DNA of 64,000 bases, taken from positions 4,288,001-4,352,000 of the forward strand of contig CBDDPY010000002.1 in the NCBI GenBank assembly GCA_965232515.1, read 5' to 3'. The notes under the pieces were generated by a model. That model ran no database searches. It saw nothing but the letters and a program-made list of their open reading frames with translations, and was not told where the DNA came from. The stretch comes from Alphaproteobacteria bacterium (GTDB lineage Bacteria; Pseudomonadota; Alphaproteobacteria; GCA-2731375). Below, piece by piece: positions 1 to 64,000 of the stretch. How positions within the stretch are numbered: position 1 is the stretch's first letter; the number at the start of each line of letters is the position of its first letter. Made by a program: the position numbers and the translations under genes.

Positions 1-317
1 TCGTTGAAGACGCCGCTGCCGACGGTGAAGCTGGTGCGGCCGACGCGGACGACACGGGCGCCGATGCGGAGCGCGCCGGGCCAGTGCGCTTCGCGCAGAT
101 AGTTGATGGTGATGCGGGCGACGACGATGCGGTCGTCGGGGCCGCGGTGGGGCCGGATCTCGCGCACGAAGGCGACGCGGCCGGATTCGAAATAGGCGGC
201 GAACGCGGTGTTGTTGACATGGCCGCCGGCGTCCTGGTCGGAGAAGCGGATGGTGTCGTCGACCCAGAAGGCGTAGGTGCCGGGGTCGGCAAGGTCGAAG
301 TTGCTGTCGCTGGTCAT
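1..317 (-). CDS. Acyl-CoA thioesterase (4HBT/FadM hot-dog family), runs off window start
   Basis: Manual translation from ATG 317: MTSDSNFDLADPGTYAFWVDDTIRFSDQDAGGHVNNTAFAAYFESGR...; the D-x-x-G-H-V-N-N motif is typical of 4HBT-like thioesterases. Confidence 0.85.
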   Translation of the reverse strand, partial: MTSDSNFDLADPGTYAFWVDDTIRFSDQDAGGHVNNTAFAAYFESGRVAFVREIRPHRGPDDRIVVARITINYLREAHWPGALRIGARVVRVGRTSFTVGSGVFN

Positions 318-341
318 GGCGTACTCACTCGGTCAGGACGG

Positions 342-776
342 TCATTTCTTGGCGCGGAAGTAGCGGTGGCATTCGGAACAGGTGCGGGTGAGCGCCAGGA
401 AGGCGCCCGCGGCGGTGGCGCCGTCCCGGCGTTCGGCAGCGGCGGCGAGGTCGGCGCCGTGGGATTCGAGGGCGCGGGCACGCTTTTCGAATTCGGGCCA
501 ATAGGACCAGACCTCCGGCTGGGCCCGGCTGGGCGGCGTGAGGCTGCCGGCCGGGAACAGGGCCAGGAACTGACCGGACTCCCGATGCAGACGCGTTGCC
601 TCGGCCGCTACCACGTCGATCCGCAATTCGGTCTGGCCGTTGAACATCGGCGCCATGACTTTCATGGCCTCGCCAATGGATTTCATCAGGTCGATGCGCT
701 GGCGGACGACGTCATCGGCAGCGGCGGGAACGGCGAGCATCGACGCCAACAGGATGGAGACTGTCAGCCGACGCAT
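342..776 (-). CDS. Cytochrome c' / c556 (class II cytochrome c), exported
   Basis: Signal peptide MRRLTVSILLASMLAVPAAA, R..LMK near the N-terminus, C-terminal CSECH heme motif; ATG overlaps the MarR stop (TGATG). Confidence 0.85.
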   Translation of the reverse strand: MRRLTVSILLASMLAVPAAADDVVRQRIDLMKSIGEAMKVMAPMFNGQTELRIDVVAAEATRLHRESGQFLALFPAGSLTPPSRAQPEVWSYWPEFEKRARALESHGADLAAAAERRDGATAAGAFLALTRTCSECHRYFRAKK

Positions 777-1210
777 CAACGGGTGTCGGCGATACGGCGC
801 AGCAGGCGGCGCAGCGTTTCCTGCTCGTCGGCGGTGAGGTCGGCGGCGATGCGTGCCTCGTGCCGGCGGACGAGCGGCCGGAGCGTCGCCACCAGGCGCG
901 CGCCCTCCGGCGACAGGCGCAGGGCGTAGGAGCGGCGGTCGGTCGGCGACGGCGCCCGCTCGACGAGACCCCGGTCCTCGAGCCGGTCGATCACCGCGAC
1001 CACGGTCGAGCGGTCGATGCCGATGGCGTTGCCGAGCTGGGTCTGATTCAGGCCGGTATTGGCCTCGATGAGCGTCAGCACGCCGAATTGGCCCGGCGTC
1101 ACGTCGTGCTCGGCCATCGAGGTCATGAAATCGTTGAATACCCGGTCCTGCGCACGCCGCAGGTTGTAGCCGATCAGCTCGGGCAGCAGGCCATAATCGA
1201 ACTCGCTCAT
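776..1210 (-). CDS. MarR family transcriptional regulator
   Basis: MSEFDYGLLPELIGYNLRRAQ...IDRSTVVAVIDRLEDRGLVER..SPTDRRS wHTH signature; divergent from the catabolic operon. Confidence 0.92.
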   Translation of the reverse strand: MSEFDYGLLPELIGYNLRRAQDRVFNDFMTSMAEHDVTPGQFGVLTLIEANTGLNQTQLGNAIGIDRSTVVAVIDRLEDRGLVERAPSPTDRRSYALRLSPEGARLVATLRPLVRRHEARIAADLTADEQETLRRLLRRIADTR

Positions 1211-1234
1211 ACGGTATTCCCGGCCGCTCGAAAT

Positions 1235-1311
1235 ATTGTTGGGGTACCAAACATTTTTCTTGCCAAGCCCGTTCCCGCCACCTAGGTTATTGTTGGGGAT
1301 GCAAGCAATAA
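1235..1311. promoter_or_regulatory. Two related imperfect palindromes, putative MarR operators
   Basis: ATTGTTGGGG-TAC-CAAACATT (1235-1255) and ATTGTTGGGG-ATG-CAAGCAAT (1289-1309), 54 bp apart in an AT-rich divergent intergenic region. Confidence 0.65.
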
Positions 1312-1324
1312 ACCGGATGGGACG

Positions 1325-2353
1325 GTGACGCACAAGGTTTGGGTCCGTCAGGCCGATCAGACGATCGAAGTAGCCGACGGCGACACGATACTGAACGCCG
1401 CGCTAACTGCCGGCATCGATTACCCCTTTGGCTGCCAGTCGGGCAATTGTGGGGCCTGCAAGTCGCGGCTGCTGGAGGGAAGCGTCGAGATGCTGCCCTA
1501 TTCCGAATACGCGCTGACCGATGAGGAGAAGGCCCAAGGCCTGATCCTGGCCTGTCAGTCGATGCCGGAAGCGGACTGCCGCGTCGGCTGGCTGGACCTT
1601 GACGAGACCGTGCAGCATCCGCTGCGCAAGCTCGACTGCAAGGTCGTGGCCTGCGAGAAGGCGACGCACGACATCACCGTCGTGCGGCTCGACATCGAGG
1701 CCGGCGGACCGTTCAGCTTCAGCGCCGGGCAATACGCCTCGGTGACGTTTCCGGGCCAGGCGCCACGCGACTATTCCATGGCCAGCCGGCCCGAGGACGC
1801 GCAGATCGAATTCCATATCCGCGCCATGGACGGCGGCTCGGTCAGCCACTACGTCAACGAGCAGCTGAAGGTCGGCGATGCGGTGCGGGTCGAAGGGCCG
1901 ATGGGCCTTGCTTACCTGCGCGAGCAGCATACAGGGCCAATCCTGGCCGTCGCGGGCGGCTCGGGCCTGGCGCCGATCAAGTCCATCGTCGAGGAGGCGC
2001 TGGGCAAGGGCATGGGCCAGCCGATCGCGATGTATTTCGGCGTGCGCGGCGAACGGGACCTCTATCTGGAAGAGCACTTCAAGGCGTTGGCGAAGGCACA
2101 CGCGAACTTCGACTTCACGCCCGTGCTGTCCGAGCCGAACGGCGCCACGGACCGGCGTACCGGGTTCCTGGCGGACGCGGTGGCCGCGGACTTCCAGGAC
2201 CTCGACGGCTTCAAGCTCTACATGGCCGGACCGCCGGTGATGGTCGACACGACGACGGCGGCCTGCACGCCGCTGGGCCTGCGGTCGGAGGACCTGCACG
2301 CCGATCCGTTCTATTCCGCGCACGAGTTGGCGGAACAGGGAGCGGCCACATGA
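1325..2353 (+). CDS. 2Fe-2S ferredoxin / FAD-NAD(P)H oxidoreductase (oxygenase reductase component)
   Basis: CQSGNCGAC...C plant-type 2Fe-2S motif, RDYSMAS flavin motif, GGSGLAP NAD motif, AGPPVM. Confidence 0.93.
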   Translation: MTHKVWVRQADQTIEVADGDTILNAALTAGIDYPFGCQSGNCGACKSRLLEGSVEMLPYSEYALTDEEKAQGLILACQSMPEADCRVGWLDLDETVQHPLRKLDCKVVACEKATHDITVVRLDIEAGGPFSFSAGQYASVTFPGQAPRDYSMASRPEDAQIEFHIRAMDGGSVSHYVNEQLKVGDAVRVEGPMGLAYLREQHTGPILAVAGGSGLAPIKSIVEEALGKGMGQPIAMYFGVRGERDLYLEEHFKALAKAHANFDFTPVLSEPNGATDRRTGFLADAVAADFQDLDGFKLYMAGPPVMVDTTTAACTPLGLRSEDLHADPFYSAHELAEQGAAT

Positions 2354-3297
2354 GCGCCGACGAACTCGCCGGCCGCGTGGCGCTGGTGACGGGCGCCGGC
2401 CGCGGCGTTGGCCGCGCCATCGCCGAGAGCCTGGGCGCACGCGGCGCGTCCGTGGTGGTCGCCGACAGCGGCACCGGCATTTCTGGCGACGGCGCCGATC
2501 CCGGCGTAGCGCAGGAGGTGGCGACAGCAATCGGCGACAACGCCGCGGCGTTCACGGAGTCGGTGGCGAGCCCCGGCGCGGCGAAAGCCGCGGTCGAGCT
2601 GGCGGTCAGCCGTTTCGGCGGGCTCGACATTCTGGTCAACAACGCCGCCATCCTGCGCGACGCGTTCGTCTTCAAGGCCGATCCCGGCGACTACGAGGCT
2701 GTGATCCGCAACAACCTGTCGGCCGCCTTTTTCCTGATGAACGCAGGCACGCCTGTCATGCGTGAGCAGGCCAAGGCCGGCCGCGGCGGCGGCGATAGCT
2801 ACGACTGGGGCCGCATCGTCAACATCGTCTCCAGCGCCGGGCTCTACGGCAATCTGGGCCAGAGCGGCTATGCCAGCGCCAAGGCGGGCCTCGTCGGCCT
2901 GACCCGGGTCGCGGCCATGGACCTGGCGCGCGCCGGCATCACCGTCAACGCCGTGGCGCCGTTCGCGGCGACGCGCGTAACCGAGATCATCCAGCCGGCG
3001 AACGATGCGCAGGCCGCCTACAAGGAACGCGCGCTGAAAATCCCGGCGAGCCACGTGGCTGACGTGGTCGCCTATCTGGCCTCGCCGGCGGCGCAGTCCG
3101 TCACCGGCCAGATCTTCGGCGTGCGCGGCCGCGAGGTGTTCCTGTTCTCGCAGCCGCGGCCGGTGGCGCGCATCGTCAACGACGGCGGCCCGTGGGACAC
3201 TGACAGCCTGGCCGCGGCCGTGAACGCCGAGTTCGCTGGTTCCTTCACCGACCTGACCACCGACCTGGAAGCCTTCAACACCGAGCCTGAGATCTGA
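2350..3297 (+). CDS. Short-chain dehydrogenase/reductase (3-hydroxyacyl-CoA dehydrogenase/MFE-2-like)
   Basis: TGAGRGVG, NNAAILRD, S..GLYGNLGQSGYASAK (YxxxK); ATGA overlap with the upstream gene. Confidence 0.9.
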   Translation: MSADELAGRVALVTGAGRGVGRAIAESLGARGASVVVADSGTGISGDGADPGVAQEVATAIGDNAAAFTESVASPGAAKAAVELAVSRFGGLDILVNNAAILRDAFVFKADPGDYEAVIRNNLSAAFFLMNAGTPVMREQAKAGRGGGDSYDWGRIVNIVSSAGLYGNLGQSGYASAKAGLVGLTRVAAMDLARAGITVNAVAPFAATRVTEIIQPANDAQAAYKERALKIPASHVADVVAYLASPAAQSVTGQIFGVRGREVFLFSQPRPVARIVNDGGPWDTDSLAAAVNAEFAGSFTDLTTDLEAFNTEPEI

Positions 3298-3311
3298 CCA
3301 AGGGGTCCATC

Positions 3312-4028
3312 ATGAGCCAAGCCGAGAAGTTCGAAGTCAAGACCGTCGACGAGCTGCACGCCCAGCCCGACGAATACCAGACGATGATCAAGAAGATCGT
3401 CGTCAGCCACGCCGTGAACGAACTCTACGGCGCCCAGGCCTTCGACGAGCCGGCCATCGCATTGGCGCCGACGCCGTACGACAAGTGGCTCGCCTGCCGC
3501 ATCGCCATGGAGGAGTACGGCCACCACGTGCGCTTCCGCGAGCTGGGCGACGAGATGGGCGTGGCGCGCGAGGAGATGACGCCCGAGCAGAAACAGCCGC
3601 TGTCGATCTTCGAGTTCCCGCTGAAGACCTGGGCCGAGTTCTGCGTCATCAAGCTGCTGGCGGATCTGGCCGAGATCCTGCAGGTCGAGGATCTGGTCCA
3701 CTGCAGCTATCTGCCGCTGCGCCGTCTGGCGCGGATGACCATGCCCGAGGAGCGTTTCCACGCCCAGTTCGGCAAGGACACCTGCAGCGACCTGTGCAAA
3801 ACCGAGGAAGGCCGTGAGGCCGTGCAGGCGGCGATCGACGAGTATTTCCCCTACCTGCCGCCGTTCTTCGGCCGGGCCAAATCGAAGAACAACGAGCTCT
3901 ATCGCAAATGGGGCATCAAGCTGCGGACCAACGAAGACATGCGCGAGGACTATCTGCGCCGCGCACGCGAGCTGGTCGAGGACGAGCTGGGCCTGAAGCT
4001 GCCGGACGTCGAACTGGAAGCAGCCTAG
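3312..4028 (+). CDS. Ferritin-like diiron protein, PaaA/PaaC/BoxB family (putative aryl-CoA oxygenase)
   Basis: Ligand pattern E(NEL)...EEYGH...D(LADL)...EERFH plus a PaaA-like C-terminus FFGR..S..N....KWGIK.RTNE. Confidence 0.78.
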   Translation: MSQAEKFEVKTVDELHAQPDEYQTMIKKIVVSHAVNELYGAQAFDEPAIALAPTPYDKWLACRIAMEEYGHHVRFRELGDEMGVAREEMTPEQKQPLSIFEFPLKTWAEFCVIKLLADLAEILQVEDLVHCSYLPLRRLARMTMPEERFHAQFGKDTCSDLCKTEEGREAVQAAIDEYFPYLPPFFGRAKSKNNELYRKWGIKLRTNEDMREDYLRRARELVEDELGLKLPDVELEAA

Positions 4029-4066
4029 CGTCGCGGGCTAAGCTCAGTCCAACGGGAGGACGTGCC

Positions 4067-5119
4067 ATGACCGACGCCGCCACCGAGCAGACCACATCCG
4101 AAACGCGTCAGGAATTCTACGACCGCATCGACGGCGACAACCTGGCGCCGTTGTGGGAGGTGATGAAGAACCTGATCACGCCGGAGCCGAAGACGCCGGT
4201 GCGGCCGGCGGTCTGGCACTATGACGAGATCCGGCCCTACATCATCGAGTCGGGCGAGCTGATCACGGCCAAGGAGGCCGAGCGCCGGGTGCTGATCCTG
4301 GAGAACCCGGGCCTGCGCGGCCAGTCGAAGATCACGCATACGCTCTATGCCGGCCTGCAGCTGATCCTGCCAGGCGAGGTGGCGCCGGCGCACCGGCACA
4401 GTCAGAGCGCGCTCAGGTTCGTGGTCGAGGGCGAAGGCGCCTATACCGCGGTCGACGGCGAGAAGACCATAATGCGGCCGGGCGATTTCGTGATCACACC
4501 GTCCTGGACCTGGCACGACCACGGCAACGAGTCGGACCAGCCGATGGTCTGGCTCGACGGCCTGGACATTCCCATTGTCGGCATGCTGGACGCCGGTTTT
4601 GCCGAAGGCATGGCGCAGGACAGCCAGCCGTTGTCCCGGCCCGAGGGCGACGCGCTGGCGCGCTATGGCTCGGGCCTGCTGCCGGTCGGCTACGAGAACA
4701 CGGCGCCGACTTCACCGGTGTTCAACTATCCCTACGAACGCACGCGCGAAGCACTGGAGCAGATGCGCCGGGCCGAGGAATGGGACGAATGCCACGGCCT
4801 GAAGATGCGCTACGTGAATCCGGTGACCGGCGAGTTCGCCATGCCGACCATGGGCACGTTCATGCAGCTGCTGCCGAAGCACTTCAACACGGCCTCATAT
4901 CGCTCGACCGACAGCATGGTCTATTCCGTGGTCGAGGGCCGCGGCCGGACCGTTGTGGAGGGCGAGATGCTGCACTGGGGACCGCGCGACGTGTTCGTGG
5001 TGCCGAGCTGGCAGCGCCATCACCACGAGCCCGACGAGGACGCCGTGCTGTTCAGCTTCTCCGACCGGCCGGTGCAGCAGAAGCTGGGCCTCTGGCGCGA
5101 GGACCGGGGCAACCATTGA
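4067..5119 (+). CDS. gtdA: Gentisate 1,2-dioxygenase
   Basis: LAPLWE, AERRVLILENPGL, LYAGLQLILPGEVAPAHRH, TPSWTWHDHGN, WLDGLDIP, FSFSDRPVQQKLG; SD GGGAGG upstream. Confidence 0.93.
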   Translation: MTDAATEQTTSETRQEFYDRIDGDNLAPLWEVMKNLITPEPKTPVRPAVWHYDEIRPYIIESGELITAKEAERRVLILENPGLRGQSKITHTLYAGLQLILPGEVAPAHRHSQSALRFVVEGEGAYTAVDGEKTIMRPGDFVITPSWTWHDHGNESDQPMVWLDGLDIPIVGMLDAGFAEGMAQDSQPLSRPEGDALARYGSGLLPVGYENTAPTSPVFNYPYERTREALEQMRRAEEWDECHGLKMRYVNPVTGEFAMPTMGTFMQLLPKHFNTASYRSTDSMVYSVVEGRGRTVVEGEMLHWGPRDVFVVPSWQRHHHEPDEDAVLFSFSDRPVQQKLGLWREDRGNH

Positions 5120-5156
5120 TGCCCTTCCCGTCTCTGCCGTTGCCGCGTTGAGGCCG

Positions 5157-5747
5157 ATGTCGGACCGCGATTCCGAGCTGGACGAGGCTGAGCTCAGCGA
5201 CTTCCCCGGCGTCGCCGCGGCCTCGCAGTTCGCCAAAATGGTGGCGAGCGTGCCGTGGTTCGCAAGCCTCGGCAACGAGCTCGACGACGACGAGATCGAC
5301 TGGGCCGACGCCTATCTCGCCAATCTCGGCTTTCCCGACGCGCATGCCGTGCTGATCGACAGTTGGGAGGACGCCGAGGCCGCAGCGCGCAATCCCGACT
5401 GGAACACCGAGTGGTGGGAAGCGGAAGAACAGATGCGCATGGCGCTGATCTCGGAAGCCTGCGCGCTGGCTGGCGAGGACCGGGTGATGGTGGCGCTGAC
5501 CAACGTCACCAACCAGGTCTCGGACGTGGCGCACGGCGCCGCGGCGGTGGCGGCCGCGCATGCCCGCATCGCCGACGAGGCGCTGATCCGCGCCGCCGCC
5601 GGCGCGGCGACGCAGGCCTGCTATCAGGCCGCGCTGGTACTTGCGGCCGAAGGCGATGAAGAGCATCCTTTCGCCCTGAAGTACCGCCTGTTCGAGAACG
5701 GCCGCTGGCCGTTGAGCGTGGTCGGCAACAGCTTCAATCTTTTCTGA
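5157..5747 (+). CDS. Acidic, Trp/Ala-rich hypothetical protein
   Basis: ORF with typical codon usage between gtdA and FAH; C-terminal HPFALKYRLFENGRWPL; start codon uncertain. Confidence 0.7.
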   Translation: MSDRDSELDEAELSDFPGVAAASQFAKMVASVPWFASLGNELDDDEIDWADAYLANLGFPDAHAVLIDSWEDAEAAARNPDWNTEWWEAEEQMRMALISEACALAGEDRVMVALTNVTNQVSDVAHGAAAVAAAHARIADEALIRAAAGAATQACYQAALVLAAEGDEEHPFALKYRLFENGRWPLSVVGNSFNLF

Positions 5748-5769
5748 CTATCCAGCATCAGGGGCAGAA

Positions 5770-6456
5770 ATGAGTTACGTCATTCCCGAACCGCCGCGCG
5801 CGACGGTGCCGGTCGCCGGCAGCGCCCATACCTTTCCGGTGCGCCGGATCTATTGCGTCGGCCGCAACTACGCGGCGCACGCGCGCGAGATGGGCTTCGA
5901 CCCGGACCGCGAGCCGCCGTTCTTCTTCACCAAGCCGGCCGACGCCATCGTGCCCGACGGCTCGGTGCTGGACTATCCGATGGCGACCGAGAACCTGCAC
6001 CACGAGATCGAGCTGGTCGTCGCCATCGGCACCGGCGGCAGCAACATCGCCGAGGACATGGCGCTGGAGCATGTCTACGGCTACGCCGTCGGCCTCGATA
6101 TGACCCGCCGCGACCAGCAGATCGCCGCGCGTGAGAAGGGCCGGCCCTGGTGTGTCGGCAAGGCCTTCGACCATTCGGCGCCGATCAGCGAGATCCGGCC
6201 GGCGGCCGAGATCGGCCATCCGAGCAACGCCCGCATCTGGCTGGACGTGAACGGCGAGACGCGCCAGGACAGCAACCTGACGCACCTGATCTGGAACATT
6301 CCCGAGACCATCGCATACCTGTCGGGCCTGTTCCAATTGGAGCCGGGCGACCTGATCTATTCGGGCACGCCCGAAGGCGTCGGCGCGGTCGGTGCCGGCG
6401 ACAAGCTCTCGGGCGGCGTCGACGGCGTCGGCACGCTCGACGTCAGCTATCGCTAG
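5770..6456 (+). CDS. Fumarylacetoacetate hydrolase family protein (fumarylpyruvate/acylpyruvate hydrolase-like)
   Basis: RRIYCVGRNYAAHAREMG, PPFFFTKP, HHEIELVV, DMTRRD, GDLIYSGTPEGVG. Confidence 0.92.
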   Translation: MSYVIPEPPRATVPVAGSAHTFPVRRIYCVGRNYAAHAREMGFDPDREPPFFFTKPADAIVPDGSVLDYPMATENLHHEIELVVAIGTGGSNIAEDMALEHVYGYAVGLDMTRRDQQIAAREKGRPWCVGKAFDHSAPISEIRPAAEIGHPSNARIWLDVNGETRQDSNLTHLIWNIPETIAYLSGLFQLEPGDLIYSGTPEGVGAVGAGDKLSGGVDGVGTLDVSYR

Positions 6457-6474
6457 CCGGGACGACAGACGGTC

Positions 6475-7275
6475 ATGCGCCTGAAGATCGCCACCTGGAA
6501 CATCAACTCGGTCCGTTCGCACATGGACACGGTGCGGCAGTTCGATGCCGAACACGCGCCCGACATCCTCTGCCTGCAGGAGACCAAGGTCGCCGACGAG
6601 CTGTTCCCGCTCGAGGCCTTCGAGGCCATGGGCTACAAGCACCACGCCATCAAGGGCCAGAAGGCCTATCACGGCGTCGCCACCTTCTCGCGCGAGCTGC
6701 CGCTCGAAAAAATCACGCGGCTCGACTGGTGCGGCAAGGAGGACGCGCGGCATGTCGCCTGCACCATCGCCGGCGACATCGTGTTGCACAATTTCTATGT
6801 GCCGGCCGGCGGCGACGTGCCGGACCCGGAGAAGAACGACAAGTTCGACCACAAGCTGACCTTCATGACCGAGGCGGCGGATTGGTTCCGCAAGCGCAAG
6901 CGGCGCAACAACCGTTTCCTACTGGTCGGGGATCTCAATGTCGCGCCGCTGGAGACCGACGTCTGGAGCCACAAGCAGCTTCTGCGCGTGGTCAGCCACA
7001 CGCCGGTCGAGGTCGAGCATATGGATCGCTGGTACGCGAGCCACGACTGGGTCGACGTGGTGCGCCGCTACATCCCGCCGGAGGAGAAGGTCTATTCCTG
7101 GTGGAGCTACCGCTCGCCGAACTGGGAAAAGGCCGACAAGGGCCGGCGGCTGGATCATATCTGGGCGACGCCGGCGCTGGCCGACAACCTGCGTCACGCC
7201 GAGGTGGTGAAGGCCGCACGCGGCTGGACGCCGGCGAGCGACCATGCGCCGGTGATCGCCGAGCTGGAGCTTTAG
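6475..7275 (+). CDS. xth: Exodeoxyribonuclease III
   Basis: ATWNINSVR, LCLQETK, GDLNVAP, YSWWSYR, GRRLDHIW, SDHAPV. Confidence 0.95.
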   Translation: MRLKIATWNINSVRSHMDTVRQFDAEHAPDILCLQETKVADELFPLEAFEAMGYKHHAIKGQKAYHGVATFSRELPLEKITRLDWCGKEDARHVACTIAGDIVLHNFYVPAGGDVPDPEKNDKFDHKLTFMTEAADWFRKRKRRNNRFLLVGDLNVAPLETDVWSHKQLLRVVSHTPVEVEHMDRWYASHDWVDVVRRYIPPEEKVYSWWSYRSPNWEKADKGRRLDHIWATPALADNLRHAEVVKAARGWTPASDHAPVIAELEL

Positions 7276-7276
7276 C

Positions 7277-8710
7277 TTGGTCGCTCGCGACCTGACGCCG
7301 TTCTTCTATCCCAAGAGCGTCGCGGTCGTCGGCGCCGGCGAACGGCCGGGCAGCTCCGGCGGCGCGGTCTGCCAGAACCTCGATATCAGCGGCTATGCCG
7401 GCGCTGTGGTGCCGGTGAACCCGAAGGGCGGCACGATCTTCGGCAACGAAGCGCGGACCAGCCTGCGCGAGTTGGAGCAACCCGCCGACCTGGCGGTGAT
7501 CGTGATCCGGCCGGATTTGATTCCAGGCGCCGTGCGCGAGGCGGCCGAGACCGGGCACAGGAACCTGCTGATCCTGCCGGGTGGATTCGCCGAGGCCGGG
7601 GCCGAGGGCGAGGCCCGCGACGCCGAGGTCCGGGCGGTCGCCGCCGAGGCCGGCGTCACCATCGCCGGGCCCAACTGCGCCGGCATCATCCACCTGACCG
7701 ACGAGAGCCGGTTCGGCGCCACGTTCCTGCGCGACATGCCGCCCGGCGGCGGCATCGCCTTCATCTCGCAGTCCGGCGCGCTGGCGGAGGAAGCCATCGC
7801 CGCGGCCAACGACCGCGCCCTCGCGCTCGGTACCGTGGTCTCGGTCGGCAACGCCATGCATCTCGGCGTCGAGGACTATCTGGAGTTCCTGGGCGAGCAG
7901 GACCGCTGCACCTGCGTTTTGCTCTATGTCGAATCCATCGAGGACCCGGCCCGGTTCCGCGACATCGCCCGCCGCGTCGCGGCGAAAAAGCCGGTGGTGA
8001 TGTTCATGGCGGGCGGCACCGGGCCCGGCGGGCCGGCCGCCCGCGCGCACACCGGCGCGGTGATCAACGACGCCGAGACCATTGCGGCCTTCGCCGCCGA
8101 CTGCTGCGCCGTGCAGGCGACGTCGCTGCGCCGGCTGCTGCTGGCAGCGAAAGCCTTCGGCGCGCATCCGCAAGGCATCGGCAAGCGGGCGCTGATCCTG
8201 TCGAACTCGGGCGGACCGGGGGTGATCTGCACCGACCGGGCGGCGCGCGAGGGCCTGGACCTGCCGCCACTGCCGCCGGCGATGGCGCAAGCCATGCACG
8301 CCGAGCTACCGCCGGAGGCGTCGGTGGCCAACCCCATCGATCTGCTGGCGGACGCGCGCGAGGACCGTTTCGGCCTGACGCTCGACCTCGCCATCAAGCA
8401 TGGGCCGAGCACGTTCGATGCCATCCTGATGATCCACGTGGTGCCGTTCATGGTCGACGCCGGCCCGGTGATCGAGCGCCTCGCCGCCGATGTCGGCAAA
8501 TCGCCGCTGGCGGTGTTCCATTCGATGATGGGCACGCTGCCGGGCAAGGCCGAATGGTTCGCGGCCATGGAAGCCGCCGGCGTGCCCATGTTCAACGACG
8601 TCGAGGAAATGGCCGAGGCCGCCGGCATGCTGGCGCAATACCCCGACCTGAAAGCGCGCGCCGCCGCGCCCCCGGAAGGCGTTCTCGGCTTGAAAGGCCG
8701 CGGCGGCTGA
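7277..8710 (+). CDS. ADP-forming acetate/acyl-CoA ligase alpha subunit (no ATP-grasp domain)
   Basis: PKSVAVVGA, PVNPK, GGFAE, GPNCAG, SQSGAL, AHTG phospho-His motif, SNSGGPG, NPIDL; TTG start. Confidence 0.85.
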   Translation: MVARDLTPFFYPKSVAVVGAGERPGSSGGAVCQNLDISGYAGAVVPVNPKGGTIFGNEARTSLRELEQPADLAVIVIRPDLIPGAVREAAETGHRNLLILPGGFAEAGAEGEARDAEVRAVAAEAGVTIAGPNCAGIIHLTDESRFGATFLRDMPPGGGIAFISQSGALAEEAIAAANDRALALGTVVSVGNAMHLGVEDYLEFLGEQDRCTCVLLYVESIEDPARFRDIARRVAAKKPVVMFMAGGTGPGGPAARAHTGAVINDAETIAAFAADCCAVQATSLRRLLLAAKAFGAHPQGIGKRALILSNSGGPGVICTDRAAREGLDLPPLPPAMAQAMHAELPPEASVANPIDLLADAREDRFGLTLDLAIKHGPSTFDAILMIHVVPFMVDAGPVIERLAADVGKSPLAVFHSMMGTLPGKAEWFAAMEAAGVPMFNDVEEMAEAAGMLAQYPDLKARAAAPPEGVLGLKGRGG

Positions 8711-8732
8711 TACGCATTGGCCGATGGCCGCG

Positions 8733-8830
8733 CTTCGAGACGCGCCGTTGGCGCTCCTCAGCGTGAGGCTGGAGCTCGATATCAGTTCCTTGCCTTACGC
8801 TGAGGAGGTCCCGAAGGGACCGTCTCGAAG
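8733..8830. repeat. REP-like palindromic element, family A
   Basis: CTTCGAGACG..CTCCTCAGCGTGAGG...CCTTACGCTGAGGAG..CGTCTCGAAG; same family at 11536 and 40420; lies between convergent genes. Confidence 0.85.
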
Positions 8831-8842
8831 CGCGCCATCGGG

Positions 8843-10084
8843 TCAGCCCTTCACGCAGACCACCTGCTTCAGCGTGTGGACCACGTCGACCAGGTCGGTC
8901 TGGGCGGCCATGACGGCGTCGATGTCCTTGTAGGCCATCGGCGTCTCGTCGATGACACCCGTGTCCTTGCGGCATTCGACGCCCTCGGTGGCGGCGATGT
9001 GGTCCGCCTCCGTGAAGCGCCGCTTGGCCTCGGCCCGCGACATGGCGCGGCCGGCCCCGTGCGAGCACGACAGGAAGGCATCCGCGTTGCCCTTGCCGCG
9101 CACGATGTAGGACCGCACCCCCATGCTGCCCGGAATGATGCCGAGCTCGCCGTCGCCGGCGCGCACGGCCCCCTTGCGGGTGACCCAGACCCGGGCGCCG
9201 AAATGTTCCTCGCGGGCGACGTAGTTGTGGTGACAGTTGACCGCCACCTCGCCCACGCGGAAGTCCGTGAACGTCTCGGCCATGACCTCGAGGATCCGGG
9301 CCATCATGCATTCGCGGTTCGCCCGCGCGAAGGCCTGGGCCCAGCCGACCGCCTTGACGTAGTCGTTGAAGCCCTCGGTGCCCTCCGGCAGGTAGGCGAG
9401 ATCGGCGTCCGGCAGCCGGATGAACCAGCGCTCCATCTCGCGCTTGGCGCGCTCGATGAAATAGCTGCCGATGCGGTTGCCGATGCCGCGCGAGCCCGAG
9501 TGCAGCATCACCCACACCCGATCCGCTTGGTCGAGGCAGACCTCGACGAAGTGGTTGCCGGTGCCGAGCGTGCCCAGGTGATGCACGCTGTTGGCCTTGG
9601 CGAGCTTCGGGTGCTTCTCGGTTAGCGCCTTGAGCCCGGTCTCGAGCGTACCGTCGCGGTAAGGCGTGTCGCGCCATGCCGAGGCCACAACATCCGGCAC
9701 ATCGGTCCAGGCGCCGGCGTCGCGGCGGCGGTCACCCTTGCCGGTACGGCCATGCGGCACCGCGGCCTCGATGCCCGCGCGCAGGTCCGACAGGCTGTCG
9801 GGCAGGGCCTGCGAGGTCAGGCTGGTCTGCACCGCCATCATGCCGCAGCCGATGTCGACGCCGACCGCGGCCGGGATGATCGCGGCCTTGAGCGGGATCA
9901 CGCTACCGACGGTGGCGCCCATGCCCCAGTGCACGTCCGGCATCGCGGCGACATGCTTGTGCACGAACGGCAGGCTGGCAACGTTGCGGAGCTGCTTCAG
10001 CGCCGCATCTTCCACCGGCACGCCCTTGGTCCAGGCCTTGATCGGCGCGCCGCCTTCGGTCTCGATGTACTCGTACCCACTCAT
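8843..10084 (-). CDS. rtcB: RtcB family RNA ligase
   Basis: AMPDVH, AVGVDIGCG, LGTLGTGNHF, LHSGSRG, NCHHNY, HGAGR, DETPMAYK all intact; SD GAGGAGAGG. Confidence 0.96.
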   Translation of the reverse strand: MSGYEYIETEGGAPIKAWTKGVPVEDAALKQLRNVASLPFVHKHVAAMPDVHWGMGATVGSVIPLKAAIIPAAVGVDIGCGMMAVQTSLTSQALPDSLSDLRAGIEAAVPHGRTGKGDRRRDAGAWTDVPDVVASAWRDTPYRDGTLETGLKALTEKHPKLAKANSVHHLGTLGTGNHFVEVCLDQADRVWVMLHSGSRGIGNRIGSYFIERAKREMERWFIRLPDADLAYLPEGTEGFNDYVKAVGWAQAFARANRECMMARILEVMAETFTDFRVGEVAVNCHHNYVAREEHFGARVWVTRKGAVRAGDGELGIIPGSMGVRSYIVRGKGNADAFLSCSHGAGRAMSRAEAKRRFTEADHIAATEGVECRKDTGVIDETPMAYKDIDAVMAAQTDLVDVVHTLKQVVCVKG

Positions 10085-10138
10085 TGTTCCTCTCCTCAGA
10101 TGCGGGTCCCAAGATTGCGCCGCCCATGTCGGGTCATC

Positions 10139-10172
10139 AAAAAACCCCTCCGGAGCGGGTCTCGGGAGGGGT
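10139..10172 (-). terminator. Intrinsic terminator inside the rtcB 5' leader
   Basis: Minus strand ACCCCTCC-CGAGACCCGCTCC-GGAGGGGT followed by a T run (6 T), ending ~55 nt before the rtcB ATG. Confidence 0.8.
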
Positions 10173-10204
10173 CGCGGTGTGCTTGGCTGTGTTGCCTTGT
10201 CGGC

Positions 10205-10318
10205 TTAAGCGATGCGCACGCCCTCCTGGTCCGTGGCGGACAGTGTCCGCCCGGAATTCTTGCTGTTGGCGGCCGGGTAAGCCGCGACCGCTATCGTTGA
10301 GGTTTCTGAACTACGCAT
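10205..10318 (-). CDS. Putative 37-aa leader peptide (uORF) of rtcB
   Basis: MRSSETSTIAVAAYPAANSKNSGRTLSATDQEGVRIA*; stop ~33 nt before the terminator hairpin; translation unproven. Confidence 0.45.
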   Translation of the reverse strand: MRSSETSTIAVAAYPAANSKNSGRTLSATDQEGVRIA

Positions 10319-10376
10319 CGTTCCGCTCGCTTCGTGCCCGAGGCCGTTGCCTCGAAGCGGCTCTCGGAGGTCGAGG

Positions 10377-10405
10377 GTGATACAGCCTTCGGTCGCGCCG
10401 GTCAA
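10377..10405 (-). promoter_or_regulatory. Putative sigma70 promoter for the rtcB leader
   Basis: Minus strand TTGACC-N17-TATCAC. Confidence 0.5.
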
Positions 10406-10433
10406 GGTTTATGCCCGCAAAGCCGCTGTTCCG

Positions 10434-10502
10434 CGTCATGCTGGCGAAGGCCAGCATCCACGGCAGACTCGGAAATGGATCCTGGCCTGCGCCAGCATGA
10501 CG
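10434..10502. repeat. Alphaproteobacterial palindromic repeat, family B (CGTCAT...ATCCA / TGGAT...ATGACG)
   Basis: CGTCATGCTGGCGAAGGCCAGCATCCA-spacer-TGGATCCTGGCCTGCGCCAGCATGACG. Confidence 0.85.
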
Positions 10503-10521
10503 GCAGACGTGGAAGCTGCCG

Positions 10522-11481
10522 CTACTCGAAACTGAAGCCCATGGTGCGGCAGTGGTAGTAGAGGCCGCCGTCCTGGACGATGAGGCAGAGCATGCGCTCG
10601 GCGCCATCGTTGTGGTGCGAGTGCATTTCGGCCGGCGGCGTCACCATGACGGCGTTCTCGGCCCAGTCGATGCGCTGGCCGTCGATCACCGAATAGCAGT
10701 CGCGGCCCTGCACCGAGAGGGTGACGGCCACTGAGTTATGCCGGTGCGGCGTCTGCGCGTCGCCGGACGGCAGCGAGTTCATGGCGAGCGTCAACGTCGG
10801 CGTGATGTTGCGGACATCGGCCAACTTGTCGCTCGAAAAAATCAGCGCGTAGCCCGGCCGCGGCACGACATGCTCGAGCTCGGCATAGACGCGGTCGAAC
10901 TGCTGCGCGATCTCGGCCGCGGGATAGTGCACGGCCTGGACCAGCGCCTCGTCGGCCTTGGGCGGCTGAAAACGCTCGAAGGCGAGCTCGGGCTCGTTGG
11001 TGATCAGCCAGAGAATGCTGTCGGTATCGCCCGCGGTATGCACGCTTTCGTGTCCGCCCGGCAGTGAGAAGACGTCGCCTTCCGCCCAGTCGATGCGCTC
11101 AGCCCCATTCTCGGTATGGCCGGCGCCGGCGCAAACGTAATAGAGCTCGCCGCTAGCGATCAGGTTCGTCGACAGCGTCTCGCCCGCGCGGATGCGGACG
11201 TAGCGCGTCAGGATCAGCGGCGTCGTCGCCGGCGCGTCGAGGCCCATGGCGGCGCTGAGGTCGAGATCGATCAGGCCGGTCGGCGTATCGGCGGCGAAGG
11301 CCCGATCGCGCTCGGCCAGGAACTGGTGCTTCGGCACCGGCGGCTTCTTGATGTTGAAGGCGTTGCCGGAATGGAAGAACCGCGCCCGCCGCTGCTGCGG
11401 CGTCGCCGCGCCGTCGGCCGGCACGCCGTCGAAGCTATCCGTCCCGGTCTCGACCGCCGCCGTTTTCGCGCTCGCCATCAC
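10522..11481 (-). CDS. Bicupin dioxygenase-like protein (distant gentisate 1,2-dioxygenase relative)
   Basis: Two cupin repeats; C-terminal TPHRHNS...TPPAEMHSHHN...IVQDGG. Confidence 0.75.
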   Translation of the reverse strand: MMASAKTAAVETGTDSFDGVPADGAATPQQRRARFFHSGNAFNIKKPPVPKHQFLAERDRAFAADTPTGLIDLDLSAAMGLDAPATTPLILTRYVRIRAGETLSTNLIASGELYYVCAGAGHTENGAERIDWAEGDVFSLPGGHESVHTAGDTDSILWLITNEPELAFERFQPPKADEALVQAVHYPAAEIAQQFDRVYAELEHVVPRPGYALIFSSDKLADVRNITPTLTLAMNSLPSGDAQTPHRHNSVAVTLSVQGRDCYSVIDGQRIDWAENAVMVTPPAEMHSHHNDGAERMLCLIVQDGGLYYHCRTMGFSFE

Positions 11482-11535
11482 GTCCTCCCCACGCCGTTGC
11501 CTGCGACGATCTTACACGAAAACCAAGTCGGCCGG

Positions 11536-11633
11536 CTTCGAGACGCCGGCTACGCCGGCTCCTCAGCCTGAGGTGGAGGAGATTGAAAACGAGAATGCCT
11601 CAGCCTGAGGAGGCCCGAAGGGCCGTCTCGAAG
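11536..11633. repeat. REP-like palindromic element, family A
   Basis: CTTCGAGACGCCGGCTACGCCGGCTCCTCAGCCTGAGG...CCTCAGCCTGAGGAGGCCCGAAGGGCCGTCTCGAAG. Confidence 0.85.
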
Positions 11634-11641
11634 GCGGCAGG

Positions 11642-12049
11642 TCAGGACTTGGGCGGCAGGACGAGTTGGGTTTGCGTGACGAGCGCGGCGAGCTTGCCGG
11701 CTTCGGTGGTGATGCGGGTCTGCCAGACCATGGTGGTGCGGCCGCGATGCACGGGCGTGGTCTCGGCCGTGAGCGTGGTGCCGACGGGCGCGGCGGCCAC
11801 AAAGTTGGTCTTGCTTTCGATGGTCGTGGTGCCGGCGCCCTGGGGCAGGTTCAGGAACGTGGCGACGCCGCCGAGCGTATCGGCGAACGCCATCAGCGCG
11901 CCGCCATGCGCGACGGCCGGACGAGTGCAGAGATCGTCGCGGACCGGCAGTTCGGCAACGATGCGCTCGGGCGTCGCTTCCGTCAGACGAATACCCATCA
12001 GCTTGCCGAACGGCAGCATGTTCTCGTTGAGCATGTCGAGCTGGTCCAT
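11642..12049 (-). CDS. PaaI family thioesterase
   Basis: AHGGALMAFADTLGG, TTIESKTNF, HRGRTTMVWQT. Confidence 0.9.
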   Translation of the reverse strand: MDQLDMLNENMLPFGKLMGIRLTEATPERIVAELPVRDDLCTRPAVAHGGALMAFADTLGGVATFLNLPQGAGTTTIESKTNFVAAAPVGTTLTAETTPVHRGRTTMVWQTRITTEAGKLAALVTQTQLVLPPKS

Positions 12050-12287
12050 GTCATGTCCTCCGATCCGACGCGTTGGCTTCGCGCCATACTGACAGCGAGC
12101 ATCGTCGGTTCAATTACGTCCGAGGTAGGCGCGGACGGCAAGACAGCATTCACGGCAACTTGCGATGGGCGCCGGACTGCGCGAGCATTGATCCCGGCGA
12201 AATCGCCAGCTCGGCGAATCCCTTAGAGAACCGAATGACAAATGGCCGACGCACCGATGGCCGAAATGGAAGGGAGGTCCAGACATT

Positions 12288-13265
12288 ATGCCCATCAAAC
12301 TGACCCGGCGGGGCTTTAGCGGCGGAATGGCAGCGACAGTGGCGGCGGCGGGGCTGCCACGGCAAGCGGACGCCGCGGTGACGTTCAAATATGCCAACGC
12401 CTCGAACGAGCAGAACCTGAGCAATCAGTTCGCCGCCATGTTCCTGAAGGAGGTGGAGAAGCGCACGAACGGCGAGGTCAAGACGCAAATCCTCTACAAC
12501 ATGGGCGGCGAGAAATCGATCCTCGAAGGCGTGTCGCTGGGCACGCTCGACATGGCCGTGGTCGGTTATTCGGGCCTGCGCGAGTTCGACGTCTTCTACA
12601 CGCCCTATCTGCTGCGCGACATCCCGCACGGCGTCGAGGTGATGAAGGGGCCGATCGGCGAGCGTGCGGCGAAGGCGATGAAGGACCGCTACGATGTGCG
12701 CCTCGTCGGCGTCGGTTCGACGGGGCCATTCCTGCTCGGCATCAAGGAGCCGGCCGGGTCCTGGGCCGACCTGAAGGACCGCAAGATCCGCGTGCCGCAG
12801 TTCGAAGCCTATCTGGAAGCCATCGCGGCGCTGGACGCGCGGCCGACGCCGATCCCGTTCAACGAGGTCTATCTGGCCCTGCAGCAGGGGGTCGTCGAGG
12901 GGTTGGTGACGATCCTCAACGTCATGCTGGCGAACAAGTTCGTCGAGGTCTGCAAATACGTTGTCGCCAACGATTTCGGCGTCGGCCTGGACAAGTTCGT
13001 GGTCTCGGAGCGGAGCTGGAGCCGCATGACGCCGGCGCAGCAGCAGATCTTCCAGGATACCTATGACGAGATGATGCCGACCCACTTCGTCCAGCGGGCG
13101 ATCGACCAGGCCGCGCTGGACTTCAAGAAGTGGGAAGAGCTGAACGGCGCCGGCACCGTGCTGCGTCTCGACGCGGAACAGCTCCAGCGCACCATGGAGC
13201 CGGTCGGCCGCAAGCTGGCCGACGACATCTACGGGCCCGGCGCCTACGACCTGTTCCAGGCCTGA
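12288..13265 (+). CDS. dctP: TRAP transporter substrate-binding protein
   Basis: Tat-like LTRRGF signal, DLKDRKIRVP, PTPIPFNEVYLALQQGVVEG. Confidence 0.9.
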   Translation: MPIKLTRRGFSGGMAATVAAAGLPRQADAAVTFKYANASNEQNLSNQFAAMFLKEVEKRTNGEVKTQILYNMGGEKSILEGVSLGTLDMAVVGYSGLREFDVFYTPYLLRDIPHGVEVMKGPIGERAAKAMKDRYDVRLVGVGSTGPFLLGIKEPAGSWADLKDRKIRVPQFEAYLEAIAALDARPTPIPFNEVYLALQQGVVEGLVTILNVMLANKFVEVCKYVVANDFGVGLDKFVVSERSWSRMTPAQQQIFQDTYDEMMPTHFVQRAIDQAALDFKKWEELNGAGTVLRLDAEQLQRTMEPVGRKLADDIYGPGAYDLFQA

Positions 13266-13290
13266 CGCCGGTCAGCAACGCCATATCGAC

Positions 13291-13324
13291 AGCCCCGCCC
13301 GCCAAGACCTGGCCGGGCGGGGCT
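13291..13324 (+). terminator. GC-rich hairpin after dctP (mRNA stabiliser or weak terminator)
   Basis: AGCCCCGCCC...GGGCGGGGCT 10-bp stem, no U-tract. Confidence 0.5.
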
Positions 13325-13359
13325 CCCATTACGATCCGCTGTCCGGAAGGAGCTCCGCC

Positions 13360-13839
13360 ATGGAATCCGGCGACGTCCAGCCGCAAGGATATCTGCAAAC
13401 CGGCCTGCACCGCCTGACGGCCGCGTTGATGATCGCGATCACCGTGGTCGTGCTGTACGCGACCGTCATGCGCTACTTCTTCCAAGCGCCGCCGCTCTGG
13501 GGCGAGGACGTGCCGCGGGTGCTGTTCGTCTGGATGGTTTATATGGCGGCCGGGCTGGCGATCGCGCTGGGCCTGAACATCCGCGTCGCCTATTTCATCG
13601 AACGGGTGCCCGACCGCCCGCGCGCCTGGATCGAGGCGGCGATGCACCTCTCGGTGCTGGCGCTGCTGGTCGTGCTGTTCTTCAACAGCATTCCGCTGGT
13701 CGAGCTCAACCTGCGCGGCACCATGCTGTCGACGGGCTGGTCGAACGCCGTGTTCTATCTGCCGCTGCCGGTGGGCTGTCTGTTGATGGCCTGGTACGAG
13801 GCGAAACGCCTGTGGCGCTGCGTCGCCCGGCTGCGCTGA
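13360..13839 (+). CDS. dctQ: TRAP transporter small permease
   Basis: Four TM segments, MRYFF..P.LWGEDVPR motif; position in the TRAP operon. Confidence 0.88.
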   Translation: MESGDVQPQGYLQTGLHRLTAALMIAITVVVLYATVMRYFFQAPPLWGEDVPRVLFVWMVYMAAGLAIALGLNIRVAYFIERVPDRPRAWIEAAMHLSVLALLVVLFFNSIPLVELNLRGTMLSTGWSNAVFYLPLPVGCLLMAWYEAKRLWRCVARLR

Positions 13840-13852
13840 CGGCGGCGCGAAC

Positions 13853-15142
13853 ATGCTGCTGCTGATCGGCCTCACCTTCGTTCTGATCTTCCTGGGCATG
13901 GAAATCTGCTGGGCGATCGGCATCGCCTGCCTCAGCTATCTGATCCTGGGCAACGTTACCGGCGACAATCCGCTGCCCTTCGTATTGTTCTCGCAACAGG
14001 TGGTCGACGGCGTCGACAGCTTTCCCCTGCTGGCAATCCCGCTGTTCATCTTCGCCGGCCTGTTGATGTCGGCTTCGGGCATCACCGCCCGCCTGATCCG
14101 ATGCGCCGGCGCCTTCGTCGGTCATATCCACGGCGGGTTGGCGAACGTCGCGGTGACGTCGAACTTCCTGATGTCGGGCATGTCGGGCTCGGCCATCGCG
14201 GACGCGGCGTCGACCGGCTCGGTGCTGATCCCGGAGATGAAACGCAAGGGCTACCCGGCCGCTTTCGCCTGCGCCGTGATCGCCGCCGCCTCGACCGTCG
14301 GGCCGATCATTCCGCCGTCGATCATGTTCGTGCTGCTGGGGGCCATCATCAACCTGTCGGTCGGCAAGCTGTTCCTGGGCGGCGTGCTGCCGGGCGCCTT
14401 CATGTTCATCGCCATGTTCGTGCTGACCTACATGATCTGCCGCTGGCGCGCCTATCCGCGCGAGCCCCGGGTCGGCTGGCGCGAGCGCGGCACCGCCGTG
14501 CTGGCGGCGCTGTTGCCGCTGGCCGCGCCGTTGGTCGTCGTGCGCAGCATGGTCGTCGGCGTCGCCACGCCGACGGAGGCCGCCGCGATCCTGGTGTTCT
14601 ACGTGCTGATCGTCGGCGTTGTCTTCTACCGCTCGCTGTCGGTCGACGCGATCATGCACTGCGCGGCACGGGCCGGCCTGTTGACGGCCGCCATCATGCT
14701 GGTGGTGGCGACATCGAAGATGTTCACCTGGCTCGCCGTGCAGGAGGATTTCGGCGCCGCGATCGCGAGCGCCATGCTGGCGATTTCCGACAACGTCTAC
14801 GTGCTGCTGCTGCTGACCAACGTCGTGCTGCTGATCCTGGGCGCCCTGATGGATCCGCTGCCGATCATCCTGGTGCTGGGGCCGATCCTGTTTCCGCTGT
14901 TCGCGAGCATGGGCATCGACCCGATCCACTTCGGCGTGGTGATGACCGTCAACCTGATCCTCGGCCTGACAACGCCGCCCGTCGGATTGATCCTGACCGT
15001 GGTCGGCGTGATCGGTCGTTCCGACGTGATGGCGATCTTCCGCGCGGCCGTGCCCTATATCGCCACCCTGTTCCTGGTGCTGCTGGCCATCACCTTCGTG
15101 CCGCCGATCGTGCTCTGGCTGCCGAACCTGCTGTTGCCATGA
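13853..15142 (+). CDS. dctM: TRAP transporter large permease
   Basis: LLAIPLFIFAG, SGSAIADA, GPIIPPSI, TPTEAA, IDPIHFG, TPPVG. Confidence 0.93.
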   Translation: MLLLIGLTFVLIFLGMEICWAIGIACLSYLILGNVTGDNPLPFVLFSQQVVDGVDSFPLLAIPLFIFAGLLMSASGITARLIRCAGAFVGHIHGGLANVAVTSNFLMSGMSGSAIADAASTGSVLIPEMKRKGYPAAFACAVIAAASTVGPIIPPSIMFVLLGAIINLSVGKLFLGGVLPGAFMFIAMFVLTYMICRWRAYPREPRVGWRERGTAVLAALLPLAAPLVVVRSMVVGVATPTEAAAILVFYVLIVGVVFYRSLSVDAIMHCAARAGLLTAAIMLVVATSKMFTWLAVQEDFGAAIASAMLAISDNVYVLLLLTNVVLLILGALMDPLPIILVLGPILFPLFASMGIDPIHFGVVMTVNLILGLTTPPVGLILTVVGVIGRSDVMAIFRAAVPYIATLFLVLLAITFVPPIVLWLPNLLLP

Positions 15143-16746
15143 GCGCGTCGGACAGCTTCGACTATGTCATCGTCGGCGCCGGCTCGGCCGGCTGTGTGCT
15201 GGCGGCGCGGTTGAGTGAGGACCCTGATGTCCGCGTTCTGCTGCTGGAGGCCGGCGGCCGCGACAGCAATCCGTTCATCCACATCCCGGCCGGCTATTTC
15301 CGCACGCTCGACAATCCGGCCGTCAACTGGCGGTACCGCAGCGAGCCCGAGCCGGGCACGGCCGGCCGTGAGATCCCGTTTCCCCGCGGCAAGGTGCTCG
15401 GCGGCTCGAGCTCGATCAACGGCCATGTTTTCGTACGCGGCCAGGCCGGCGACTACGACGGCTGGGCCCAACTCGGCAACCGCGGTTGGTCCTATGACGA
15501 CGTGCTGCCGTATTTCCAGCGGATGGAGAACTGGACGGGGCCGGACCACGCACTGCGCGGCCGCGGCGGTCCGCTGCAGGTGCAGGAGCACGGCGAGCGT
15601 CACGTCCTGACCGAGGCCTTCATCGCCGCCGCCGAACAGCTCGGCTTGCCGCGCAACCCGGACTACAACGCCGGCGACCAGGAAGGCGTCGGCTACTTTC
15701 AAACCGTGATGCGGGACGGCCGCCGGCTGAGCACGGCGCGCGCCTATCTGAAACCGGCCGAGGCGCGGCGGAACCTGACGGTCGAAACCGGGGCGGCCGT
15801 GCAGCGCATCACCGTCGACGGGCGTCGCGCCACCGGCGTCGTCTACCGGCGGGACGGCCACACCATGACGGCGACGGCGAAACGCGAGGTGCTCCTCTCG
15901 GCCGGCACCATCGCCTCGCCGCAAGTGCTGCAGCTTTCGGGCATCGGGCCAGGCGCGCATCTGACCGGCCTGGGCATCGCCGTCGTTCACGACCTGGCGG
16001 GCGTCGGCCGCAATCTGCAGGATCACTATATCGCCCGCGTCGCCTGGCGGGTGACGCAACCCGTCACCATCAACGAGCAGGCGCGCGGCCTGCGTTTCCT
16101 GGGCGAGCTGGCGCGCTATGCCCTGTTCCGGCGTGGCCTGCTGTCGTTGCCGGCCGCCCATGTCGGCGCCTCGGTGCGGCTGGCGCCCGGCGCGGCCGAC
16201 CCCGACGTGCAGATGATCCTGGCGCCCGGCAGCTATGCCGGCGGCCAGCTCGGCAAGCTGGAACGCGAGCCCGGCATGACCTGCGGCATCTGGCGGCACC
16301 GGCCGGAGAGCCGGGGCGAGGTGATGATCCGCTCGGCCGATCCGGCCGCGCCGCCGGCGATCCGGCCGAACTATCTGTCGGCCGCCAGCGACGGCGAGCT
16401 GACGGTGGCGGCGATCCGCTTTGCCCGCCGGCTGATCGCGACACCGCCGTTCGATCCCTATCGCGGACCCGAGATTCTGCCGGGCATCGACATCGAGAGC
16501 GACGCCGACATCCTCGACTATGCCCGGCGCAACGGCAGCACCGTCTATCACCCCGTCGGCACCTGCCGTATGGGCCCCGATCCCCATTCCGATGCCGTGG
16601 TCGACGATCGGCTGCGCGTGCATGGGCTTGACGGCCTGCGCGTGGTCGACGCCTCGGTCATGCCGCGCCTGCCGGCGGCGAACACGAACGCACCGACGAT
16701 CATGATCGCCGAGAAGGCGGCCGATCTGATTCGCGCCGACGCCTGA
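15139..16746 (+). CDS. GMC oxidoreductase (choline dehydrogenase-like)
   Basis: [54 protein letters not shown]. Confidence 0.93.
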
Positions 16747-16766
16747 GCATCGGGCGCCTGTTGCGA

Positions 16767-17726
16767 TCAGGCCGTTTCGGCCAACGACTTGAACCGTTCC
16801 GTCGCGGCGATCAACGCGGCCTTGGTGCCGGGCTCGCTGGCTGCGTGGCCGGCGTCGGGCACGATCTTATAGGTCGCTTCCGGCCAGGCCCGGGCAAGCT
16901 CGTCGGCGGAAGCGATGGGGCAGACGATGTCGTAGCGGCCCTGGACGATGGCACACGGCAGATGGCGGATGCGGTCGAGCCCGGCCAGCAGTTCGTCCTC
17001 GCCAACGAAGCAATCGTTGACGAAGTAGTGCGCTTCGATACGGGCGATGCCGAGCGCCGTGGTGCCGTCCTCGAACGCCGCCGCGACATCGGCGTCCGGC
17101 AGCAGGGTCGAGCAGGCGCCCTCGTAGCGGCTCCAGGCATGCGCGGCGGCCATGCGCGCCGTCTCGTCGTCGCCGGTCAGGCGCGCGTAATAGGCGCCGA
17201 GCAGATCGCCGCGTTCGGATGTGGGCAGATGCTCGGCAAAGTCGCGCCAGGCCTCGGGGAAGATCCGGGCCATGCCGGTAACGAACCAGTCGATCTCGCG
17301 GCGCCGACCGAGGAAGATGCCGCGCAGCACCAGGCCGGTGACGGCGTGCGCATGCGCCTGGGCATAGGCGAGCGCCAGGGTGGAGCCCCAGGAACCGCCG
17401 AACACCAGCCAGCGTTCGATGCCGAGCGCGTCGCGCAGGCGTTCGATGTCGGCGACCAGGTGCTGGGTCGTGTTGTCGGCGAGTTCGCCGAGCGGCGTCG
17501 AGCGCCCGGCGCCGCGCTGGTCGAACAGCACGATGCGGTAATGGTCCGGATCGAAATAGCGCCGGTGCGTGGGCGAGCAGCCGGAGCCCGGACCGCCGTG
17601 CAGGAAGACCGCCGGCGCGCCGTCGGGATTGCCGCATTCCTCCCAATGGATCTCATGCGTGTCGTCGAGCCGCAGGCGGCCGCTGCGATAGGGCGCGATC
17701 TCCGGAAACAGGTCGCGCCTGGTCAT
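16767..17726 (-). CDS. pip: Proline iminopeptidase
   Basis: FLHGGPGSG, FDQRGAGRSTP, FGGSWGSTL, LRGIFL, QGRYDIVCP, AGH. Confidence 0.93.
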   Translation of the reverse strand: MTRRDLFPEIAPYRSGRLRLDDTHEIHWEECGNPDGAPAVFLHGGPGSGCSPTHRRYFDPDHYRIVLFDQRGAGRSTPLGELADNTTQHLVADIERLRDALGIERWLVFGGSWGSTLALAYAQAHAHAVTGLVLRGIFLGRRREIDWFVTGMARIFPEAWRDFAEHLPTSERGDLLGAYYARLTGDDETARMAAAHAWSRYEGACSTLLPDADVAAAFEDGTTALGIARIEAHYFVNDCFVGEDELLAGLDRIRHLPCAIVQGRYDIVCPIASADELARAWPEATYKIVPDAGHAASEPGTKAALIAATERFKSLAETA

Positions 17727-18160
17727 GTCCGGTCCTCGCCGCGCGGCCGCCAGGTCGCCGTGGCGCTGGCCGTGGCCAGCAACGTATCGTCGGCCGCCAG
17801 CAGCCGGCCTTCGGTGAAGACGATGTTGCGGCCGGAACGCACGACCGTGCCCTCGCCGATCAACACGCCCGGCATGGCCGGCCTGAGGAAGTTGATCTTC
17901 AGCTCCAGCGTCGGCACGAAGCGGCCGAAATCGACGGTGGCGATGGCGGCCATCGCCATGGCCTCGTCCAGCATCGCGGCCTGGAAGCCGCCCTGCAGCA
18001 TGCCCATGGGATTGCAGAATTCCGGCTTGCCGTCGAACTGCAGCCGGGCGAAGCCGCGCGCATCGATGTCCAGCAATTGCGGCGACAGCAGCGAGGCCGC
18101 CGGCGAATGCGGCCGGTCGGCGTAACGCGCGCGCAGGTCGGGCGATCCGGCGTCGTTCAT
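17723..18160 (-). CDS. PaaI family thioesterase
   Basis: NPMGMLQGGFQAAMLD, PTLELKINFLRP; 4-bp overlaps with both neighbours. Confidence 0.87.
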   Translation of the reverse strand: MNDAGSPDLRARYADRPHSPAASLLSPQLLDIDARGFARLQFDGKPEFCNPMGMLQGGFQAAMLDEAMAMAAIATVDFGRFVPTLELKINFLRPAMPGVLIGEGTVVRSGRNIVFTEGRLLAADDTLLATASATATWRPRGEDRT

Positions 18161-18657
18161 GCCGGCGCTCCGGTGTGGCGGTACATGTGATAGCGGCCCG
18201 GCGCGACACCGTCGGGCAGCGGCAGCGGCGTTAGCGACGGGTCGTCGAGCGGCTGATCGCCGACCACCACGGCACCGTCAGCCAGCAGCGGCACCAAAGC
18301 CGGGCCCAGCCAGGCCGCCAGCTCGGCGGTGGCCTCGCGGTCGCCGCTGCCGATATCGCAATGGGCGAGCGCCGCCGGCGCGCCGATGCGGGCGAGCGCC
18401 GCCGGCACGGTGCCGTGAAAATCGCCGAGCAGCAGATGCTCGTCGTCGGGAATGCAGTCGGGATGCGCCGCGACCTGGCGGTCGAACACGAAGATCTCGC
18501 GGCCGGGCAGGATCTCGCGCAGATGATCGAAGGTGCGGCCGTTGCCGAGGCCGAGCTCCAGCGCCGGACCAGGCAGGTCGCCGATCAGGCGGGCGGCGGC
18601 GTCGAGGCAGTCGCGCTGTGCCGTGACGCGGCGGATGAAGCTGTTCAGGCGGGACAC
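18157..18657 (-). CDS. Small class I SAM-dependent methyltransferase (Methyltransf_17-like)
   Basis: MSRLNSFIRR..AQR, LELGLGNGRTFDHLR, VFDR, HCDIG. Confidence 0.8.
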   Translation of the reverse strand: MSRLNSFIRRVTAQRDCLDAAARLIGDLPGPALELGLGNGRTFDHLREILPGREIFVFDRQVAAHPDCIPDDEHLLLGDFHGTVPAALARIGAPAALAHCDIGSGDREATAELAAWLGPALVPLLADGAVVVGDQPLDDPSLTPLPLPDGVAPGRYHMYRHTGAPA

Positions 18658-18699
18658 GGGAAAAGACGTATGCGGGATCGGACGCTCGGGGCCGGCGGC

Positions 18700-19173
18700 T
18701 CAGCCGGCGCCCTCGGTCGCTTCTTTCAGCTTGCGGTTGGCGTCGGTCAGCTGGTTGTTGGTCATCTCCAGGCGGTGCGCCAGCTCGCGCATGATCTCAA
18801 CCGCCATGGTCGGGAATTCCTGCACCAGCCGGAAGAACAGGTCCTTGGAGATCTTCAGCGTGTCGAGCTTGCTGGTCGCGGTCACCGTCGCCGTGCGCGG
18901 CACGTCGCAGAGGATGGCGATCTCGCCGACGAAGTCGTTCTTACCAATGGTGGCGACGGTGATCGGCCCCCCCGGCGTGTCGATGATCACGTCGGCGTCG
19001 CCGTCGACGATAACATAAGCCGCATCGCCCATATCGCCCTGACGGCAGACATCCTGGCCGGGCCGGAAGGTCAGACGCTCGCTGGTGAAGGCGAGCAGCT
19101 TGAGCTTCGAGGGCTCCATCTTGGCAAAGAGGGGAATCGCCCGTAACAGGTCGACTTCTTCGTTCAGGCTCAT
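18700..19173 (-). CDS. Stand-alone cyclic nucleotide-binding domain protein
   Basis: IPLF, QGDMGD, phosphate-binding cassette FVGEIAILCDVPRTATV; no HTH. Confidence 0.9.
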   Translation of the reverse strand: MSLNEEVDLLRAIPLFAKMEPSKLKLLAFTSERLTFRPGQDVCRQGDMGDAAYVIVDGDADVIIDTPGGPITVATIGKNDFVGEIAILCDVPRTATVTATSKLDTLKISKDLFFRLVQEFPTMAVEIMRELAHRLEMTNNQLTDANRKLKEATEGAG

Positions 19174-19201
19174 GGTCGCCTCCCGGGGGTCATATTATGG
19201 C

Positions 19202-21859
19202 TCATTCGGCATCCAGCAGCTGTGTCAACGTCGAGCCGGGCCTATTAAGCTCGGCAAACGTGCCCTGTTCAACCACCCGTCCGTGCTGCATGACGACGAC
19301 ATGGTCGAAATGTTCGGCCATAGCGGCGCGGTGCACAGCCCAGATCAGCCCCCCCGTTTCGTACGCCTGCAACAACCGTTCGCGGATCCAGGTCTGGCTG
19401 GCCGCATCGAGCGACGCCGTCGCTTCCGACAGGATCAGCACATCGGGCTGCTTGATCGCCGCGCGGGCCAGCGCCAGCTTCTGACGCTGCGCCGACGACA
19501 ACCGCGAGCCGGCGATGCCGGCATGGAAGTCGAGACCGACGGCGGCCACGGTGTCGCGCAGATCCAGTTCCTCGACGACGTCGCGGACCAGTTGCCCGAC
19601 CCGCTGCGCCGCCTGGGCGACGCCGTAAACCTGTTTTCCGAACAGAATGTTGTCCTGCAGATTAGCAGCCGCGTTGTATCTGTCGACATCAAAGAAGGCC
19701 ACGGCGTCGCGCAGCTCTTCCGGCAGGCCGTCGGCAAAGGCCTCGCGCGCTTCCAGGATCTTGGCCTGCATGTCGTCGTCGATCAGACCCAGACGGTGCC
19801 GCGCCGGCTCGAGCTTGAACGGCAGCGACATCAGCCGGGTGCGGTCTTCGGCCGCGAGATCACCGAGATTGTTCCGGTCGGCGCGTTGCAACAGGGACTG
19901 CACCTCCGGCAGCTCGTCGGAGGAGACGAAGCTGAACTGCTGGAACAGCTCGTGATCGGGCGGCAGATCGGCGAACAGCTCGACCATTGTCGCGGCCAGC
20001 TGATAGCCGACCTGAAGGAAGCTCTCGGTGAGGCTGACCTGGTCCAGCACCTTCAACACGTAATCGTTCTCGGCCAGGTGATCCATGTCGAAGGCGTCGC
20101 CGACCGGACTGCCGAACAGCAGGTTCTCGCCGACGGACGCATTGGTGTTGTAGGCGTCGCGGTCGAAAGCCTCGATCAGCTCGCCGACCTCCTCGTCCGC
20201 CGCCAATCGCTCGCGCAACGCCGCGCGGGCGCGCAGAATGGCTTCGGCCAGATCCGGCCGGGCGTCGGGATCGATGGTGCCGCGCAGGCCGAAATTGTAG
20301 ATGTCCTCGGACATACCGACCATCTCGAGGACCCGCAGGGCCGCGGCGCGCAAGGCGGCGGCATCGTCGGCGCCGGCGGCATTGTAATCGATCCAGTCGG
20401 CGTCGAGATCGTGCTCGATATTGCCCGAGCGCTTGGCTTCGACCACATAGCGCTCGCGATCCTGCGCCGCCTCGCCCTGATGATCGGGCGGCTGCAGGGG
20501 CCGGTGCTTCAGGCCGAAGAACAGGTTGTCGGCCAGCGTGCCGGCGAAAATGAAGGCGTTCGGCGCGACATGCGCCATGCGCCGCCCGGTCACCGCCTCC
20601 GGCAACTCGGCGGCGTCGGCGCCGTTGATCTGCAGACTGCCGCGATCCGGATCCAGCAGACGGGCCAGCAGCATGGTGAACTCTTCCTTGGCGCTGCCGG
20701 CCGCGCCGATCACGGCGACGCGCTTGTCGAGCGGGACCTGCACCGACACGCCGTCGATCAACGCCGCGTCCTGGTCGTCGTAGAGCGTCAGGTTGGCCGT
20801 GGCGAGCTGGCCCTCGATGTGGGGTATCGGATCGGGCTCGGCGGTCTGATAGTCGGGTTCACGCGTGCCGGCGGGGTCGAACTGGCTGACCACCTGGTCG
20901 TACTTGATGTGGGCGTCGGCCTGCTGTTGGTAGAAGTTCAGCAGCTCCTTCCACGGCGCCGCCAGATCCTTGTGCGCGGCGATCGCGGCGACCAGCGTGC
21001 CGATCTCGAGCTCGCCCTTGATCGCCAGGTAGCCGCCGATCGAATAGAAGAAGAACGGTCCGAGCTGCTGGATGAAGTTGTTCAGGAACTTGATGACGAA
21101 CTTGAGGACGTAGATCCGGTAACGGACATTGAAAATCCCGTCGAGCTGGCCGGAGAAGTCGGCCAGCACCGGATTGGAGGCGTCGTGGGCGTGGATCTCC
21201 TGCACGCCCTGTACGGTCTCGCCGATCCGGTCCGACAGCCGCCGCACCCGCCGCACGCGCTCTTTGCCGAGCAGGTTGACGCGACGCTGCAGCTTCGGGA
21301 TCAGCCACATCTGCAGCGGATAGAGCATCACCGCGGCCAGCGCCATGCGCCAGTCCTGAATGAACAGGAACGACAGGATGGTCAGCAGGTAGCCGCCCTG
21401 GAACGCCGGCAGCGAGAAGGCATCGCCGATGAAGCCGCCCAGCGGCTCGACCTCGGCCGTGATCATCGGGATGATCTCGCCCTGGCTCATCTTGCGGAAA
21501 GTCGGCAGCGGGAAGCGCAGGACCCGCGCGTAGAGCTCGTAACGCAGGCGCCGCAGCATGCGCTCGCCGGTCAGGCCCTTGTAAACGTTGATGACGTATT
21601 TGAAGCCCTGGTTGATGATCACCAAAACCAGGAACGCGCCGCAGAGCACGAACAGGAAGGTGATCTGGTCGACGCTGGCGAAGCCCCAGAGGTCGTACGG
21701 ATACTCGACGCCCTGGCCCTGAATTGCCTGATTGATGATCATCTTGGGCAATTCGTAGAACATATAGAGGAACGGGAACGACAGGGCCGCCATCGCGGTC
21801 AACGCGATCTGTTGCGGCAGGCTGTACCGCACCACATACTTGTAAACTGAAGGTTCCAT
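19202..21859 (-). CDS. ABC exporter-type TMD-NBD fusion with degenerate, interrupted ATPase domain
   Basis: N-terminal ABC_membrane segments; Walker A GAAGSAKE, signature LSSAQRQK, Walker B ILSEATASLD; long insertion inside the NBD; start could be 21859, 21877 or 21901. Confidence 0.85.
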   Translation of the reverse strand: MEPSVYKYVVRYSLPQQIALTAMAALSFPFLYMFYELPKMIINQAIQGQGVEYPYDLWGFASVDQITFLFVLCGAFLVLVIINQGFKYVINVYKGLTGERMLRRLRYELYARVLRFPLPTFRKMSQGEIIPMITAEVEPLGGFIGDAFSLPAFQGGYLLTILSFLFIQDWRMALAAVMLYPLQMWLIPKLQRRVNLLGKERVRRVRRLSDRIGETVQGVQEIHAHDASNPVLADFSGQLDGIFNVRYRIYVLKFVIKFLNNFIQQLGPFFFYSIGGYLAIKGELEIGTLVAAIAAHKDLAAPWKELLNFYQQQADAHIKYDQVVSQFDPAGTREPDYQTAEPDPIPHIEGQLATANLTLYDDQDAALIDGVSVQVPLDKRVAVIGAAGSAKEEFTMLLARLLDPDRGSLQINGADAAELPEAVTGRRMAHVAPNAFIFAGTLADNLFFGLKHRPLQPPDHQGEAAQDRERYVVEAKRSGNIEHDLDADWIDYNAAGADDAAALRAAALRVLEMVGMSEDIYNFGLRGTIDPDARPDLAEAILRARAALRERLAADEEVGELIEAFDRDAYNTNASVGENLLFGSPVGDAFDMDHLAENDYVLKVLDQVSLTESFLQVGYQLAATMVELFADLPPDHELFQQFSFVSSDELPEVQSLLQRADRNNLGDLAAEDRTRLMSLPFKLEPARHRLGLIDDDMQAKILEAREAFADGLPEELRDAVAFFDVDRYNAAANLQDNILFGKQVYGVAQAAQRVGQLVRDVVEELDLRDTVAAVGLDFHAGIAGSRLSSAQRQKLALARAAIKQPDVLILSEATASLDAASQTWIRERLLQAYETGGLIWAVHRAAMAEHFDHVVVMQHGRVVEQGTFAELNRPGSTLTQLLDAE

Positions 21860-22043
21860 ACTCGGCGCCGCCCCCATGACTTCGCGGCTACCGCGGCCCA
21901 CGCGGTGAGATTAAGTTGACCTCAGAGAATTTCTTTTTCTGGCCGATAGTTAAGATTAAATACCGCAAAGACTTCGATCCAGAAAGAGGTTTTCGCCGAC
22001 AAGCGGGCTATGCCATAGTCCTGCCAGCTTGGGGGCTGCCGGG

Positions 22044-23288
22044 ATGAAGATAGAAAATACAGGTCCGCGAGTCCTGATCTATAGCCACGATACCATGGGG
22101 CTGGGGCATCTGCGCCGGTGTCGGACCATCGCGCACTCGCTGGTCGGGTGCTTTCCGGACATGTCGGTATTGATTCTGTCGGGCTCGCCGATCATCGGCA
22201 GCTTCGACTTTCGCGCGCGGGTCGACTTCGTGCGCATTCCCGGCGTCATCAAGCTGCGCAACGGCGAATACACCTCGCTCAACCTCGGCATCGGCTTCGA
22301 CCAGACGCTGTACATGCGGGCGCAGATCATTCAGCACACGGCCAGCACCTTCGCACCCGATCTGTTCATCGTCGACAAGGAACCGCTCGGCCTGCGCGGT
22401 GAGGTCGCCGACACATTGAAGGTGCTGAAGGCACGCGGCACGCGGCTGGTGCTGGGCCTGCGTGACGTCATGGACGAGCCCCGCAGCCTGGCGCCGGAAT
22501 GGCAACGCAAGAACGTGATGCCGGCGCTGAACAATCTCTACGACGACGTCTGGGTTTATGGCCTGCCGCAGATCTGCGATCCGCTGGAAGGCATCGACGT
22601 GCCGGTCGGCGTGCGCCGCAAGATGGTCTATACCGGTTATCTGCGCCGCAGCGTGCCGGAGGCGCAGCCGACGCGGCCGCTGCCGGAGATCGTCGACCGA
22701 CCCTATATCCTGGTCACCACCGGCGGCGGCGGCGACGGCGACTCGCTGATCGAGTGGGTGCTGCGCGCTTACGAGACCGACCAGCGGATGCTGTATCCGG
22801 CCCTGCTGGTGCTGGGCCCGTTCATGCAGCCGGAACGCCAGGCCGAGTTCATGGCCCGCGCAGGCCGGCTGGCAAACGTCGAGGCCATCACCTTCGACGC
22901 CCAGATGGAACAGCTGGAGGCGAACGCCGTCGGCGTCGTGGCCATGGGCGGCTACAACACTTTTTGTGAGATCCTGAGCCTGGACAAACGGGCGCTGATC
23001 GTGCCGCGCACGGTGCCGCGTCTGGAGCAGCTGATCCGCGCCCGGCGCGGGCAGGAACTGGGCCTGGTGCGCATGCTGGAAGACGACGGCAAGCTGGAGC
23101 CGGAGGTCATGGCCAAGGCGCTGCGCGAGCTGCCCTATCAGAACCGGCCGTCCGACGTCGTCGTACCGGGCCTGCTGGAAGGCCTCGACAACGTCAACAA
23201 GCTGGTGCAGCCCTGGCTCGATGCGACCGCCGCCGACAGCGTCGCCGCCAATGACATCGAAACGGCCTATCCCTATTCGGCCGGCTGA
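22044..23288 (+). CDS. GT-B glycosyltransferase (COG4671/GT28-like)
   Basis: YSHDTMGLGHLRR, VDKEPLGL, LGLRDVMD, TGGGGDG, MGGYNTFCE. Confidence 0.88.
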   Translation: MKIENTGPRVLIYSHDTMGLGHLRRCRTIAHSLVGCFPDMSVLILSGSPIIGSFDFRARVDFVRIPGVIKLRNGEYTSLNLGIGFDQTLYMRAQIIQHTASTFAPDLFIVDKEPLGLRGEVADTLKVLKARGTRLVLGLRDVMDEPRSLAPEWQRKNVMPALNNLYDDVWVYGLPQICDPLEGIDVPVGVRRKMVYTGYLRRSVPEAQPTRPLPEIVDRPYILVTTGGGGDGDSLIEWVLRAYETDQRMLYPALLVLGPFMQPERQAEFMARAGRLANVEAITFDAQMEQLEANAVGVVAMGGYNTFCEILSLDKRALIVPRTVPRLEQLIRARRGQELGLVRMLEDDGKLEPEVMAKALRELPYQNRPSDVVVPGLLEGLDNVNKLVQPWLDATAADSVAANDIETAYPYSAG

Positions 23289-23296
23289 GGGCCGCC

Positions 23297-24556
23297 TTGG
23301 CGATTGCGTTCGTCCTCAAGGGCTATCCCCGGCTTTCGGAGACGTTCATCGCTCAGGAGATGCTGGCGCTGGAACGGCGCGGCCTCGACATCCGCATTGT
23401 TTCGCTGCGGCATCCGACGGACCGTAAGCGTCATCCGATCACCGATCAGATCAAGGCCGGCGTCAACTATCTGCCGGAATACCTCTATCAGGAGCCGCTT
23501 CGGGTCTGGCGGGCCTGGCGCGCGGTGCGGGCCTGGCCGCGCTACGCGCATGCACGCCGGCAATGGCTGGCCGACCTGCGCCGCGATGTCACGCCCAACC
23601 GAGTCCGGCGCTTCGGCCAGGCGCTGGTGCTGGCCCACGAACTGCCGGCCGACGTGACGGCGCTGCACGCGCACTTCCTGCACACGCCGGCCTCCGTCGC
23701 CCGCTACGCGGCCATGCTGACCGGCCTGCCGTGGTCGGGCTCGGCGCACGCCAAGGACATCTGGACGACGCCGGACTGGGAGAAGCGCGAGAAGCTGGCC
23801 GACTGCGGCTGGCTGGTCACCTGCAGCACCGCGGCGGCGGAACACCTGTCGGCGCTGGCGCCCGACGGCAATGCGCACGACACGGTCGCGCTGGTCTATC
23901 ACGGTCTCGATCTCACGCGATTTCCGCCGCGGCCGGACCCGCCATCGGCGCGCGACGGCCGCGATTCGGCCGATCCCGTGCGGCTGCTGTCGGTCGGCCG
24001 CGCCGTTCCGAAGAAAGGCTATGACGACCTGATCGACGCGCTGGCGCGGCTGCCGGCTGACCTGCACTGGCGGCTGACCCATATCGGCGGCGGCCCGGAC
24101 CTCAAGGTCCTGAAACGACGCGCTGAAAGGGCCGGGATCGCCGATCGCATCGACTGGCGCGGGCCACAGCCCCAGGACGCGGTGCTGACCGCCTATCGCG
24201 ACGGCGACTTGTTCGTCCTGGCAAGCCGCATCCACGACGATGGCGACCGCGACGGCCTGCCGAACGTGCTGCTGGAAGCACAGAGCCAAGCATTGGCCTG
24301 CATCGCCAGCAACGTCTCGGCCATTCCCGAAGCGATCGAAGACGGTGTCACCGGCCTGCTGCCGCCGCCGCGCGCGCCGGCCGAGATGGCGGCGGCCATC
24401 GCGGCGCTCGCCGCCGATCCCCAACGCCGCAACGCCATTGGCGCGGCCGGCGCCGCCCGCATCGCCGAGCGCTTCTCGCTGGAGCGCTGCGTCGCGCCCC
24501 TGCTGGCGAAGTTCGGGCTCGAAAACGAGACGCCGGCGGCACGGCGGCGGGCCTGA
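23297..24556 (+). CDS. Glycosyltransferase family 4
   Basis: KGYPRLSETFIAQE, HAHFLH, SAHAKD, VGRAVPKKG, DRDGLPNVLLEA. Confidence 0.92.
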   Translation: MAIAFVLKGYPRLSETFIAQEMLALERRGLDIRIVSLRHPTDRKRHPITDQIKAGVNYLPEYLYQEPLRVWRAWRAVRAWPRYAHARRQWLADLRRDVTPNRVRRFGQALVLAHELPADVTALHAHFLHTPASVARYAAMLTGLPWSGSAHAKDIWTTPDWEKREKLADCGWLVTCSTAAAEHLSALAPDGNAHDTVALVYHGLDLTRFPPRPDPPSARDGRDSADPVRLLSVGRAVPKKGYDDLIDALARLPADLHWRLTHIGGGPDLKVLKRRAERAGIADRIDWRGPQPQDAVLTAYRDGDLFVLASRIHDDGDRDGLPNVLLEAQSQALACIASNVSAIPEAIEDGVTGLLPPPRAPAEMAAAIAALAADPQRRNAIGAAGAARIAERFSLERCVAPLLAKFGLENETPAARRRA

Positions 24557-24566
24557 CCGACGCGCC

Positions 24567-25676
24567 ATGCGCATCGCCTTCTACGCGCCGCTGAAAGCGC
24601 CGACGCACGAAACGCCGTCCGGCGACCGCCGCATGGCGCGGCTGCTGCAGGCGGCGCTTCAAGCCGCCGGTCACGAGGTGACGCTGGCCTCCGACTTCCG
24701 CAGCTTCGACCGCGACGGCGATCCGGCGCGGCAGGCGCGCCTGAAAGACGCGGGCACGGACATCGCCGCCGACCTGATCGCCGACTACAAAACGTCGGCG
24801 ACGCCGCCCGAGGCCTGGTTCACCTATCACCTCTATCACAAGGCGCCGGACTGGCTGGGACCCACCGTGGCCAGGGCACTGGCGATCCCCTATCTGGTCG
24901 CCGAACCGTCATTCGCGCCGAAGCGCGCCGGCGGCCCCTGGGACCTGGGCCATCAAGCCGCGGCAAAAGCGATCGCCGACGCCGATCGGCTGTTCTGCCT
25001 GACGCGGCTGGACATGGCCTGCATCGCGCCGCTGTTGTCGCACCCGGACCGCATGGCCTTCCTGCCGCCGTTCCTGGACGCCGCGCCGTTCGCCGCCGCC
25101 CGGCCCCGACGCGACACGCTGGCCCCACGCTTCGGGCTCGATCCGGACAAACGCTGGCTGCTGGCCGTCGGCATGATGCGGCCGGGCGACAAGTGGCAGT
25201 CGTTCCAGCGCCTGGGCGCGGCGATGACGGAACTCGACGGCGATGGCTGGCAGCTGCTGGTGGTCGGCGACGGCGAGCTGCGCGCCGAGGTGGAAGCGGC
25301 GCTACCGGGCGCCGCGTTCGCCGGCGCGCTGCCGGCGGCCGAACTGGCGGACGTCTATGCCAGTTGCGACCTCTATGTCTGGCCGGCCGTGGGCGAGGCT
25401 TACGGCATGGCCCTGCTGGAAGCGCAGGCGACCGGCCTGCCGGTGGTCGCCGGCAACGAGCGCGGCGTGCCGGACGTGGTCCGGGACGGCGAGACCGGCC
25501 TGCTGACACCGCCGGGCGACATGGCCGCTTTCGCCGACGCCATCGCCGACCTGCTGCGGGACGACGACCGGCGGGCGGCCATGGGCCGGGCGGCCGCGGC
25601 CTTCGTGCGCGACGAGCGCACCGTCGCGGCTGCCGCGGTCCAACTCGATGCCGGCTTACACGCGGTAACGCCATGA
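24567..25676 (+). CDS. Glycosyltransferase family 4
   Basis: MRIAFYAPLK..PSGDRRMAR, YHLYHKAPD, EAYGMALLEA (ExxxxxxxE). Confidence 0.9.
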   Translation: MRIAFYAPLKAPTHETPSGDRRMARLLQAALQAAGHEVTLASDFRSFDRDGDPARQARLKDAGTDIAADLIADYKTSATPPEAWFTYHLYHKAPDWLGPTVARALAIPYLVAEPSFAPKRAGGPWDLGHQAAAKAIADADRLFCLTRLDMACIAPLLSHPDRMAFLPPFLDAAPFAAARPRRDTLAPRFGLDPDKRWLLAVGMMRPGDKWQSFQRLGAAMTELDGDGWQLLVVGDGELRAEVEAALPGAAFAGALPAAELADVYASCDLYVWPAVGEAYGMALLEAQATGLPVVAGNERGVPDVVRDGETGLLTPPGDMAAFADAIADLLRDDDRRAAMGRAAAAFVRDERTVAAAAVQLDAGLHAVTP

Positions 25677-26263
25677 CGCTGCTGGCGTTGCTCCGTCACG
25701 GCCGAACCGCATGGAACGCGGCCGGACGGCTGCAGGGCCGAGAGGACATCGCGCTGAGCCCCGAGGGCCGGGCGGAACTGACAGGTCGGCATCTGCCGGC
25801 GGCGCTGGCGGATGCGCGCTGGCACGTCAGCCCACTGCGCCGCGCGCGCGAGACCGCGGCACTGTTGGGCGGCAGCGACGACGCGATCGAACCCGCCCTG
25901 ATCGAGATGGATTTCGGCGCCTACGAGGGCCGGCGGCTGGCCGACCTCCGGGCCGAGCTGGGCGCGGATCTGGCGCGGAACGAGGCCCGCGGCCTCGACT
26001 TCCTGCCGCCGGGCGGCGAGAGCCCGCGCATGGTCCAGACACGGCTGCGGCCCTGGCTGGCCACCATCGCCGCCGAGGGCGGCCGGCATGTCGCGATCTG
26101 CCACAAAGCAGTGATCCGGGCCATGCTGTCGCTGGCCTACGACTGGCCGATGCTGGACAAGCCACCGGTGAAACTGGACTGGACTTGCCTGCATCTGTTT
26201 ATTCTCGACGCCGATGGCCGCCCGCGGCCGCAACAGATGAACCTGCCGTTGGAGCGCGAATGA
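25673..26263 (+). CDS. Histidine phosphatase (phosphoglycerate mutase family)
   Basis: LLRHGRT, SPLRRARET, EMDFG.YEG, PPGGES, AICHKAV. Confidence 0.9.
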   Translation: MTLLALLRHGRTAWNAAGRLQGREDIALSPEGRAELTGRHLPAALADARWHVSPLRRARETAALLGGSDDAIEPALIEMDFGAYEGRRLADLRAELGADLARNEARGLDFLPPGGESPRMVQTRLRPWLATIAAEGGRHVAICHKAVIRAMLSLAYDWPMLDKPPVKLDWTCLHLFILDADGRPRPQQMNLPLERE

Positions 26264-27423
26264 GCCGCCACCGCGTAATGTTCTACGTCCAGCACCTGCT
26301 GGGCATCGGCCACCAGCGCCGCGGCGCCACCTTGACCCGGGCGATGACGGCGGCCGGCCTTGACGTCGGCTTCGTCTCCGGCGGACACGAGATCCCGAAC
26401 CTGGACCTGGGCGGCGCCCGGCTGATGCAGTTGCCGGCGACGCGGGCCGTCGACCTCTATTTCAAGAAGCTGGTGGACGAGAACGAGCGGCCAATCGACG
26501 ACGACTGGCGCAACCGGCGGCGCGACATCCTGCTGGACTATTGGCGCGACTTCCAACCCGACGTGCTGATCTTCGAGCTGTTTCCGTTCGGCCGCCGCCA
26601 AATGCGCTTCGAGCTGCTGCCGCTGCTGGACGCGGCGCACGCGCTGCCGCGGCGGCCAGCCGTGGTCTGCTCGGTGCGCGACATCCTGGTGGCGCCGCCG
26701 AAGCCCGAGCGCGAGCTGGAGATGCTGGACCGCATCGAGCGTTATTTCGACCATGTGCTGGTGCACGGCGATCCTGATCTGATCCCGTTCGGCCGCACCT
26801 TTCCGCACGCCGACGAGATCGCCGACAAGCTGCATTACACCGGCTATGTGGTCGATTCCTCGGGCCGGCGCGGCGGCCCCGGCGATCCGGGTTGGGAGGA
26901 GGTCGTGGTTTCCGCCGGCGGCGGCGCCGTTGGCAGCCAGCTGCTGCGCGCCGCCATGCAGGCGCGCGCCGACACGCGCCTGAAGAACCGGACCTGGCGG
27001 GTGCTGGTCGGCGTCAAGGTCGAGGCGGACGAATTCGAGGCGATGCGCCGCGACGCGCCCGACGGCGTGATCGTCCAGCGGGCGCGCGGCGATTTCACCA
27101 GCCTGTTGATGAACTGCACGCTGTCAATCAGCCAGGCCGGCTACAACACGGTGATGGAGGCCATGCGGGCCGGTTGCCGCGCCGTTGTTGTGCCCTATGC
27201 CGGCGGCCTGGAGACCGAGCAGACATTGCGCGCGGAGCTGCTGGCCGAGCGCGGCGTGCTGCAGACCGTGCCCGAGAGCGACATCACGCCCGAAAACATC
27301 GCCGCCGCCGTCGAGCGCGCCATGGACGGCGCGCCGGCGAGCGCCGCCGGCATCCGCTGCGATGGGGCCGAGGAATCGGCCCGGCTGGTCGCGGCCTGGG
27401 CGGCGGACGGCACCGGCGCCTGA
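26260..27423 (+). CDS. GT-B glycosyltransferase (COG4671/GT28-like), second paralogue
   Basis: FYVQHLLGIGH, ELFPFGRR, CSVRDIL, VHGDP, SAGGGAVG, SQAGYNT. Confidence 0.88.
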   Translation: MSRHRVMFYVQHLLGIGHQRRGATLTRAMTAAGLDVGFVSGGHEIPNLDLGGARLMQLPATRAVDLYFKKLVDENERPIDDDWRNRRRDILLDYWRDFQPDVLIFELFPFGRRQMRFELLPLLDAAHALPRRPAVVCSVRDILVAPPKPERELEMLDRIERYFDHVLVHGDPDLIPFGRTFPHADEIADKLHYTGYVVDSSGRRGGPGDPGWEEVVVSAGGGAVGSQLLRAAMQARADTRLKNRTWRVLVGVKVEADEFEAMRRDAPDGVIVQRARGDFTSLLMNCTLSISQAGYNTVMEAMRAGCRAVVVPYAGGLETEQTLRAELLAERGVLQTVPESDITPENIAAAVERAMDGAPASAAGIRCDGAEESARLVAAWAADGTGA

Positions 27424-27425
27424 CC

Positions 27426-28193
27426 ATGGCGAGGTGGCGCGATCTCGAGGCCGAACTGGCGGCCTGGGCCGCCGATGGCCGCACGGCCGCATTCTGGTGG
27501 CGCGACGACGATGCCCGCACAGCGACGCCGGCGCTGGACCGGCTGCTGGCCCTCGCCGAAGACGCCGATGTGCCGCTGACGCTCGCCGTGGTACCGGCCG
27601 ACGCCGACCGCGCACTGGTCCGGCGGCTGAACGGCCTCGACCTGGCGGATGTGGCGCCGCACGGCCTGCGGCACGCCAACCACGCGCCGGCCGACCAGAA
27701 AAAGGCCGAATTCGGCGCCCATCGGGCCACAGACCTGATGCTGGCGGAGATTGGCGAGGGCCGGCGGCGGCTGCGCGAGCTGTTCGGCGACCGCGCCCGG
27801 CCGGTATTCGTGCCGCCGTGGAACCGCATCGCGCCCGACCTGGTCGACGGCCTGGCGGCGATCGGATTCACGGGCCTGTCCCGCTTCGGCGCACGCGCTC
27901 GTGCCGCCCCGGCGCCTGGCCTGAGCGAGGGCAATTGCCATATCGATGTCATTAACTGGCGGCAAGGTGGCGGCTTCGTCGGCACCGCGGTCGCGCTGGA
28001 TCAGGTCGTCCGTCATCTGTCGGACCGACGCCTGGGCGCGGCCGACCCGGTGGAGCCGACCGGCCTGATGACGCACCATCTGGCGATGGACGAGGATTGT
28101 TGGGGCTTTACCGCGCAACTGATTGATTTTATTAAGAAGAGTGAGACGGCGTGCTGGTATTCAATGCAACATAACTTCCGCCTTCCGGCATGA
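27426..28193 (+). CDS. Polysaccharide deacetylase (CE4-like) protein
   Basis: FWWRDDD, HGLRHANH, FVPPWNRI, GLMTHH. Confidence 0.82.
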   Translation: MARWRDLEAELAAWAADGRTAAFWWRDDDARTATPALDRLLALAEDADVPLTLAVVPADADRALVRRLNGLDLADVAPHGLRHANHAPADQKKAEFGAHRATDLMLAEIGEGRRRLRELFGDRARPVFVPPWNRIAPDLVDGLAAIGFTGLSRFGARARAAPAPGLSEGNCHIDVINWRQGGGFVGTAVALDQVVRHLSDRRLGAADPVEPTGLMTHHLAMDEDCWGFTAQLIDFIKKSETACWYSMQHNFRLPA

Positions 28194-28681
28194 CGGGCCA
28201 TCGCTATCCGCACGGCGCGCTGGTGGCCGACTATGCGCGCGCCGGACTCGGCTTCGTGATAACGGCCGGTTTAGCCTTCTTTGCGCAAATAGCACCTGTG
28301 GTAACGTACATCCTGAGCGCCCTGGCGATGGTTTTTCTGCTGTACGGCGTTCGCACCGCCATTCGACAGCAGACAAGAATCGAAATAGGCGAACAGGGGA
28401 TTGAAGCCGCCGGACCGATGGGCGCGAGCATCGCTTGGGGGGAATTGACCGATGTGCAGTTGCGTTACTATTCGACCCGGCGGGACAGGCAGGACGGCTG
28501 GATGCAGCTAGGTGTAAAAGGTGCGGGGCGTACCATCAAAGTCGATTCCACCCTTGACGGCTTCGACGACGTCGTCGCCAGCGTGGTCGCGGCGGCCGAG
28601 CGCAAGGGCCTGACCTTTGGCGAGCCGACGTTGGAGAACCTGAGGTCGATGGGCCTCGCCAGTCCGGCGGAGACGCCCTGA
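28190..28681 (+). CDS. Membrane protein (2 TM plus PH-like soluble domain)
   Basis: Two hydrophobic segments, then W..L..V.LRYYSTRR...GWMQL; overlaps both neighbours. Confidence 0.75.
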   Translation: MTGHRYPHGALVADYARAGLGFVITAGLAFFAQIAPVVTYILSALAMVFLLYGVRTAIRQQTRIEIGEQGIEAAGPMGASIAWGELTDVQLRYYSTRRDRQDGWMQLGVKGAGRTIKVDSTLDGFDDVVASVVAAAERKGLTFGEPTLENLRSMGLASPAETP

Positions 28682-30570
28682 TGGCGAATGTCCTGCGGGT
28701 GCGCGACCTCGCCGTCGAGTTCCGGGTCGCCGAGGGGCTGATCCGGGCGGTCGACGGGGTCTCGTTCACGGTGCCGCAGGGCAAGACGGTGGCGCTGGTC
28801 GGCGAGTCCGGCTCCGGCAAGAGCGTGGTCAGCCAGACCATCATGCGGATCCTGCCGAAGGTCGCGAACATCGCCGGCGGCGAAGTGCTGTTCTTCGATC
28901 CCGACAAGCCGGGCTCGTTCGTCGATATCACCCGCCTTGGCGCCCAGAGCCGGGACATGCGCATGATCCGCGGCGGCCGGATCTCGATCATCTTTCAGGA
29001 GCCGATGACCTCGCTGTCGCCGCTGCACACGATTGGCGACCAGATTTCCGAGGCGCTGCACCTGCATCGCGACGTCGACAAGGCGACCGGCCTGGAGATG
29101 GTCGCCGACATGCTGCACATGGTCGGGTTTCCCGACGCCAAGCAGGCGGTCTACAAGTATCCGTTCGAGCTGTCCGGCGGCCTGCGGCAGCGCGCCATGA
29201 TCGCCATGGCGCTGATCTGCCGGCCGGCGCTGCTGATCGCCGACGAGCCGACCACGGCGCTGGACGTGACGATCCAGGCCCAGATCCTGAAGCTGATGCA
29301 CGACCTGCAGAAGGAACTGGGCATGGCCGTGCTGATGATCACCCACGACCTGGGCGTCGTCGCTAACGTCGCCGAGGAAGTGATCGTCATGTACCACGGC
29401 AAGGTGATGGAGCGCGGCAGCGTCGCCGACATCTTCCGCAAGCCCGAGCATCCCTATCTGAAGGCGCTGCTGCAGGCCGTGCCGCGGTTCGGCATGAAGC
29501 CCGGCGAGCGCCTGACGCCGCTGCGCGAGATCAAGGCCGAGGCCGGCGGACTGCTGCGGCAGAAGGCGCCCTGGCCGGCCGACGCCGACAAGTCGGGACC
29601 GCTGCTGCAGGTCGAGCATCTGAGCAAATCCTTCACCACGCGCAAGCGCAGCATGTTCGGCGGCCAGCCGGGCGGCGCGGTCATGGCGGTCGACGACGTC
29701 AGCTTTCACATCGAACGCGGCGAGTGCCTGGGTCTGGTCGGCGAGAGCGGCTGCGGCAAGACCACGACGTCAAAGATGATCATGCGGGCGGTGTCGCCGG
29801 ATTCCGGCGGCTTGAAGCTGAACGACCACGGCAAGATCGTCGACGTGCTGGCGCTGAAGGACGACGACCTGTTCCGGTTCCGCCGCAAGGTGCAGTTCAT
29901 CTTCCAGGACCCGTTTTCGGCCCTGAACCCGCGCATGACGGTGTTCGACATCGTCGCCGAGCCACTGGTGATCCACAACATCGGCAACCAGGAAGAACGG
30001 TTCGAGCGGGTCAAGGAGCTGATGACGCTGGTCGGCCTGGACGTACGCTTCCTGCGCCGTTATCCGCACAGCTTCTCCGGCGGCCAGCGCCAGCGCATCG
30101 GCATCGCCCGGGCGCTCGCCCTGCAGCCGGACCTGCTGATCTGCGACGAACCGGTCTCGGCGCTGGACGTCAGCGTGCAGGCGCAGGTGCTGAACCTGCT
30201 GAAGGACCTGCAGGAAGAGCTCGGCCTGACCTACCTCTTCATCTCGCACAACCTGGCTGTCGTCGACTATATCGCCGACCGCATCGCCGTGATGTGCGCC
30301 GGCCGCCTGGTCGAGATGGCGCCGCGCGAGGAGCTGTTCCAGAACCCGGCGCACCCCTACACCAAGGCGCTGCTGGCGGCCGTGCCCAAGGCCGACCCCG
30401 GCGCCCGACTGGACCTGACGCTGTTGATGGAGGGCAAGGCGTCCGATCCCATGGCCTGGCCCGCGCCGTTCACGCTGGACGGCACGACGCCGGTCGACCT
30501 GATCGACATCGGCCGCGGCCACTATGTCCGCGCCGCCGTCGATCTGAGAGAACAAAAAGTGGCGGAATAA
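28681..30570 (+). CDS. Peptide/nickel-type ABC importer, fused double ATPase
   Basis: GESGSGKS and [16 protein letters not shown] and [11 protein letters not shown] motifs. Confidence 0.93.
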
Positions 30571-30592
30571 AAAACCGACAAGATGAGACATC

Positions 30593-32491
30593 ATGAGGCT
30601 TCACAAACTCTTTGGCGTGGCGGTTTTGGCCGCGTTGATCACGGCGCCGGCAGCGGCCCTCGAACTGCAGGAAGTGCCGATGTTCGAGGCGGACGTCGGC
30701 GCCGGCAAGCTGCCGCCGATTCGGGAGCGCGTACCGAAGACGCCGTCCGTCGTTAGTTTCGACGGCGACGGCAAACGCGTCGGCCGCTACGGCGGCGAGC
30801 TGCGCACGCTGATCTCGCGCGCCAAAGACATCCGTCTGCTGGTCGTCTACGGCTATGCCCGCCTGGTTGCTTACAACCAGAACTTCGAGATCGTGCCGGA
30901 CATCCTGGAATCCTTCGACATCGAGGAAGGCCGGATTTTCACGCTCAAGCTGCGGGAAGGCCACCGCTGGTCGGATGGCACGCCGTTCACGTCCGAGGAC
31001 TTCCGCTATTGGTGGGAAGACGTGGCCAACAACGAACGGCTGTCGCCGTCGGGTCCGCCGCGAGCGATGTGGGTCGGCGACGAAAAGCCGGTGTTCGAGG
31101 TGCTGGACGACCGCACTGTGCGTTACACCTGGACGAAACCGAACCCGTTCTTCCTGCCGCGGCTGGCCGGCGCCTCGCCGCTCTATATCTTCCGGCCGGC
31201 GCATTACCTGCGGCCGTACCACGAGAAGTACAGCGACGCCGATGAGCTGAAAAAGCGCCTGCGGGCGGCACGGACCCGGAACTGGGCGTCGCTGCACAAC
31301 CGGCTCGACAACATGTACCGCTTCGACAACCCGGACCTGCCGACCCTGCAGCCCTGGGTGAACACCTCGAGGCCGCCGGCCACCCGCTTCGTCGCCAGCC
31401 GCAATCCCTATTATCACCGCGTCGATCCAGAAGGCCGGCAGCTGCCCTATATCGACCGGGTCGTGCTGAGCGTCGCCGACGGCAAGCTGATCCCGGCCAA
31501 GGCCGGCACCGGCGAGGCCGACCTGCAGGCCCGCAACCTTGCCTTCAACAACTACACGTTTTTGCGCGAGAACGAGGACGCCAACCGGTTCAAGACCAAC
31601 CTCTGGCGCATCGCCAAGGGCGCGCATATCGCGCTGTTCCCGAACCTGAACGCCAGCGATCCGGTCTGGCGCGAACTGATGCGCGACGTCCGCTTTCGGC
31701 GCGCGCTGAGCCTGGGCATCGACCGCTCGATCATCAATGAATCGCTCTATTTCGGCGTCGCGCTGGAGTCCAACAACACCGTGCTGCCGGACAGCCCGCT
31801 GTTCCGCGAGGAATACCAGACCATGTGGGCCGAGTACGATCCCGACCAGGCCGAAGACCTGCTGGACGAGATCGGGTTGAGCGAATTCAACGACGAGGAC
31901 GTGCGGCTGCTGCCGGACGGCCGGCCGCTGGAGATCATCGTCGAGACCGCCGGCGAGGATACCGAGCAGACCGACGTGCTGGAGCTGGTCCGCGAGACCT
32001 GGGCCGAGATCGGCATCAAGCTGTTCATCAAACCGTCGCAGCGCGAGGTCTTCCGCAACCGCGTGTTCGCCGGCGAGACCCTGATCGCGGTCTGGAGCGG
32101 CTTCGAGAACGGCGTGCCGGCGGCCGACGCCAGCCCGGCCGAATTGGCGCCCACGACGCAGCAGAGCCTGCAATGGCCGAAATGGGGGCAGTATTTCGAG
32201 ACCCAGGGGGCGGCCGGCGAAAAGCCCGATATGCCGCACGCGGTCAAGCTGTTCGAGCTGAACAACGCGTGGCTGACGGCGACCGACAAGGCCGCGCGCG
32301 AGGAAATCTGGCACAAGATGTTGTCGATTCATGCCGATCAGGTCTTTACCATCGGTCTGGTCTCGGGCGTGCAGCAGCCGGTCATCGTCCGCAACGATCT
32401 GCGGAACGTGCCGGCGGAAGGGATCTACAACTGGGATCCGGGCGCGCATTTCGGGATCTACCGACCGGACACCTTCTGGTTCGACCGGTAG
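30593..32491 (+). CDS. ABC substrate-binding protein family 5
   Basis: Signal peptide, GKLPPI.ERVP..P, LREGHRWSDG.PFT.ED, NPYYHRVDPEG.QLPYID. Confidence 0.92.
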   Translation: MRLHKLFGVAVLAALITAPAAALELQEVPMFEADVGAGKLPPIRERVPKTPSVVSFDGDGKRVGRYGGELRTLISRAKDIRLLVVYGYARLVAYNQNFEIVPDILESFDIEEGRIFTLKLREGHRWSDGTPFTSEDFRYWWEDVANNERLSPSGPPRAMWVGDEKPVFEVLDDRTVRYTWTKPNPFFLPRLAGASPLYIFRPAHYLRPYHEKYSDADELKKRLRAARTRNWASLHNRLDNMYRFDNPDLPTLQPWVNTSRPPATRFVASRNPYYHRVDPEGRQLPYIDRVVLSVADGKLIPAKAGTGEADLQARNLAFNNYTFLRENEDANRFKTNLWRIAKGAHIALFPNLNASDPVWRELMRDVRFRRALSLGIDRSIINESLYFGVALESNNTVLPDSPLFREEYQTMWAEYDPDQAEDLLDEIGLSEFNDEDVRLLPDGRPLEIIVETAGEDTEQTDVLELVRETWAEIGIKLFIKPSQREVFRNRVFAGETLIAVWSGFENGVPAADASPAELAPTTQQSLQWPKWGQYFETQGAAGEKPDMPHAVKLFELNNAWLTATDKAAREEIWHKMLSIHADQVFTIGLVSGVQQPVIVRNDLRNVPAEGIYNWDPGAHFGIYRPDTFWFDR

Positions 32492-32533
32492 TGACGCACC
32501 GCCGCTGAGGGCCGACCGCGGAGCCAAGGTCTG

Positions 32534-33559
32534 ATGTTCACCTATTTCGTCCAACGCGTGCTGATCATGATTCCGACGCTGCTGGTGATCAGCGTCATCA
32601 CGTTCATCATCATTCAGCTGCCGCCGGGCGACTATCTGACCAACCTGATCGAGGAACTGAAGTCGCAGGGCGACACCGCGGCGCTGGAGAAGATCGAGTT
32701 CCTGCGCAAGGAATACGGCCTCGACCGGCCGATGCTGGAACAGTACGCGATCTGGCTCGGCATCTGGCCCGGCACCAACGGCTTTAGCGGCATCCTGCAG
32801 GGCGATCTCGGTTGGTCGTTCGAATATCAGCGCCCCGTCGACGAGGTCGTCGGCGACCGGCTGATGCTGTCGATCCTGCTGAACTTCGCCGTGATCCTGT
32901 TCGTTTACGTGGTCTCGTTCCCGATCGGCGTCTACACCGCCGTGCGGCAATATTCCGTCGGCGACCACGTGATGACGTTCGTGGGCTATATCGGCCTGGC
33001 GACGCCGAACTTCCTGCTAGCCCTGATCATGCTGTATCTCGCCAACGTCTGGTTCGGCTTGCAGATCGGCGGCCTGATGGACGACGAATACATCGGCCAG
33101 CCCTGGTCCTGGGGCAAGACGGTGTCGATCCTGCAGCACCTGATCATCCCGGTGATCGTGATCGGCACCTCGGGCACGGCCGGCATGATCCGCCGCCTGC
33201 GCGCGAACCTGCTGGACGAGCTGCAGAAGCAGTACGTCACCACGGCCCGCGCCAAGGGCCTGAAGAACACGAAGCTGCTGATCAAGTATCCGCTGCGCAT
33301 GTCGCTGAACCCGTTCATCGCCGATATCGGCAACCTGCTGCCGCAGATGATCTCGGGCTCGGCCATCGTCGCCGTGGTGATGTCGCTGCCGACGTCGGGC
33401 CCGATGCTGGTCAGCGCGCTGCAGAGCCAGGACCAGTATCTCGCCGGCTCGTTCCTGTTGTTCCTTGCCTTCCTGACCGTGGTCGGCATGTTCATCTCGG
33501 ACGTGGCGCTGGCGGCGCTCGATCCGCGCATCCGGCTCGGCGCGGAGGCCAGCCGATGA
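32534..33559 (+). CDS. ABC permease (OppB/DppB-like)
   Basis: LPPGD, YGLDRP, YVTTARAKGL, LDPRIR. Confidence 0.92.
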   Translation: MFTYFVQRVLIMIPTLLVISVITFIIIQLPPGDYLTNLIEELKSQGDTAALEKIEFLRKEYGLDRPMLEQYAIWLGIWPGTNGFSGILQGDLGWSFEYQRPVDEVVGDRLMLSILLNFAVILFVYVVSFPIGVYTAVRQYSVGDHVMTFVGYIGLATPNFLLALIMLYLANVWFGLQIGGLMDDEYIGQPWSWGKTVSILQHLIIPVIVIGTSGTAGMIRRLRANLLDELQKQYVTTARAKGLKNTKLLIKYPLRMSLNPFIADIGNLLPQMISGSAIVAVVMSLPTSGPMLVSALQSQDQYLAGSFLLFLAFLTVVGMFISDVALAALDPRIRLGAEASR

Positions 33560-34743
33560 GCACGCGCAGCGAGGGCGGCGAACACTGGGTCTCGGACGCG
33601 CCGTTCGATCCGTATTCGGTCGAGGAGCTGACGCCGGAGCAGGAACGCTTCTACATGGCGTCGCAGTGGCAGCTGATGTGGTGGAAGCTGAAGCGCCACC
33701 CGCTGGCCGTCGGCTCCGGCATCTTCCTGGCCGTGATCTATCTCTCGATCCTGATCTCGGAAGTGATCGCGCCCTACAGCCTGCACAAGCGCAACGCCAA
33801 GTTCATCTACGCGCCGCCGCAGAGCATCAACCTGTTCCACGACGGCAGCTTCGTCGGCCCCTTCGTCTACGGCTATACCGTGACCAAGGACCTGAAGCGG
33901 ATGAAGCGGATCTACACCGTGGATGAAACCAAGGTGCATCCGATCCGGTTCTTCTGCCTGGGCGAGCGCTATAAGTTCTGGGGCGAGTGGCGCGGCCGGT
34001 TCCACCTGTTCTGCCCGTCCGACATCGAGGTCGACGGCAAGACCGTGAAGGGCACGGTGTTCCTGATGGGCACCGACCGGCTGGGCCGCGACATCTTCTC
34101 GCGCATCGTCTATGGCGCGCGGATCTCGCTGACCGTCGGCCTGATCGGCATCGCCATCAGCTTCGTCGTCGGCCTGACGCTGGGCGGGCTCGCCGGCTAT
34201 TACGGCGGCTGGATCGACAACGTCGTACAGCGCATGATCGAGATGATCCGCAGCTTCCCGGAGCTGCCGTTATGGATGGCGCTGTCGGCGGCGCTGCCGG
34301 TGACCTGGAGCCCGATCGGCGTGTTCTTCGGCATCACCGTGATCCTGGGGCTCTTGGACTGGCCGGGACTTGCGCGCGCCGTGCGCTCGAAGCTGCTCGC
34401 GCTCCGCGAGGAAGACTTCGCCAGCGCCGCCGTGCTGATGGGCGCATCGCCCCGCCGGGTAATCGCGCGGCACCTGCTGCCGAACTTCATGAGCCACATC
34501 ATCGCCAGCCTGTCCTTGTCGATCCCGTCGATGATTCTCGCCGAGACGGCGCTGTCGTTCCTCGGCCTCGGCCTGCGCCCGCCGGTGACGAGCTGGGGCG
34601 TGCTGCTGAACGAGGCGCAGAACATCAACGCGGTGGCGATCTATCCCTGGCTGATCTTCCCCATGCTGCCGGTGATCCTGGTGGTGCTGGCCTTCAACTT
34701 CCTGGGCGACGGCCTGCGCGACGCCGCCGATCCCTACAAGTAG
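33556..34743 (+). CDS. ABC permease (OppC/DppC-like)
   Basis: GTDRLGRDIFSR, GARISL, LSFLGLG, GDGLRDAADP. Confidence 0.92.
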   Translation: MSTRSEGGEHWVSDAPFDPYSVEELTPEQERFYMASQWQLMWWKLKRHPLAVGSGIFLAVIYLSILISEVIAPYSLHKRNAKFIYAPPQSINLFHDGSFVGPFVYGYTVTKDLKRMKRIYTVDETKVHPIRFFCLGERYKFWGEWRGRFHLFCPSDIEVDGKTVKGTVFLMGTDRLGRDIFSRIVYGARISLTVGLIGIAISFVVGLTLGGLAGYYGGWIDNVVQRMIEMIRSFPELPLWMALSAALPVTWSPIGVFFGITVILGLLDWPGLARAVRSKLLALREEDFASAAVLMGASPRRVIARHLLPNFMSHIIASLSLSIPSMILAETALSFLGLGLRPPVTSWGVLLNEAQNINAVAIYPWLIFPMLPVILVVLAFNFLGDGLRDAADPYK

Positions 34744-34981
34744 CGGCGACGTCCGAGGCGGGGGGTGCCGCGCCCCGCAAACCGCGGAACAACCCCATGC
34801 AAAGGGGCGTCCCGCGCGCCTGAACCGCAAAAGTGCGGCAATTCCGACACGACGCGAGCGGCCCGTCCGGGGTAGAATCTCGACGCTCCGCATCATCGAT
34901 TGATTCGCTTTTGCCGCCGGACGGATCCGCGCGGCCGGTCGATGCCGCGGACCGTTGCAAGCCGACATGGGAGATTTGGAC

Positions 34982-35482
34982 ATGACCCCGTCAGAGGACG
35001 GTGGCGGCGACGTCGCGCGGCCGTTGACCGTGGAAGTGCGCGACCGGCGCGGGTTAATGCGCCTGACCGGCAGCCGCGATCCGGACTTCGCGCGGCGGCT
35101 GCTGGACCAGCTGGCCGAGACCCTGTGGCTTCCGGCCGACCTCAGTCCCGCCGCACGGCAGGCGCGGCTGTCGGCGGCCGTCGCAGGCCTGCGCGATCTG
35201 GCCCCGCGCGACGCGGCGGACGGCCTGCTGGCGAGCCAGATGCTGGCGACGCACGCGGCGGCCATGGAATGCCTGCGCCGCGCCATGCTGGAGAGCCAGA
35301 CCGCGGCCGGCCGTGAAGCCAATCTCGCCCTCGCCACCCGGCTGTCGAACCTGCATCTGCGGCAGCTCGCGGCCTACGACCGCCGGCGCGGTCGGGGGCA
35401 GCAGAAGGTGACGGTCGAGCACGTCAACGTCGCCGACGGCGGCCAGGCCATCGTCGGCAACGTCAGCCATCGGTCGGAGTGA
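34982..35482 (+). CDS. Hypothetical protein of the 'KVTVEHVNV..GGQAIVGNV' family (mobile-element/phage associated)
   Basis: APRDAADGLLASQM...RRRGRGQQKVTVEHVNVADGGQAIVGNV; SD GGAG; precedes an HGGxSTG-like gene. Confidence 0.7.
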   Translation: MTPSEDGGGDVARPLTVEVRDRRGLMRLTGSRDPDFARRLLDQLAETLWLPADLSPAARQARLSAAVAGLRDLAPRDAADGLLASQMLATHAAAMECLRRAMLESQTAAGREANLALATRLSNLHLRQLAAYDRRRGRGQQKVTVEHVNVADGGQAIVGNVSHRSE

Positions 35483-35499
35483 AATCAACAAACGAATGA

Positions 35500-35588
35500 T
35501 CGCCGCCAAGGCGCAAAGACACCAAGGTCACGCCGGAGAGGCATCACACATTTCGCGTGATCTTGGCGCCTTGGCGACTTGGCGGTGA
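35500..35588. repeat. Inverted repeat of tandem ~9-nt (C)GCCAAG units, family C
   Basis: CGCCAAGGCGCAAAGACACCAAG ... CTTGGCGCCTTGGCGACTTGGCG. Confidence 0.75.
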
Positions 35589-35611
35589 AAATGCAACGGA
35601 GAAATCAAGCG

Positions 35612-35881
35612 ATGCCAGGCAAGCCAGGACCAGATTGGCGGCGGATGTGGGCGAGCCCGCGCTGCGGGGCGCGGACGCGGAAAGGCTCCGCTTGCCAGGC
35701 GCCGGCGGTCGCGGGGCGGCGGCGCTGCCGCATGCATGGCGGGGCCGAGGGCGCGGGCGCGCCGATGGGCAATCAAAACGCCTTGAAGCACGGCCGCTGC
35801 GCGCGGGCCGCGATCGATGAGCGCCACGAAATCCGCCGGCTGATCGAGATGGCGCGGCAACACTTGCTGGAAACCCGCTAG
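35612..35881 (+). CDS. HGGxSTG-like zinc-finger protein
   Basis: RCGARTRKGSACQAPAV.GRRRCRMHGG..GAP.GNQNALKHG. Confidence 0.8.
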   Translation: MPGKPGPDWRRMWASPRCGARTRKGSACQAPAVAGRRRCRMHGGAEGAGAPMGNQNALKHGRCARAAIDERHEIRRLIEMARQHLLETR

Positions 35882-35975
35882 GCTGGGCCGGCAGACTGAA
35901 ATCACATCTGGATTGTCATCCGATGTTCCCGCTGCATGTCGCAATAAATTGGCCCGCGATAGAGGGAGACACGAC

Positions 35976-36392
35976 ATGACCGAGATAACCGGCGGCTGCC
36001 TCTGCGGCGCCGTCCGCTTTTCGGCCGAGACCGACGCGCCGATCTCGCTCGCCTGCCATTGCCGCGACTGCCAGTACGTGTCCGGCGGCGCGCCGGCGGT
36101 CGTGGTCGTTGTGCCGTCGGCGGCCTTGGCGGTGACGGGCGACACGCGCACCTTTCGCGCCGCTGCTGACTCGGGCACCGAGGTCCACCGCGCGTTCTGC
36201 CCGGACTGCGGCACGCCACTGTTCGCCGGCAACGCCGCGCATCCGGAGGTGGTCTCCATCAAGCTCGGCACGCTCGACGACCCGGCCGCGTTCGCGCCAC
36301 AGGGTCATATCTGGACCGCCTCGGCCCAGCCCTGGCACCACATCGACCGCGCGTTGCCCTGTAGTGAGAGGAACCCGCAGCTCGGCGGTTAG
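35976..36392 (+). CDS. GFA family protein (CENP-V/Gfa)
   Basis: GGCLCGAVRF, CHCRDCQ, FCPDCGTPL, GTLDD. Confidence 0.9.
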   Translation: MTEITGGCLCGAVRFSAETDAPISLACHCRDCQYVSGGAPAVVVVVPSAALAVTGDTRTFRAAADSGTEVHRAFCPDCGTPLFAGNAAHPEVVSIKLGTLDDPAAFAPQGHIWTASAQPWHHIDRALPCSERNPQLGG

Positions 36393-36480
36393 ATACAAGT
36401 CAAAGCGGCGACGCCCCCCGTTCGCTATTCAGACGCCAATGCCGCGCGCCGGCATGGAGAGACATTCGAGGGAGGGGATC

Positions 36481-36861
36481 ATGTTCCGCTATGCGTTTCT
36501 GCTCGCGGCCGTCTTGGCCGCGTCCGCCGCCGCACGTGCCGACGGCAATGTCGATGCCGGCATGTGGGTGTTCGCCAAGGATTGCAGCGCCTGTCACAGC
36601 CTGCAGCCGGAGATCAACAAGCTTGGCCCGACGCTGGCCGGCATCAACGGCCGCGAAGCCGGCTCGCTCGACGGCTTCGGCTACTCCGAAGGCCTCGCGG
36701 CCGAGACGTTTATCTGGACCGATGCGTTGCTGGCCGAATACCTGACCACGCCGACCAAGTCGGGCGGCGGCGATCAATTGCTGCACAGCGTGCACATGAA
36801 CTTCGAGGGCCTGTCAGACCAGAAAGCCGCAGACCTGATCGCGTTCCTGTCGATGTTCTGA
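36481..36861 (+). CDS. Class I cytochrome c (c2-like)
   Basis: Signal peptide, CSACH, GPTL.GI.GR.AG, distal Met in HMNF. Confidence 0.85.
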   Translation: MFRYAFLLAAVLAASAAARADGNVDAGMWVFAKDCSACHSLQPEINKLGPTLAGINGREAGSLDGFGYSEGLAAETFIWTDALLAEYLTTPTKSGGGDQLLHSVHMNFEGLSDQKAADLIAFLSMF

Positions 36862-36889
36862 GGTCGGCGTCGCGGCGGGCGGCGCAGAC

Positions 36890-37597
36890 GTGGCCGCGAC
36901 GCCGCAAGATCCGGACCTGACGGCCGGCCTGTTCCGTCGGTTGCTGCAGATCGGCCTGCTGTTCACGGCACAGCTCGCGGTGCTGCTGCTGGCGTCGGGC
37001 AAGCCGGGCTGGATCTGGGCCTGGGTCTATTTCAGCATCTATGTGGTCGGCACAACGGTGAACGCGCTGCTGCTGCTGAAACGCAGCCCCGAGACCATCG
37101 TCGAGCGCGGCAAAATCGCCGGCATGGCCGGCTGGGACAAGATCGTCGGCGGCCTCTGGGGCGTCGTGTTCCTGCTCGGCCTGCCGCTGACCGCTGGCCT
37201 GGACGAACGCCTCGGCTGGACCGGCGACCAGGCTCTCGGCATCCACGTGACCGGCGTGCTGCTGTTCGTCCTGGGCTATGCGCTGATCAGCTGGGCCATG
37301 ATCGAGAACGCCTTCTTCGCCACGGTCGCCCGTATCCAGCCCGAGCGCGGCCAGACGGTCTGCACCTCAGGCCCCTATCGGCTGGTGCGGCATCCGGGCT
37401 ACATCGCCGCCATCGTCCAGGGTCTGGCGGCGCCGCTCATGTTCGGCTCGACCTGGGCGTTTCTGCCGGGATGCCTGGCCGCCGCGCTGATGGTCCTGCG
37501 CACGGTCCTGGAGGACCGGATGCTGCTGCGCGATCTCGACGGCTACCGCGCCTACGCCGACTGCGTCCGCTACCGGCTGCTGCCGGGGCTGTGGTGA
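36890..37597 (+). CDS. Isoprenylcysteine carboxyl methyltransferase (ICMT/PEMT) family membrane protein
   Basis: Multiple TMs, ENAFF, GPYRLVRHPGY, ED.ML...L.GY..Y...VRYRL. Confidence 0.87.
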   Translation: MAATPQDPDLTAGLFRRLLQIGLLFTAQLAVLLLASGKPGWIWAWVYFSIYVVGTTVNALLLLKRSPETIVERGKIAGMAGWDKIVGGLWGVVFLLGLPLTAGLDERLGWTGDQALGIHVTGVLLFVLGYALISWAMIENAFFATVARIQPERGQTVCTSGPYRLVRHPGYIAAIVQGLAAPLMFGSTWAFLPGCLAAALMVLRTVLEDRMLLRDLDGYRAYADCVRYRLLPGLW

Positions 37598-37606
37598 CGG
37601 CGCCGG

Positions 37607-38368
37607 CTAGCGCCGCCAGAAGCCTTCCTTGTCGATCTGGTGGAGGGCGGCGAGTTCGGCTTCGGTAGGGGGTGGGGTGTCGGCAACGTTCGGCATGGAC
37701 TGCAGGTCCCAGCCGGTGTTCTCGACGACTTCCTCGACCGTGTGGCCGGGATGGACGGCGGCGAGGTGGAGTTCGTTGGTGGGCCCGTGGGGGCGCAGGA
37801 TGGCGCGGTCGGTGATGACCACGGCCGGGCCGCCGCCCGGCAGGCCGGCGCGCTGGCGGGCGTCGCCGCCGTCGAGATAGCCGGGCGAGGTGATGTAGTC
37901 GACACGCTCGACCAGGCGGTGCTTCTGGTGGTTGATGATGACGATCAGGCGTTCGGCCATGGCGGCGATGTCGGGCGCGCCGCCCGAGCCCGGCAGCTTG
38001 ACCGTCGGCGCGTCGGTATCGCCGATATAGGACGTGTTGATGTTGCCGAAGCGGTCGATCTCGGCCCCGCCGATGAAGCCGGCATGGATGCGGCCGCCGC
38101 TCAACAGGCCCATGATCTGGATCAGGCCGGTGGTCCAGGCCGCGCCCAGCTGGTTCGGGCCGTCGCACATGGTGTAAAGCATGTCGTCGGCCGGCGCGTA
38201 GCGGGCGACGCCACTCTCGAACAGGCCGACCGCGTTCGGCGCGTGCGTTAGGCGGGCGACGCCGTAGGCGGTGATCGGCAGGCGCATGCCCACGAAAATC
38301 CGTTCGCCATCGGCGATCTCGCGCGCCGCGGCGATGATCATCAGTTCCTGGGTCGAGTAGTCGGACAT
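37607..38368 (-). CDS. CoA-transferase subunit B (glutaconate CoA-transferase-like)
   Basis: FVGMRLP, LFESG (catalytic Glu), GGAEIDRFGNINT, LPGSGG, VDYITSPG, HPG. Confidence 0.88.
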   Translation of the reverse strand: MSDYSTQELMIIAAAREIADGERIFVGMRLPITAYGVARLTHAPNAVGLFESGVARYAPADDMLYTMCDGPNQLGAAWTTGLIQIMGLLSGGRIHAGFIGGAEIDRFGNINTSYIGDTDAPTVKLPGSGGAPDIAAMAERLIVIINHQKHRLVERVDYITSPGYLDGGDARQRAGLPGGGPAVVITDRAILRPHGPTNELHLAAVHPGHTVEEVVENTGWDLQSMPNVADTPPPTEAELAALHQIDKEGFWRR

Positions 38369-38436
38369 GGCGGTGCCTATTGTGGTGTGGCGGCGCGGCG
38401 GTCTGCAAACGGCGAGCGCGGAATCCCACGGCGGGT

Positions 38437-38493
38437 AATTACGGTGACAGTAACCTTAATTCGAAACGAATTAAGGTTACTGTCACCGTAATT
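38437..38493. repeat. Perfect 27-bp-arm palindrome, family D
   Basis: AATTACGGTGACAGTAACCTTAATTCG-AAA-CGAATTAAGGTTACTGTCACCGTAATT. Confidence 0.9.
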
Positions 38494-38540
38494 TGTTCTG
38501 CCCCCGTAATTTGTTTCTCCGGAATACATGGCGCCTCGCG

Positions 38541-39467
38541 TCAGTCGGTGGCGTAGTTGGCGGGGGCGGAGGGGGCGTCGCCAGTGATGCGAAGCTCCTC
38601 GAGCTGGCCGCCGAGCTTGGCGCGGTAGGCAGCGTGGTCCGGCAGGTCGCGCACCCATTCGTCGCACCAACGCTGGAACGCGGCGGGATCGCGGGTCTCC
38701 TTGTGATAGTCGTGGAAGAAGGCGTTGTCGCGCTTCCAACGGCCGATCAGCATCGATGGATGGTTCGCGGCCGGCACGTGGCAGACGGCGTTGACGCCGA
38801 AGCCGGGGATCAGCACGCGGCTGGGGTCGGACGCAATGACCTCTGGCGCGACGATCTCGTCGGCCAGCACGATGATCTTCTCGGCCGCGATGGAAGCCTC
38901 CTGCGTCAGGCCGGTCGAGCCCCAGATGTGCGAGTTGCCGTGGCGGTCGGCGCGCTGCACCACGAGGAAGGCGACGTCGGGCTTCAGCGCCGGCACCAGC
39001 GCCACCGGATCGGGCGCGTCCGAGAACGGGTTCTCGGCGAGCTTGATGCGCGGGTTCGACTTGACGATGTCGGAGCCGAGGATCGATTTCACCGGCACGT
39101 AGGGCAGGCCGTAGGCGCCGGCGAAGAAGGCCATGCCGATGGTGAAGTTGGAATAGTCGTAGATCCGGATCGGGTGCGGCTGTCCGTGCTCGGCGGCACG
39201 GCGGTAGTTGTGGCCCATGCCGCCGGAAACGTTGCCGACCCAGGCGCCGGTGACCTCGGCGACGCAGCCGGCGCCGATCAGCATGTCGGTGGAGATGTCC
39301 GAGATCGGCGCGATCATGTTGAGGTCGCGGCGGCCCTGGCGGATCAGCTCATGCGTCGCCGCGTAGGGAATGGCGTTCTCCAGCGCCGCGCCGAGCACGA
39401 TGCTGGCGCCGTCCGGCACGAGTTCGGCGATGGCGTCGCTGAGCTCGCAAAGCTTGTCGTCGTTGAT
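38541..39467 (-). CDS. CoA-transferase subunit A (glutaconate CoA-transferase-like), probable ATC start
   Basis: DKLCELSDAIAELVPDG, HELIRQG, GAYGLPY.P, PALKPD, ADRHGN; first canonical start (GTG 39419) lies inside the conserved N-terminus. Confidence 0.85.
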   Translation of the reverse strand: MNDDKLCELSDAIAELVPDGASIVLGAALENAIPYAATHELIRQGRRDLNMIAPISDISTDMLIGAGCVAEVTGAWVGNVSGGMGHNYRRAAEHGQPHPIRIYDYSNFTIGMAFFAGAYGLPYVPVKSILGSDIVKSNPRIKLAENPFSDAPDPVALVPALKPDVAFLVVQRADRHGNSHIWGSTGLTQEASIAAEKIIVLADEIVAPEVIASDPSRVLIPGFGVNAVCHVPAANHPSMLIGRWKRDNAFFHDYHKETRDPAAFQRWCDEWVRDLPDHAAYRAKLGGQLEELRITGDAPSAPANYATD

Positions 39468-39636
39468 GGCGCGGCCTCCCGGATGACCTCAGTCGTTGTC
39501 GTTGCTTGCCCCGGTTTTACCGTCATGGCGGCCGCAGGCCAAGCCGTCGGTGTCTTGCTACAGTCGCGCCATTGCTCGGGCGTGGGCTCAGAGGCGATAA
39601 TCGGCGTGGGGGATCTCGGGGGAAGGATCGAGCGAC

Positions 39637-40404
39637 ATGGCGAATGGGGAATTCGCCGGCCGCACGTTGCTGGTGACCGGCGGGTCGCGCGGCATCGGGC
39701 GGGCGGTCTGTTTGCGCCTGGCCGGGACCGGCGCGCGCATCGCTTTCAACTATGCATCGGACACGGCGGCGGCGGAGAAGACGCTGGCCGAACTGGAGGC
39801 CACGGGCGCCGCGTGCCGGATGTACCGGGCCGACGTCGCCGATCTCGATCAGACGGCCGACATGTTCAAGCGGATCGAGGCGGATCTCGGACCGGTCGAC
39901 CTGCTGGTGGCCAACGCCGGCATCGCGCGGAAGGCCGATGCCGCCGACATGTCGGCCGAGGTCTGGCGCGAGATCATGTCGGTCAACCTGGACGGCACCT
40001 TTCACACGGTCTGGTGCGCGAAGGACGGCATGCTGGCGCGCGGCTTCGGCCGGATCGTCTGTATCTCGTCGGTCACCGGCCTGGTCGCCAACCCGATCGC
40101 GCCGCAGCGGCTGATCGCCTACGGCACCTCGAAGGCGGCGATCATCGGCTTCACGCGCAACTGCGCCCGCGCCTTCGGGCCCGACGTGCGGGTGAACTGC
40201 GTGGCGCCGGGCGTGATCGAAACCGAGATGACGGCCGACATCACCGACGACGCACGCGCGCAGATGCTGGCGGGGATGTCGCTGAAACGTTTCGGCCAGC
40301 CGGAAGAGATCGCCGAGATGGTGCACTTCCTGCTGAGCGAGCGGTCGAGCTACACCACCGGCCAGACATTTGTGGCCTCGGGTGGCTTGGTAACTCTGCC
40401 ATAG
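39637..40404 (+). CDS. SDR oxidoreductase (FabG-like)
   Basis: TGGSRGIG, ANAG, YGTSK, VNCVAPG. Confidence 0.9.
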   Translation: MANGEFAGRTLLVTGGSRGIGRAVCLRLAGTGARIAFNYASDTAAAEKTLAELEATGAACRMYRADVADLDQTADMFKRIEADLGPVDLLVANAGIARKADAADMSAEVWREIMSVNLDGTFHTVWCAKDGMLARGFGRIVCISSVTGLVANPIAPQRLIAYGTSKAAIIGFTRNCARAFGPDVRVNCVAPGVIETEMTADITDDARAQMLAGMSLKRFGQPEEIAEMVHFLLSERSSYTTGQTFVASGGLVTLP

Positions 40405-40490
40405 ATCGGCGCAGTCATGCTTCGAGACGCCGGCTTTGCCGGCTCCTCAGCATGAGGATAAGTCGTGAAATCAAACGATTCCTCATGCTG

Positions 40491-41665
40491 GAGACCTTTG
40501 CACGGTAGGTGTTGTTTGTCGCTATGTTCGAGCTTGGCGCTGGGTTGTTAGCGGCGATCGCGCCTGTTTTCGAGCCGCTGACCGGCTTGAGGCCTGTTTG
40601 CTGTCGATGAGGTCGATATCGAGCGGCCTCAAGTTGCGCAGAGGACGGCGAGGCGTCGCAGGTTGTAGGCGAAACAGGCGAGCGTGACGGTGACTTCGTT
40701 GCGTGCTTGGCTGAAATGCGGCAGGCGGCTGAGGCGGTAGCTTCGTTTGAGGGTGCCGAAGATCTTCTCGACCGGTCGGCGCCGGGCCACCAGCCGGTGG
40801 TTCCGGGCGGTCTCTTCGGCGTTGAGCGGCCTGCCTTTACGGGCATGGCGCATGACCCCGTCGGCGATGCCGAGCGCCGCCAGATGATCGCGCAGGCGCC
40901 GGGCGTCATAACCACGGTCGGCATAGACGGCCTGCTCGTCGCCCTGAACCAAATCGGCGGCAAAGTCGATCTCCTGGCGATTGGCCGGCGTCAGAAACAG
41001 GCCGCGGATCAGCGCCGAGCCCTGATCCACGGCCACATGCAGCTTGTAGCCAAAGCTATAGCGCCGGCGCTCGTTGTTGGTGCCAAAGCGCGCATCCGGA
41101 TCGGTCCGGCTGGTCCGGCCTTCCTTGATCCGAGGCCGCCGCGCCGCGCTGCTCACCAGGCTGGCATCAATCAACGTGCCTTGTTTGAGCACGACCTGGT
41201 GCGCTTCGAGCTGACGCGACAACTCCCCCATCAGCGCCTCAAGACGCGCCGCCCCGCGTAGACGGTCCCGGAAACGGTGGATCGTCGAGTGATCGGGAAC
41301 CGGATCGCTCAGGCTCAGACCGACAAACCGACGGAACGAGATCCGGTCCGCCAACGCCTCCTCCATCATCGGATCCGACAGATTGTACCAGCGCTGCAAC
41401 AGCAGCACCTTGAACATGATCAGCGCCGGATAAGACGGCTCGCCCCGACGCGACGGATAAAGCCCCTCCAGCAGCGCCTCAAACGGCCGCCAGTCCACAA
41501 GATCATTGATCTTCGACAGCCGATCGAACCGAGCGCCAAGCCGCGCCTCGACAACCGCGTCCTCAAACCCCAGCTGACCAACACGCTTGCGAGACATCTC
41601 AAACCCTCACCGACAGCCCCTATACCGTCAGTGAATCACGCTTCCCAAAACCGTGCAAAGGTCTC
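40491..41665 (-). mobile_element. IS5 family insertion sequence (IS1106-like ends), 1175 bp
   Basis: Perfect 16-bp TIRs GAGACCTTTGCACGGT / ACCGTGCAAAGGTCTC; flanks CATGCTG / CATCCTG. Confidence 0.93.
40629..41597 (-). CDS. IS5 family DDE transposase
   Basis: LLQRWYNLSD, VPDHSTI.RFR, LIDAS, GYKLHVAVD, YADRGY, R..VEKIFG. Confidence 0.95.
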   Translation of the reverse strand: MSRKRVGQLGFEDAVVEARLGARFDRLSKINDLVDWRPFEALLEGLYPSRRGEPSYPALIMFKVLLLQRWYNLSDPMMEEALADRISFRRFVGLSLSDPVPDHSTIHRFRDRLRGAARLEALMGELSRQLEAHQVVLKQGTLIDASLVSSAARRPRIKEGRTSRTDPDARFGTNNERRRYSFGYKLHVAVDQGSALIRGLFLTPANRQEIDFAADLVQGDEQAVYADRGYDARRLRDHLAALGIADGVMRHARKGRPLNAEETARNHRLVARRRPVEKIFGTLKRSYRLSRLPHFSQARNEVTVTLACFAYNLRRLAVLCAT

Positions 41666-41737
41666 CATCCTGAGGAACGCCCGTCAGGGCGTGTCTCGAA
41701 GGATGTTTCGGCCGCTTCGTCTGCTTTCAGCAGCCTG

Positions 41738-42370
41738 TCAGGCCAACCCCAGCGCCGGGGCCGGGTCGGTTTCGCGCCAGCAGGGTAGCGATTCGACGCG
41801 GTCCATCCAGCGCCGCAGGTTCGGGTAATCCTCGAGCGGCAGTTTCTGGTGGCTGTGCAGGTGCATGGGCGCGGCGACCGCAATGTCGGCCAACGTGACC
41901 TGCGGCCCGCAGAGCCAGTCCTGACCGCTGAGCCGCGCCTCCAGCATGCCCGCCAGCTGATGGAAGGTGGGCGCGTGCGCTTCCAGCACGGCCGGGTCCG
42001 CCTCGGAACCGGTCAGCGGCTTGACGACGTTTTCGACCAGATAAACGTAGCAGGCGTTGAACCACTTGCCGGCCTCCCAAAGCAGCCAGCGCTGGATGTC
42101 GGCCCGCACCTTGGGATCGGTCGGGTAGACGGCGGTGTTGCCGTCCTTCTCGGCCGCGTAGACCAGGATCGCGTTCGATTCCCAGAGCTGCATGTCGCCG
42201 TCGACCAGGGCCGGCAGTTCGCCGTTGGGGTTGATCGCCAGATAATCGTCCTGCTTATGGCCGCCGGCGAAGTAGTCGACCTTGGCTTCCTCGAAGTCGG
42301 TGCCCATCAGCTTGAAGCCGGCGACGACCTTGCGGCAGTTCACGGTGACCGGATCGTAATAGAGTTTCAT
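41738..42370 (-). CDS. Glutathione S-transferase
   Basis: INPNGELPAL, LWESNAIL.Y, TLADI. Confidence 0.9.
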   Translation of the reverse strand: MKLYYDPVTVNCRKVVAGFKLMGTDFEEAKVDYFAGGHKQDDYLAINPNGELPALVDGDMQLWESNAILVYAAEKDGNTAVYPTDPKVRADIQRWLLWEAGKWFNACYVYLVENVVKPLTGSEADPAVLEAHAPTFHQLAGMLEARLSGQDWLCGPQVTLADIAVAAPMHLHSHQKLPLEDYPNLRRWMDRVESLPCWRETDPAPALGLA

Positions 42371-42651
42371 GTCCCCTCCCCATCGAAGAGTTATCGTTGT
42401 CGACCCCACGGTTGAAACGCGACGCCACAGACAGGACTGAAACAGGGAACGCCCTCTTCCGGATTTGGCCCGAACGGCTGTCCGTTTGTTTTCTTCGATG
42501 ATCTGCCAGCCGGCGCCGGTCTGGCAAGCGATTTGGGATGTTTGCGCTCACGGCAAGCGGACCTGGCGGTCCGCGCCTGCGCGGGCGCGCCGGACGACCG
42601 GCGGGCCGCGGTCGCGGCCTGAAGTGGCTCCGAGCACTTGTCTTTAGCCGG

Positions 42652-44136
42652 TCAGCCGATCTTGATGCCGGGTGTCGTGATCTCTTCACCGAGGTCGACG
42701 GCCTGGGTGAGGTCGACGTCGGGGCGTTGGAAATGCTGCGGGCAGGCGGCGGCGTAGGCGGTGGCCGCGGACAGGGCCAGGTCTTCGCGCTGGCGGGGCG
42801 CGACGAGCTGCAAACCGGCAGGCAAGCCGTCCGACGTGAGGCCGCAGGGGATGGCGGCGATGGGCAGCGCCGTTATCGAGAAGGCGTAGCAGGGCAGGAA
42901 GACGTCGTAGAACCGCTCGACCGGCTGGCCGCCGACCTCGGTCGGCAGCGGCCGGTCGAGACGGAAGGCCGTCGCGGTGGCGCTGGGCGTCAGGATGAAA
43001 TCGTAGCCGGCCATGAATTCGCGCACGCGGTGCCAGTAAAGCGCGCGCAGGCGCTCGGCCCGGGTGATGGCGCGGACGTCGAAGTCGAGCGCGGCCGTGA
43101 CCTGGTTGATCAGCGGCGGCGTCATCACGTCGCGGTGCTTGTCGAACCGGTCGGCGTAGCGGGCGACCATGCCGAAGGCGCGGGTGCCGGCGACGATGTC
43201 CTGGAGGTCCGAGGTGTCGAAAAACGCATCTTCGACGACGGCGCCGAGGTCTTCGAAGGCCTTGGCCGCGGCGTCGGCGAGCGCGCCCACTTGCGCGTCG
43301 AGCGGCACCAAGCCACCGAGATCGCGGGCATAGGCGATCCGCTTGCCGCTGAGGTCGGCCGGCGTCGCGGCGGCGGCCGTGTAGTCCGGCACGGGGCCGG
43401 GCAGGGTGCTGGGATCGCGGTCGTCGGGGCCGGCCATGACCGACAGCATCAGGCCGAGATCGCCGATGTCGGCCGCCATCGGTCCCTGCACGTGCTGGAC
43501 CAGCGTGTCCCAGGCGAAGTCCGTAGGCCAGAACGGCACCCGCCCCGGCGCCGGGCGCAGGCCGGCGATGCCGTTCAGCGCCGACGGGATGCGGATCGAG
43601 CCGCCGAGATCGGTGCCGATGCCGAGCGGCGCCATGGCGGCCGCGACCGCGGCCCCGGTGCCGCCGCTGGAGCCGCCCGCCGTGCGGCGCAGGTCCCAGG
43701 GATTGCGCGTGGCGCCGAACAGCTTGTTCGACGTGTTCACGTCGTGGGCGAATTCCGGCGTGTTCGTCTTGCCCAGCAGGACGCCGCCAGCGGCACGCAG
43801 ACGCTCGACCGAAACGGCGTCGTCGGCCGGCACGTCGTCGGCGCAGATCAGCGAGCCGAAGGTGGTGCGGAGATCTTTCGTGTGGATGATGTCCTTGACC
43901 ACGAAGGGCACGCCGTCCAACGGCCGGGCCGGTTCGCCGGCGGCGAGACGGGCATCGACGGCGGCCGCGTCGGCGGCGGCGCGCGGGTTCAGCGTGCAGA
44001 CGGCGTTGACGGCGCCGTTCACGGCGTCGATGCGGGCGAGGAAGGCGGCCGTGACCTCGGCCGCGCTCAGCCGTCGGTCGGCGACGGCGGCGGCGATCTC
44101 GCGGGCCGACCGCCGGGTGATGTCGTCGCCGGTCAT
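42652..44136 (-). CDS. Amidase signature family enzyme
   Basis: VKD, GKTNTPEF, GGSSGG, GTDLGGSIRIP. Confidence 0.93.
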   Translation of the reverse strand: MTGDDITRRSAREIAAAVADRRLSAAEVTAAFLARIDAVNGAVNAVCTLNPRAAADAAAVDARLAAGEPARPLDGVPFVVKDIIHTKDLRTTFGSLICADDVPADDAVSVERLRAAGGVLLGKTNTPEFAHDVNTSNKLFGATRNPWDLRRTAGGSSGGTGAAVAAAMAPLGIGTDLGGSIRIPSALNGIAGLRPAPGRVPFWPTDFAWDTLVQHVQGPMAADIGDLGLMLSVMAGPDDRDPSTLPGPVPDYTAAAATPADLSGKRIAYARDLGGLVPLDAQVGALADAAAKAFEDLGAVVEDAFFDTSDLQDIVAGTRAFGMVARYADRFDKHRDVMTPPLINQVTAALDFDVRAITRAERLRALYWHRVREFMAGYDFILTPSATATAFRLDRPLPTEVGGQPVERFYDVFLPCYAFSITALPIAAIPCGLTSDGLPAGLQLVAPRQREDLALSAATAYAAACPQHFQRPDVDLTQAVDLGEEITTPGIKIG

Positions 44137-44579
44137 GCGTCCGACGCCGGCGGCTTGAAGCTGGTGGCGTCCATGAAGATCACCCGGCGGGCGAACTTCC
44201 AGGCGCCGGCAACCTGCACGATGGTGTCCTCGTAGACACCGACATCGGCAAGCTGCGGCGGCTCGCCCGGCTCGCCGTTATAGCCGTGCAGATAGCAGCG
44301 GCCGCGCACGCTGCCGTCGGGCTGTCTCTCCAGATGCAGGCTGCCGTTCCAGTGCCGGCGGTAGCGCCCGCCGCGGCCGGCCGCGTCCTTTTCCTTGAAG
44401 GCGCGCAGATCGTCATGGCCGCGAACGGCCATGCCAAGCGCCGGGATCTCAACCGAGCCCTCGGGCGTGAAGCAGCCGGCATAGCCCTCAGCGTCGCCGG
44501 CATCGCTCATCAGGTTGTAGTAGGCGTAGAGATTCTGGATCTCGACATAGGCTTCCGCCGACAGACCGCTCGCCGCCAT
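44133..44579 (-). CDS. SnoaL/NTF2-like protein
   Basis: IQNLYAYY...D.GD...YA.CFT.EG, RH, G.YED......G.WKF; overlaps the amidase start. Confidence 0.82.
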   Translation of the reverse strand: MAASGLSAEAYVEIQNLYAYYNLMSDAGDAEGYAGCFTPEGSVEIPALGMAVRGHDDLRAFKEKDAAGRGGRYRRHWNGSLHLERQPDGSVRGRCYLHGYNGEPGEPPQLADVGVYEDTIVQVAGAWKFARRVIFMDATSFKPPASDA

Positions 44580-44672
44580 GACGTGCCTCCCGTTCGCGCG
44601 TGCGTTACGGGAATGATAGCAGAGGAATCGGTCTTGGCGACGCGCCGTCGCCGTGGCCGGAAAGAACGAACG

Positions 44673-45425
44673 TCAGGCGCGGCGACGGGCGATGGCGAAG
44701 CCGGCGAGCGCGACCAGGAACAGCGGCAGGGCGGCCGGCGCCGGCACGTCGATGATGACAGGGCCTTCCTCGGCCGAGGCCTGACCTTCGGCGTCGGCCA
44801 GCAGGTTGACGACCTCCGATTCCTCGGGCGCGACGGTGATCGAGAACTGGAACGTGTCGGTCACGCTGTCGTTCGGCAGGCCTTGATCCGGGTTCGCCTG
44901 CAACGCCTGCTCGAACAGAATGCCCAGGAGCTCGGTCTCGATGGCCACGATGGCGAACGCGTTGGCGGTCTCGCTCGCCAGATTGTCGACATCGGCCTGG
45001 GCGGAGAGCGTGAATTCCAGCAGGAAATCGATCTGGAACGTCTCGTCGAGGGAGAGGTTTTCGATCTCGACTTCCGAGTCGGTCAGGAAAAACGACATGG
45101 CGTCGCCGACGGGATCGGCGCTGCCGTTCGCCATGGCCAAGAGATCGATGCTGTCGTTGACGCCGAGCACGGTCGAGCCGCTGGGGCTGGCGCTGCCGTC
45201 GGTCGAGGCGGTGGCGTTGCCGCTCATCATGCTGTCTTCGTCGGCGATCTCGGCGCTGCCCTCGATGCTGAGGTTGGCGAGATCGCCGCCGGTGATCGAC
45301 TGGATGGTCAGGACCGCGCTGGCCGTCGCGGCGTAAATCGCCGTCGCCTGCGCCGGCGCGCCGCTGAACGCCAGCAATAACAGCAGGCCCAGGCCTGCCG
45401 CACACCGCTTGCCGATCAAACGCAT
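44673..45425 (-). CDS. Secreted acidic protein with PEP-CTERM/VPLPA-like sorting signal
   Basis: Signal peptide ending APAQA; Ser/Ala/Asp/Glu-rich body; C-terminus VPAPAALPLFLVALAGFAIARRRA. Confidence 0.82.
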   Translation of the reverse strand: MRLIGKRCAAGLGLLLLLAFSGAPAQATAIYAATASAVLTIQSITGGDLANLSIEGSAEIADEDSMMSGNATASTDGSASPSGSTVLGVNDSIDLLAMANGSADPVGDAMSFFLTDSEVEIENLSLDETFQIDFLLEFTLSAQADVDNLASETANAFAIVAIETELLGILFEQALQANPDQGLPNDSVTDTFQFSITVAPEESEVVNLLADAEGQASAEEGPVIIDVPAPAALPLFLVALAGFAIARRRA

Positions 45426-45501
45426 GTTTCTGTCCTTCAACACCGCCGAAATCAGGCGACCCCAATCGAACCGCCACGCCTGACCGCTATAGGGAGGAAC
45501 G

Positions 45502-45518
45502 GTTAACAGATTATTAAC
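45502..45518. promoter_or_regulatory. CtrA-binding full site
   Basis: GTTAA-CAGATTA-TTAAC matches TTAA-N7-TTAAC on both strands, ~77 bp upstream of the PEP-CTERM-like gene. Confidence 0.65.
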
Positions 45519-45575
45519 CCGGTCAGCCACGGGTAGGAGTTACCATATTGTGTCGAATTGCGGAATTGAGGGAAT

Positions 45576-46481
45576 CTACCCAGTCAGCGCCGCGACGTCG
45601 GCATGGCGCATGACGTGGCGCGCGTAGCGGTAGTCGCGAATCGTCGCGATACCCCCTTCGTCCCAGTCGAGCAGCACGAAATAGACCGGGCCGGCCGAGG
45701 GCGCGTCGGGATCCGTGGCGAGCACGGCCAGGCGGCCCTCGACGAAGCCGAGGCCGAAGCGCCAATCGTGCTGGGCGGCGTAGTTGTCGAAATAGCCGCC
45801 AACCGCCGCGGCGCCGCGGCGCTGGGCCCGGCCGATGAGGTCGAGCCGCACATCGTCGGCAAGCATGGCCCGGAGCGCGTCGAAATCGCGGGCGTTGAAG
45901 CGATCGACATAGCGCGCCAGCCGTTCGATTTCGGCCGGGTCGGCACTTGCCTGGAGGTCCTCTTCGACGCCGCCCGCGAGGTCGCGCAGCCGTGCCCGGC
46001 CGCGATGCAGCGCCGCCTTGACGGCGCCGACGCTGACATCGAGCAGCTCGGAGATCTCGGCCAGCGAATAGCCCATGACGTCCTTCAGAAACACGCAGCT
46101 GCGCTGCATCGGCGCCAGCTGCAGCAGCCGCGACAGGGCCATGCCGGTGAGCTCGCGGTCGGCGAGCGGCGTGTCCGGGTCGGCCAGCGGCGGCAGGTCG
46201 TCGAGCGGCTCGGCGCGCCAACGGTCGCGCCGCCGCAGATGATCGACGGCCTTGTTGTGCGCGATGCGGAACAGCCAGGCCGACAAATTGCCGACCGGCG
46301 TCACCGTGGGCAGCACGTAATAGGCACGGGCGAGCGTGTCCTGGACGATGTCCTCGCCGTCGACGACGGATCCGGTCATCCAGGCGCAATAGCGGTGCAG
46401 TTGCGGTCGGATGTCCCGAACCAGGTCGTCGAAGGCGGCCCGCGCTTCAGCGAGCGCCGGTGGCAGCAATTCGTCGGTCAT
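45576..46481 (-). CDS. ECF sigma factor with C-terminal SnoaL-like extension
   Basis: DGEDIVQD, WLFRIAHN..VD.LRR, region 4 YSLAEIS.....VGAVKAALHRGR, extension RYVDRFNARD. Confidence 0.9.
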   Translation of the reverse strand: MTDELLPPALAEARAAFDDLVRDIRPQLHRYCAWMTGSVVDGEDIVQDTLARAYYVLPTVTPVGNLSAWLFRIAHNKAVDHLRRRDRWRAEPLDDLPPLADPDTPLADRELTGMALSRLLQLAPMQRSCVFLKDVMGYSLAEISELLDVSVGAVKAALHRGRARLRDLAGGVEEDLQASADPAEIERLARYVDRFNARDFDALRAMLADDVRLDLIGRAQRRGAAAVGGYFDNYAAQHDWRFGLGFVEGRLAVLATDPDAPSAGPVYFVLLDWDEGGIATIRDYRYARHVMRHADVAALTG

Positions 46482-46509
46482 GAGCCTCGAAGCGCCACTC
46501 TATCCGGCT

Positions 46510-47259
46510 TCAATCGAGCGACTCCAGCCCGCCACCGGTGATGCCGAAGGCGAGGCCTTCCGCGTAGGTCGCATCGGTCAGCAGGTCGACCACGCCCTGG
46601 CCGAACATGGCCGGCGTCAGTTGCGTGCCGAAGCGCTCCAAGAAAGCCTCCTTGGTGATGCCCTGGCGTTCGGCATAGCCCGTGGCCGCGGCGTGGCCGA
46701 GCGCGGTTTCGCCGACGATCTGCTTCGGCAGCAAGGCCAGAAAACGGATGCCGAGATCGCGCCCGGCCGCTTCCTGCTGCAGGAAGCCGGCGAGAAACCA
46801 CTGCATGCGTTTGGCACCGGAATAGCCGCCGGACAAGGGCGAGCCACCGATGGCGGCGCCGCTGGAGACGACGATCACCGTGCTGCCCGGCGCCAGCGGC
46901 AGGCCGAGGGCCTGCTTGCCGAACTCGAGCGTGGCCCGCACATCGGTGTTCCAGACCCGGGAGAACTGCTCCCAGGACTGTTCCTGCGCCGGCGCCATGT
47001 GCGGCGTCGCGCCGGCGGACAGCACCACAATGTCGGGGCGGATCTCGCGCAGCGCCCGCTCGGCGGTCGCCGGATCGGCGACATCGCCCACGAAGGTTCG
47101 CACGCCCGCGACCTCGCGGGCGAGCGCCGCCAGCGTCTCTTCGTCGCGCGCCAGCGCCACCACCTCGGCACCCGCCTTTACGAGCGCCTCGACCGCGCCA
47201 CGTCCGAGGCCCCGACTGCCGCCGGCGACCAGCGCCGTCTTGCCTTGGATATCCGTCAT
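46510..47259 (-). CDS. SDR oxidoreductase
   Basis: AGGSRGLG, SS, YSGAK; directly upstream of the ECF gene. Confidence 0.87.
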   Translation of the reverse strand: MTDIQGKTALVAGGSRGLGRGAVEALVKAGAEVVALARDEETLAALAREVAGVRTFVGDVADPATAERALREIRPDIVVLSAGATPHMAPAQEQSWEQFSRVWNTDVRATLEFGKQALGLPLAPGSTVIVVSSGAAIGGSPLSGGYSGAKRMQWFLAGFLQQEAAGRDLGIRFLALLPKQIVGETALGHAAATGYAERQGITKEAFLERFGTQLTPAMFGQGVVDLLTDATYAEGLAFGITGGGLESLD

Positions 47260-47291
47260 CTCGATCCCCTTCGTCGTTGGTTCAAAGGGAT

Positions 47292-47317
47292 GACGTTCGG
47301 GCGGCGGAAAAGGATTC
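47292..47317 (-). promoter_or_regulatory. Putative ECF promoter for the SDR-ECF operon
   Basis: Minus strand GAATCC-N16-CGTC, ~33 nt before the SDR start. Confidence 0.5.
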
Positions 47318-47340
47318 GGTCCGGCGGAAACTTTTTGCGA

Positions 47341-48690
47341 TCAGGGGGCGAGGACGACGAGGTCGACCGGCGCGGCAGTGCCGGCGACGGCGGTGACGGG
47401 ACGGCATTCCGGCTCGTTGTCGGACCGGAAGCCCTGGGCGCGGGCGAGTTCGTAGGTGGTGGCGTCGGTGAGCGCGGTGACGCCCTGCACCTTGTTGGCG
47501 TCCTCGAGCTTGGCGGCCAGATTGACCGCGTCGCCGATGACGGTGAATTCGAGCCGGTCGGTATCGCCGACGGCGCCGAACAGCACCGGCCCGGCGGCGA
47601 CCGCGAAGCCGATATCCAGCGCCGTCTGACCGGCGGCGGCGCGTTCGGCGCGCCAGTCGGCCGCCGCCTGGCGCATCTCGGCGACCGCGGCGAGCGCGTC
47701 GGCGGCATAGGTCTCGGTCGGCAGGGCGGCGCCGAAAGTGGCGAGAATGCCGTCGCCCAGGAATTTGTCGACGGTGCCGCCGTGGCGCTGGATCACTGTC
47801 ACCATCCGCGACTGGTAGTCGGCCAGGAGCCGCATGAGGGCATTCGGCTCGCTGCGCATGGCGAGCGGCGTGAAGTTACGGATATCGCAGACCAGAATCG
47901 CCGCCTCGCGCATATCGCCCTCGCCCGGCTGGATCAGATGCTCGGAGCCGGTGATCTGCTCGGCGACCTCGGGCGAGAAGAAGCGCGACAGGTCGGTATG
48001 CGCGGCGCCCTCGACCACCGAGGCGACCAGCAGCTTGCGCGCGCGCACGATGGCGACGGCCAGGATCAATGTGGTCAACAGAATGGTGATGACCTTGTCG
48101 AACTCGGCCCCCAAAAGGACCTTGGACGCGGTCATGTATTCGATGTAGTTGCGGGTCACGCCCATGCCGTCTTCCGCCTCGAGCATGGCGTAGTAGACCA
48201 TGGCCAGCCAGCCGAACGCGGCGACGCCGCCGGCCAGCAGCACATAGCTGGGCGAAAAGCGCAATGCCCGCAGGGCGATGAAGATGAAGACGTAGAGCAG
48301 CGTCGGCGCCTTCAGATAGAAGGCCGCGGGCTGGGCGTATTGCAGGTGGAAGCTCCAGATCAGCCCCATCAGCAGGGTCATGTCCGCCACCACCGACAGC
48401 GACAGGAACCAGTTCTGCACGAAGCCCTGCCGCAGCAGGAAGATGCGCAGGACCGTGAAGCCGATGTAAAGCGCCAGTGCGACCGGCACCGGCGCGAAGG
48501 TCTCGTCGGCTGAGAAGGTCTTCGGCGCCACCGCGTAGAGCGCCGCCCAGGTCACGCCGACGACGAGCTGGGCCCAGCCGATCAGGCGCTCGCTCTCGAC
48601 CTGCTGGGTCTCGATGACGCGCTGCACCCGCTCCGGTAGCCGCCCCGTCTGGGGTTCGCCCGTGATGGCGATTTTCAACCTCTGCCACAT
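47341..48690 (-). CDS. Membrane-bound class III adenylate/guanylate cyclase
   Basis: N-terminal TMs; CDIRNFT, VDKFLGDG, EFTVIGDAVNLAAKLE (K and T specifiers suggest ATP). Confidence 0.92.
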   Translation of the reverse strand: MWQRLKIAITGEPQTGRLPERVQRVIETQQVESERLIGWAQLVVGVTWAALYAVAPKTFSADETFAPVPVALALYIGFTVLRIFLLRQGFVQNWFLSLSVVADMTLLMGLIWSFHLQYAQPAAFYLKAPTLLYVFIFIALRALRFSPSYVLLAGGVAAFGWLAMVYYAMLEAEDGMGVTRNYIEYMTASKVLLGAEFDKVITILLTTLILAVAIVRARKLLVASVVEGAAHTDLSRFFSPEVAEQITGSEHLIQPGEGDMREAAILVCDIRNFTPLAMRSEPNALMRLLADYQSRMVTVIQRHGGTVDKFLGDGILATFGAALPTETYAADALAAVAEMRQAAADWRAERAAAGQTALDIGFAVAAGPVLFGAVGDTDRLEFTVIGDAVNLAAKLEDANKVQGVTALTDATTYELARAQGFRSDNEPECRPVTAVAGTAAPVDLVVLAP

Positions 48691-48769
48691 GCGCCGGCCC
48701 CCTATCCCAGCTAACTAAGGTGCGCAGAAGCGGAGCGGCAAGTCACGCCCTATGACAAGGGTGTGAATG

Positions 48770-49633
48770 TCAGGTGACGGAACCTGAGATGGAAATTCCG
48801 CGTTTTTCAAGCCACAGGCTGGCGGCGCGGGCGCCCGGCTTGTGCGGCAATCCGGCCACCGCCGAGGCGGCGAGCCGGGCCGGCATGCGGGTCGTCACAT
48901 AATGGCTGGCGAACAGCGGCCGCCAGCCGCCGGCGCTCAACAGCGCGGCGACGGCGGTCTGCTCGTTATAGCCGCGCCAGGCCCAGTCGGCCGGATAATC
49001 GTCGGGCAGGAAGATGTCGTGGAACTGCACCGCAACGCCGGCCGGCAGCAGCGGCAGAATACGGGCCAGCACGTCGTCGACGTCGCTGCCGGGCATGGCG
49101 ATGTGGCTGGAATCAACCAGCAGTAGGTCGCCCGCGGCCAGATCCCGGAACGGTCCCTCGCCGGCCTCGGCCAATGTCTCGCGGCGCAGATCGATGTCGA
49201 GCCCCGCGAGCACGGCACGTGGCTGCGGGTCGATGGCGGTGATCGCCGTCGGCAGACCGCCGTCGGCGACGGCGCGGGCGGCGAAGCGGGTGGAATGGCC
49301 CGAGCCGATTTCAATGATGCGGGCCGGCCGGCGTCCGCGGACCAGGGCATAGAGCGCGGCGGCATCGAGCGGCGGAAACCAGTCCTGGTCCCAGCGCGGC
49401 GCGGGGGGCGCGGCGCCGCCGATGGCGTTCAGGTCGTCGGCGAGGCGGTCGATCTCGTCCAGCAATGCCTCGAACACCGCGATCTCGCGGTCCAGCAATG
49501 CTTCCAGCGCGGCGTAAACCGGCCGCGCGCCCGGCCCCGGCAGGCGGGCGGCATAGCGGTAGGGGATGAAAAAGCCCTGGGGTGCGACACCGAGAACCGT
49601 CGCGAGCCCCATGCGCAGACGACGAAGCTTCAT
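48770..49633 (-). CDS. Class I SAM methyltransferase (Methyltransf_24-like)
   Basis: IIEIGSGHST, AIDPQPR, VDSSH, FHDIFLP, YNEQ. Confidence 0.85.
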   Translation of the reverse strand: MKLRRLRMGLATVLGVAPQGFFIPYRYAARLPGPGARPVYAALEALLDREIAVFEALLDEIDRLADDLNAIGGAAPPAPRWDQDWFPPLDAAALYALVRGRRPARIIEIGSGHSTRFAARAVADGGLPTAITAIDPQPRAVLAGLDIDLRRETLAEAGEGPFRDLAAGDLLLVDSSHIAMPGSDVDDVLARILPLLPAGVAVQFHDIFLPDDYPADWAWRGYNEQTAVAALLSAGGWRPLFASHYVTTRMPARLAASAVAGLPHKPGARAASLWLEKRGISISGSVT

Positions 49634-49713
49634 GGCGCCCGAGGGTTACGCGAGCGCGGCTTGGTTGTCATGCGGGAATTTGGCGACGGTCCTGCGACGC
49701 CGGCGAGGCTGCC

Positions 49714-49803
49714 CTGGATCACCGGGTCGAGCCCAGTGATGACGGCGTGGTGCAGGTTGCATGTCTCAACCTCGTCATGGCCGGGCTTGACCCAGCCATC
49801 CAG
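49714..49803. repeat. Family B palindromic repeat, halves in outward arrangement
   Basis: CTGGATCACCGGGTCGAGCCCAGTGATGACG ... CGTCATGGCCGGGCTTGACCCAGCCATCCAG. Confidence 0.8.
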
Positions 49804-49824
49804 GGACATCGTTGCGTACGTCGC

Positions 49825-50586
49825 CTAGGACGACGAGCCGAAGACGCGTTTCAGGATGTCGGTGGTGCGGGCGGCGGGATTGGCGCGGATCGCGGCCTCT
49901 TCCTGGGCGACATAGTGGAAGATGCCGTCCATGCCCTTGTCGAGCACGTGGTTGGTGAGGTCGGCCTTGACGTCGGGCACCAACGGCACCGATCGGTACT
50001 GCCCCATCAAATTGTCGTAGGCCTTGATCGCGCCGACCTCGGCCAGGCTGTCGTCGACGATCGGCCGCATGGCGTCTGCCAGCGGCGCCGACATCTTGGA
50101 TTCGAAATAGCGCGTCGCCGCGTCCGCCGGCCCGTCGTAGATCGCCTTCGCGTCGTCGAGCGTCATCTCCGAGATCGCCTGCACGAACAGTTCCTGCGCC
50201 TGCGGCGTCGCCGCCTCGGCCGCGCGGTTCAATCGGGTCTCGAGATCGTCCAGCATGCCCGACATGCCGAGCGGCTGCAGCGTCGAGCGCACGGTCTGCA
50301 TGGACTCCGGCAGCGGAATGCGGATGGTGGAATCGGCGTTGAAGCCGTCGGTCTTGCCGAGCTGGCTGACGACCCGCTCGGTGCCGACCCGCAGCGCCTC
50401 CTTCAGGCCGGCCGTCAATTCATCGGTGCCGAGCGCGCCCGCCGCGGCGCCGGCGGCGCTGTCGCCACCGCCCTTGCCGATATTCCCGAGGAGATCCTTC
50501 CCCTTCTGGAGCCAGTCGGTTTGGGCAGCCGCGGCGCCAGCGAAAAGCAGCAGCGATGCGGCCAAAACGATACGAAATCCCGGCAT
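49825..50586 (-). CDS. DUF4197 family exported protein
   Basis: Signal peptide, GLKEAL..G, LNRAAE.A, A.EE..IR.NP..RTT.IL.RVF. Confidence 0.85.
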   Translation of the reverse strand: MPGFRIVLAASLLLFAGAAAAQTDWLQKGKDLLGNIGKGGGDSAAGAAAGALGTDELTAGLKEALRVGTERVVSQLGKTDGFNADSTIRIPLPESMQTVRSTLQPLGMSGMLDDLETRLNRAAEAATPQAQELFVQAISEMTLDDAKAIYDGPADAATRYFESKMSAPLADAMRPIVDDSLAEVGAIKAYDNLMGQYRSVPLVPDVKADLTNHVLDKGMDGIFHYVAQEEAAIRANPAARTTDILKRVFGSSS

Positions 50587-50591
50587 AAGAC

Positions 50592-51449
50592 CTATGGTCT
50601 TAGCACCATTCCTTCGCGGGCGACAACGGAACCGGGGCGCGCCGCCGTGACATCTCGGTGAACCTGGTCCATGAAGTCGTCGTCGTGGTCGGGATCGTGA
50701 TGGAAGACCACGAAGGTCTTGACGCCGGCGGCGTCGCAGAGCCTTGCGCCGGCCTGCCAGGTCGAGTGGCCCCAGCCGACGCGGCTGGCATACTCGTCAT
50801 CGGTGTACATGCTGTCGTAGATGGCGAGGTCGGCGCCCTTGATCAGACTGACGATGTTCTCGTCCACCCGGTCGGCGAAGTGCTCGGTGTCGGTGAGGTA
50901 GCAGATCGACTTGCCAGCGAATTCGATACGGTAGCCGGTGGCGCCGTTGGGATGGTTCAGCGGCGTCGAGCGAATGGTCACGCCGGGCGCCGGGCGCAGC
51001 GTGTCGCCGGCGCGGAAATCGCGGAACTCGAGCGAGGACTGAAAGACCTCGGGCGGTACGGGAAACAGCGGCGCCATCATCAGCTCGACCAGCACCTGCC
51101 TGAGCGTCAGCGCCGGCAGCAGATGCCCGGCCCACATGCGGAACTTGTTGCCGGTGGTGAAAAACGGCCGGAAGAACGGGATGCCGCAGATATGGTCGAA
51201 ATGGGTGTGGGTCAGAAAAACGTCCGCGTCGACCGGCTTACCCTCGTCGCAGAGGCGGTTGCCGAGATAGCGGATGCCGGTGCCGGCGTCGAATATGAAC
51301 ATGCGATCGCCGCAGACGATCTCGAGGCAGGACGTGTTGCCGCCGTAGCGGATGGTCTTGGGGTCGGAAACCGAAATGCTGCCGCGCACGCCCCAGAAGC
51401 GCACGAAGAAGTCGGTCGTTTTGTTGGACTTCGAGGTCTCGGTCCCCAT
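50592..51449 (-). CDS. MBL-fold metallo-hydrolase (phosphodiesterase-like)
   Basis: FWGVRGS, YGGNTSC, DAGTG, THTHFDH, TDTEH, WGHS, FHHDP. Confidence 0.9.
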   Translation of the reverse strand: MGTETSKSNKTTDFFVRFWGVRGSISVSDPKTIRYGGNTSCLEIVCGDRMFIFDAGTGIRYLGNRLCDEGKPVDADVFLTHTHFDHICGIPFFRPFFTTGNKFRMWAGHLLPALTLRQVLVELMMAPLFPVPPEVFQSSLEFRDFRAGDTLRPAPGVTIRSTPLNHPNGATGYRIEFAGKSICYLTDTEHFADRVDENIVSLIKGADLAIYDSMYTDDEYASRVGWGHSTWQAGARLCDAAGVKTFVVFHHDPDHDDDFMDQVHRDVTAARPGSVVAREGMVLRP

Positions 51450-51718
51450 GCGTCCCCGTCCTACTGACGGGCGTATTGTGCCCGACCGTCTACCACAGTG
51501 AAAGGGCGCGGACCGACGGCCCATCGTAACGGTCGCCGTCGCAACAGCCCCCCTTCCTTATATTAGGATTTGTCACAAAAGGGGTTCGGATCAAGATATA
51601 TCGATCCGGAACAGGTTCGCCGGCAAGACATCGGATCGCGCCGCCACGAACGGCAGGCACGTTCGGAATACCTCTCGAAATGGCGGGAAACCGCGGCGCG
51701 CGGCAGAACCCAATGCCG

Positions 51719-52405
51719 TCAGGGCGCCAGCCGGTAGCCGCCGGACTCGGTTACCAACAGTTCGGCGTTCGACGGATCGGCCTCGATCTTCTGCCGCAGG
51801 CGGTAGATATGCGTTTCCAACGTATGCGTGGTGACGCCAGCGTTATAGCCCCAGACTTCATTCAGCAACACGTCGCGCGAGACGGTCTTGTCGCCGGCCC
51901 GGTAGAGGTATTTCAGGATCGAGGTTTCCTTCTCGGTCAGCCGGACCTTCTGGTTGTTCTCGTTGTGCAGCAGCAGCTTGGCGCTGGGCCGGAAGGTGTA
52001 GGGACCGATCGCGAATACGGCGTCCTCGCTCTGCTCGTGCTGGCGCAGCTGCGCGCGCACGCGGGCCAGCAGCACGGCGAACTTGAATGGCTTGGTGACG
52101 TAATCGTTGGCGCCGGATTCCAGGCCGAGGATGGTATCGGCGTCGCTGCCGGCGGCCGTCAGCATGATGATCGGGCATTTCACGCCGTTGCGGCGCATCA
52201 TCTTGCAGGCTTCGCGGCCATCGATGTCCGGCAGGCCGACATCGAGCAGAATCAGGTCGAAGTGATCGCCTTTCACGCTTTCCAGCGCCTGGGCGCCGGA
52301 TTCGGCCTGCTGCGTGGTGAACTCGTCGTGCAGCTCCAACTGCTCGGCCAGCGACTCGCGCAGCGGCGCCTCATCGTCGACCAACAAGATTTTCTTCGCT
52401 GTCAT
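51719..52405 (-). CDS. cenR: OmpR-family response regulator CenR/OtpR (cell envelope regulator)
   Basis: GANDYVTKPFKFAVLLARVRAQLRQHEQSEDA, LTEKETSILKYLYRAG, VWGYNAGVTTHTLETHIYRLRQKIE, recognised as the alphaproteobacterial CenR signature. Confidence 0.88.
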   Translation of the reverse strand: MTAKKILLVDDEAPLRESLAEQLELHDEFTTQQAESGAQALESVKGDHFDLILLDVGLPDIDGREACKMMRRNGVKCPIIMLTAAGSDADTILGLESGANDYVTKPFKFAVLLARVRAQLRQHEQSEDAVFAIGPYTFRPSAKLLLHNENNQKVRLTEKETSILKYLYRAGDKTVSRDVLLNEVWGYNAGVTTHTLETHIYRLRQKIEADPSNAELLVTESGGYRLAP

Positions 52406-52507
52406 GACAGTCCCCATCCTTTCGCGCATATGTTGCGGTACCCGACTCGCGAAAGCGCAATATCATATAGGCGGCAACCCGATCACGCACAAGCGGCGGC
52501 GGTCGTG

Positions 52508-53434
52508 TCAACCCGGCACGAGCGCCGCCGGGGCCAGCGCCCCGTCCGGTTCGGCCAGGTGATCGACCACCGAAAAATGATTGCGGCCGGGCGCGTCGAC
52601 GATGCGCGGCGCGGCGCCAGCCGTCGTCCAGGCGGCGGCAAATTCCGCCTGCTGGCGGTGAAATTCCGGCGTTTCCAGGCCACCCGCGCAGAGCGCCAGC
52701 GGCGGCAGCGGGTCGGCGCCCGGCGGGCGCTGCCGCAGCAGTCCAAGCGGACTGTTGCGGCCGGCGCTGTCGGGCGTCAGGCCGATGACGTCGTTCAGAT
52801 AGCAGAGCCGGATGGGTTCGAGATCGTAGAGTCCGCTGATCGCCAACCCGCCCGCGAGCGGGCGCGGCGGCAGGTCCGACGCGAAGGCCGCCCAGTCTGT
52901 CAAAAGAGCCATCGCCGTCAGATGACCGCCGGCGGAATGGCCGGACACGGTCAGACGTTCGGGATCGGCGCCGATGGCGGCGGCCTGGCGCCAGGCCCAG
53001 GCGACCGCGTTCCGCACCTGGCGCACGATCTCGTCCATGTCGACGGCCGGCGCCAGCGCATAGTCGATGACGGCGAGATGCGCGCCCCGCGGCACGATGC
53101 CGTCGGCGATGTAGCCGAAATGGTCCTTGTCCATGGCCTGCCAGTAGCCGCCATGAATGAAGATATGCAGCGGCGCCGGACGCCCGTCAGCCGGATCGGC
53201 CCGAAACAGGTCCAGCTTCTGCTCGGCCGTGTCGCCATAGACCACGTCGATTTCGACGTCGTGCGTCTCGCGCGCCCTGGCGCTGGCGGCGGCCCAGCGT
53301 TCGACGAACGCCGGATAGTCGGGCACGGCCGCGCGCATGTTGTACTGCGCGTCCAACCCGGCCTGATCGTAATCGCGATACAACACGCCTTTGCCGCTCC
53401 CCTGCGTCTCCCCGACGGCACTGTCCGCGATCAT
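52508..53434 (-). CDS. Alpha/beta hydrolase (kynurenine formamidase/arylformamidase-like)
   Basis: LDAQYN.RAAVPD, FIHGGYWQ, GHSAGGHL, SGLYDL, NHF. Confidence 0.87.
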   Translation of the reverse strand: MIADSAVGETQGSGKGVLYRDYDQAGLDAQYNMRAAVPDYPAFVERWAAASARARETHDVEIDVVYGDTAEQKLDLFRADPADGRPAPLHIFIHGGYWQAMDKDHFGYIADGIVPRGAHLAVIDYALAPAVDMDEIVRQVRNAVAWAWRQAAAIGADPERLTVSGHSAGGHLTAMALLTDWAAFASDLPPRPLAGGLAISGLYDLEPIRLCYLNDVIGLTPDSAGRNSPLGLLRQRPPGADPLPPLALCAGGLETPEFHRQQAEFAAAWTTAGAAPRIVDAPGRNHFSVVDHLAEPDGALAPAALVPG

Positions 53435-53630
53435 GACAGGCGTCCGGCGTTCGGTCCATGACCGGCGCGGCATTCGCATATATCCGGACGAACGACCGTT
53501 TTCAGGCCAAATTCTTGCTGCATCGCAATACGGGATTTGCCGAGCAGGGCAATCCCCGCTTATGCTTCCGATGACGGATCGATGAACGTCGGTTCGCATA
53601 AGCAAAAACAACAGCCACAGGAGAGGTCCG

Positions 53631-55157
53631 ATGATGATACGGACAGTTACTGCCGGCACGCTCGCGGCGGCCATCGGCCTTGGCGCCGCCGTCGCGCATG
53701 CCGGCAAGGATGACGATACGCTGACCATCGCGTGGGGCTCGACCGGCCCCATCGAGAATGTCGACAACTACTTCAACACCAACCGCACCGGCATCTGGTT
53801 CTCGCGCATGGTCTGGGACCAGCTGGTCTATCGCGACGAGAAGACCTTCGAGTTCAAGGGGCTGCTGGCCGAGAGCTGGGAGTACCTGAACGACACGACG
53901 CTGCGCTTCAAGCTGCGCCAGGGCGTGAAGTTCCACAACGGTGAGCCGTTCGACGCCGACGACGTGGTATTCACGCTGAACTGGATCTCCGATCCGGACA
54001 ACGGCGTGAAGGTCCAGCGCAACGTCAACTGGATCAAGAACGCCGAGAAGGTCGACCAGTACACGGTCGATCTGCACATGAAGAAGCCGTTCCCGCAGGC
54101 GTTCGAATTCCTGTCGGGCCCGCTGACGATCTATCCGAACGAGTACTACGCCAAGGTCGGCCCGGACGGCATGGGCAAGAAGCCGGTCGGCACCGGTCCC
54201 TACTCGGTGGTCAGCGTGAAGCAGGCCGAGGAATACGTCTTCAAACGCAACGACGACTATAACTGGGGCAGCCCGAAGGGCGCCGGCAAGATCGAAAACA
54301 TCGTCGTACGCGAGATCGCCGACGTGCAGACGCAGATCGCCGAGCTGCTGGCCGGCGGCATCGACTTCACGGCCGACATTTCGGCCGACCATGTCGAGCA
54401 GATCGCGACCGTGCCGGGCTTCGAGGCGCTGCAGGCCGAGACCATGCGGACAGGCTATATCGGCTTTGACGCGGCCGGACGGTCCGGCTTCAAGCCGACC
54501 ACCGACGTGCGCGTGCGCCGGGCCATGGCGCATGCCATCAACCGCGAATCCCTGGTCAAGAACCTGATCCGGGGCGATTCCAAGGTGATCCACACGCCGT
54601 GCTTCCCGACCCAGTTCGGCTGCGATGTGAACGCCGCGGTGAAATACGAGTTCGATCCGTCGAAGGCCAAGGCGCTGCTGGCGGAAGCGGGCTATGCCGA
54701 CGGTTTCGAGATCGACCTCTACTCGTTCCGTCCCGCCGACTGGAACGAGGCGGTGATGGGCGACCTGGCCAAGGTCGGCATCAAGGTCAACTTCACCAAG
54801 ATGCCCTACTTCGCGCTGCGCGACCTGCAGTGGGAAGGCAAGACGCCGATGTATTTCATGGACTGGGGTTCCTACTCCATGAACGACATGTCGGCGATCA
54901 CCAGCCACTTCTTCAAGCACGGGCCGGACGACTACGCGCTGGACCCCGACCTGAAGCAATGGTTGGAGACCGGCGACACCAACGTCGATCCGGCGGTCCG
55001 CAAGGAGAACTATTCGAAGGCGATCGCCAAGATCACCGACGAGGTCTACTGGCTGCCGATGTTCTCGCACGTGCGCAACTATGCCTACGTGGCGAGCCTC
55101 GACTTCACGCCTTATCCCGACGAGATCCCGCGTTTCTTCCGCTACGGCTGGAAGTGA
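53631..55157 (+). CDS. ABC substrate-binding protein family 5 (Dpp-like)
   Basis: Signal peptide, LAESW, LRQGVKFHNGE, PVGTGPY, VRRAMAHAINR. Confidence 0.92.
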   Translation: MMIRTVTAGTLAAAIGLGAAVAHAGKDDDTLTIAWGSTGPIENVDNYFNTNRTGIWFSRMVWDQLVYRDEKTFEFKGLLAESWEYLNDTTLRFKLRQGVKFHNGEPFDADDVVFTLNWISDPDNGVKVQRNVNWIKNAEKVDQYTVDLHMKKPFPQAFEFLSGPLTIYPNEYYAKVGPDGMGKKPVGTGPYSVVSVKQAEEYVFKRNDDYNWGSPKGAGKIENIVVREIADVQTQIAELLAGGIDFTADISADHVEQIATVPGFEALQAETMRTGYIGFDAAGRSGFKPTTDVRVRRAMAHAINRESLVKNLIRGDSKVIHTPCFPTQFGCDVNAAVKYEFDPSKAKALLAEAGYADGFEIDLYSFRPADWNEAVMGDLAKVGIKVNFTKMPYFALRDLQWEGKTPMYFMDWGSYSMNDMSAITSHFFKHGPDDYALDPDLKQWLETGDTNVDPAVRKENYSKAIAKITDEVYWLPMFSHVRNYAYVASLDFTPYPDEIPRFFRYGWK

Positions 55158-55177
55158 TCCGTCGGACCTGACAACGG

Positions 55178-55209
55178 CGGGGACGGCCGCATTGCCGCGG
55201 CCGTCCCCG
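55178..55209 (+). terminator. 13-bp stem-loop after the SBP gene (mRNA stabiliser/attenuating hairpin)
   Basis: CGGGGACGGCCGC-ATTGCC-GCGGCCGTCCCCG, no U-tract. Confidence 0.55.
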
Positions 55210-55229
55210 ACCGCCCATAGGTTGGGGTA

Positions 55230-56147
55230 ATGCTGACTTACACGTTGAAGCGCCTGTTCGTGGCGCTGTTGATTCTGATCGTCGTGTCGGCGCTGACCTT
55301 CAGCATGTCGCATCTGGCGAGCGACCCGGCGATGGCGATCGCCGGCGAAACGGCCAGCGCCGAGGACATCCAGGAAATCCGCCGGATCTACGGCTTCGAC
55401 CAGCCGATCTGGTACCAGTACATGGCCTGGGCCGGGAAGGCGCTGACCGGCGACTTCGGCACCTCGTACCATTACCGCGAGCAGGTCTCGGCTATGCTGG
55501 CCCTGCGATTTCCGACGACGCTGACGCTGGGTATCTGCGCGCTCGCCTTCGCGCTGGTGCTGTCGATCCCGATGGGCGTGCTGGCGGCGATCCGGCCGAA
55601 CTCGCTGATCGACCGGGCGGCCTTGTTTATCGCCGTGCTGGGCCAGGCGCTGCCGACCTTCTGGTTCGCGCTGATGCTGATGATCCTGTTCGGCGTGCAG
55701 CTGCGCTGGCTGCCGATCTCGGGCAACACGACCTGGGCGCATTTCGTCATGCCGGCGATCGCCCTCGGCTATTACTCGACGCCGGCGCTGATGCGGCTGA
55801 CGCGCGCCGGCATGATCGAGGTGCTGAATTCCGATTACATCCGCACGGCTCGGGCCAAGGGTCTCAGGCCGCCGACGGTGATGTTCAAGCACGCGCTGAG
55901 GAACGCCATCCTGCCGGTGGTCTCGCTGACGGCGGTGCAGTTCGGCTTCGCGCTGGGCGGCTCGATCGTGATCGAGACGATTTTTAACCTGAAGGGCATC
56001 GGCTGGCTGAGCTATGACGCGATCCTGCGCGCCGACTTGCCGGTGGTGCAGGCGATCGTGCTGGTCATCGCCTGTTTCTACGTTGTGCTGACGCTGGCGG
56101 CGGATCTGCTGAACGCTGCGCTGGACCCGCGCATCCGGGTGCGCTGA
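55230..56147 (+). CDS. ABC permease (DppB-like)
   Basis: GDFGTS, DYIRTARAKGL, HALRNA, LDPRIR. Confidence 0.92.
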   Translation: MLTYTLKRLFVALLILIVVSALTFSMSHLASDPAMAIAGETASAEDIQEIRRIYGFDQPIWYQYMAWAGKALTGDFGTSYHYREQVSAMLALRFPTTLTLGICALAFALVLSIPMGVLAAIRPNSLIDRAALFIAVLGQALPTFWFALMLMILFGVQLRWLPISGNTTWAHFVMPAIALGYYSTPALMRLTRAGMIEVLNSDYIRTARAKGLRPPTVMFKHALRNAILPVVSLTAVQFGFALGGSIVIETIFNLKGIGWLSYDAILRADLPVVQAIVLVIACFYVVLTLAADLLNAALDPRIRVR

Positions 56148-56157
56148 GGAGAACATC

Positions 56158-57072
56158 ATGGTCGCGATCGACAACCGCAGCGCCGAACAGATCCTCGAGC
56201 CCTCGCCGCTGGCCAAGCTGCGGCGGCGCATCTTCGGCCATTACAGCTTTCTGTTCGGGGCCGGGGTCATCATCCTGATGATTCTGGTGGCGCTGGCGGC
56301 GCCACTGCTGGCGCCGCACGATCCCTATTACACCGACCTGTCGAAGCGCATCCAGATGCCGTTCTGGCACGCCGACACGACACCGGAGAAATACGACCCC
56401 GATCATCTGCTGGGCACCGACAAGGTCGGCCGCGACTATCTCTCGCGGCTGATCTACGGCGCGCAGGTATCGCTGCTGATCGGCTTCTCGGCGATGATCA
56501 TCTCCGGCGTCATCGGCACCACGCTGGGCGTGATCGCCGGCTATTTCGGCGGCCGTGTCGACCTGGTCATCAACTTCATCATCAATGTGCGCCTGGCCCT
56601 GCCAGTATTCCTGGTGGCGCTGTCGGTCGGCTTCGTGTTCGGGGCCAGCCTGGAGATCGTGATCCTGGTGCTGGGCCTGTTCCTGTGGGACCGGTTCGCC
56701 GTGGTCATGCGAAGTATCACCATGCAGGCGCGCGAGATGGACTATGTCAACGCCGCGCGCGCCATCGGCGTCTCGACGCCGACGATCATCGTCAAGGAAG
56801 TGTTCCCGAACGTCCTGAACTCTCTGACCGTGGTGGCGACGGTGGAGATGGCGAACGCCATCCTGCTGGAAGCGGCGCTGTCGTTCCTGGGCTTCGGCGT
56901 ACAGGCGCCGGAACCGTCCTGGGGCCTGATGCTGAACGAGGCGCGGGAATACATGTTCTTCCATCCCTGGCTGCTGACGCTGCCGGGGCTGGCGCTGTTC
57001 CTGCTGGTGCTGGCGATCAACCTGTTCGGCGACGGCCTGCGCGACGTGACGCAGGCGCGCGAGCGGGCCTGA
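56158..57072 (+). CDS. ABC permease (DppC-like)
   Basis: LLGTDKVGRD, EAALSFLG, PSWG, GDGLRD. Confidence 0.92.
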   Translation: MVAIDNRSAEQILEPSPLAKLRRRIFGHYSFLFGAGVIILMILVALAAPLLAPHDPYYTDLSKRIQMPFWHADTTPEKYDPDHLLGTDKVGRDYLSRLIYGAQVSLLIGFSAMIISGVIGTTLGVIAGYFGGRVDLVINFIINVRLALPVFLVALSVGFVFGASLEIVILVLGLFLWDRFAVVMRSITMQAREMDYVNAARAIGVSTPTIIVKEVFPNVLNSLTVVATVEMANAILLEAALSFLGFGVQAPEPSWGLMLNEAREYMFFHPWLLTLPGLALFLLVLAINLFGDGLRDVTQARERA

Positions 57073-57091
57073 GCGGGGGAGGCGGCAACAC

Positions 57092-59134
<2,043 letters not shown>

Positions 59135-59207
59135 TTCACCCGGGATTTGCCCGGCGGCGGTATAATCGCCTATGTCTGAGAGTCATTCCGCCACCTGACA
59201 GGTCGTT

Positions 59208-60323
59208 ATGACGACATCGGAGCAGAAATCGCCCGGCGGTGGGGCCAAGGCCCTGATCGCGGTCGAGCGCGCCATCGCCGAATACCGGCGCGGCCGGCCG
59301 GTGCTGCTGCGCGGGCCGGACGGGGCGACGGCCGTGGCGCTGGCGGCCGAGATGGCGATGCCACAGATGTTCGAGCGGGTGAAGACGCTGGGTCAGGCGG
59401 TGCTGGCGCTGACCGACGCGCGGGCGCGGGCGTTGAACATCCGGCCATCGGGGCACGATACCATCCTGGTGCCGCTGACGGCCTGGCTCGACAGCGCCAC
59501 GGCGCGGTCGCTGGCCGATGCCACGACCGACCTGAGCGAGCCGCTGCGCGGGCCGTTCGACCGCGAAAAACGGCCGCCGAGCGCGCCGGAGCGCGGCGCG
59601 GTGGCGCTCGCCAAACTGGCCCGGCTGCTGCCGGCCGCAGTGGTGGCGCCGGTCGCGGCCAACGCCCTGCCGGCGGACTGGGACCTGCTGGCGGCCGACG
59701 TGACGGACGTGATGTCGTATGAGACATCGGCGGCCGAGGCGCTGACGCCGGTGACGTCGGCGAAGGTGCCGCTGGCCGACGCCGAGGACGCGCGCATCTT
59801 CGCCTTCCGGCCGGCCGACGGCGGCATCGAGCATCTGGCGATCGTCGTCGGCGATCCCGACCGGTCGCAGCCGGTGCTGACGCGGCTGCACTCGGAATGC
59901 TTCACCGGCGATCTGATCGGCTCGCTGAAATGCGATTGCGGCGAGCAGCTGCGCGGCGCGCTGAAGCAGATGGGCGAGGCAGGCAGTGGCGTCCTGCTGT
60001 ATCTGGCCCAAGAAGGCCGCGGCATCGGCCTGATGAACAAGCTGCGCGCCTACCGCCTGCAGGCCGACGGCTTCGACACCGTCGACGCCAACCTGCGGCT
60101 GGGGTTCGACGCCGACGAGCGGGTGTTCCTGCCGGCGGCCCAGATGCTGCGCCAGCTCGGCTTCATCAAGGTGCGGCTGTTGACCAACAACCCGGACAAG
60201 GTCGCCGGCCTGGAAGCGCTGGGCGTGGAGGTCACCGAGCGGGTCGCCCACAGCTTCCCCTCCAACACCCACAACGAGTTCTACCTCGCCACGAAGAAAA
60301 GCCGCAGCGGGCATTTATTCTGA
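59208..60323 (+). CDS. ribA: GTP cyclohydrolase II with degenerate N-terminal DHBP-synthase-like domain
   Basis: RLHSECFTGD..GSLKCDCG, QEGRGIGL.NK, LLTNNP.K, YL.TK....GH. Confidence 0.93.
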   Translation: MTTSEQKSPGGGAKALIAVERAIAEYRRGRPVLLRGPDGATAVALAAEMAMPQMFERVKTLGQAVLALTDARARALNIRPSGHDTILVPLTAWLDSATARSLADATTDLSEPLRGPFDREKRPPSAPERGAVALAKLARLLPAAVVAPVAANALPADWDLLAADVTDVMSYETSAAEALTPVTSAKVPLADAEDARIFAFRPADGGIEHLAIVVGDPDRSQPVLTRLHSECFTGDLIGSLKCDCGEQLRGALKQMGEAGSGVLLYLAQEGRGIGLMNKLRAYRLQADGFDTVDANLRLGFDADERVFLPAAQMLRQLGFIKVRLLTNNPDKVAGLEALGVEVTERVAHSFPSNTHNEFYLATKKSRSGHLF

Positions 60324-60418
60324 GGCGGCCGGCGGCAACGGACGCCGAATAGGCAGAAAGTGCCGTGTCCGAGCCGGCGGGATGGCAATTAAGCCATTGA
60401 AATCATTATCGTTCGGTC

Positions 60419-60434
60419 TGGCGCGAGATTTGCT
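60419..60434 (+). promoter_or_regulatory. Sigma54 (-24/-12) promoter
   Basis: TGGCGC-GAGAT-TTGCT; preceded by an AT-rich tract (60388-60410) and GGCA-N5-TGCC at 60352-60364. Confidence 0.65.
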
Positions 60435-60445
60435 TCGCCGATTGC

Positions 60446-61180
60446 ATGACGGTCACGCCGAGTTCCTCGATCATGCTGTCGCCGCTGGAGGCGCGGGAGC
60501 GTAATGGCGCGACCTATTGGCATGAGCCCGAGGCCGTGCCGGTCAACGAATCCGGCAAGGGGTTCTGGGGCGAGGACGGCTTCACCTTCGGCGACTTTCT
60601 GGACACCATCAACCCGCTGCAGCACCTGCCCATCGTCGGCACGATCTATCGGGCACTGACCGGCGATGAGCTGGCGCCGGGGGCGCGTCTGGCCGGCGGC
60701 GCGCTGTTCGGCGGTCCGATCGGCGCCGCGGCGGCGATGGCGAACCTCGCCGTCGAGGAAATCGCCGGCCAGGACATCGGCGCCACCGTGCTGGCGGCCG
60801 TCACCGGAGACGACACGCCGGCGGCCCCGACCCGAGTCGCCGCGCTGACGCCGACGGCAGCCGCGACCGATGCCGCAACGGCGGACGGGACGCGGCCGCA
60901 ATTGAGTCCGGCCGCCTTCGAGGCGCTGATGCGCAGCATCGAACTGTCGCCGCAGGCCGCGGCGACCTTGCGGCCGCCCGCGGCAGCGACGGCTGAACCT
61001 ACCGATCTTCCAGAGCTGAGCCCGGCCGCCTTCGAGGCGCTGGTCGGCGCCGGCAACGCCGCCCCGGCCAAGGCCGCGAACGACGACGGCAATCAGGCCG
61101 AGGCGGCCCGCGAACTACACGACATGCTGCGCGCCTATGCCGAGGAACGCGGCGTCACCCCGCCCACTGGCAACCGCTGA
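60446..61180 (+). CDS. Hypothetical protein (FGDFLDTINPLQHLPIVGTIYR family)
   Basis: Ordered N-terminal core, glycine-zipper-like GGALFGGPIG, low-complexity tail with LSPAAFEAL twice; start may be 60473. Confidence 0.75.
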   Translation: MTVTPSSSIMLSPLEARERNGATYWHEPEAVPVNESGKGFWGEDGFTFGDFLDTINPLQHLPIVGTIYRALTGDELAPGARLAGGALFGGPIGAAAAMANLAVEEIAGQDIGATVLAAVTGDDTPAAPTRVAALTPTAAATDAATADGTRPQLSPAAFEALMRSIELSPQAAATLRPPAAATAEPTDLPELSPAAFEALVGAGNAAPAKAANDDGNQAEAARELHDMLRAYAEERGVTPPTGNR

Positions 61181-61290
61181 TCTCCGTTCTTGCCGCAATC
61201 GGGCGGCAACAATCGAAACAATTTGACCCCTTGTTCGGACGCGCCGGGTCTGTCTTTAGTGGCCGGTCTATTCGCATTGGGGTGATAGCG

Positions 61291-61917
61291 ATGTCGTTTG
61301 AGCTTTGGCTCGCCTTCGCGGTGGCGAGCGCAATTCTGCTGGCCATCCCGGGGCCGACGATCATGCTGGTGATCAGCTATGCGCTGGGCCGGGGGCGCAG
61401 CACCGGCTGGGCCACGGTGCCGGGCGTGGTGCTGGGTGACTTCACGGCGATGACGATCTCGCTGATGGGCGCGGGCGCGGTGCTGGCGGCCTCGGCGACG
61501 CTGTTCACGATCCTCAAACTCTGCGGCGCCGCATACCTGATCTGGCTTGGCATCCAGCTCTGGCGGGCGCCAGCCGTGCCCGAGATGCTGGGCACGGCCG
61601 TGCAGACGAACGGCCAGCGCAAGATGTTCGTCAGCACCTATGTGGTGACGGCGCTCAACCCGAAGAGCATCGTCTTCTTTGTCGCCTTCGTGCCGCAGTT
61701 CGTGGTCGCGGACGCGCCGCTGCTGCCGCAGTTCGCGGCACTGGAAGCGACATTCCTGACGCTCGCCGGCATCAACGCCGCGCTCTGGGCCTTGCTCGCG
61801 GGCGAGATGCGAGCCTGGTTCCGCCGGCCGACAACGCTGCGTCTGGTCAACCGCCTGGGCGGCAGCATGCTGATCGGCGCCGGCCTGCTGACTGCGGCGG
61901 CGCGCCGCACCGCCTGA
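61291..61917 (+). CDS. LysE/RhtB family translocator
   Basis: PGP, GAAYLIWLG, LNPKSIVFF. Confidence 0.9.
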   Translation: MSFELWLAFAVASAILLAIPGPTIMLVISYALGRGRSTGWATVPGVVLGDFTAMTISLMGAGAVLAASATLFTILKLCGAAYLIWLGIQLWRAPAVPEMLGTAVQTNGQRKMFVSTYVVTALNPKSIVFFVAFVPQFVVADAPLLPQFAALEATFLTLAGINAALWALLAGEMRAWFRRPTTLRLVNRLGGSMLIGAGLLTAAARRTA

Positions 61918-61928
61918 GCCTGAGCGCG

Positions 61929-62396
61929 TTAGGCCCGGTCCACGCGCGCCGCGTAGCAGCCCTGCATGGCGTTGTGCAGATGCAGGTAGTCGACTTGCGC
62001 ATCGGCGAGCAGGCGTTCGACGACGGGCTCCAGCGCACGGCCGTCAGCGAGATCCGCCGCAACCAACATGCCGGCGCCGTCGAAGGCGCGCACCGAGAGC
62101 ACGCGACGGCGCAGCTGTTCCGGCACCTCGTTGCGATCCGGCCGCGCCTGGACGGCGCCTTCGCGCACGTAGATCGCATGGCTGGCGCGATAGGGGGTCG
62201 GCGCCGCTTGATGTTCGTAGTTGAGCAGCAAAACGGTCTCGCCGACCTCGGCATCCTGTAGCGATACCCGGCAGGGGTAGCCCGGCTTGGCATCAACGAC
62301 GTGCCGCTCGACGCCTTGCGCGGCAAGGGCCTTGGCATCCTGTCCGAACAGGTGACGGAACCGGTCGGCGCGCAGCGGGGAAATCTGAAATCCCAT
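61929..62396 (-). CDS. DUF1203 family protein
   Basis: PGYPCRVSL.DA..GE, PY.ASHAI, YLHLHNA..GCYA; SD GAGGAG. Confidence 0.85.
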   Translation of the reverse strand: MGFQISPLRADRFRHLFGQDAKALAAQGVERHVVDAKPGYPCRVSLQDAEVGETVLLLNYEHQAAPTPYRASHAIYVREGAVQARPDRNEVPEQLRRRVLSVRAFDGAGMLVAADLADGRALEPVVERLLADAQVDYLHLHNAMQGCYAARVDRA

Positions 62397-62571
62397 AATT
62401 GTCTCCTCGTTCGTCGGTTGGCGGCATGGTTCCGCCAAACGCCACGTCCCGCCATCCGGATCTTGCGTCCCTGTCCGCGCGGGCGTGACTGACGCTTCGG
62501 TTAGCGGCGAAGCATCAGCGTTCCGCCCGCGCTATGCTGCGCGCAACTCATTTCGAACATGGAGCGACTGG

Positions 62572-62919
62572 ATGATTGCGGTGATCTTCGAGGTCTGGCC
62601 GGCGGACGACAGGCAGCAGGCCTATCTGGACCTGGCGGGCAACCTGAAGGCCGAGCTGGAGCAGATGGACGGCTTCATTTCGGTCGATCGGTTCCAGAGC
62701 ATCTACGAGCCCGGCAAGCTGCTGTCGCTGTCGTTCTGGCGCGACGAGGACGCCGTCAGAGCCTGGCGCAACCATGCCGAACACCGCGCGACCCAGGCCA
62801 TGGGCCGGTCCGGCGTGTTCCGCGACTATCGCCTGCGCATCGCCGAGGTCGCCCGCGACTATGGCCTGAACGAACGGGCGGAAGCGCCCGAGGACTCACG
62901 CAACGCACACGGCGCCTGA
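62572..62919 (+). CDS. Antibiotic biosynthesis monooxygenase (ABM) family protein
   Basis: MIAVIFEV.P, GFISVDRFQS, LSLSFWRDE, HR.TQ..GR. Confidence 0.9.
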   Translation: MIAVIFEVWPADDRQQAYLDLAGNLKAELEQMDGFISVDRFQSIYEPGKLLSLSFWRDEDAVRAWRNHAEHRATQAMGRSGVFRDYRLRIAEVARDYGLNERAEAPEDSRNAHGA

Positions 62920-62931
62920 ACGCGGCCGCCG

Positions 62932-63906
62932 TCAGCCGGCGCGCGGGATCAGCTCGGCGGCGCGTCTGGCGAAGTAGGTCATGACCAGGTCGGCGCCGGC
63001 GCGCTTGAAGGCGATCAGGCTTTCCATGATCGCCTGGTCCTCGTCGATGACGCCGGCCCGGGCGGCGAACTTGATCATGGCGTACTCGCCGCTGACCTGA
63101 TAGGCGGCGAGCGGCAGCAGCGTCCGGTCGCGCAGACGCGCCAGAATGTCGAGATAAGGCATGCCCGGCTTGACCATCAGGATGTCGGCGCCCTCGGCCG
63201 CGTCGTCGAGCGATTCGCGGAGGCCCTCGCGGCCGTTCGCCGGATCCATTTGATAAGTCTTGCGGTCGCCGTCGAGATCACAGCCGGCGGCATCGCGGAA
63301 CGGGCCGTAAAAGCCCGAAGCGAACTTGGTGGAGTACGACATGATCGGCAGGCCGCGATGGCCGGCCGCGTCGAGCGCTCGGCGGATCGCCTGAACCTGG
63401 CCGTCCATCATCGCCGACGGGGCGACCACGTCGACACCGGCTTCCGCCGCGACCACGGCCTGGGCCGCGAGGTTGTCGATGGTCAGATCGTTGTCGACAT
63501 CGCCGTCGACCACGACGCCGCAATGGCCGTGGTCGGTGTATTCGCAAAAACAGATATCGGCGAACAGCGTGATCTCCGGCGCCGCGTCCTTGGCGCGCCG
63601 GATCATGCGTGCCAGCAGGCCGTCGGGCCGCATGGCATCGCCGCCATCGGCGTCCTTGGCGTGCGAGACGCCGAACAGCATCACCGCCTTGATGCCCCGG
63701 TCGGCCAGGCCCCGCATGACCGCGCCGACGCGATCCTCGGGCTCGCGCGACACGCCGGGCATGCTGGCGATGGCGACCGGCTCGGCGAGGCCTTCCTCGA
63801 CAAAAATCGGATAGATCAGGTCATCCATGGTGACGGCGTGCTCGCGCACCAGGCCGCGCAGGCCGTCGGTGCGGCGCAGCCGCCGCAAGCGGGTCGCCGG
63901 AAACAT
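62932..63906 (-). CDS. hemB: Porphobilinogen synthase (ALA dehydratase), Zn-binding type
   Basis: RLRRLR, DICFCEYTDHGHCG, APSAMMDG, FYGPFRDAA, MVKPG, AYQVSGEYAM. Confidence 0.95.
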   Translation of the reverse strand: MFPATRLRRLRRTDGLRGLVREHAVTMDDLIYPIFVEEGLAEPVAIASMPGVSREPEDRVGAVMRGLADRGIKAVMLFGVSHAKDADGGDAMRPDGLLARMIRRAKDAAPEITLFADICFCEYTDHGHCGVVVDGDVDNDLTIDNLAAQAVVAAEAGVDVVAPSAMMDGQVQAIRRALDAAGHRGLPIMSYSTKFASGFYGPFRDAAGCDLDGDRKTYQMDPANGREGLRESLDDAAEGADILMVKPGMPYLDILARLRDRTLLPLAAYQVSGEYAMIKFAARAGVIDEDQAIMESLIAFKRAGADLVMTYFARRAAELIPRAG

Positions 63907-64000
63907 GGGCGTTTCGCCTCCGTCTTCTCGGGTCGTTCGCGGCACTCTATCATCGCCGTCCGAACCGGCAACCGACGCCCGCCCGAGAATCAGAGATGCG

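Follow-up and report, generated by a model that had tools for sequence, protein, structure and literature searches.

Eight co-oriented genes occupy the forward strand at 1325–8710 of the window, a 64,000-nucleotide stretch of alphaproteobacterial DNA, with intergenic gaps of −4 to 38 nt (Table 1). A scan of the forward strand of this run for terminator-like sites found none. All of the genes named in the sequence-only reading of the locus (reductase, SDR, 238-residue diiron protein, gtdA, FAH hydrolase, MarR regulator and 4HBT thioesterase) were recovered by Pfam, NCBIfam and open reading frame (ORF) analysis. The co-oriented run is likewise confirmed, apart from a 196-residue ORF between gtdA and the FAH gene that the earlier gene list had missed, and it extends past FAH through xth and the acyl-CoA-synthetase alpha-like gene (6475–8710). 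The MarR and 4HBT genes, described as lying divergently, are both on the reverse strand, but a cytochrome c' gene separates the two. PaaB, PaaC and PaaD, a Rieske protein and a flavin hydroxylase had been noted as missing, and none was matched among the ORFs scanned (window 1–11481 and 8 kb upstream); in the first three of these the locus differs from the paa system.

Table 1 Features at the start of the window, with the evidence for each assignment
Feature	Position	Strand	Basis
4HBT/YbgC-type thioesterase, N-terminal 105 codons of 142 aa	1..317	-	Pfam matches 4HBT_2 and 4HBT, from the full-length gene in locus L005; remainder falls before position 1
Cytochrome c'	342..776 (start about 342)	-	Pfam Cytochrom_C_2, 89.9 bits; C-terminal CxxCH in translation
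MarR-family regulator	776..1210	-	Pfam MarR and MarR_2; divergent from the operon
Divergent promoter region	1211..1324		11-nt direct repeat, read from sequence
NAD(P)H:ferredoxin-type reductase	1325..2353	+	Pfam Fer2, FAD_binding_6, NAD_binding_1
SDR, MFE-2 / (3R)-hydroxyacyl-CoA dehydrogenase type, 315 aa	2350..3297	+	Pfam adh_short
PaaA-like ferritin-fold diiron protein, 238 aa, proposed aryl-CoA oxygenase	3312..4028	+	Pfam PaaA_PaaC, 102 bits
Gentisate 1,2-dioxygenase (gtdA), bicupin	about 4067..5119	+	TIGR02272, 584 bits; two Cupin_2 domains
Conserved protein, 196 aa, without known family	5157..5747	+	ORF between gtdA and FAH
FAH-family hydrolase	5770..6456	+	Pfam FAA_hydrolase, 186 bits
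Exodeoxyribonuclease III (Xth)	6475..7275	+	TIGR00195, 192 bits (cut-off 182.6)
ADP-forming acyl-CoA-synthetase alpha-like protein, CoA-binding, 477 aa	7277..8710	+	Pfam CoA_binding_2 and Succ_CoA_lig

The MarR regulator is closest in NCBIfam to the Saro_0803 family (103 bits, below the cut-off of 200), and many related loci have a homologue upstream, encoded on the other strand. Within the divergent promoter region (1211–1324), which gave no match to the sigma-70 consensus, an 11-nt direct repeat, TATTGTTGGGG, occurs at 1234–1244 and 1288–1298; the pair is a candidate MarR operator. The genes from 1325 to 6456, perhaps to 8710, rather probably constitute a single operon that the divergently encoded MarR protein would repress, a judgement made jointly with that on the whole aryl-CoA-to-gentisate reading set out below.

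The proposed oxygenase, its reductase and the SDR

The model of the 238-residue protein (pLDDT of 94.4) has the ferritin-like fold of PaaA from the 1,2-phenylacetyl-CoA epoxidase PaaABC(D)E (Escherichia coli and Klebsiella; 3pvr, 3pw8, 4iit). PaaA is its best match both in sequence (E-values of 3e-19 to 4e-18, about 27% identity) and in structure (TM-score of 0.89 and r.m.s.d. of 1.6 with 3pw8 chain C), and the closest structures are of PaaA with CoA esters bound; PaaC is more distant (TM-score of 0.79, 15% identity). The complete diiron ligand set read from the sequence holds: E37, E68xxH71, D118 and E147xxH150 align column for column with the E/ExxH/D/ExxH ligands of the E. coli and Klebsiella PaaA, and the six are invariant or nearly so in an alignment of 40 sequences.

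The protein is nevertheless distinct from PaaA. It lacks the C-terminal part of that protein (about 310 residues), reaches 97 bits with TIGR02156, the PaaA equivalog (cut-off 280), and has Ile64 in place of Lys68, the residue of the lysine bridge described for PaaA in the available text of PMC4498308. In a phylogeny, a check proposed earlier, the family forms its own clade (SH-aLRT 99–100), separate from true PaaA. The uncharacterised short PaaA/PaaC-like protein SSO1313 of Sulfolobus solfataricus (4mud; about 223–235 residues) shares the fold (TM-score of 0.83–0.88) but is only 22% identical (E-value of 1e-7) and, as a structural-genomics entry, adds no functional information.

As in PaaABC(D)E, electrons would come from a 2Fe-2S flavoprotein reductase. 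Its N-terminal 2Fe-2S domain (Fer2, residues 10–81) is followed by the FAD and NAD domains, which is the order in BenC and MmoC and the reverse of that in PaaE, and the NCBIfam scores are 216 bits for BenC, 185 for MmoC and 135 for PaaE, all below cut-off. The SDR carries the TGxxxGxG and YxxxK motifs and an Asp after strand 2; its best solved relative is the (3R)-hydroxyacyl-CoA dehydrogenase 2et6 (210 bits).

A predicted partner of the oxygenase

Scans of Pfam and NCBIfam with the 196-residue protein gave no match. None of its 388 homologues has a recorded Pfam domain, and every source-given name among the 120 matches listed is 'hypothetical protein'. The only fold neighbours of its model (pLDDT of 93) are two polymorphic-toxin immunity proteins (Z-scores of 11.8 and 9.8). 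Modelled together with the oxygenase, it gives a complex score of 0.70 (0.75, 0.70 and 0.65 in the individual runs), compared with 0.04 for the best of three controls; 58 of 80 solved complexes attain the mark applied to this score, as do 2 of 110 mismatched pairs, and both counts hold only approximately since own alignments were used. The runs share at least 88% of contacts, with a partner pLDDT of at least 88, and the predicted contacts involve residues 53–66 and 149–156, on the oxygenase helices bearing E68/H71 and E147/H150. The complex model thus passes its controls and supports binding of the 196-residue protein over the iron-ligand helices, so the earlier description of the oxygenase as 'stand-alone' is probably wrong.

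Conservation across phyla

Linkage was counted over 129 unique loci of 149, with denominators that vary by feature; the loci are related by descent, most of them from related Alphaproteobacteria, and the counts overstate their independence. Recurrence in 129 unique loci places the arrangement far beyond chance. Unlike PaaA, the oxygenase is nearly always paired with an SDR (directly upstream in 118/121 unique loci) and usually with the 196-residue homologue, which lies downstream in 70/96. Linkage to gtdA or the reductase had been named beforehand as a point on which the reading could fail, and homologues are linked: 90 of 114 unique loci have the reductase upstream, and a gentisate-type dioxygenase (GDO) is directly downstream in 66 of 100, where the paa system has PaaG/PaaZ. 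An acyl-CoA-synthetase alpha-like gene follows in 49/84, and 27/77 have an FAH gene no more than 8 kb away. Of the loci scored for GDO, 34/100 have none next to the oxygenase and 25/77 none within 8 kb; whole groups without it include a Stellaceae subset, Reyranella and Vulcanimicrobiota.

The SDR/oxygenase/dioxygenase core occurs in Alpha- and Gammaproteobacteria, Chloroflexia and Acidobacteriota, so that the proposed conservation of the neighbourhood with gtdA extends to four distant lineages. An Acidobacteriales locus (L120) has, all on the forward strand, the 196-residue homologue, a PaaK-type ligase, SDR, PaaA-like protein, GDO-family dioxygenase, 4HBT thioesterase and FAH. Two Chloroflexia loci (L099 and L094) contain a thioesterase, SDR, PaaA-like protein, dioxygenase, FAH and PaaK-type ligase. 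A gammaproteobacterial locus (L148) combines reductase, SDR, PaaA-like protein, GDO (534 bits), 196-residue homologue, AMP-binding ligase, thioesterase and a maiA-type isomerase (280 bits, above cut-off); the ligase is nearest to 3-hydroxybenzoate- (320 bits) and benzoate-CoA ligases (285 bits), both below cut-off. In L120 and L099 the 4HBT thioesterase gene is part of the run, in L148 it belongs to the same co-oriented run, and in L094 it lies beyond an integrase gene. In marine Alphaproteobacteria a thioesterase and a TRAP transporter precede the reductase, CoA-transferase genes lie upstream in locus L019, and TRAP or ABC uptake systems are present in relatives' operons.

The dioxygenase of the window exceeds the gentisate cut-off of TIGR02272 (442 bits). 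Those of Chloroflexia and Acidobacteriales fall below it (338–359 bits), and the Chloroflexia enzymes score slightly higher for 5-aminosalicylate dioxygenase, at 371–375 bits against a cut-off of 650. Gentisate is therefore not necessarily the compound whose ring is cleaved at every locus.

Release of the product by a thioesterase, as first proposed, is consistent with the 4HBT thioesterases that travel with the module elsewhere, but does not extend to the gene in the window, which lies behind cytochrome c' and is no orthologue of theirs. It shares 24% identity with the thioesterase of the L120 operon, had no BLASTP match at E ≤ 0.01 to the types in L049, L134 and L099, and matched a fourth further operon type over a 40-residue stretch only (30% identity, E-value of 0.003); it probably stands outside the conserved module. 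A PaaK-like ligase 2 kb upstream is 25–27% identical to the operon-type ligases and sits in a different operon, together with two QueG/RDH-like genes. A search of this genome for orthologues of the operon-type thioesterase and PaaK-type ligase found none, the best matches (26% and 34% identity, respectively) lying elsewhere.

Proposed route and alternatives

The module probably marks an undescribed CoA-dependent degradation of simple aromatic acids; a literature search found no description of this system. On balance we favour the view that the operon serves the catabolism of such acids through CoA-bound intermediates to gentisate, with each catalytic step, the substrate and the order of steps inferred. 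CoA dependence is supported by the SDR relative, by the PaaA–CoA structures and, in other phyla, by CoA ligases in the operons and 4HBT thioesterases in or beside them. The outline of the CoA-dependent gentisate route drawn from the sequence thereby stands, through gene linkage, the CoA-type SDR, the PaaA fold and these ligases and thioesterases; its use of the window's own thioesterase and of a stand-alone oxygenase probably does not.

In this scheme an aromatic acid would be taken up and converted to its CoA thioester, with benzoyl-CoA or a monohydroxybenzoyl-CoA as first guesses at the substrate. The only operon-borne candidate for activation would be the acyl-CoA-synthetase alpha-like protein (TIGR02717, 354 bits, below the cut-off of 567; solved relatives 2csu and 4xyl). 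It co-occurs with a PaaK-type ligase in 0 of 69 loci. Against this role, ligases of this kind require an ATP-grasp half, and there is no ATP-grasp domain in the protein and no ATP-grasp_5 gene nearby. The BenC/MmoC-type reductase would pass electrons to the diiron protein, assisted by the 196-residue partner bound over the iron-ligand helices, and the aryl-CoA ring would be oxygenated by epoxidation or hydroxylation. The MFE-2-type, NAD-dependent SDR could then oxidise a ring hydroxyl beta to the thioester, giving re-aromatised gentisyl-CoA or, in other lineages, possibly another 5-substituted salicylyl-CoA; this chemistry is a guess, because direct hydroxylation of a hydroxybenzoyl-CoA would need no SDR. 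After cleavage of the thioester, gentisate 1,2-dioxygenase would open the ring and the FAH protein, a candidate maleyl- or fumarylpyruvate hydrolase by sequence, would split the product.

A distinctly less probable alternative is that the module acts on a CoA ester but does not make the dioxygenase substrate; it might process a side chain or another compound of the same regulon, gentisate being supplied by an enzyme elsewhere in the genome. The frequent absence of GDO beside the oxygenase, set against the nearly constant SDR, points that way, as do an SDR family best known for beta-oxidation-type hydroxyacyl-CoA oxidation and operon genes without an obvious role (xth and the acyl-CoA-synthetase alpha-like gene). 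However, a GDO-family gene lies immediately 3' of the oxygenase in four distant lineages, no hydratase or thiolase for side-chain beta-oxidation is found in the annotated operons, and the ORFs scanned in the first 11.5 kb of the window included no gentisate-forming enzyme of another type.

It is unlikely that the substrate of the diiron protein is a free aromatic acid, such as salicylate or 3-hydroxybenzoate, that it would hydroxylate, with the CoA-related neighbours incidental or serving other steps. This genome has no convincing aryl-CoA ligase or orthologous thioesterase with the operon, and the change of Lys68 to Ile64 indicates active-site surroundings unlike those of PaaA, for which the available text of PMC4498308 describes the bridge; yet CoA ligases of two families, 4HBT thioesterases and the L019 CoA-transferases accompany the module elsewhere, the ever-adjacent SDR is of the hydroxyacyl-CoA type, and the characterised relatives PaaA and BoxB use CoA thioesters according to the same text. 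Inherited synteny without common function, or a non-catalytic structural role like that of PaaC, is very improbable: most loci come from related Alphaproteobacteria, and Xth (in many alphaproteobacterial loci, missing from the marine group and other phyla, and probably an unrelated gene held by synteny) shows that unrelated genes can persist here, but the core recurs amid different neighbours in Chloroflexia, Acidobacteriota and Gammaproteobacteria, the metal ligands are kept, and the model is nearer to PaaA than to PaaC.

The favoured aryl-CoA-to-gentisate reading has a counterpart in BoxAB, the benzoyl-CoA 2,3-epoxidase of Azoarcus evansii (3per, 3pm5), a diiron aryl-CoA oxygenase like that proposed here, for which benzoyl-CoA is one plausible substrate too. 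According to the available text of PMC4498308, BoxB has no PaaC-like structural subunit and is served by a separate reductase. At about 470 residues it is weakly similar to the 238-residue oxygenase (E-value of 0.008, TM-score of 0.70–0.72 over the query), TIGR03225 gave no match to the latter at E ≤ 0.001, and no BoxC or BoxD genes were seen at this locus. In contrast to the Box route, the ring would here be retained and later cut by a dioxygenase.

SdgC and PhgA are flavoproteins. CoA-dependent gentisate routes are described in the available text of PMC7862547, PMC11848710 and PMC13215587 for SdgABC (salicylyl-CoA 5-hydroxylase, Streptomyces sp. WA46) and PhgABC (4-hydroxybenzoyl-CoA 1-hydroxylase with NIH shift, Brevibacillus laterosporus), PhgA as a single hydroxylase that was expressed in E. 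coli with PhgB and PhgC only. The proposed route follows the logic set out in these texts: a ligase, hydroxylation of the ring while it is bound to CoA, a thioesterase and then gentisate 1,2-dioxygenase. Compared with the systems as described there, it stands apart in having a diiron oxygenase served by a reductase of its own, together with an obligatory SDR and a predicted partner protein.

Organization of the operon and its flanks

The gene map was built from an ORF listing together with Pfam and NCBIfam scans. The genome has a size of 7.39 Mb, and the first 12 kb of the window have a G+C content of 63–70%. The plus-strand genes between 1325 and 8710 are separated by gaps of −4 to 38 nt, and a search of the plus strand of this run returned no terminator-like site. 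A promoter scan of window positions 1–9000 found no sigma-70-like site. The gene run described in the sequence-only reading, comprising a 2Fe-2S/flavin reductase, an SDR, the diiron protein and gtdA with an FAH hydrolase nearby and with MarR and a thioesterase divergent, stands as described, except that the reading lacked the gene of a conserved 196-aa protein, that a cytochrome c' gene intervenes between the two divergent genes, and that the run extends to 8710.

Genes at the start of the window (positions in the window)
Feature	Position	Strand	Remarks
4HBT/YbgC-type thioesterase	317 down past window start	-	whole gene of 142 aa in L005, a locus of this genome
Cytochrome c'	about 342-776	-	between thioesterase and MarR; start overlaps MarR stop
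MarR	776-1210	-	
Fer2-FAD-NAD reductase	1325-2353	+	BenC 216 bits, MmoC 185 bits, both below cut-off
SDR	2350-3297	+	
PaaA_PaaC protein P0001	3312-4028	+	238 aa
Gentisate 1,2-dioxygenase (GDO)	about 4067-5119	+	TIGR02272 584 bits, cut-off 442
196-aa ORF	5157-5747	+	no family match
FAH hydrolase	5770-6456	+	
Exodeoxyribonuclease III (xth)	6475-7275	+	18 nt after FAH, 1 nt before synthetase-alpha-like gene
Alpha-type half of ADP-forming acyl-CoA synthetase	7277-8710	+	477 aa; no ATP-grasp domain
RtcB RNA ligase	8843-10084	-	downstream of operon
Further cupin-domain protein	10522-11481	-	downstream of operon, after RtcB

The dioxygenase is a bicupin with two Cupin_2 stretches and passes the curated cut-off for gentisate 1,2-dioxygenase. 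A bona fide xth lies inside the catabolic run, and many alphaproteobacterial loci retain the xth/synthetase pair even if they lack GDO and FAH. The 114-nt intergenic region between MarR and the reductase (1211–1324) contains an 11-nt direct repeat, TATTGTTGGGG, at 1234–1244 and 1288–1298 (54 nt apart), which represents a possible operator. In four RNA libraries, drawn from two studies, contigs extend across the whole of window positions 1200–8800; one of them, 6,666 nt long, spans 1304–7934. Most pieces are 90–99% alike and derive from relatives, not from this strain; they hint that relatives express the region, with the reservation that such libraries may contain DNA and that contigs cannot prove transcripts.

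The PaaA-like oxygenase and its predicted partner

Residues 3–235 of the oxygenase P0001 align with residues 5–247 of PaaA from Escherichia coli and Klebsiella (E 3e-19 to 4e-18), and the alignment retains the PaaA ligand columns E / ExxH / D / ExxH as E37, E68/H71, D118 and E147/H150. The closest structural match of the AlphaFold model (pLDDT 94.4) is PaaA (PDB entry 3pw8 chain C; TM 0.89, r.m.s.d. 1.6, 27% identity), followed by the uncharacterised SSO1313 (4mud), PaaC (TM 0.79, 15% identity), aldehyde-deformylating oxygenase and BoxB (TM 0.70–0.72). Against the PaaA equivalog model TIGR02156, P0001 scores 97.1 bits (cut-off 280), compared with 329–534 bits for true PaaA representatives. A tree of 81 PaaA_PaaC proteins places the P0001 family in a clade of its own (SH-aLRT 99), joined by two sister representatives at SH-aLRT 100 and by two more at 98, and the six proteins that pass TIGR02156 occupy a separate clade (SH-aLRT 99). 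By its profile score, P0001 is not a PaaA equivalog. It is likewise distinct from BoxB, which is about 470 aa long and matches P0001 in the PDB at E 0.0079; the BoxB model TIGR03225 gave no match at E ≤ 0.001.

The lysine bridge of PaaA, formed by Lys68 with Glu49, Glu72 and Asp126 (PMC4498308), differs in P0001. In the HMMER alignment, Lys68 is replaced by Ile64 and Glu49 by Asp45, and Glu72 and Asp126 correspond to Glu68 and Asp118. Genes for PaaB, PaaC, PaaD and a PaaE-type reductase were not found among the ORFs scanned around the operon, and the operon reductase scores higher against BenC (216 bits) than against PaaE (135 bits). PF05138 has only four matches in the genome, none in a paaABCDE arrangement. 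Elsewhere in this genome, at locus L006 (7564–11069, corresponding to G000:C2:3365564–3369069), a PaaX-like regulator adjoins the only other PF05138 genes, a stand-alone PaaA_PaaC pair whose members are encoded on opposite strands. The paaB, paaD and paaE genes were not found beside this pair, and one of its proteins groups with another uncharacterised clade of the 81-protein tree.

The P0001 family comprises 2,370 matches, more than 100 of them at 69–79% identity, and its members, where named at source, are called 'PaaA', 'Phenylacetic acid catabolic protein' and, once, 'phenylacetate-CoA oxygenase subunit PaaI'. Cultured carriers include Iodidimonas muriae JCM 17843, Desertibaculum subflavum and Oceanibacterium hippocampi. 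If the present assignment is right, the widespread label 'phenylacetyl-CoA epoxidase subunit PaaA', with its misleading suggestion of phenylacetate catabolism, would need correcting, and a PaaA-type enzyme would be found to work without PaaB, PaaC and PaaD.

None of the 388 homologues of the 196-aa protein has a recorded Pfam domain, and among the 120 homologues listed every name given is 'hypothetical protein'. The model of the protein (pLDDT 93, pTM 0.88) consists largely of helices and ends in a small sheet at the C-terminus. Foldseek returned nothing from the PDB at E ≤ 0.001, and a VIA search of 48,161 chains gave only two clear matches, both polymorphic-toxin immunity proteins (9t38 chain B, Z-score 11.8 with 139 aligned residues and r.m.s.d. 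3.7; 8ows chain A, Z-score 9.8 with 120 aligned residues; next Z-score 4.3). We read these matches as a likeness of fold, not of function, given that helical proteins may reach such Z-scores through a common arrangement. DUF2203, a single weak lead (0.85) from the otherwise unnamed clusters of a homologue in the Protein Atlas, was set aside.

Modelling of the oxygenase and the 196-aa protein as a complex supports binding between the two. The complex scores 0.70 (runs 0.75, 0.70 and 0.65), against 0.04 for the best of three controls. Among reference pairs, 58 of 80 solved complexes attained that mark, as did 2 of 110 mismatched pairs; these counts apply only roughly, because our own alignments were used. 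The runs agree in at least 88% of contacts, and the partner has a pLDDT of at least 88. The predicted contacts involve oxygenase residues 53–60, 62–64 and 66 as well as 149, 152–153 and 156, on the two helices that bear E68/H71 and E147/H150. Effector proteins and reductases of other diiron oxygenases dock at a similar place. For PaaA itself, the iron-binding helices are described as exposed where PaaE is proposed to dock, and PaaA alone as insoluble without PaaC (PMC4498308). Because the predicted contacts recall such docking and PaaA needs PaaC, we infer that the 196-aa protein may be a structural or effector partner of the oxygenase, which would give a family of 388 'hypothetical' members a testable role. 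Any likeness to the MmoB-type effector of bacterial multicomponent monooxygenases, a small protein without cofactor that binds the hydroxylase over its diiron helices, is functional at most: MmoB-type proteins are not among the fold matches listed for the model, and a Pfam match is also absent.

Conservation of the module across lineages

Two scans of contigs, with one genome per species and the best 80 of 410 and of 455 confirmed relatives kept, respectively, yielded 149 loci (129 unique). The most constant neighbour of the oxygenase is the SDR, found directly upstream in 118 of 121 unique loci; the reductase is present in 90/114, the 196-aa protein in 70/96, the synthetase-alpha-like gene in 49/84, FAH in 27/77, a 4HBT thioesterase (profile search) in 20/77 and a PaaK-type ligase in 7/77, where each count takes only loci with enough flank and the loci, as kin to each other, are not independent. 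The linkage to gtdA and the reductase that the sequence-only reading called for is borne out, with GDO directly downstream of the oxygenase in 66 of 100 unique loci and anywhere within 8 kb in 52 of 77.

Recurrence in distant lineages with different surroundings is stronger evidence than these raw counts. In an Acidobacteriales locus (L120), one co-oriented block contains the 196-aa homologue, a PaaK-type ligase, the SDR, the PaaA-like protein, a GDO-family dioxygenase, a thioesterase and FAH. Two Chloroflexia loci (L099 and L094) combine a thioesterase, the SDR, the PaaA-like protein, a dioxygenase, FAH and a PaaK-type ligase with a PucR regulator, and L094 additionally carries an ABC binding protein. 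The gammaproteobacterial locus L148 comprises the reductase, SDR, PaaA-like protein, GDO, 196-aa homologue, an AMP-binding ligase (most similar to 3-hydroxybenzoate- and benzoate-CoA ligases, with scores below cut-off), a thioesterase and a maiA-type isomerase; a DyP-type peroxidase also lies within this operon, at 10381–11265. Marine alphaproteobacterial loci begin with a thioesterase and a TRAP transporter, and a further locus (L019) has CoA-transferases upstream. In L094, a phage-type integrase and a DDE transposase (11396–14626) separate the ligase from the thioesterase, hinting that the module is mobile.

The system is not rare: the oxygenase (E ≤ 1e-50) occurs in 25 of 401 sampled alphaproteobacterial species genomes, a tally that includes the present genome and one unpublished genome (G240), and in 20 of the 337 of good quality, and reaches four further lineages (Gammaproteobacteria, Chloroflexia, Acidobacteriota and Vulcanimicrobiota). 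Whole groups have no GDO beside the oxygenase, namely a Stellaceae subset (also without the reductase), Reyranella and Vulcanimicrobiota. In the Chloroflexia and Acidobacteriales loci, the dioxygenases score below the gentisate cut-off, those of Chloroflexia leaning slightly towards 5-aminosalicylate dioxygenase; the common denominator of ring cleavage may therefore be a '5-substituted salicylate' rather than gentisate.

Proposed CoA-dependent route and its entry and exit steps

Aerobic aromatic degradation passes through few central intermediates, of which gentisate is one. In the known routes, gentisate is formed by Rieske or flavin hydroxylases acting on free acids, or by flavin-type enzymes acting on CoA esters; the present gene set would provide a further entry that depends on CoA and relies on a diiron enzyme. 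CoA-dependent gentisate routes (Sdg and Phg; PMC7862547, PMC11848710, PMC13215587) and diiron aryl-CoA epoxidases (Paa and Box; PMC4498308) are both already described; what is new in the system is the combination, not the principle. It joins dioxygenolytic cleavage to a short PaaA-clade enzyme without PaaB, PaaC and PaaD, a reductase of another type, an SDR of the CoA type that is obligatory, and a partner without a known family. Searches of full-text literature, with a coverage that leaves out most subscription journals, returned no account of gentisate being formed by a PaaA-like or diiron enzyme.

Among solved structures, the SDR best matches the (3R)-hydroxyacyl-CoA dehydrogenase of MFE-2 (210 bits). 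The SDR carries the glycine motif, YxxxK and an Asp after strand 2, which by the usual rule for SDRs denotes NAD preference. In a ring-carboxyl-CoA the ortho carbon is beta to the thioester, and an ortho hydroxyl is common to all GDO-family substrates; our best guess is therefore that the SDR re-aromatises the oxygenation product. The diiron enzyme would oxygenate an aryl-CoA on its ring, yielding a product that is no longer aromatic, and the SDR would oxidise the ortho hydroxyl of this product, restoring aromaticity and giving gentisyl-CoA, to be followed by thioester hydrolysis, ring cleavage and hydrolysis by FAH. The leading substrate candidates, between which we state no preference, are 3-hydroxybenzoyl-CoA and benzoyl-CoA; for the latter, O2 would supply one oxygen and water the other.

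A more specific version, which we consider rather unlikely, starts from benzoyl-CoA. A minimal three-protein diiron aryl-CoA oxygenase, composed of the 238-aa PaaA-like catalytic subunit, the BenC/MmoC-type reductase and the 196-aa protein as a new effector or coupling protein, would act with the MFE-2-type SDR to convert benzoyl-CoA to gentisyl-CoA by epoxidation, water addition and NAD-dependent re-aromatisation, a net para-dihydroxylation that would be redox-neutral. If true, it would supply genes for aerobic benzoyl-CoA-to-gentisate routes, which were reportedly found biochemically in the 1990s and 2001, one of them assigned to a flavoenzyme.

For the oxygenation and re-aromatisation scheme in general, this genome leaves the attachment and the release of CoA unexplained. 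No aryl-CoA ligase lies within the operon. The synthetase-alpha-like protein is a candidate replacement for the ligase. The protein keeps a His-Thr-Gly motif, which we take to be at the place of the phosphohistidine in such enzymes, and its gene and a PaaK-type ligase occur together in 0 of 69 loci (40 have the former gene type, 5 the ligase and 24 neither), but this split follows phylogeny, the protein has no ATP-grasp half, and no ATP-grasp partner was found nearby. That the pathway is completed by the PaaK-like ligase 2 kb upstream and by the thioesterase, which is encoded on the opposite strand at two genes' distance upstream, is not supported, as they are not orthologues of those travelling with the module. 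The ligase is 25–27% identical to the operon-type ligases of other lineages, which share 50–65% identity across phyla, and is only the fourth-best match to them in the genome. The thioesterase shares 24% identity with one of its operon-type counterparts; BLASTP (E ≤ 0.01) gave no match to three others and, with a fourth, a stretch of 40 residues only (30% identity, E 0.003). A genome search returned no closer match to the operon-type thioesterase.

The upstream ligase belongs to an operon of its own, located just before the window (L005 6982–11480, corresponding to G000:C2:4282982–4287480). There, a divergent AraC regulator, which controls the operon, faces three genes encoding two QueG/reductive-dehalogenase-like 4Fe-4S proteins (350 and 334 aa) and, last, the PaaK-like CoA ligase, with a gap of 4 nt between the last two genes. 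Searches by tblastn with both QueG-like proteins found them in 0 of the 149 related loci. Judging from their pairing with an aryl-CoA ligase beside the operon of the putative aryl-CoA oxygenase, these B12-type reductases might reduce or dehalogenate an aryl-CoA.

Follow-up and report, generated by a model that had tools for sequence, protein, structure and literature searches.

A putative leader-peptide transcription attenuator upstream of the RNA ligase gene rtcB in Alphaproteobacteria

How is the RNA ligase gene rtcB controlled in bacteria that lack the regulator RtcR? In Escherichia coli and Salmonella the rtcBA genes are under the control of RtcR and sigma54, the expected cue being impaired translation or damaged tRNA; to our knowledge this enterobacterial system is the only one for which the induction of RNA repair in bacteria is understood, and most of the rtcB genes known to us are without RtcR. 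The question is raised by a 64,000-nucleotide stretch of alphaproteobacterial DNA (the window), in which rtcB, encoding an RNA 3'-phosphate/5'-OH ligase of 413 aa (8843-10084, minus strand; full-length match to Pfam PF01139, E 7.3e-134), is monocistronic, its downstream neighbour being a convergent CoA-ligase-type gene on the plus strand (7277-8710). The absence of rtcR, which a sequence-only reading of this DNA had noted for the window, extends beyond it, as no RtcR domain was found in the whole genome; neither RtcR (PF06956) nor RtcA (PF01137) was found in any of five leader-bearing genomes (G000, G001 and G061-G063), and the E. coli control was positive. The region 10085-10520 contains no sigma54-like site of the form TGGCAY-N5-YTGCW; the sequence TGGCAC-N5-TTGC is present at other rtcB loci, including one (L015) in the window's own family.

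We propose that the region immediately upstream of the gene, 10085-10405, is probably a leader-peptide transcription attenuator, which, to judge from its sequence, would permit expression of rtcB whenever ribosomes do not complete an upstream open reading frame (uORF), and would stand in for the RtcR/sigma54 control of enterobacteria. The sequence-only reading had listed a promoter, a structured leader, a uORF whose ends pair and enclose two hairpins, an alternative antiterminator and a Rho-independent terminator, and all of these are present on the minus strand within 10085-10405. The putative sigma70-type promoter (10377-10405) consists of TTGACC (10405-10400), a 17-nt spacer and TATCAC (10382-10377). 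A simple consensus scan of 8500-11500 reported no promoters, because its rule requires a T at position 6, where TATCAC has a C; it did detect the inner stem of the terminator, and counted one terminator-like site against 1.4 expected from shuffles, so that such single-sequence motifs are not significant alone. In an alignment with the leader of a relative of the same genus (G001), conservation sets in exactly at the -35 region; the promoter block (about -45 to -10) hardly varies, and divergence is complete farther upstream. TTGACA-N17-TATCAC/TATATT occupies the equivalent place in other leader subfamilies (L206, L208 and L219), and a loose promoter pattern fits just 13 of 71 leaders. None of 200 dinucleotide shuffles folds as well as the 291-nt leader (z -3.0). 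Its 5' hairpin, a feature of the window type only (10338-10367; CCGAGAGCCG / loop / CGGCCTCGG in the MFE fold), is kept in G001 through changes in both arms (CCGAG/CTCGG to CCGGG/CCCGG) and is altered in a related strain in the loop only, at position 10350.

The uORF (MRSSETSTIAVAAYPAANSKNSGRTLSATDQEGVRIA; 10205-10318) has 37 codons and a TAA, running from ATG at 10318-10316 to the stop codon at 10207-10205, and lies 3-9 nt downstream of a weak Shine-Dalgarno-like GAGCGGA (10322-10328; the match is GGA), which is identical in G001. The whole leader is kept in this relative at 83 % identity, with the frame and length of the uORF preserved and no indel in it; about 2 synonymous and about 12 non-synonymous changes separate the two uORFs in an alignment read by eye. 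The start of the uORF constitutes region 1 (10299-10320; CGATGCGTAGT...CCTC), which pairs, in the ribosome-free MFE folds of both the full and the truncated leader, with region 2 (10210-10226), composed of GGAGGG (10226-10221) and GCGTGCGCATCG, 13 nt separating the box from the stop codon. This pairing includes the 9-bp stem, one G-U among its pairs, between CGATGCGTA (10320-10312) and TGCGCATCG (10218-10210). The TTCAGAAACCTCA of region 1 is invariant in G001 and so is GGAGGG, yet support for the stem is partial since the outermost A-U pair is lost there (C.C). Within the uORF lie hairpin A (10269-10291; GCGGCT/GGCCGC core) and hairpin B (10231-10254; GGCGGA CACTG TCCGCC with a CCG/CGG extension), both taken from the MFE fold; the sequence-only reading had the first at 10291-10269 and the second at 10251-10235. 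In G001 the stem of hairpin A has a C-G pair replaced by U-A and a G-C pair by G-U, and differences in hairpin B are confined to loop letters.

The intrinsic terminator (10139-10172; ACCCCTCCCGAG-loop-CTCCGGAGGGGT followed by T6; -20.9 kcal/mol) comprises regions 3 and 4 and ends 54 nt 5' of the rtcB ATG (10084). It is 100 % identical in G001 and unchanged in the contig of a related strain; the most variable part among the window, G001 and related strains is the spacer that follows (10085-10138), which carries the rtcB ribosome-binding site GAGGAGAGGA (10097-10088). The GGAGGG of region 2 is complementary to CCCTCC in the 5' arm of the terminator (10170-10165), the duplex of region 2 with the arm having a predicted energy of -13.7 kcal/mol and 6 contiguous base pairs. 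When ribosomes were represented as masks in a thermodynamic folding model, the window leader formed the terminator either with no ribosome or with one at codons 25-38, and formed the antiterminator with a ribosome at codons 1-5 and at some middle codons. The expected on/off pattern was obtained in this way for the window, L024 and L030; in L028, L092 and L020 the antiterminator is already formed in the ribosome-free fold.

From these elements we infer the following course of events. Transcription would start a few bases past TATCAC, and a ribosome would translate the 37-codon uORF. If it kept pace with RNA polymerase as far as the last codons, it would cover GGAGGG (region 2); the CCCCTCC of region 3 would then pair with the GGAGGGG of region 4, and the T6 terminator would stop transcription 54 nt before rtcB. 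A ribosome held up early in the uORF would mask region 1 and leave region 2 free, so that regions 2 and 3 would pair, the terminator would not form and rtcB would be transcribed. With no ribosome on the leader, region 1 would sequester region 2 and termination would follow. Since there is neither a conserved peptide nor a run of a single amino acid, the cue would be generally slow or blocked translation (damaged tRNA or rRNA, or ribosome inhibitors) and not the shortage of one amino acid. The model of uORF, antiterminator and terminator put forward in the sequence-only reading draws support from the mask folding of the window and from comparison with a wider family, the mechanism itself being deduced from sequence.

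Close relatives of the window leader are few. A BLAST search with the leader against 61 relatives gave a single full-length match, in G001, and an RtcB-anchored scan of metagenome contigs found no further leader of the window type; the closest metagenome locus (L124, 75 % RtcB identity) differs in the sequence ahead of the gene. The window-specific pairings and their covariation thus rest on two sequences, as a single close leader relative was found. Searches of 83 loci with the window/G001 pair, using blastn and nhmmer, gave weak terminator matches only. A core covariance model (R1) was built from 16 leaders, the window excluded, whose members score 45-125 bits; run against the 64-kb window, its best match is the window terminator (model positions 100-126, 19.2 bits, E 0.007), and no full-length match of the window leader to it was found, the terminator alone being matched. 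The window leader, together with that of G001, is a diverged form, with the architecture of the family and no detectable sequence likeness except in the terminator.

That architecture is widespread. When the upstream regions of rtcB in rtcR-less genomes were compared, as the sequence-only reading had proposed, many Alphaproteobacteria proved to share the same order of elements: promoter, Shine-Dalgarno sequence and uORF with an ATG or GTG start and a stop codon, a hairpin within the uORF (at the place of hairpin B in the window), a GGAGG box, a CCCCTCC/GGAGGGG terminator, and rtcB. Among 151 genomes of one sampled order, strong covariance-model matches (at least 45 bits) were found at 23 loci, all 23 directly upstream of rtcB and in the same orientation; adding 29 further rtcB loci of that order gives 52 examined, of which 47 have a terminator leader. 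The further loci contributed 24 of these with a CCCTCC...GGAGGG-T terminator, 22 of the 24 having a rule-found uORF of 28-52 codons with a Shine-Dalgarno sequence and ATG. There is one leader per genome, and the upstream neighbour genes vary from one leader locus to another. MAFFT alignments (A2 and A3) were rejected as structurally inconsistent, RNAalifold recovering part of the terminator only, and the family structure was accordingly assigned by hand. A family-wide region 1, in the form of a 5' CCUCC box present in 38 of 66 leaders, was also rejected, its pairing with region 2 (-18.8 kcal/mol) being matched by control windows (-18.1 and -19.4 kcal/mol); region 1 is well defined in the window type only. 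At loci of the L046 type a small ORF between leader and rtcB matched no Pfam family.

The family bears on the antiterminator as well. Across 49 leaders, region 2 pairs with the terminator arm at a mean of -16.6 kcal/mol, the corresponding value for the opening 30 nt of the uORF being -5.0, and at least 6 contiguous base pairs are available in 36 of 49 for region 2 against none of 49 for the uORF start. The duplex beats shuffles of the same segment in 6 of the 49 at the 0.05 level (window fraction 0.115), a control that does not discriminate because the segment is G-rich. In one lineage (L020) the arm, region 2 and a downstream box have changed jointly, to CCCCTTCC / GGAAGGGG / GGAAGGGG; there is little measurable covariation between regions 2 and 3 beyond this, both sides being nearly invariant, and no consistent pattern was seen by eye at the base flanking GGAGG / CCTCC in the duplex list of the 49 leaders. 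No variation is seen in the terminator core AACCCCTCC/GGAGGGGTT in 42-45 of 45 rows, and the terminator base covaries from GC to AU, a pattern that would suit an arm with more than one pairing partner to satisfy.

Whether the uORF is read by ribosomes at all is the point on which an attenuator differs from a structured RNA switch acting on the same terminator without translation, in which the ligand would be a small molecule, a protein or else an RNA (a fragment of damaged tRNA, for instance), and the ORF a by-product of GC-rich sequence. Several features speak for translation: the first 49 leaders start with ATG (31) or GTG (18) and no other codon and 22 of 22 additional leaders with ATG; an SD-like purine run lies at -15 to -4 in 45 of 49; and the stop codons (TAG 23, TGA 22, TAA 4) interchange at one aligned place. 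The uORF length (21-38 codons, median 31) and the gap between the stop codon and the terminator (27-40 nt, median 33) are kept among subfamilies with almost no common sequence, and all 49 have a GGAGG-like box 2-14 nt ahead of the stop. GC content at codon positions 1/2/3 is 0.62/0.55/0.79 in the uORFs of the first 49 against 0.51/0.55/0.55 in the adjacent spacer, and this also speaks against a switch that dispenses with translation; in the 22 additional leaders the third-position signal is missing (0.65/0.50/0.61 vs 0.62/0.54/0.62), as that reading would have it. It is favoured too by the peptide sequence, which is not conserved, with no purifying selection found and third codon positions no more variable than the others, and by the alternative frames, of which +2 stays open across the uORF in 33 of the 49 leaders (+1 in 18 of 49). 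The conserved elements (mid hairpin, GCGCGYG and GGAGG) are RNA-level and read in different frames; the GGAGG box is read as GAG-G.. or CGG-AGG according to subfamily, and is therefore conserved as RNA, and the mid-uORF hairpin of the core family covaries (pair 17-31 is AU in 20, CG in 10, UA in 4 and GC in 2). The stability of the leader fold points the same way. The leaders match no Rfam family, a further point against the switch: Rfam 15 gave no match on the window leader in a search of 8000-13000 (best E 0.25, on a neighbouring palindrome), only tRNA and tmRNA at the gathering threshold for 19 loci, and no family at E of 0.01 or below for four further leader types. On balance we regard an RNA switch independent of translation as unlikely.

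The attenuator reading has also to be set beside the suggestion, made in the sequence-only reading, that the leader is a small structured RNA released by the terminator. In its strong form this would make the unit mainly a source of a trans-acting small RNA (about 230 nt) or small protein, with rtcB expressed through leaky read-through or from another start. The unit is complete for such a role, with promoter, structured RNA and strong terminator; conservation is higher in the terminator and in many blocks of the leader than in the spacer that precedes rtcB; and attenuator RNAs released by termination are described as acting in trans in Alphaproteobacteria, rnTrpL of Sinorhizobium being an example. 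The strong form is nonetheless quite improbable, given the single copy per genome, the position directly ahead of rtcB and in its orientation at all strong matches, and the 54-nt spacer, where the consensus scan found no promoter-like site. RNA data bear on this in the form of contigs from four public runs on related strains, covering 9816-10168 and 10298-10560, from which no transcript start, end or strand can be read. One of them (9997-10168) runs from inside rtcB across the T-tract into the terminator, as fits read-through; another (10298-10560) spans the promoter, so that transcription from upstream, or DNA carry-over, is possible. A released RNA would in any case supplement a role in cis and not substitute for it, and the suggestion may hold in addition to attenuation.

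The attenuators of trpL, hisL and leuL have a promoter, a Shine-Dalgarno sequence with a short ORF, 1:2, 2:3 and 3:4 pairings and an intrinsic terminator, and their region 2 is covered once the ribosome has reached the stop codon. The window leader has the same layout and pairing scheme, which might suggest a classical amino-acid-specific attenuator whose uORF senses the charging of one tRNA. It differs from these in having neither a regulatory codon run nor a conserved peptide and in lying ahead of the gene for an RNA-repair enzyme, not a biosynthetic operon; neither in the window uORF nor across subfamilies is there a run or a conserved position of any single amino acid. The Gln3 and Phe4 codons do matter in the armZ leader of Pseudomonas in a cca mutant (PMC13041342), and even so we consider sensing of one amino acid very improbable; lacking a regulatory codon run, the leader is grouped with general stall sensors.

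The closest known case of such a sensor is the attenuator of armZ (PA5471), described as an RtcB-like RNA ligase gene of Pseudomonas aeruginosa controlled by the PA5471.1 leader peptide, where complete translation gives a 3:4 terminator and stalling, caused by ribosome-targeting antibiotics or by suhB or cca mutations, remodels the RNA and permits transcription (PMC12057347; PMC13041342). The two have in common a short translated (here putatively so) leader ORF before an RtcB-family gene, a 3:4 terminator and independence from RtcR, the leaders being likened by description only. They differ in uORF length, 37 codons in the window and about 30 in the family, the Pseudomonas leader being far shorter; in the putative antiterminator, for the window an SD-like GGAGG box among the final codons of the uORF; in the gene controlled, a stand-alone canonical rtcB and not the anti-repressor of an efflux regulator; and in the absence of a prfH-like gene (PA5470 in Pseudomonas) after rtcB, where the window has its convergent CoA-ligase-type gene. 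In PA5471.1 an early stop, the Q3-amber change, is reported to raise read-through. The earlier claim of an RtcR-independent RNA sensor is supported, but its novelty is less than was claimed, a stall-sensing leader having already been described for armZ. Besides armZ we found no published leader, uORF or attenuator of a bacterial rtcB in the literature, where an unnamed listing in supplementary files is possible; PMC4007540 mentions rtcB solely as a radiation-induced gene.

Other comparisons are more distant. The whiB7 leader, vmlR and topAI-yjhQ have uORF attenuators that sense ribosome-targeting antibiotics, with Rho-dependent termination in some; they resemble the window leader, by description only, in placing a general translation-stress uORF before a stress-response gene, and differ in genes, lineages and modes of termination. 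Relative to RtcR/sigma54, the same enzyme would be regulated and the same cue is expected, but the sensor would be RNA and ribosome and not a CARF-domain protein. Like the Y-RNA (YrlA) of Rsr systems, the window leader is a structured RNA that directly precedes rtcB, and YrlA itself was detected by Rfam at rtcB loci of related bacteria (L016, L205 and L211, 70.6-77.6 bits); unlike it, the window leader has no YrlA match and no tRNA-like domain that we could find, and has a uORF and terminator. Within one bacterial family, then, rtcB may be found behind a sigma54 promoter, a Y-RNA or a putative attenuator.

If the attenuator reading is correct, these leaders provide a second and directly testable answer to how RNA repair is induced, in which a ribosome on a test track of 30-40 codons reports trouble and releases rtcB transcription. 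The leader is widespread in one alphaproteobacterial order, in many sequence-diverse forms that are absent from Rfam, and it could serve as a simple reporter of translation damage in the bacteria that carry it. The armZ leader of Pseudomonas would then be no oddity; RtcB-family genes and stall-sensing leaders would be associated more widely, with armZ as one example.

A more speculative idea, which we think is probably wrong, is that the switch reads the very lesions that RtcB repairs, either through boxes sensed by the anti-SD tail of the ribosome or through stalls at the codons of tRNAs cut by anticodon nucleases. Were it so, damage and repair would form a closed feedback loop of RNA and ribosome only, and the extra downstream box would lock the read-through state or gate translation of rtcB. 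The invariant CCCCUCC arm resembles the 3' end of 16S rRNA, and the GGAGG boxes are SD/anti-SD-like copies; GGAGG occurs in the last codons of the uORF, in the 3' arm of the terminator, and again downstream, and in Caulobacter-type leaders this extra copy covaries with the arm of the terminator.

Read on the minus strand, the leader of rtcB comprises a putative promoter (TTGACC at 10405-10400 and TATCAC at 10382-10377, with a 17-nt spacer), a uORF of 37 codons from ATG to TAA (10318 to 10205), a 9-bp stem with one G-U pair joining the first ORF bases to the last codons (10320-10312 with 10218-10210), two hairpins (10291-10269 and 10251-10235), a GGAGGG box (10226-10221) complementary to CCCTCC (10170-10165), and a terminator with a stem and T6 (10172-10139) that ends 54 nt from the rtcB ATG. 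The sequence-only reading had described each of these parts, and all are confirmed at these positions. The rtcB gene, also on the minus strand, encodes a full-length RtcB of 413 aa (PF01139, E 7e-134) and stands alone, since the next gene downstream is convergent; a cupin-domain gene upstream of the leader ends at 10522. The leader is single-copy in its genome, and its fold beats 200/200 dinucleotide shuffles (z -3.0). Simple motif scans alone are not significant, with one terminator-like site against 1.4 expected; the consensus scan reported no promoter at the leader, since TATCAC lacks the T that its rule requires at position 6. A 69-nt GC-rich palindrome (10434-10502), outside the leader between the cupin gene and the promoter, is a dispersed, REP-like repeat with about 60 genome matches on both strands.

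Four RNA-library runs of related strains, available as contigs only, cover 9816-10168 (the 5' part of rtcB, the spacer, the T-tract and the terminator) and 10298-10560 (the early uORF, the promoter, the palindrome and the end of the cupin gene). Where they differ from the window, it is in the spacer, in the loop of a hairpin or between the two promoter boxes; the terminator is unchanged. These contigs show neither transcript starts nor ends and, given the one that crosses the promoter, some transcription may come from upstream.

The leader probably acts as a leader-peptide transcription attenuator, letting rtcB be transcribed when ribosomes do not reach the end of the uORF. Such a leader is anticipated by that of Pseudomonas armZ. 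According to two papers, ArmZ of Pseudomonas aeruginosa is an RtcB-like RNA ligase under the control of the leader peptide PA5471.1, by transcription attenuation that involves stalled ribosomes (PMC12057347); a 3:4 terminator forms when PA5471.1 is fully translated, and stalled ribosomes, including those of a tRNA-CCA-repair mutant, allow read-through (PMC13041342). The rtcB leader would work alike. It differs in that its antiterminator is a Shine-Dalgarno (SD)-like box inside the last uORF codons, and in preceding a stand-alone rtcB with no prfH-type gene after it; the uORF in the window is also much longer than the Pseudomonas one. Apart from armZ, full-text searches of the literature, supplements aside, turned up no account of a leader, uORF or attenuator for a bacterial rtcB.

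The whole leader was found in one of 61 related genomes searched, that of a same-genus relative (G001), at 83% identity; rtcB itself is patchy in the family, being present in 4 of 33 genomes, that of the window counted. In the alignment there is a sharp onset of similarity at about -45 of the putative promoter. The promoter, a block around the uORF start, TTCAGAAACCTCA and GGAGGGCG.GCGCATCGCTTAA are unchanged, and the terminator, loop included, is wholly invariant. The uORF has no indels and retains both frame and length, with about 12 non-synonymous and about 2 synonymous changes when the alignment is read by eye. Three stems are still paired despite the changes: a 5' hairpin passes from CCGAG/CTCGG to CCGGG/CCCGG, hairpin A exchanges C-G for U-A, and hairpin B changes only in its loop. 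The 9-bp stem has one pair fewer in G001.

The stalling mechanism advanced in the sequence-only reading is supported by comparative tests, in which rtcB upstream regions across genomes share an architecture of SD and start, stop, GGAGG box and terminator. Of 80 rtcB loci taken from named genome contigs, many from Alphaproteobacteria, among them Caulobacter, Brevundimonas, Hyphomonadaceae and Rhodospirillales MAGs, repeat the same order of parts and share little sequence with the window leader. A -10 box and often a CCUCC-like box precede a purine-rich SD and ATG or GTG; the uORF of about 30 codons carries a mid hairpin, with GCGCGYG and GGAGG near its end, and a stop codon; some 33 nt past the stop come AACCCCTCC-loop-GGAGGGGTT and a T-rich tail, and rtcB follows after another 55-65 nt. 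Counting only loci with enough upstream sequence, the terminator pattern occurs in 21/77 genome-contig and 6/70 metagenome loci of unselected samples. The rtcB leader is thus widespread, and it appears neither in Rfam, where no family matches the window leader or any other form tested, nor in the searchable literature.

A covariance model (R1) built from 16 family leaders, that of the window left out, finds one copy per genome. In a sampled order of 151 genomes, 24 have a match. All 23 matches of at least 45 bits in that order lie directly upstream of rtcB; weaker matches (39-42 bits) at L120, L121 and L123 do not. That the leader serves mainly as a trans-acting small RNA, released by its terminator, we consider quite improbable beside this adjacency. 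RtcB is present in 53 of the same 151 genomes, and upstream regions were fetched for 29 of the 30 RtcB genomes that have no R1 match adjacent to rtcB. A CCCTCC...GGAGGG-T terminator occurs in 24 of these 29 loci, 22 of the 24 having a uORF of 28-52 codons with SD and ATG, spread over several new sequence types; the remainder have a sigma54-like promoter (two), Y-RNA-like genes (two) or none of these (one). A leader of such architecture therefore stands at 47 of the 52 rtcB loci examined in the order, the uORF being found in 22 of the 24 further loci.

By architecture the window leader is a member of this family. Its membership is not detectable by sequence, R1 matching the terminator only; that terminator is the best match in the 64-kb window (19.2 bits, E 0.007), as against 45-125 bits for family members. 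Unlike the core type, the window type carries an additional 5' hairpin and, at 37 codons, a longer uORF, and its GCGYGCG block follows GGAGGG instead of preceding it. The terminator part of R1 also matches, weakly, a further GC-rich hairpin at 13291-13324 (AGCCCCGCCCG...CGGGCGGGGCT; 14.1 bits, E 0.12).

Evidence on translation comes from 49 leaders. Their uORFs start with ATG (31) or GTG (18) and nothing else, 45 after an SD-like run; stops are TAG (23), TGA (22) or TAA (4), and these replace one another at matching columns of the alignment. The uORFs run to 21-38 codons (median 31), with 27-40 nt (median 33) from stop to terminator. GC by codon position is 0.62/0.55/0.79 (0.48/0.53/0.77 over codons 2-13), compared with 0.51/0.55/0.55 in the spacer after the uORF; the window uORF gives 0.56/0.64/0.72. 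Against translation, frames +1 and +2 are open in 18/49 and 33/49 leaders, third codon positions are no more variable than first and second, and 22 additional leaders lack the GC3 excess (0.65/0.50/0.61). A switch of RNA structure independent of translation, towards which these last observations would point, seems unlikely to us given the starts, SD runs and stops. Despite the kept length and stop-to-terminator distance, subfamilies share almost no peptide sequence, and an attenuator specific for an amino acid is very hard to credit. In our reading, it would be translation of the frame that matters, not the peptide product, as is usual for stall-sensing leaders.

A GGAGG-like box lies 2-14 nt before the uORF stop in 49/49 leaders, within the stretch covered by a terminating ribosome; since the reading frame of the box differs between subfamilies, it is conserved as RNA. 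Pairing with the terminator 5' arm averages -16.6 kcal/mol for the last 30 nt of the uORF and -5.0 for the first 30, and at least 6 contiguous pairs form in 36/49 leaders at the uORF end and 0/49 at the start. Shuffled versions of this G-rich segment pair almost as strongly, and only 6/49 leaders beat 95% of them (shuffle fraction 0.115 in the window). The terminator core is unchanged in 42-45 of the 45 rows of the alignment, its two basal pairs being either G-C or A-U; the hairpin in the middle of the uORF covaries. Such invariance in a stem free to drift would fit an arm that pairs with more than one partner. In the L020 lineage the arm has become CCCCTTCC, and the uORF-end and downstream boxes have both become GGAAGGGG. 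Caulobacter-type leaders (e.g. L024, L030, L023) carry a third box (GGAGGGG) past the terminator, 30-50 nt upstream of rtcB, which is an exact 10-12-nt complement of the 5' arm and covaries with it (CCTGGC/GCCAGG in 5 leaders, CCCGGC/GCCGGG in 9); at this place the window offers no more than 4-7 complementary bases. In Caulobacter-type loci the rtcB ribosome-binding region, GGAGAACCCC, complements the 3' arm of the terminator together with its tail.

When the window leader was folded with 28 nt masked around each P-site codon, the antiterminator was predicted with the ribosome at codons 1-5, 9-10, 17-20 and 24, and the terminator again at codons 25-38. With no ribosome the terminator is predicted, the GGAGGG box being held by the uORF start and CCUC. 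L024 and L030 behave like the window, while L028, L092 and L020 give the antiterminator already without a ribosome. Across the family, a 5' CCUCC box in such a pairing role found no support against control windows.

Control of rtcB in the window would differ from the RtcR/sigma54 control of E. coli: searches for RtcR (PF06956) and RtcA (PF01137), positive in the E. coli controls, found neither in the window's genome (completeness 96%), nor in G001 or three further genomes that bear the leader, and the region before rtcB in the window has no sigma54-like site. A sigma54-type TTGGCAC-N5-TTGC promoter precedes rtcB in L015, L217 and L222; in L015 it lies about 50 nt upstream, with a divergent gene present, and as this locus is from the family of the window's genome, rtcB regulators differ within one family. 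YrlA Y-RNA-like genes (RF02553, 70.6-77.6 bits, some in tandem) lie immediately upstream of rtcB in other Alphaproteobacteria (L016:2748-2996, of the window's family; L205:215-581; L211:221-353) and add a third type to the sigma54 promoters and the attenuator found in front of this gene. With rtcB found behind all three, upstream control has been exchanged repeatedly. The closest metagenomic RtcB (L124, 75% identity) has a different upstream region, without a CCCTCC terminator and with a duplicated CYTGAGGGCCAAC box 330 nt upstream.

Several loci vary between terminator and rtcB. In the Hyphomonadaceae-type locus L046 (2210-2488), and at the equivalent place in L110, L116, L117 and L147, this stretch holds a conserved ORF that encodes about 76-92 aa, has an SD to itself and matches no Pfam family; the spacer has gained short tandem repeats in L065 (CTGACTA/CTCACTA units) and CACCTGACA-like units in L111 and L112. 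Nearby tRNA genes (downstream of rtcB in L092, L046, L025 and L036, upstream in L040) and a tmRNA gene upstream of rtcB (L030:158-521) may be coincidence. In L108 (genome G214) rtcB is seemingly interrupted behind an intact leader, as tblastn covers no more than residues 1-122 and 184-413, with a Pfam match beginning at position 173.
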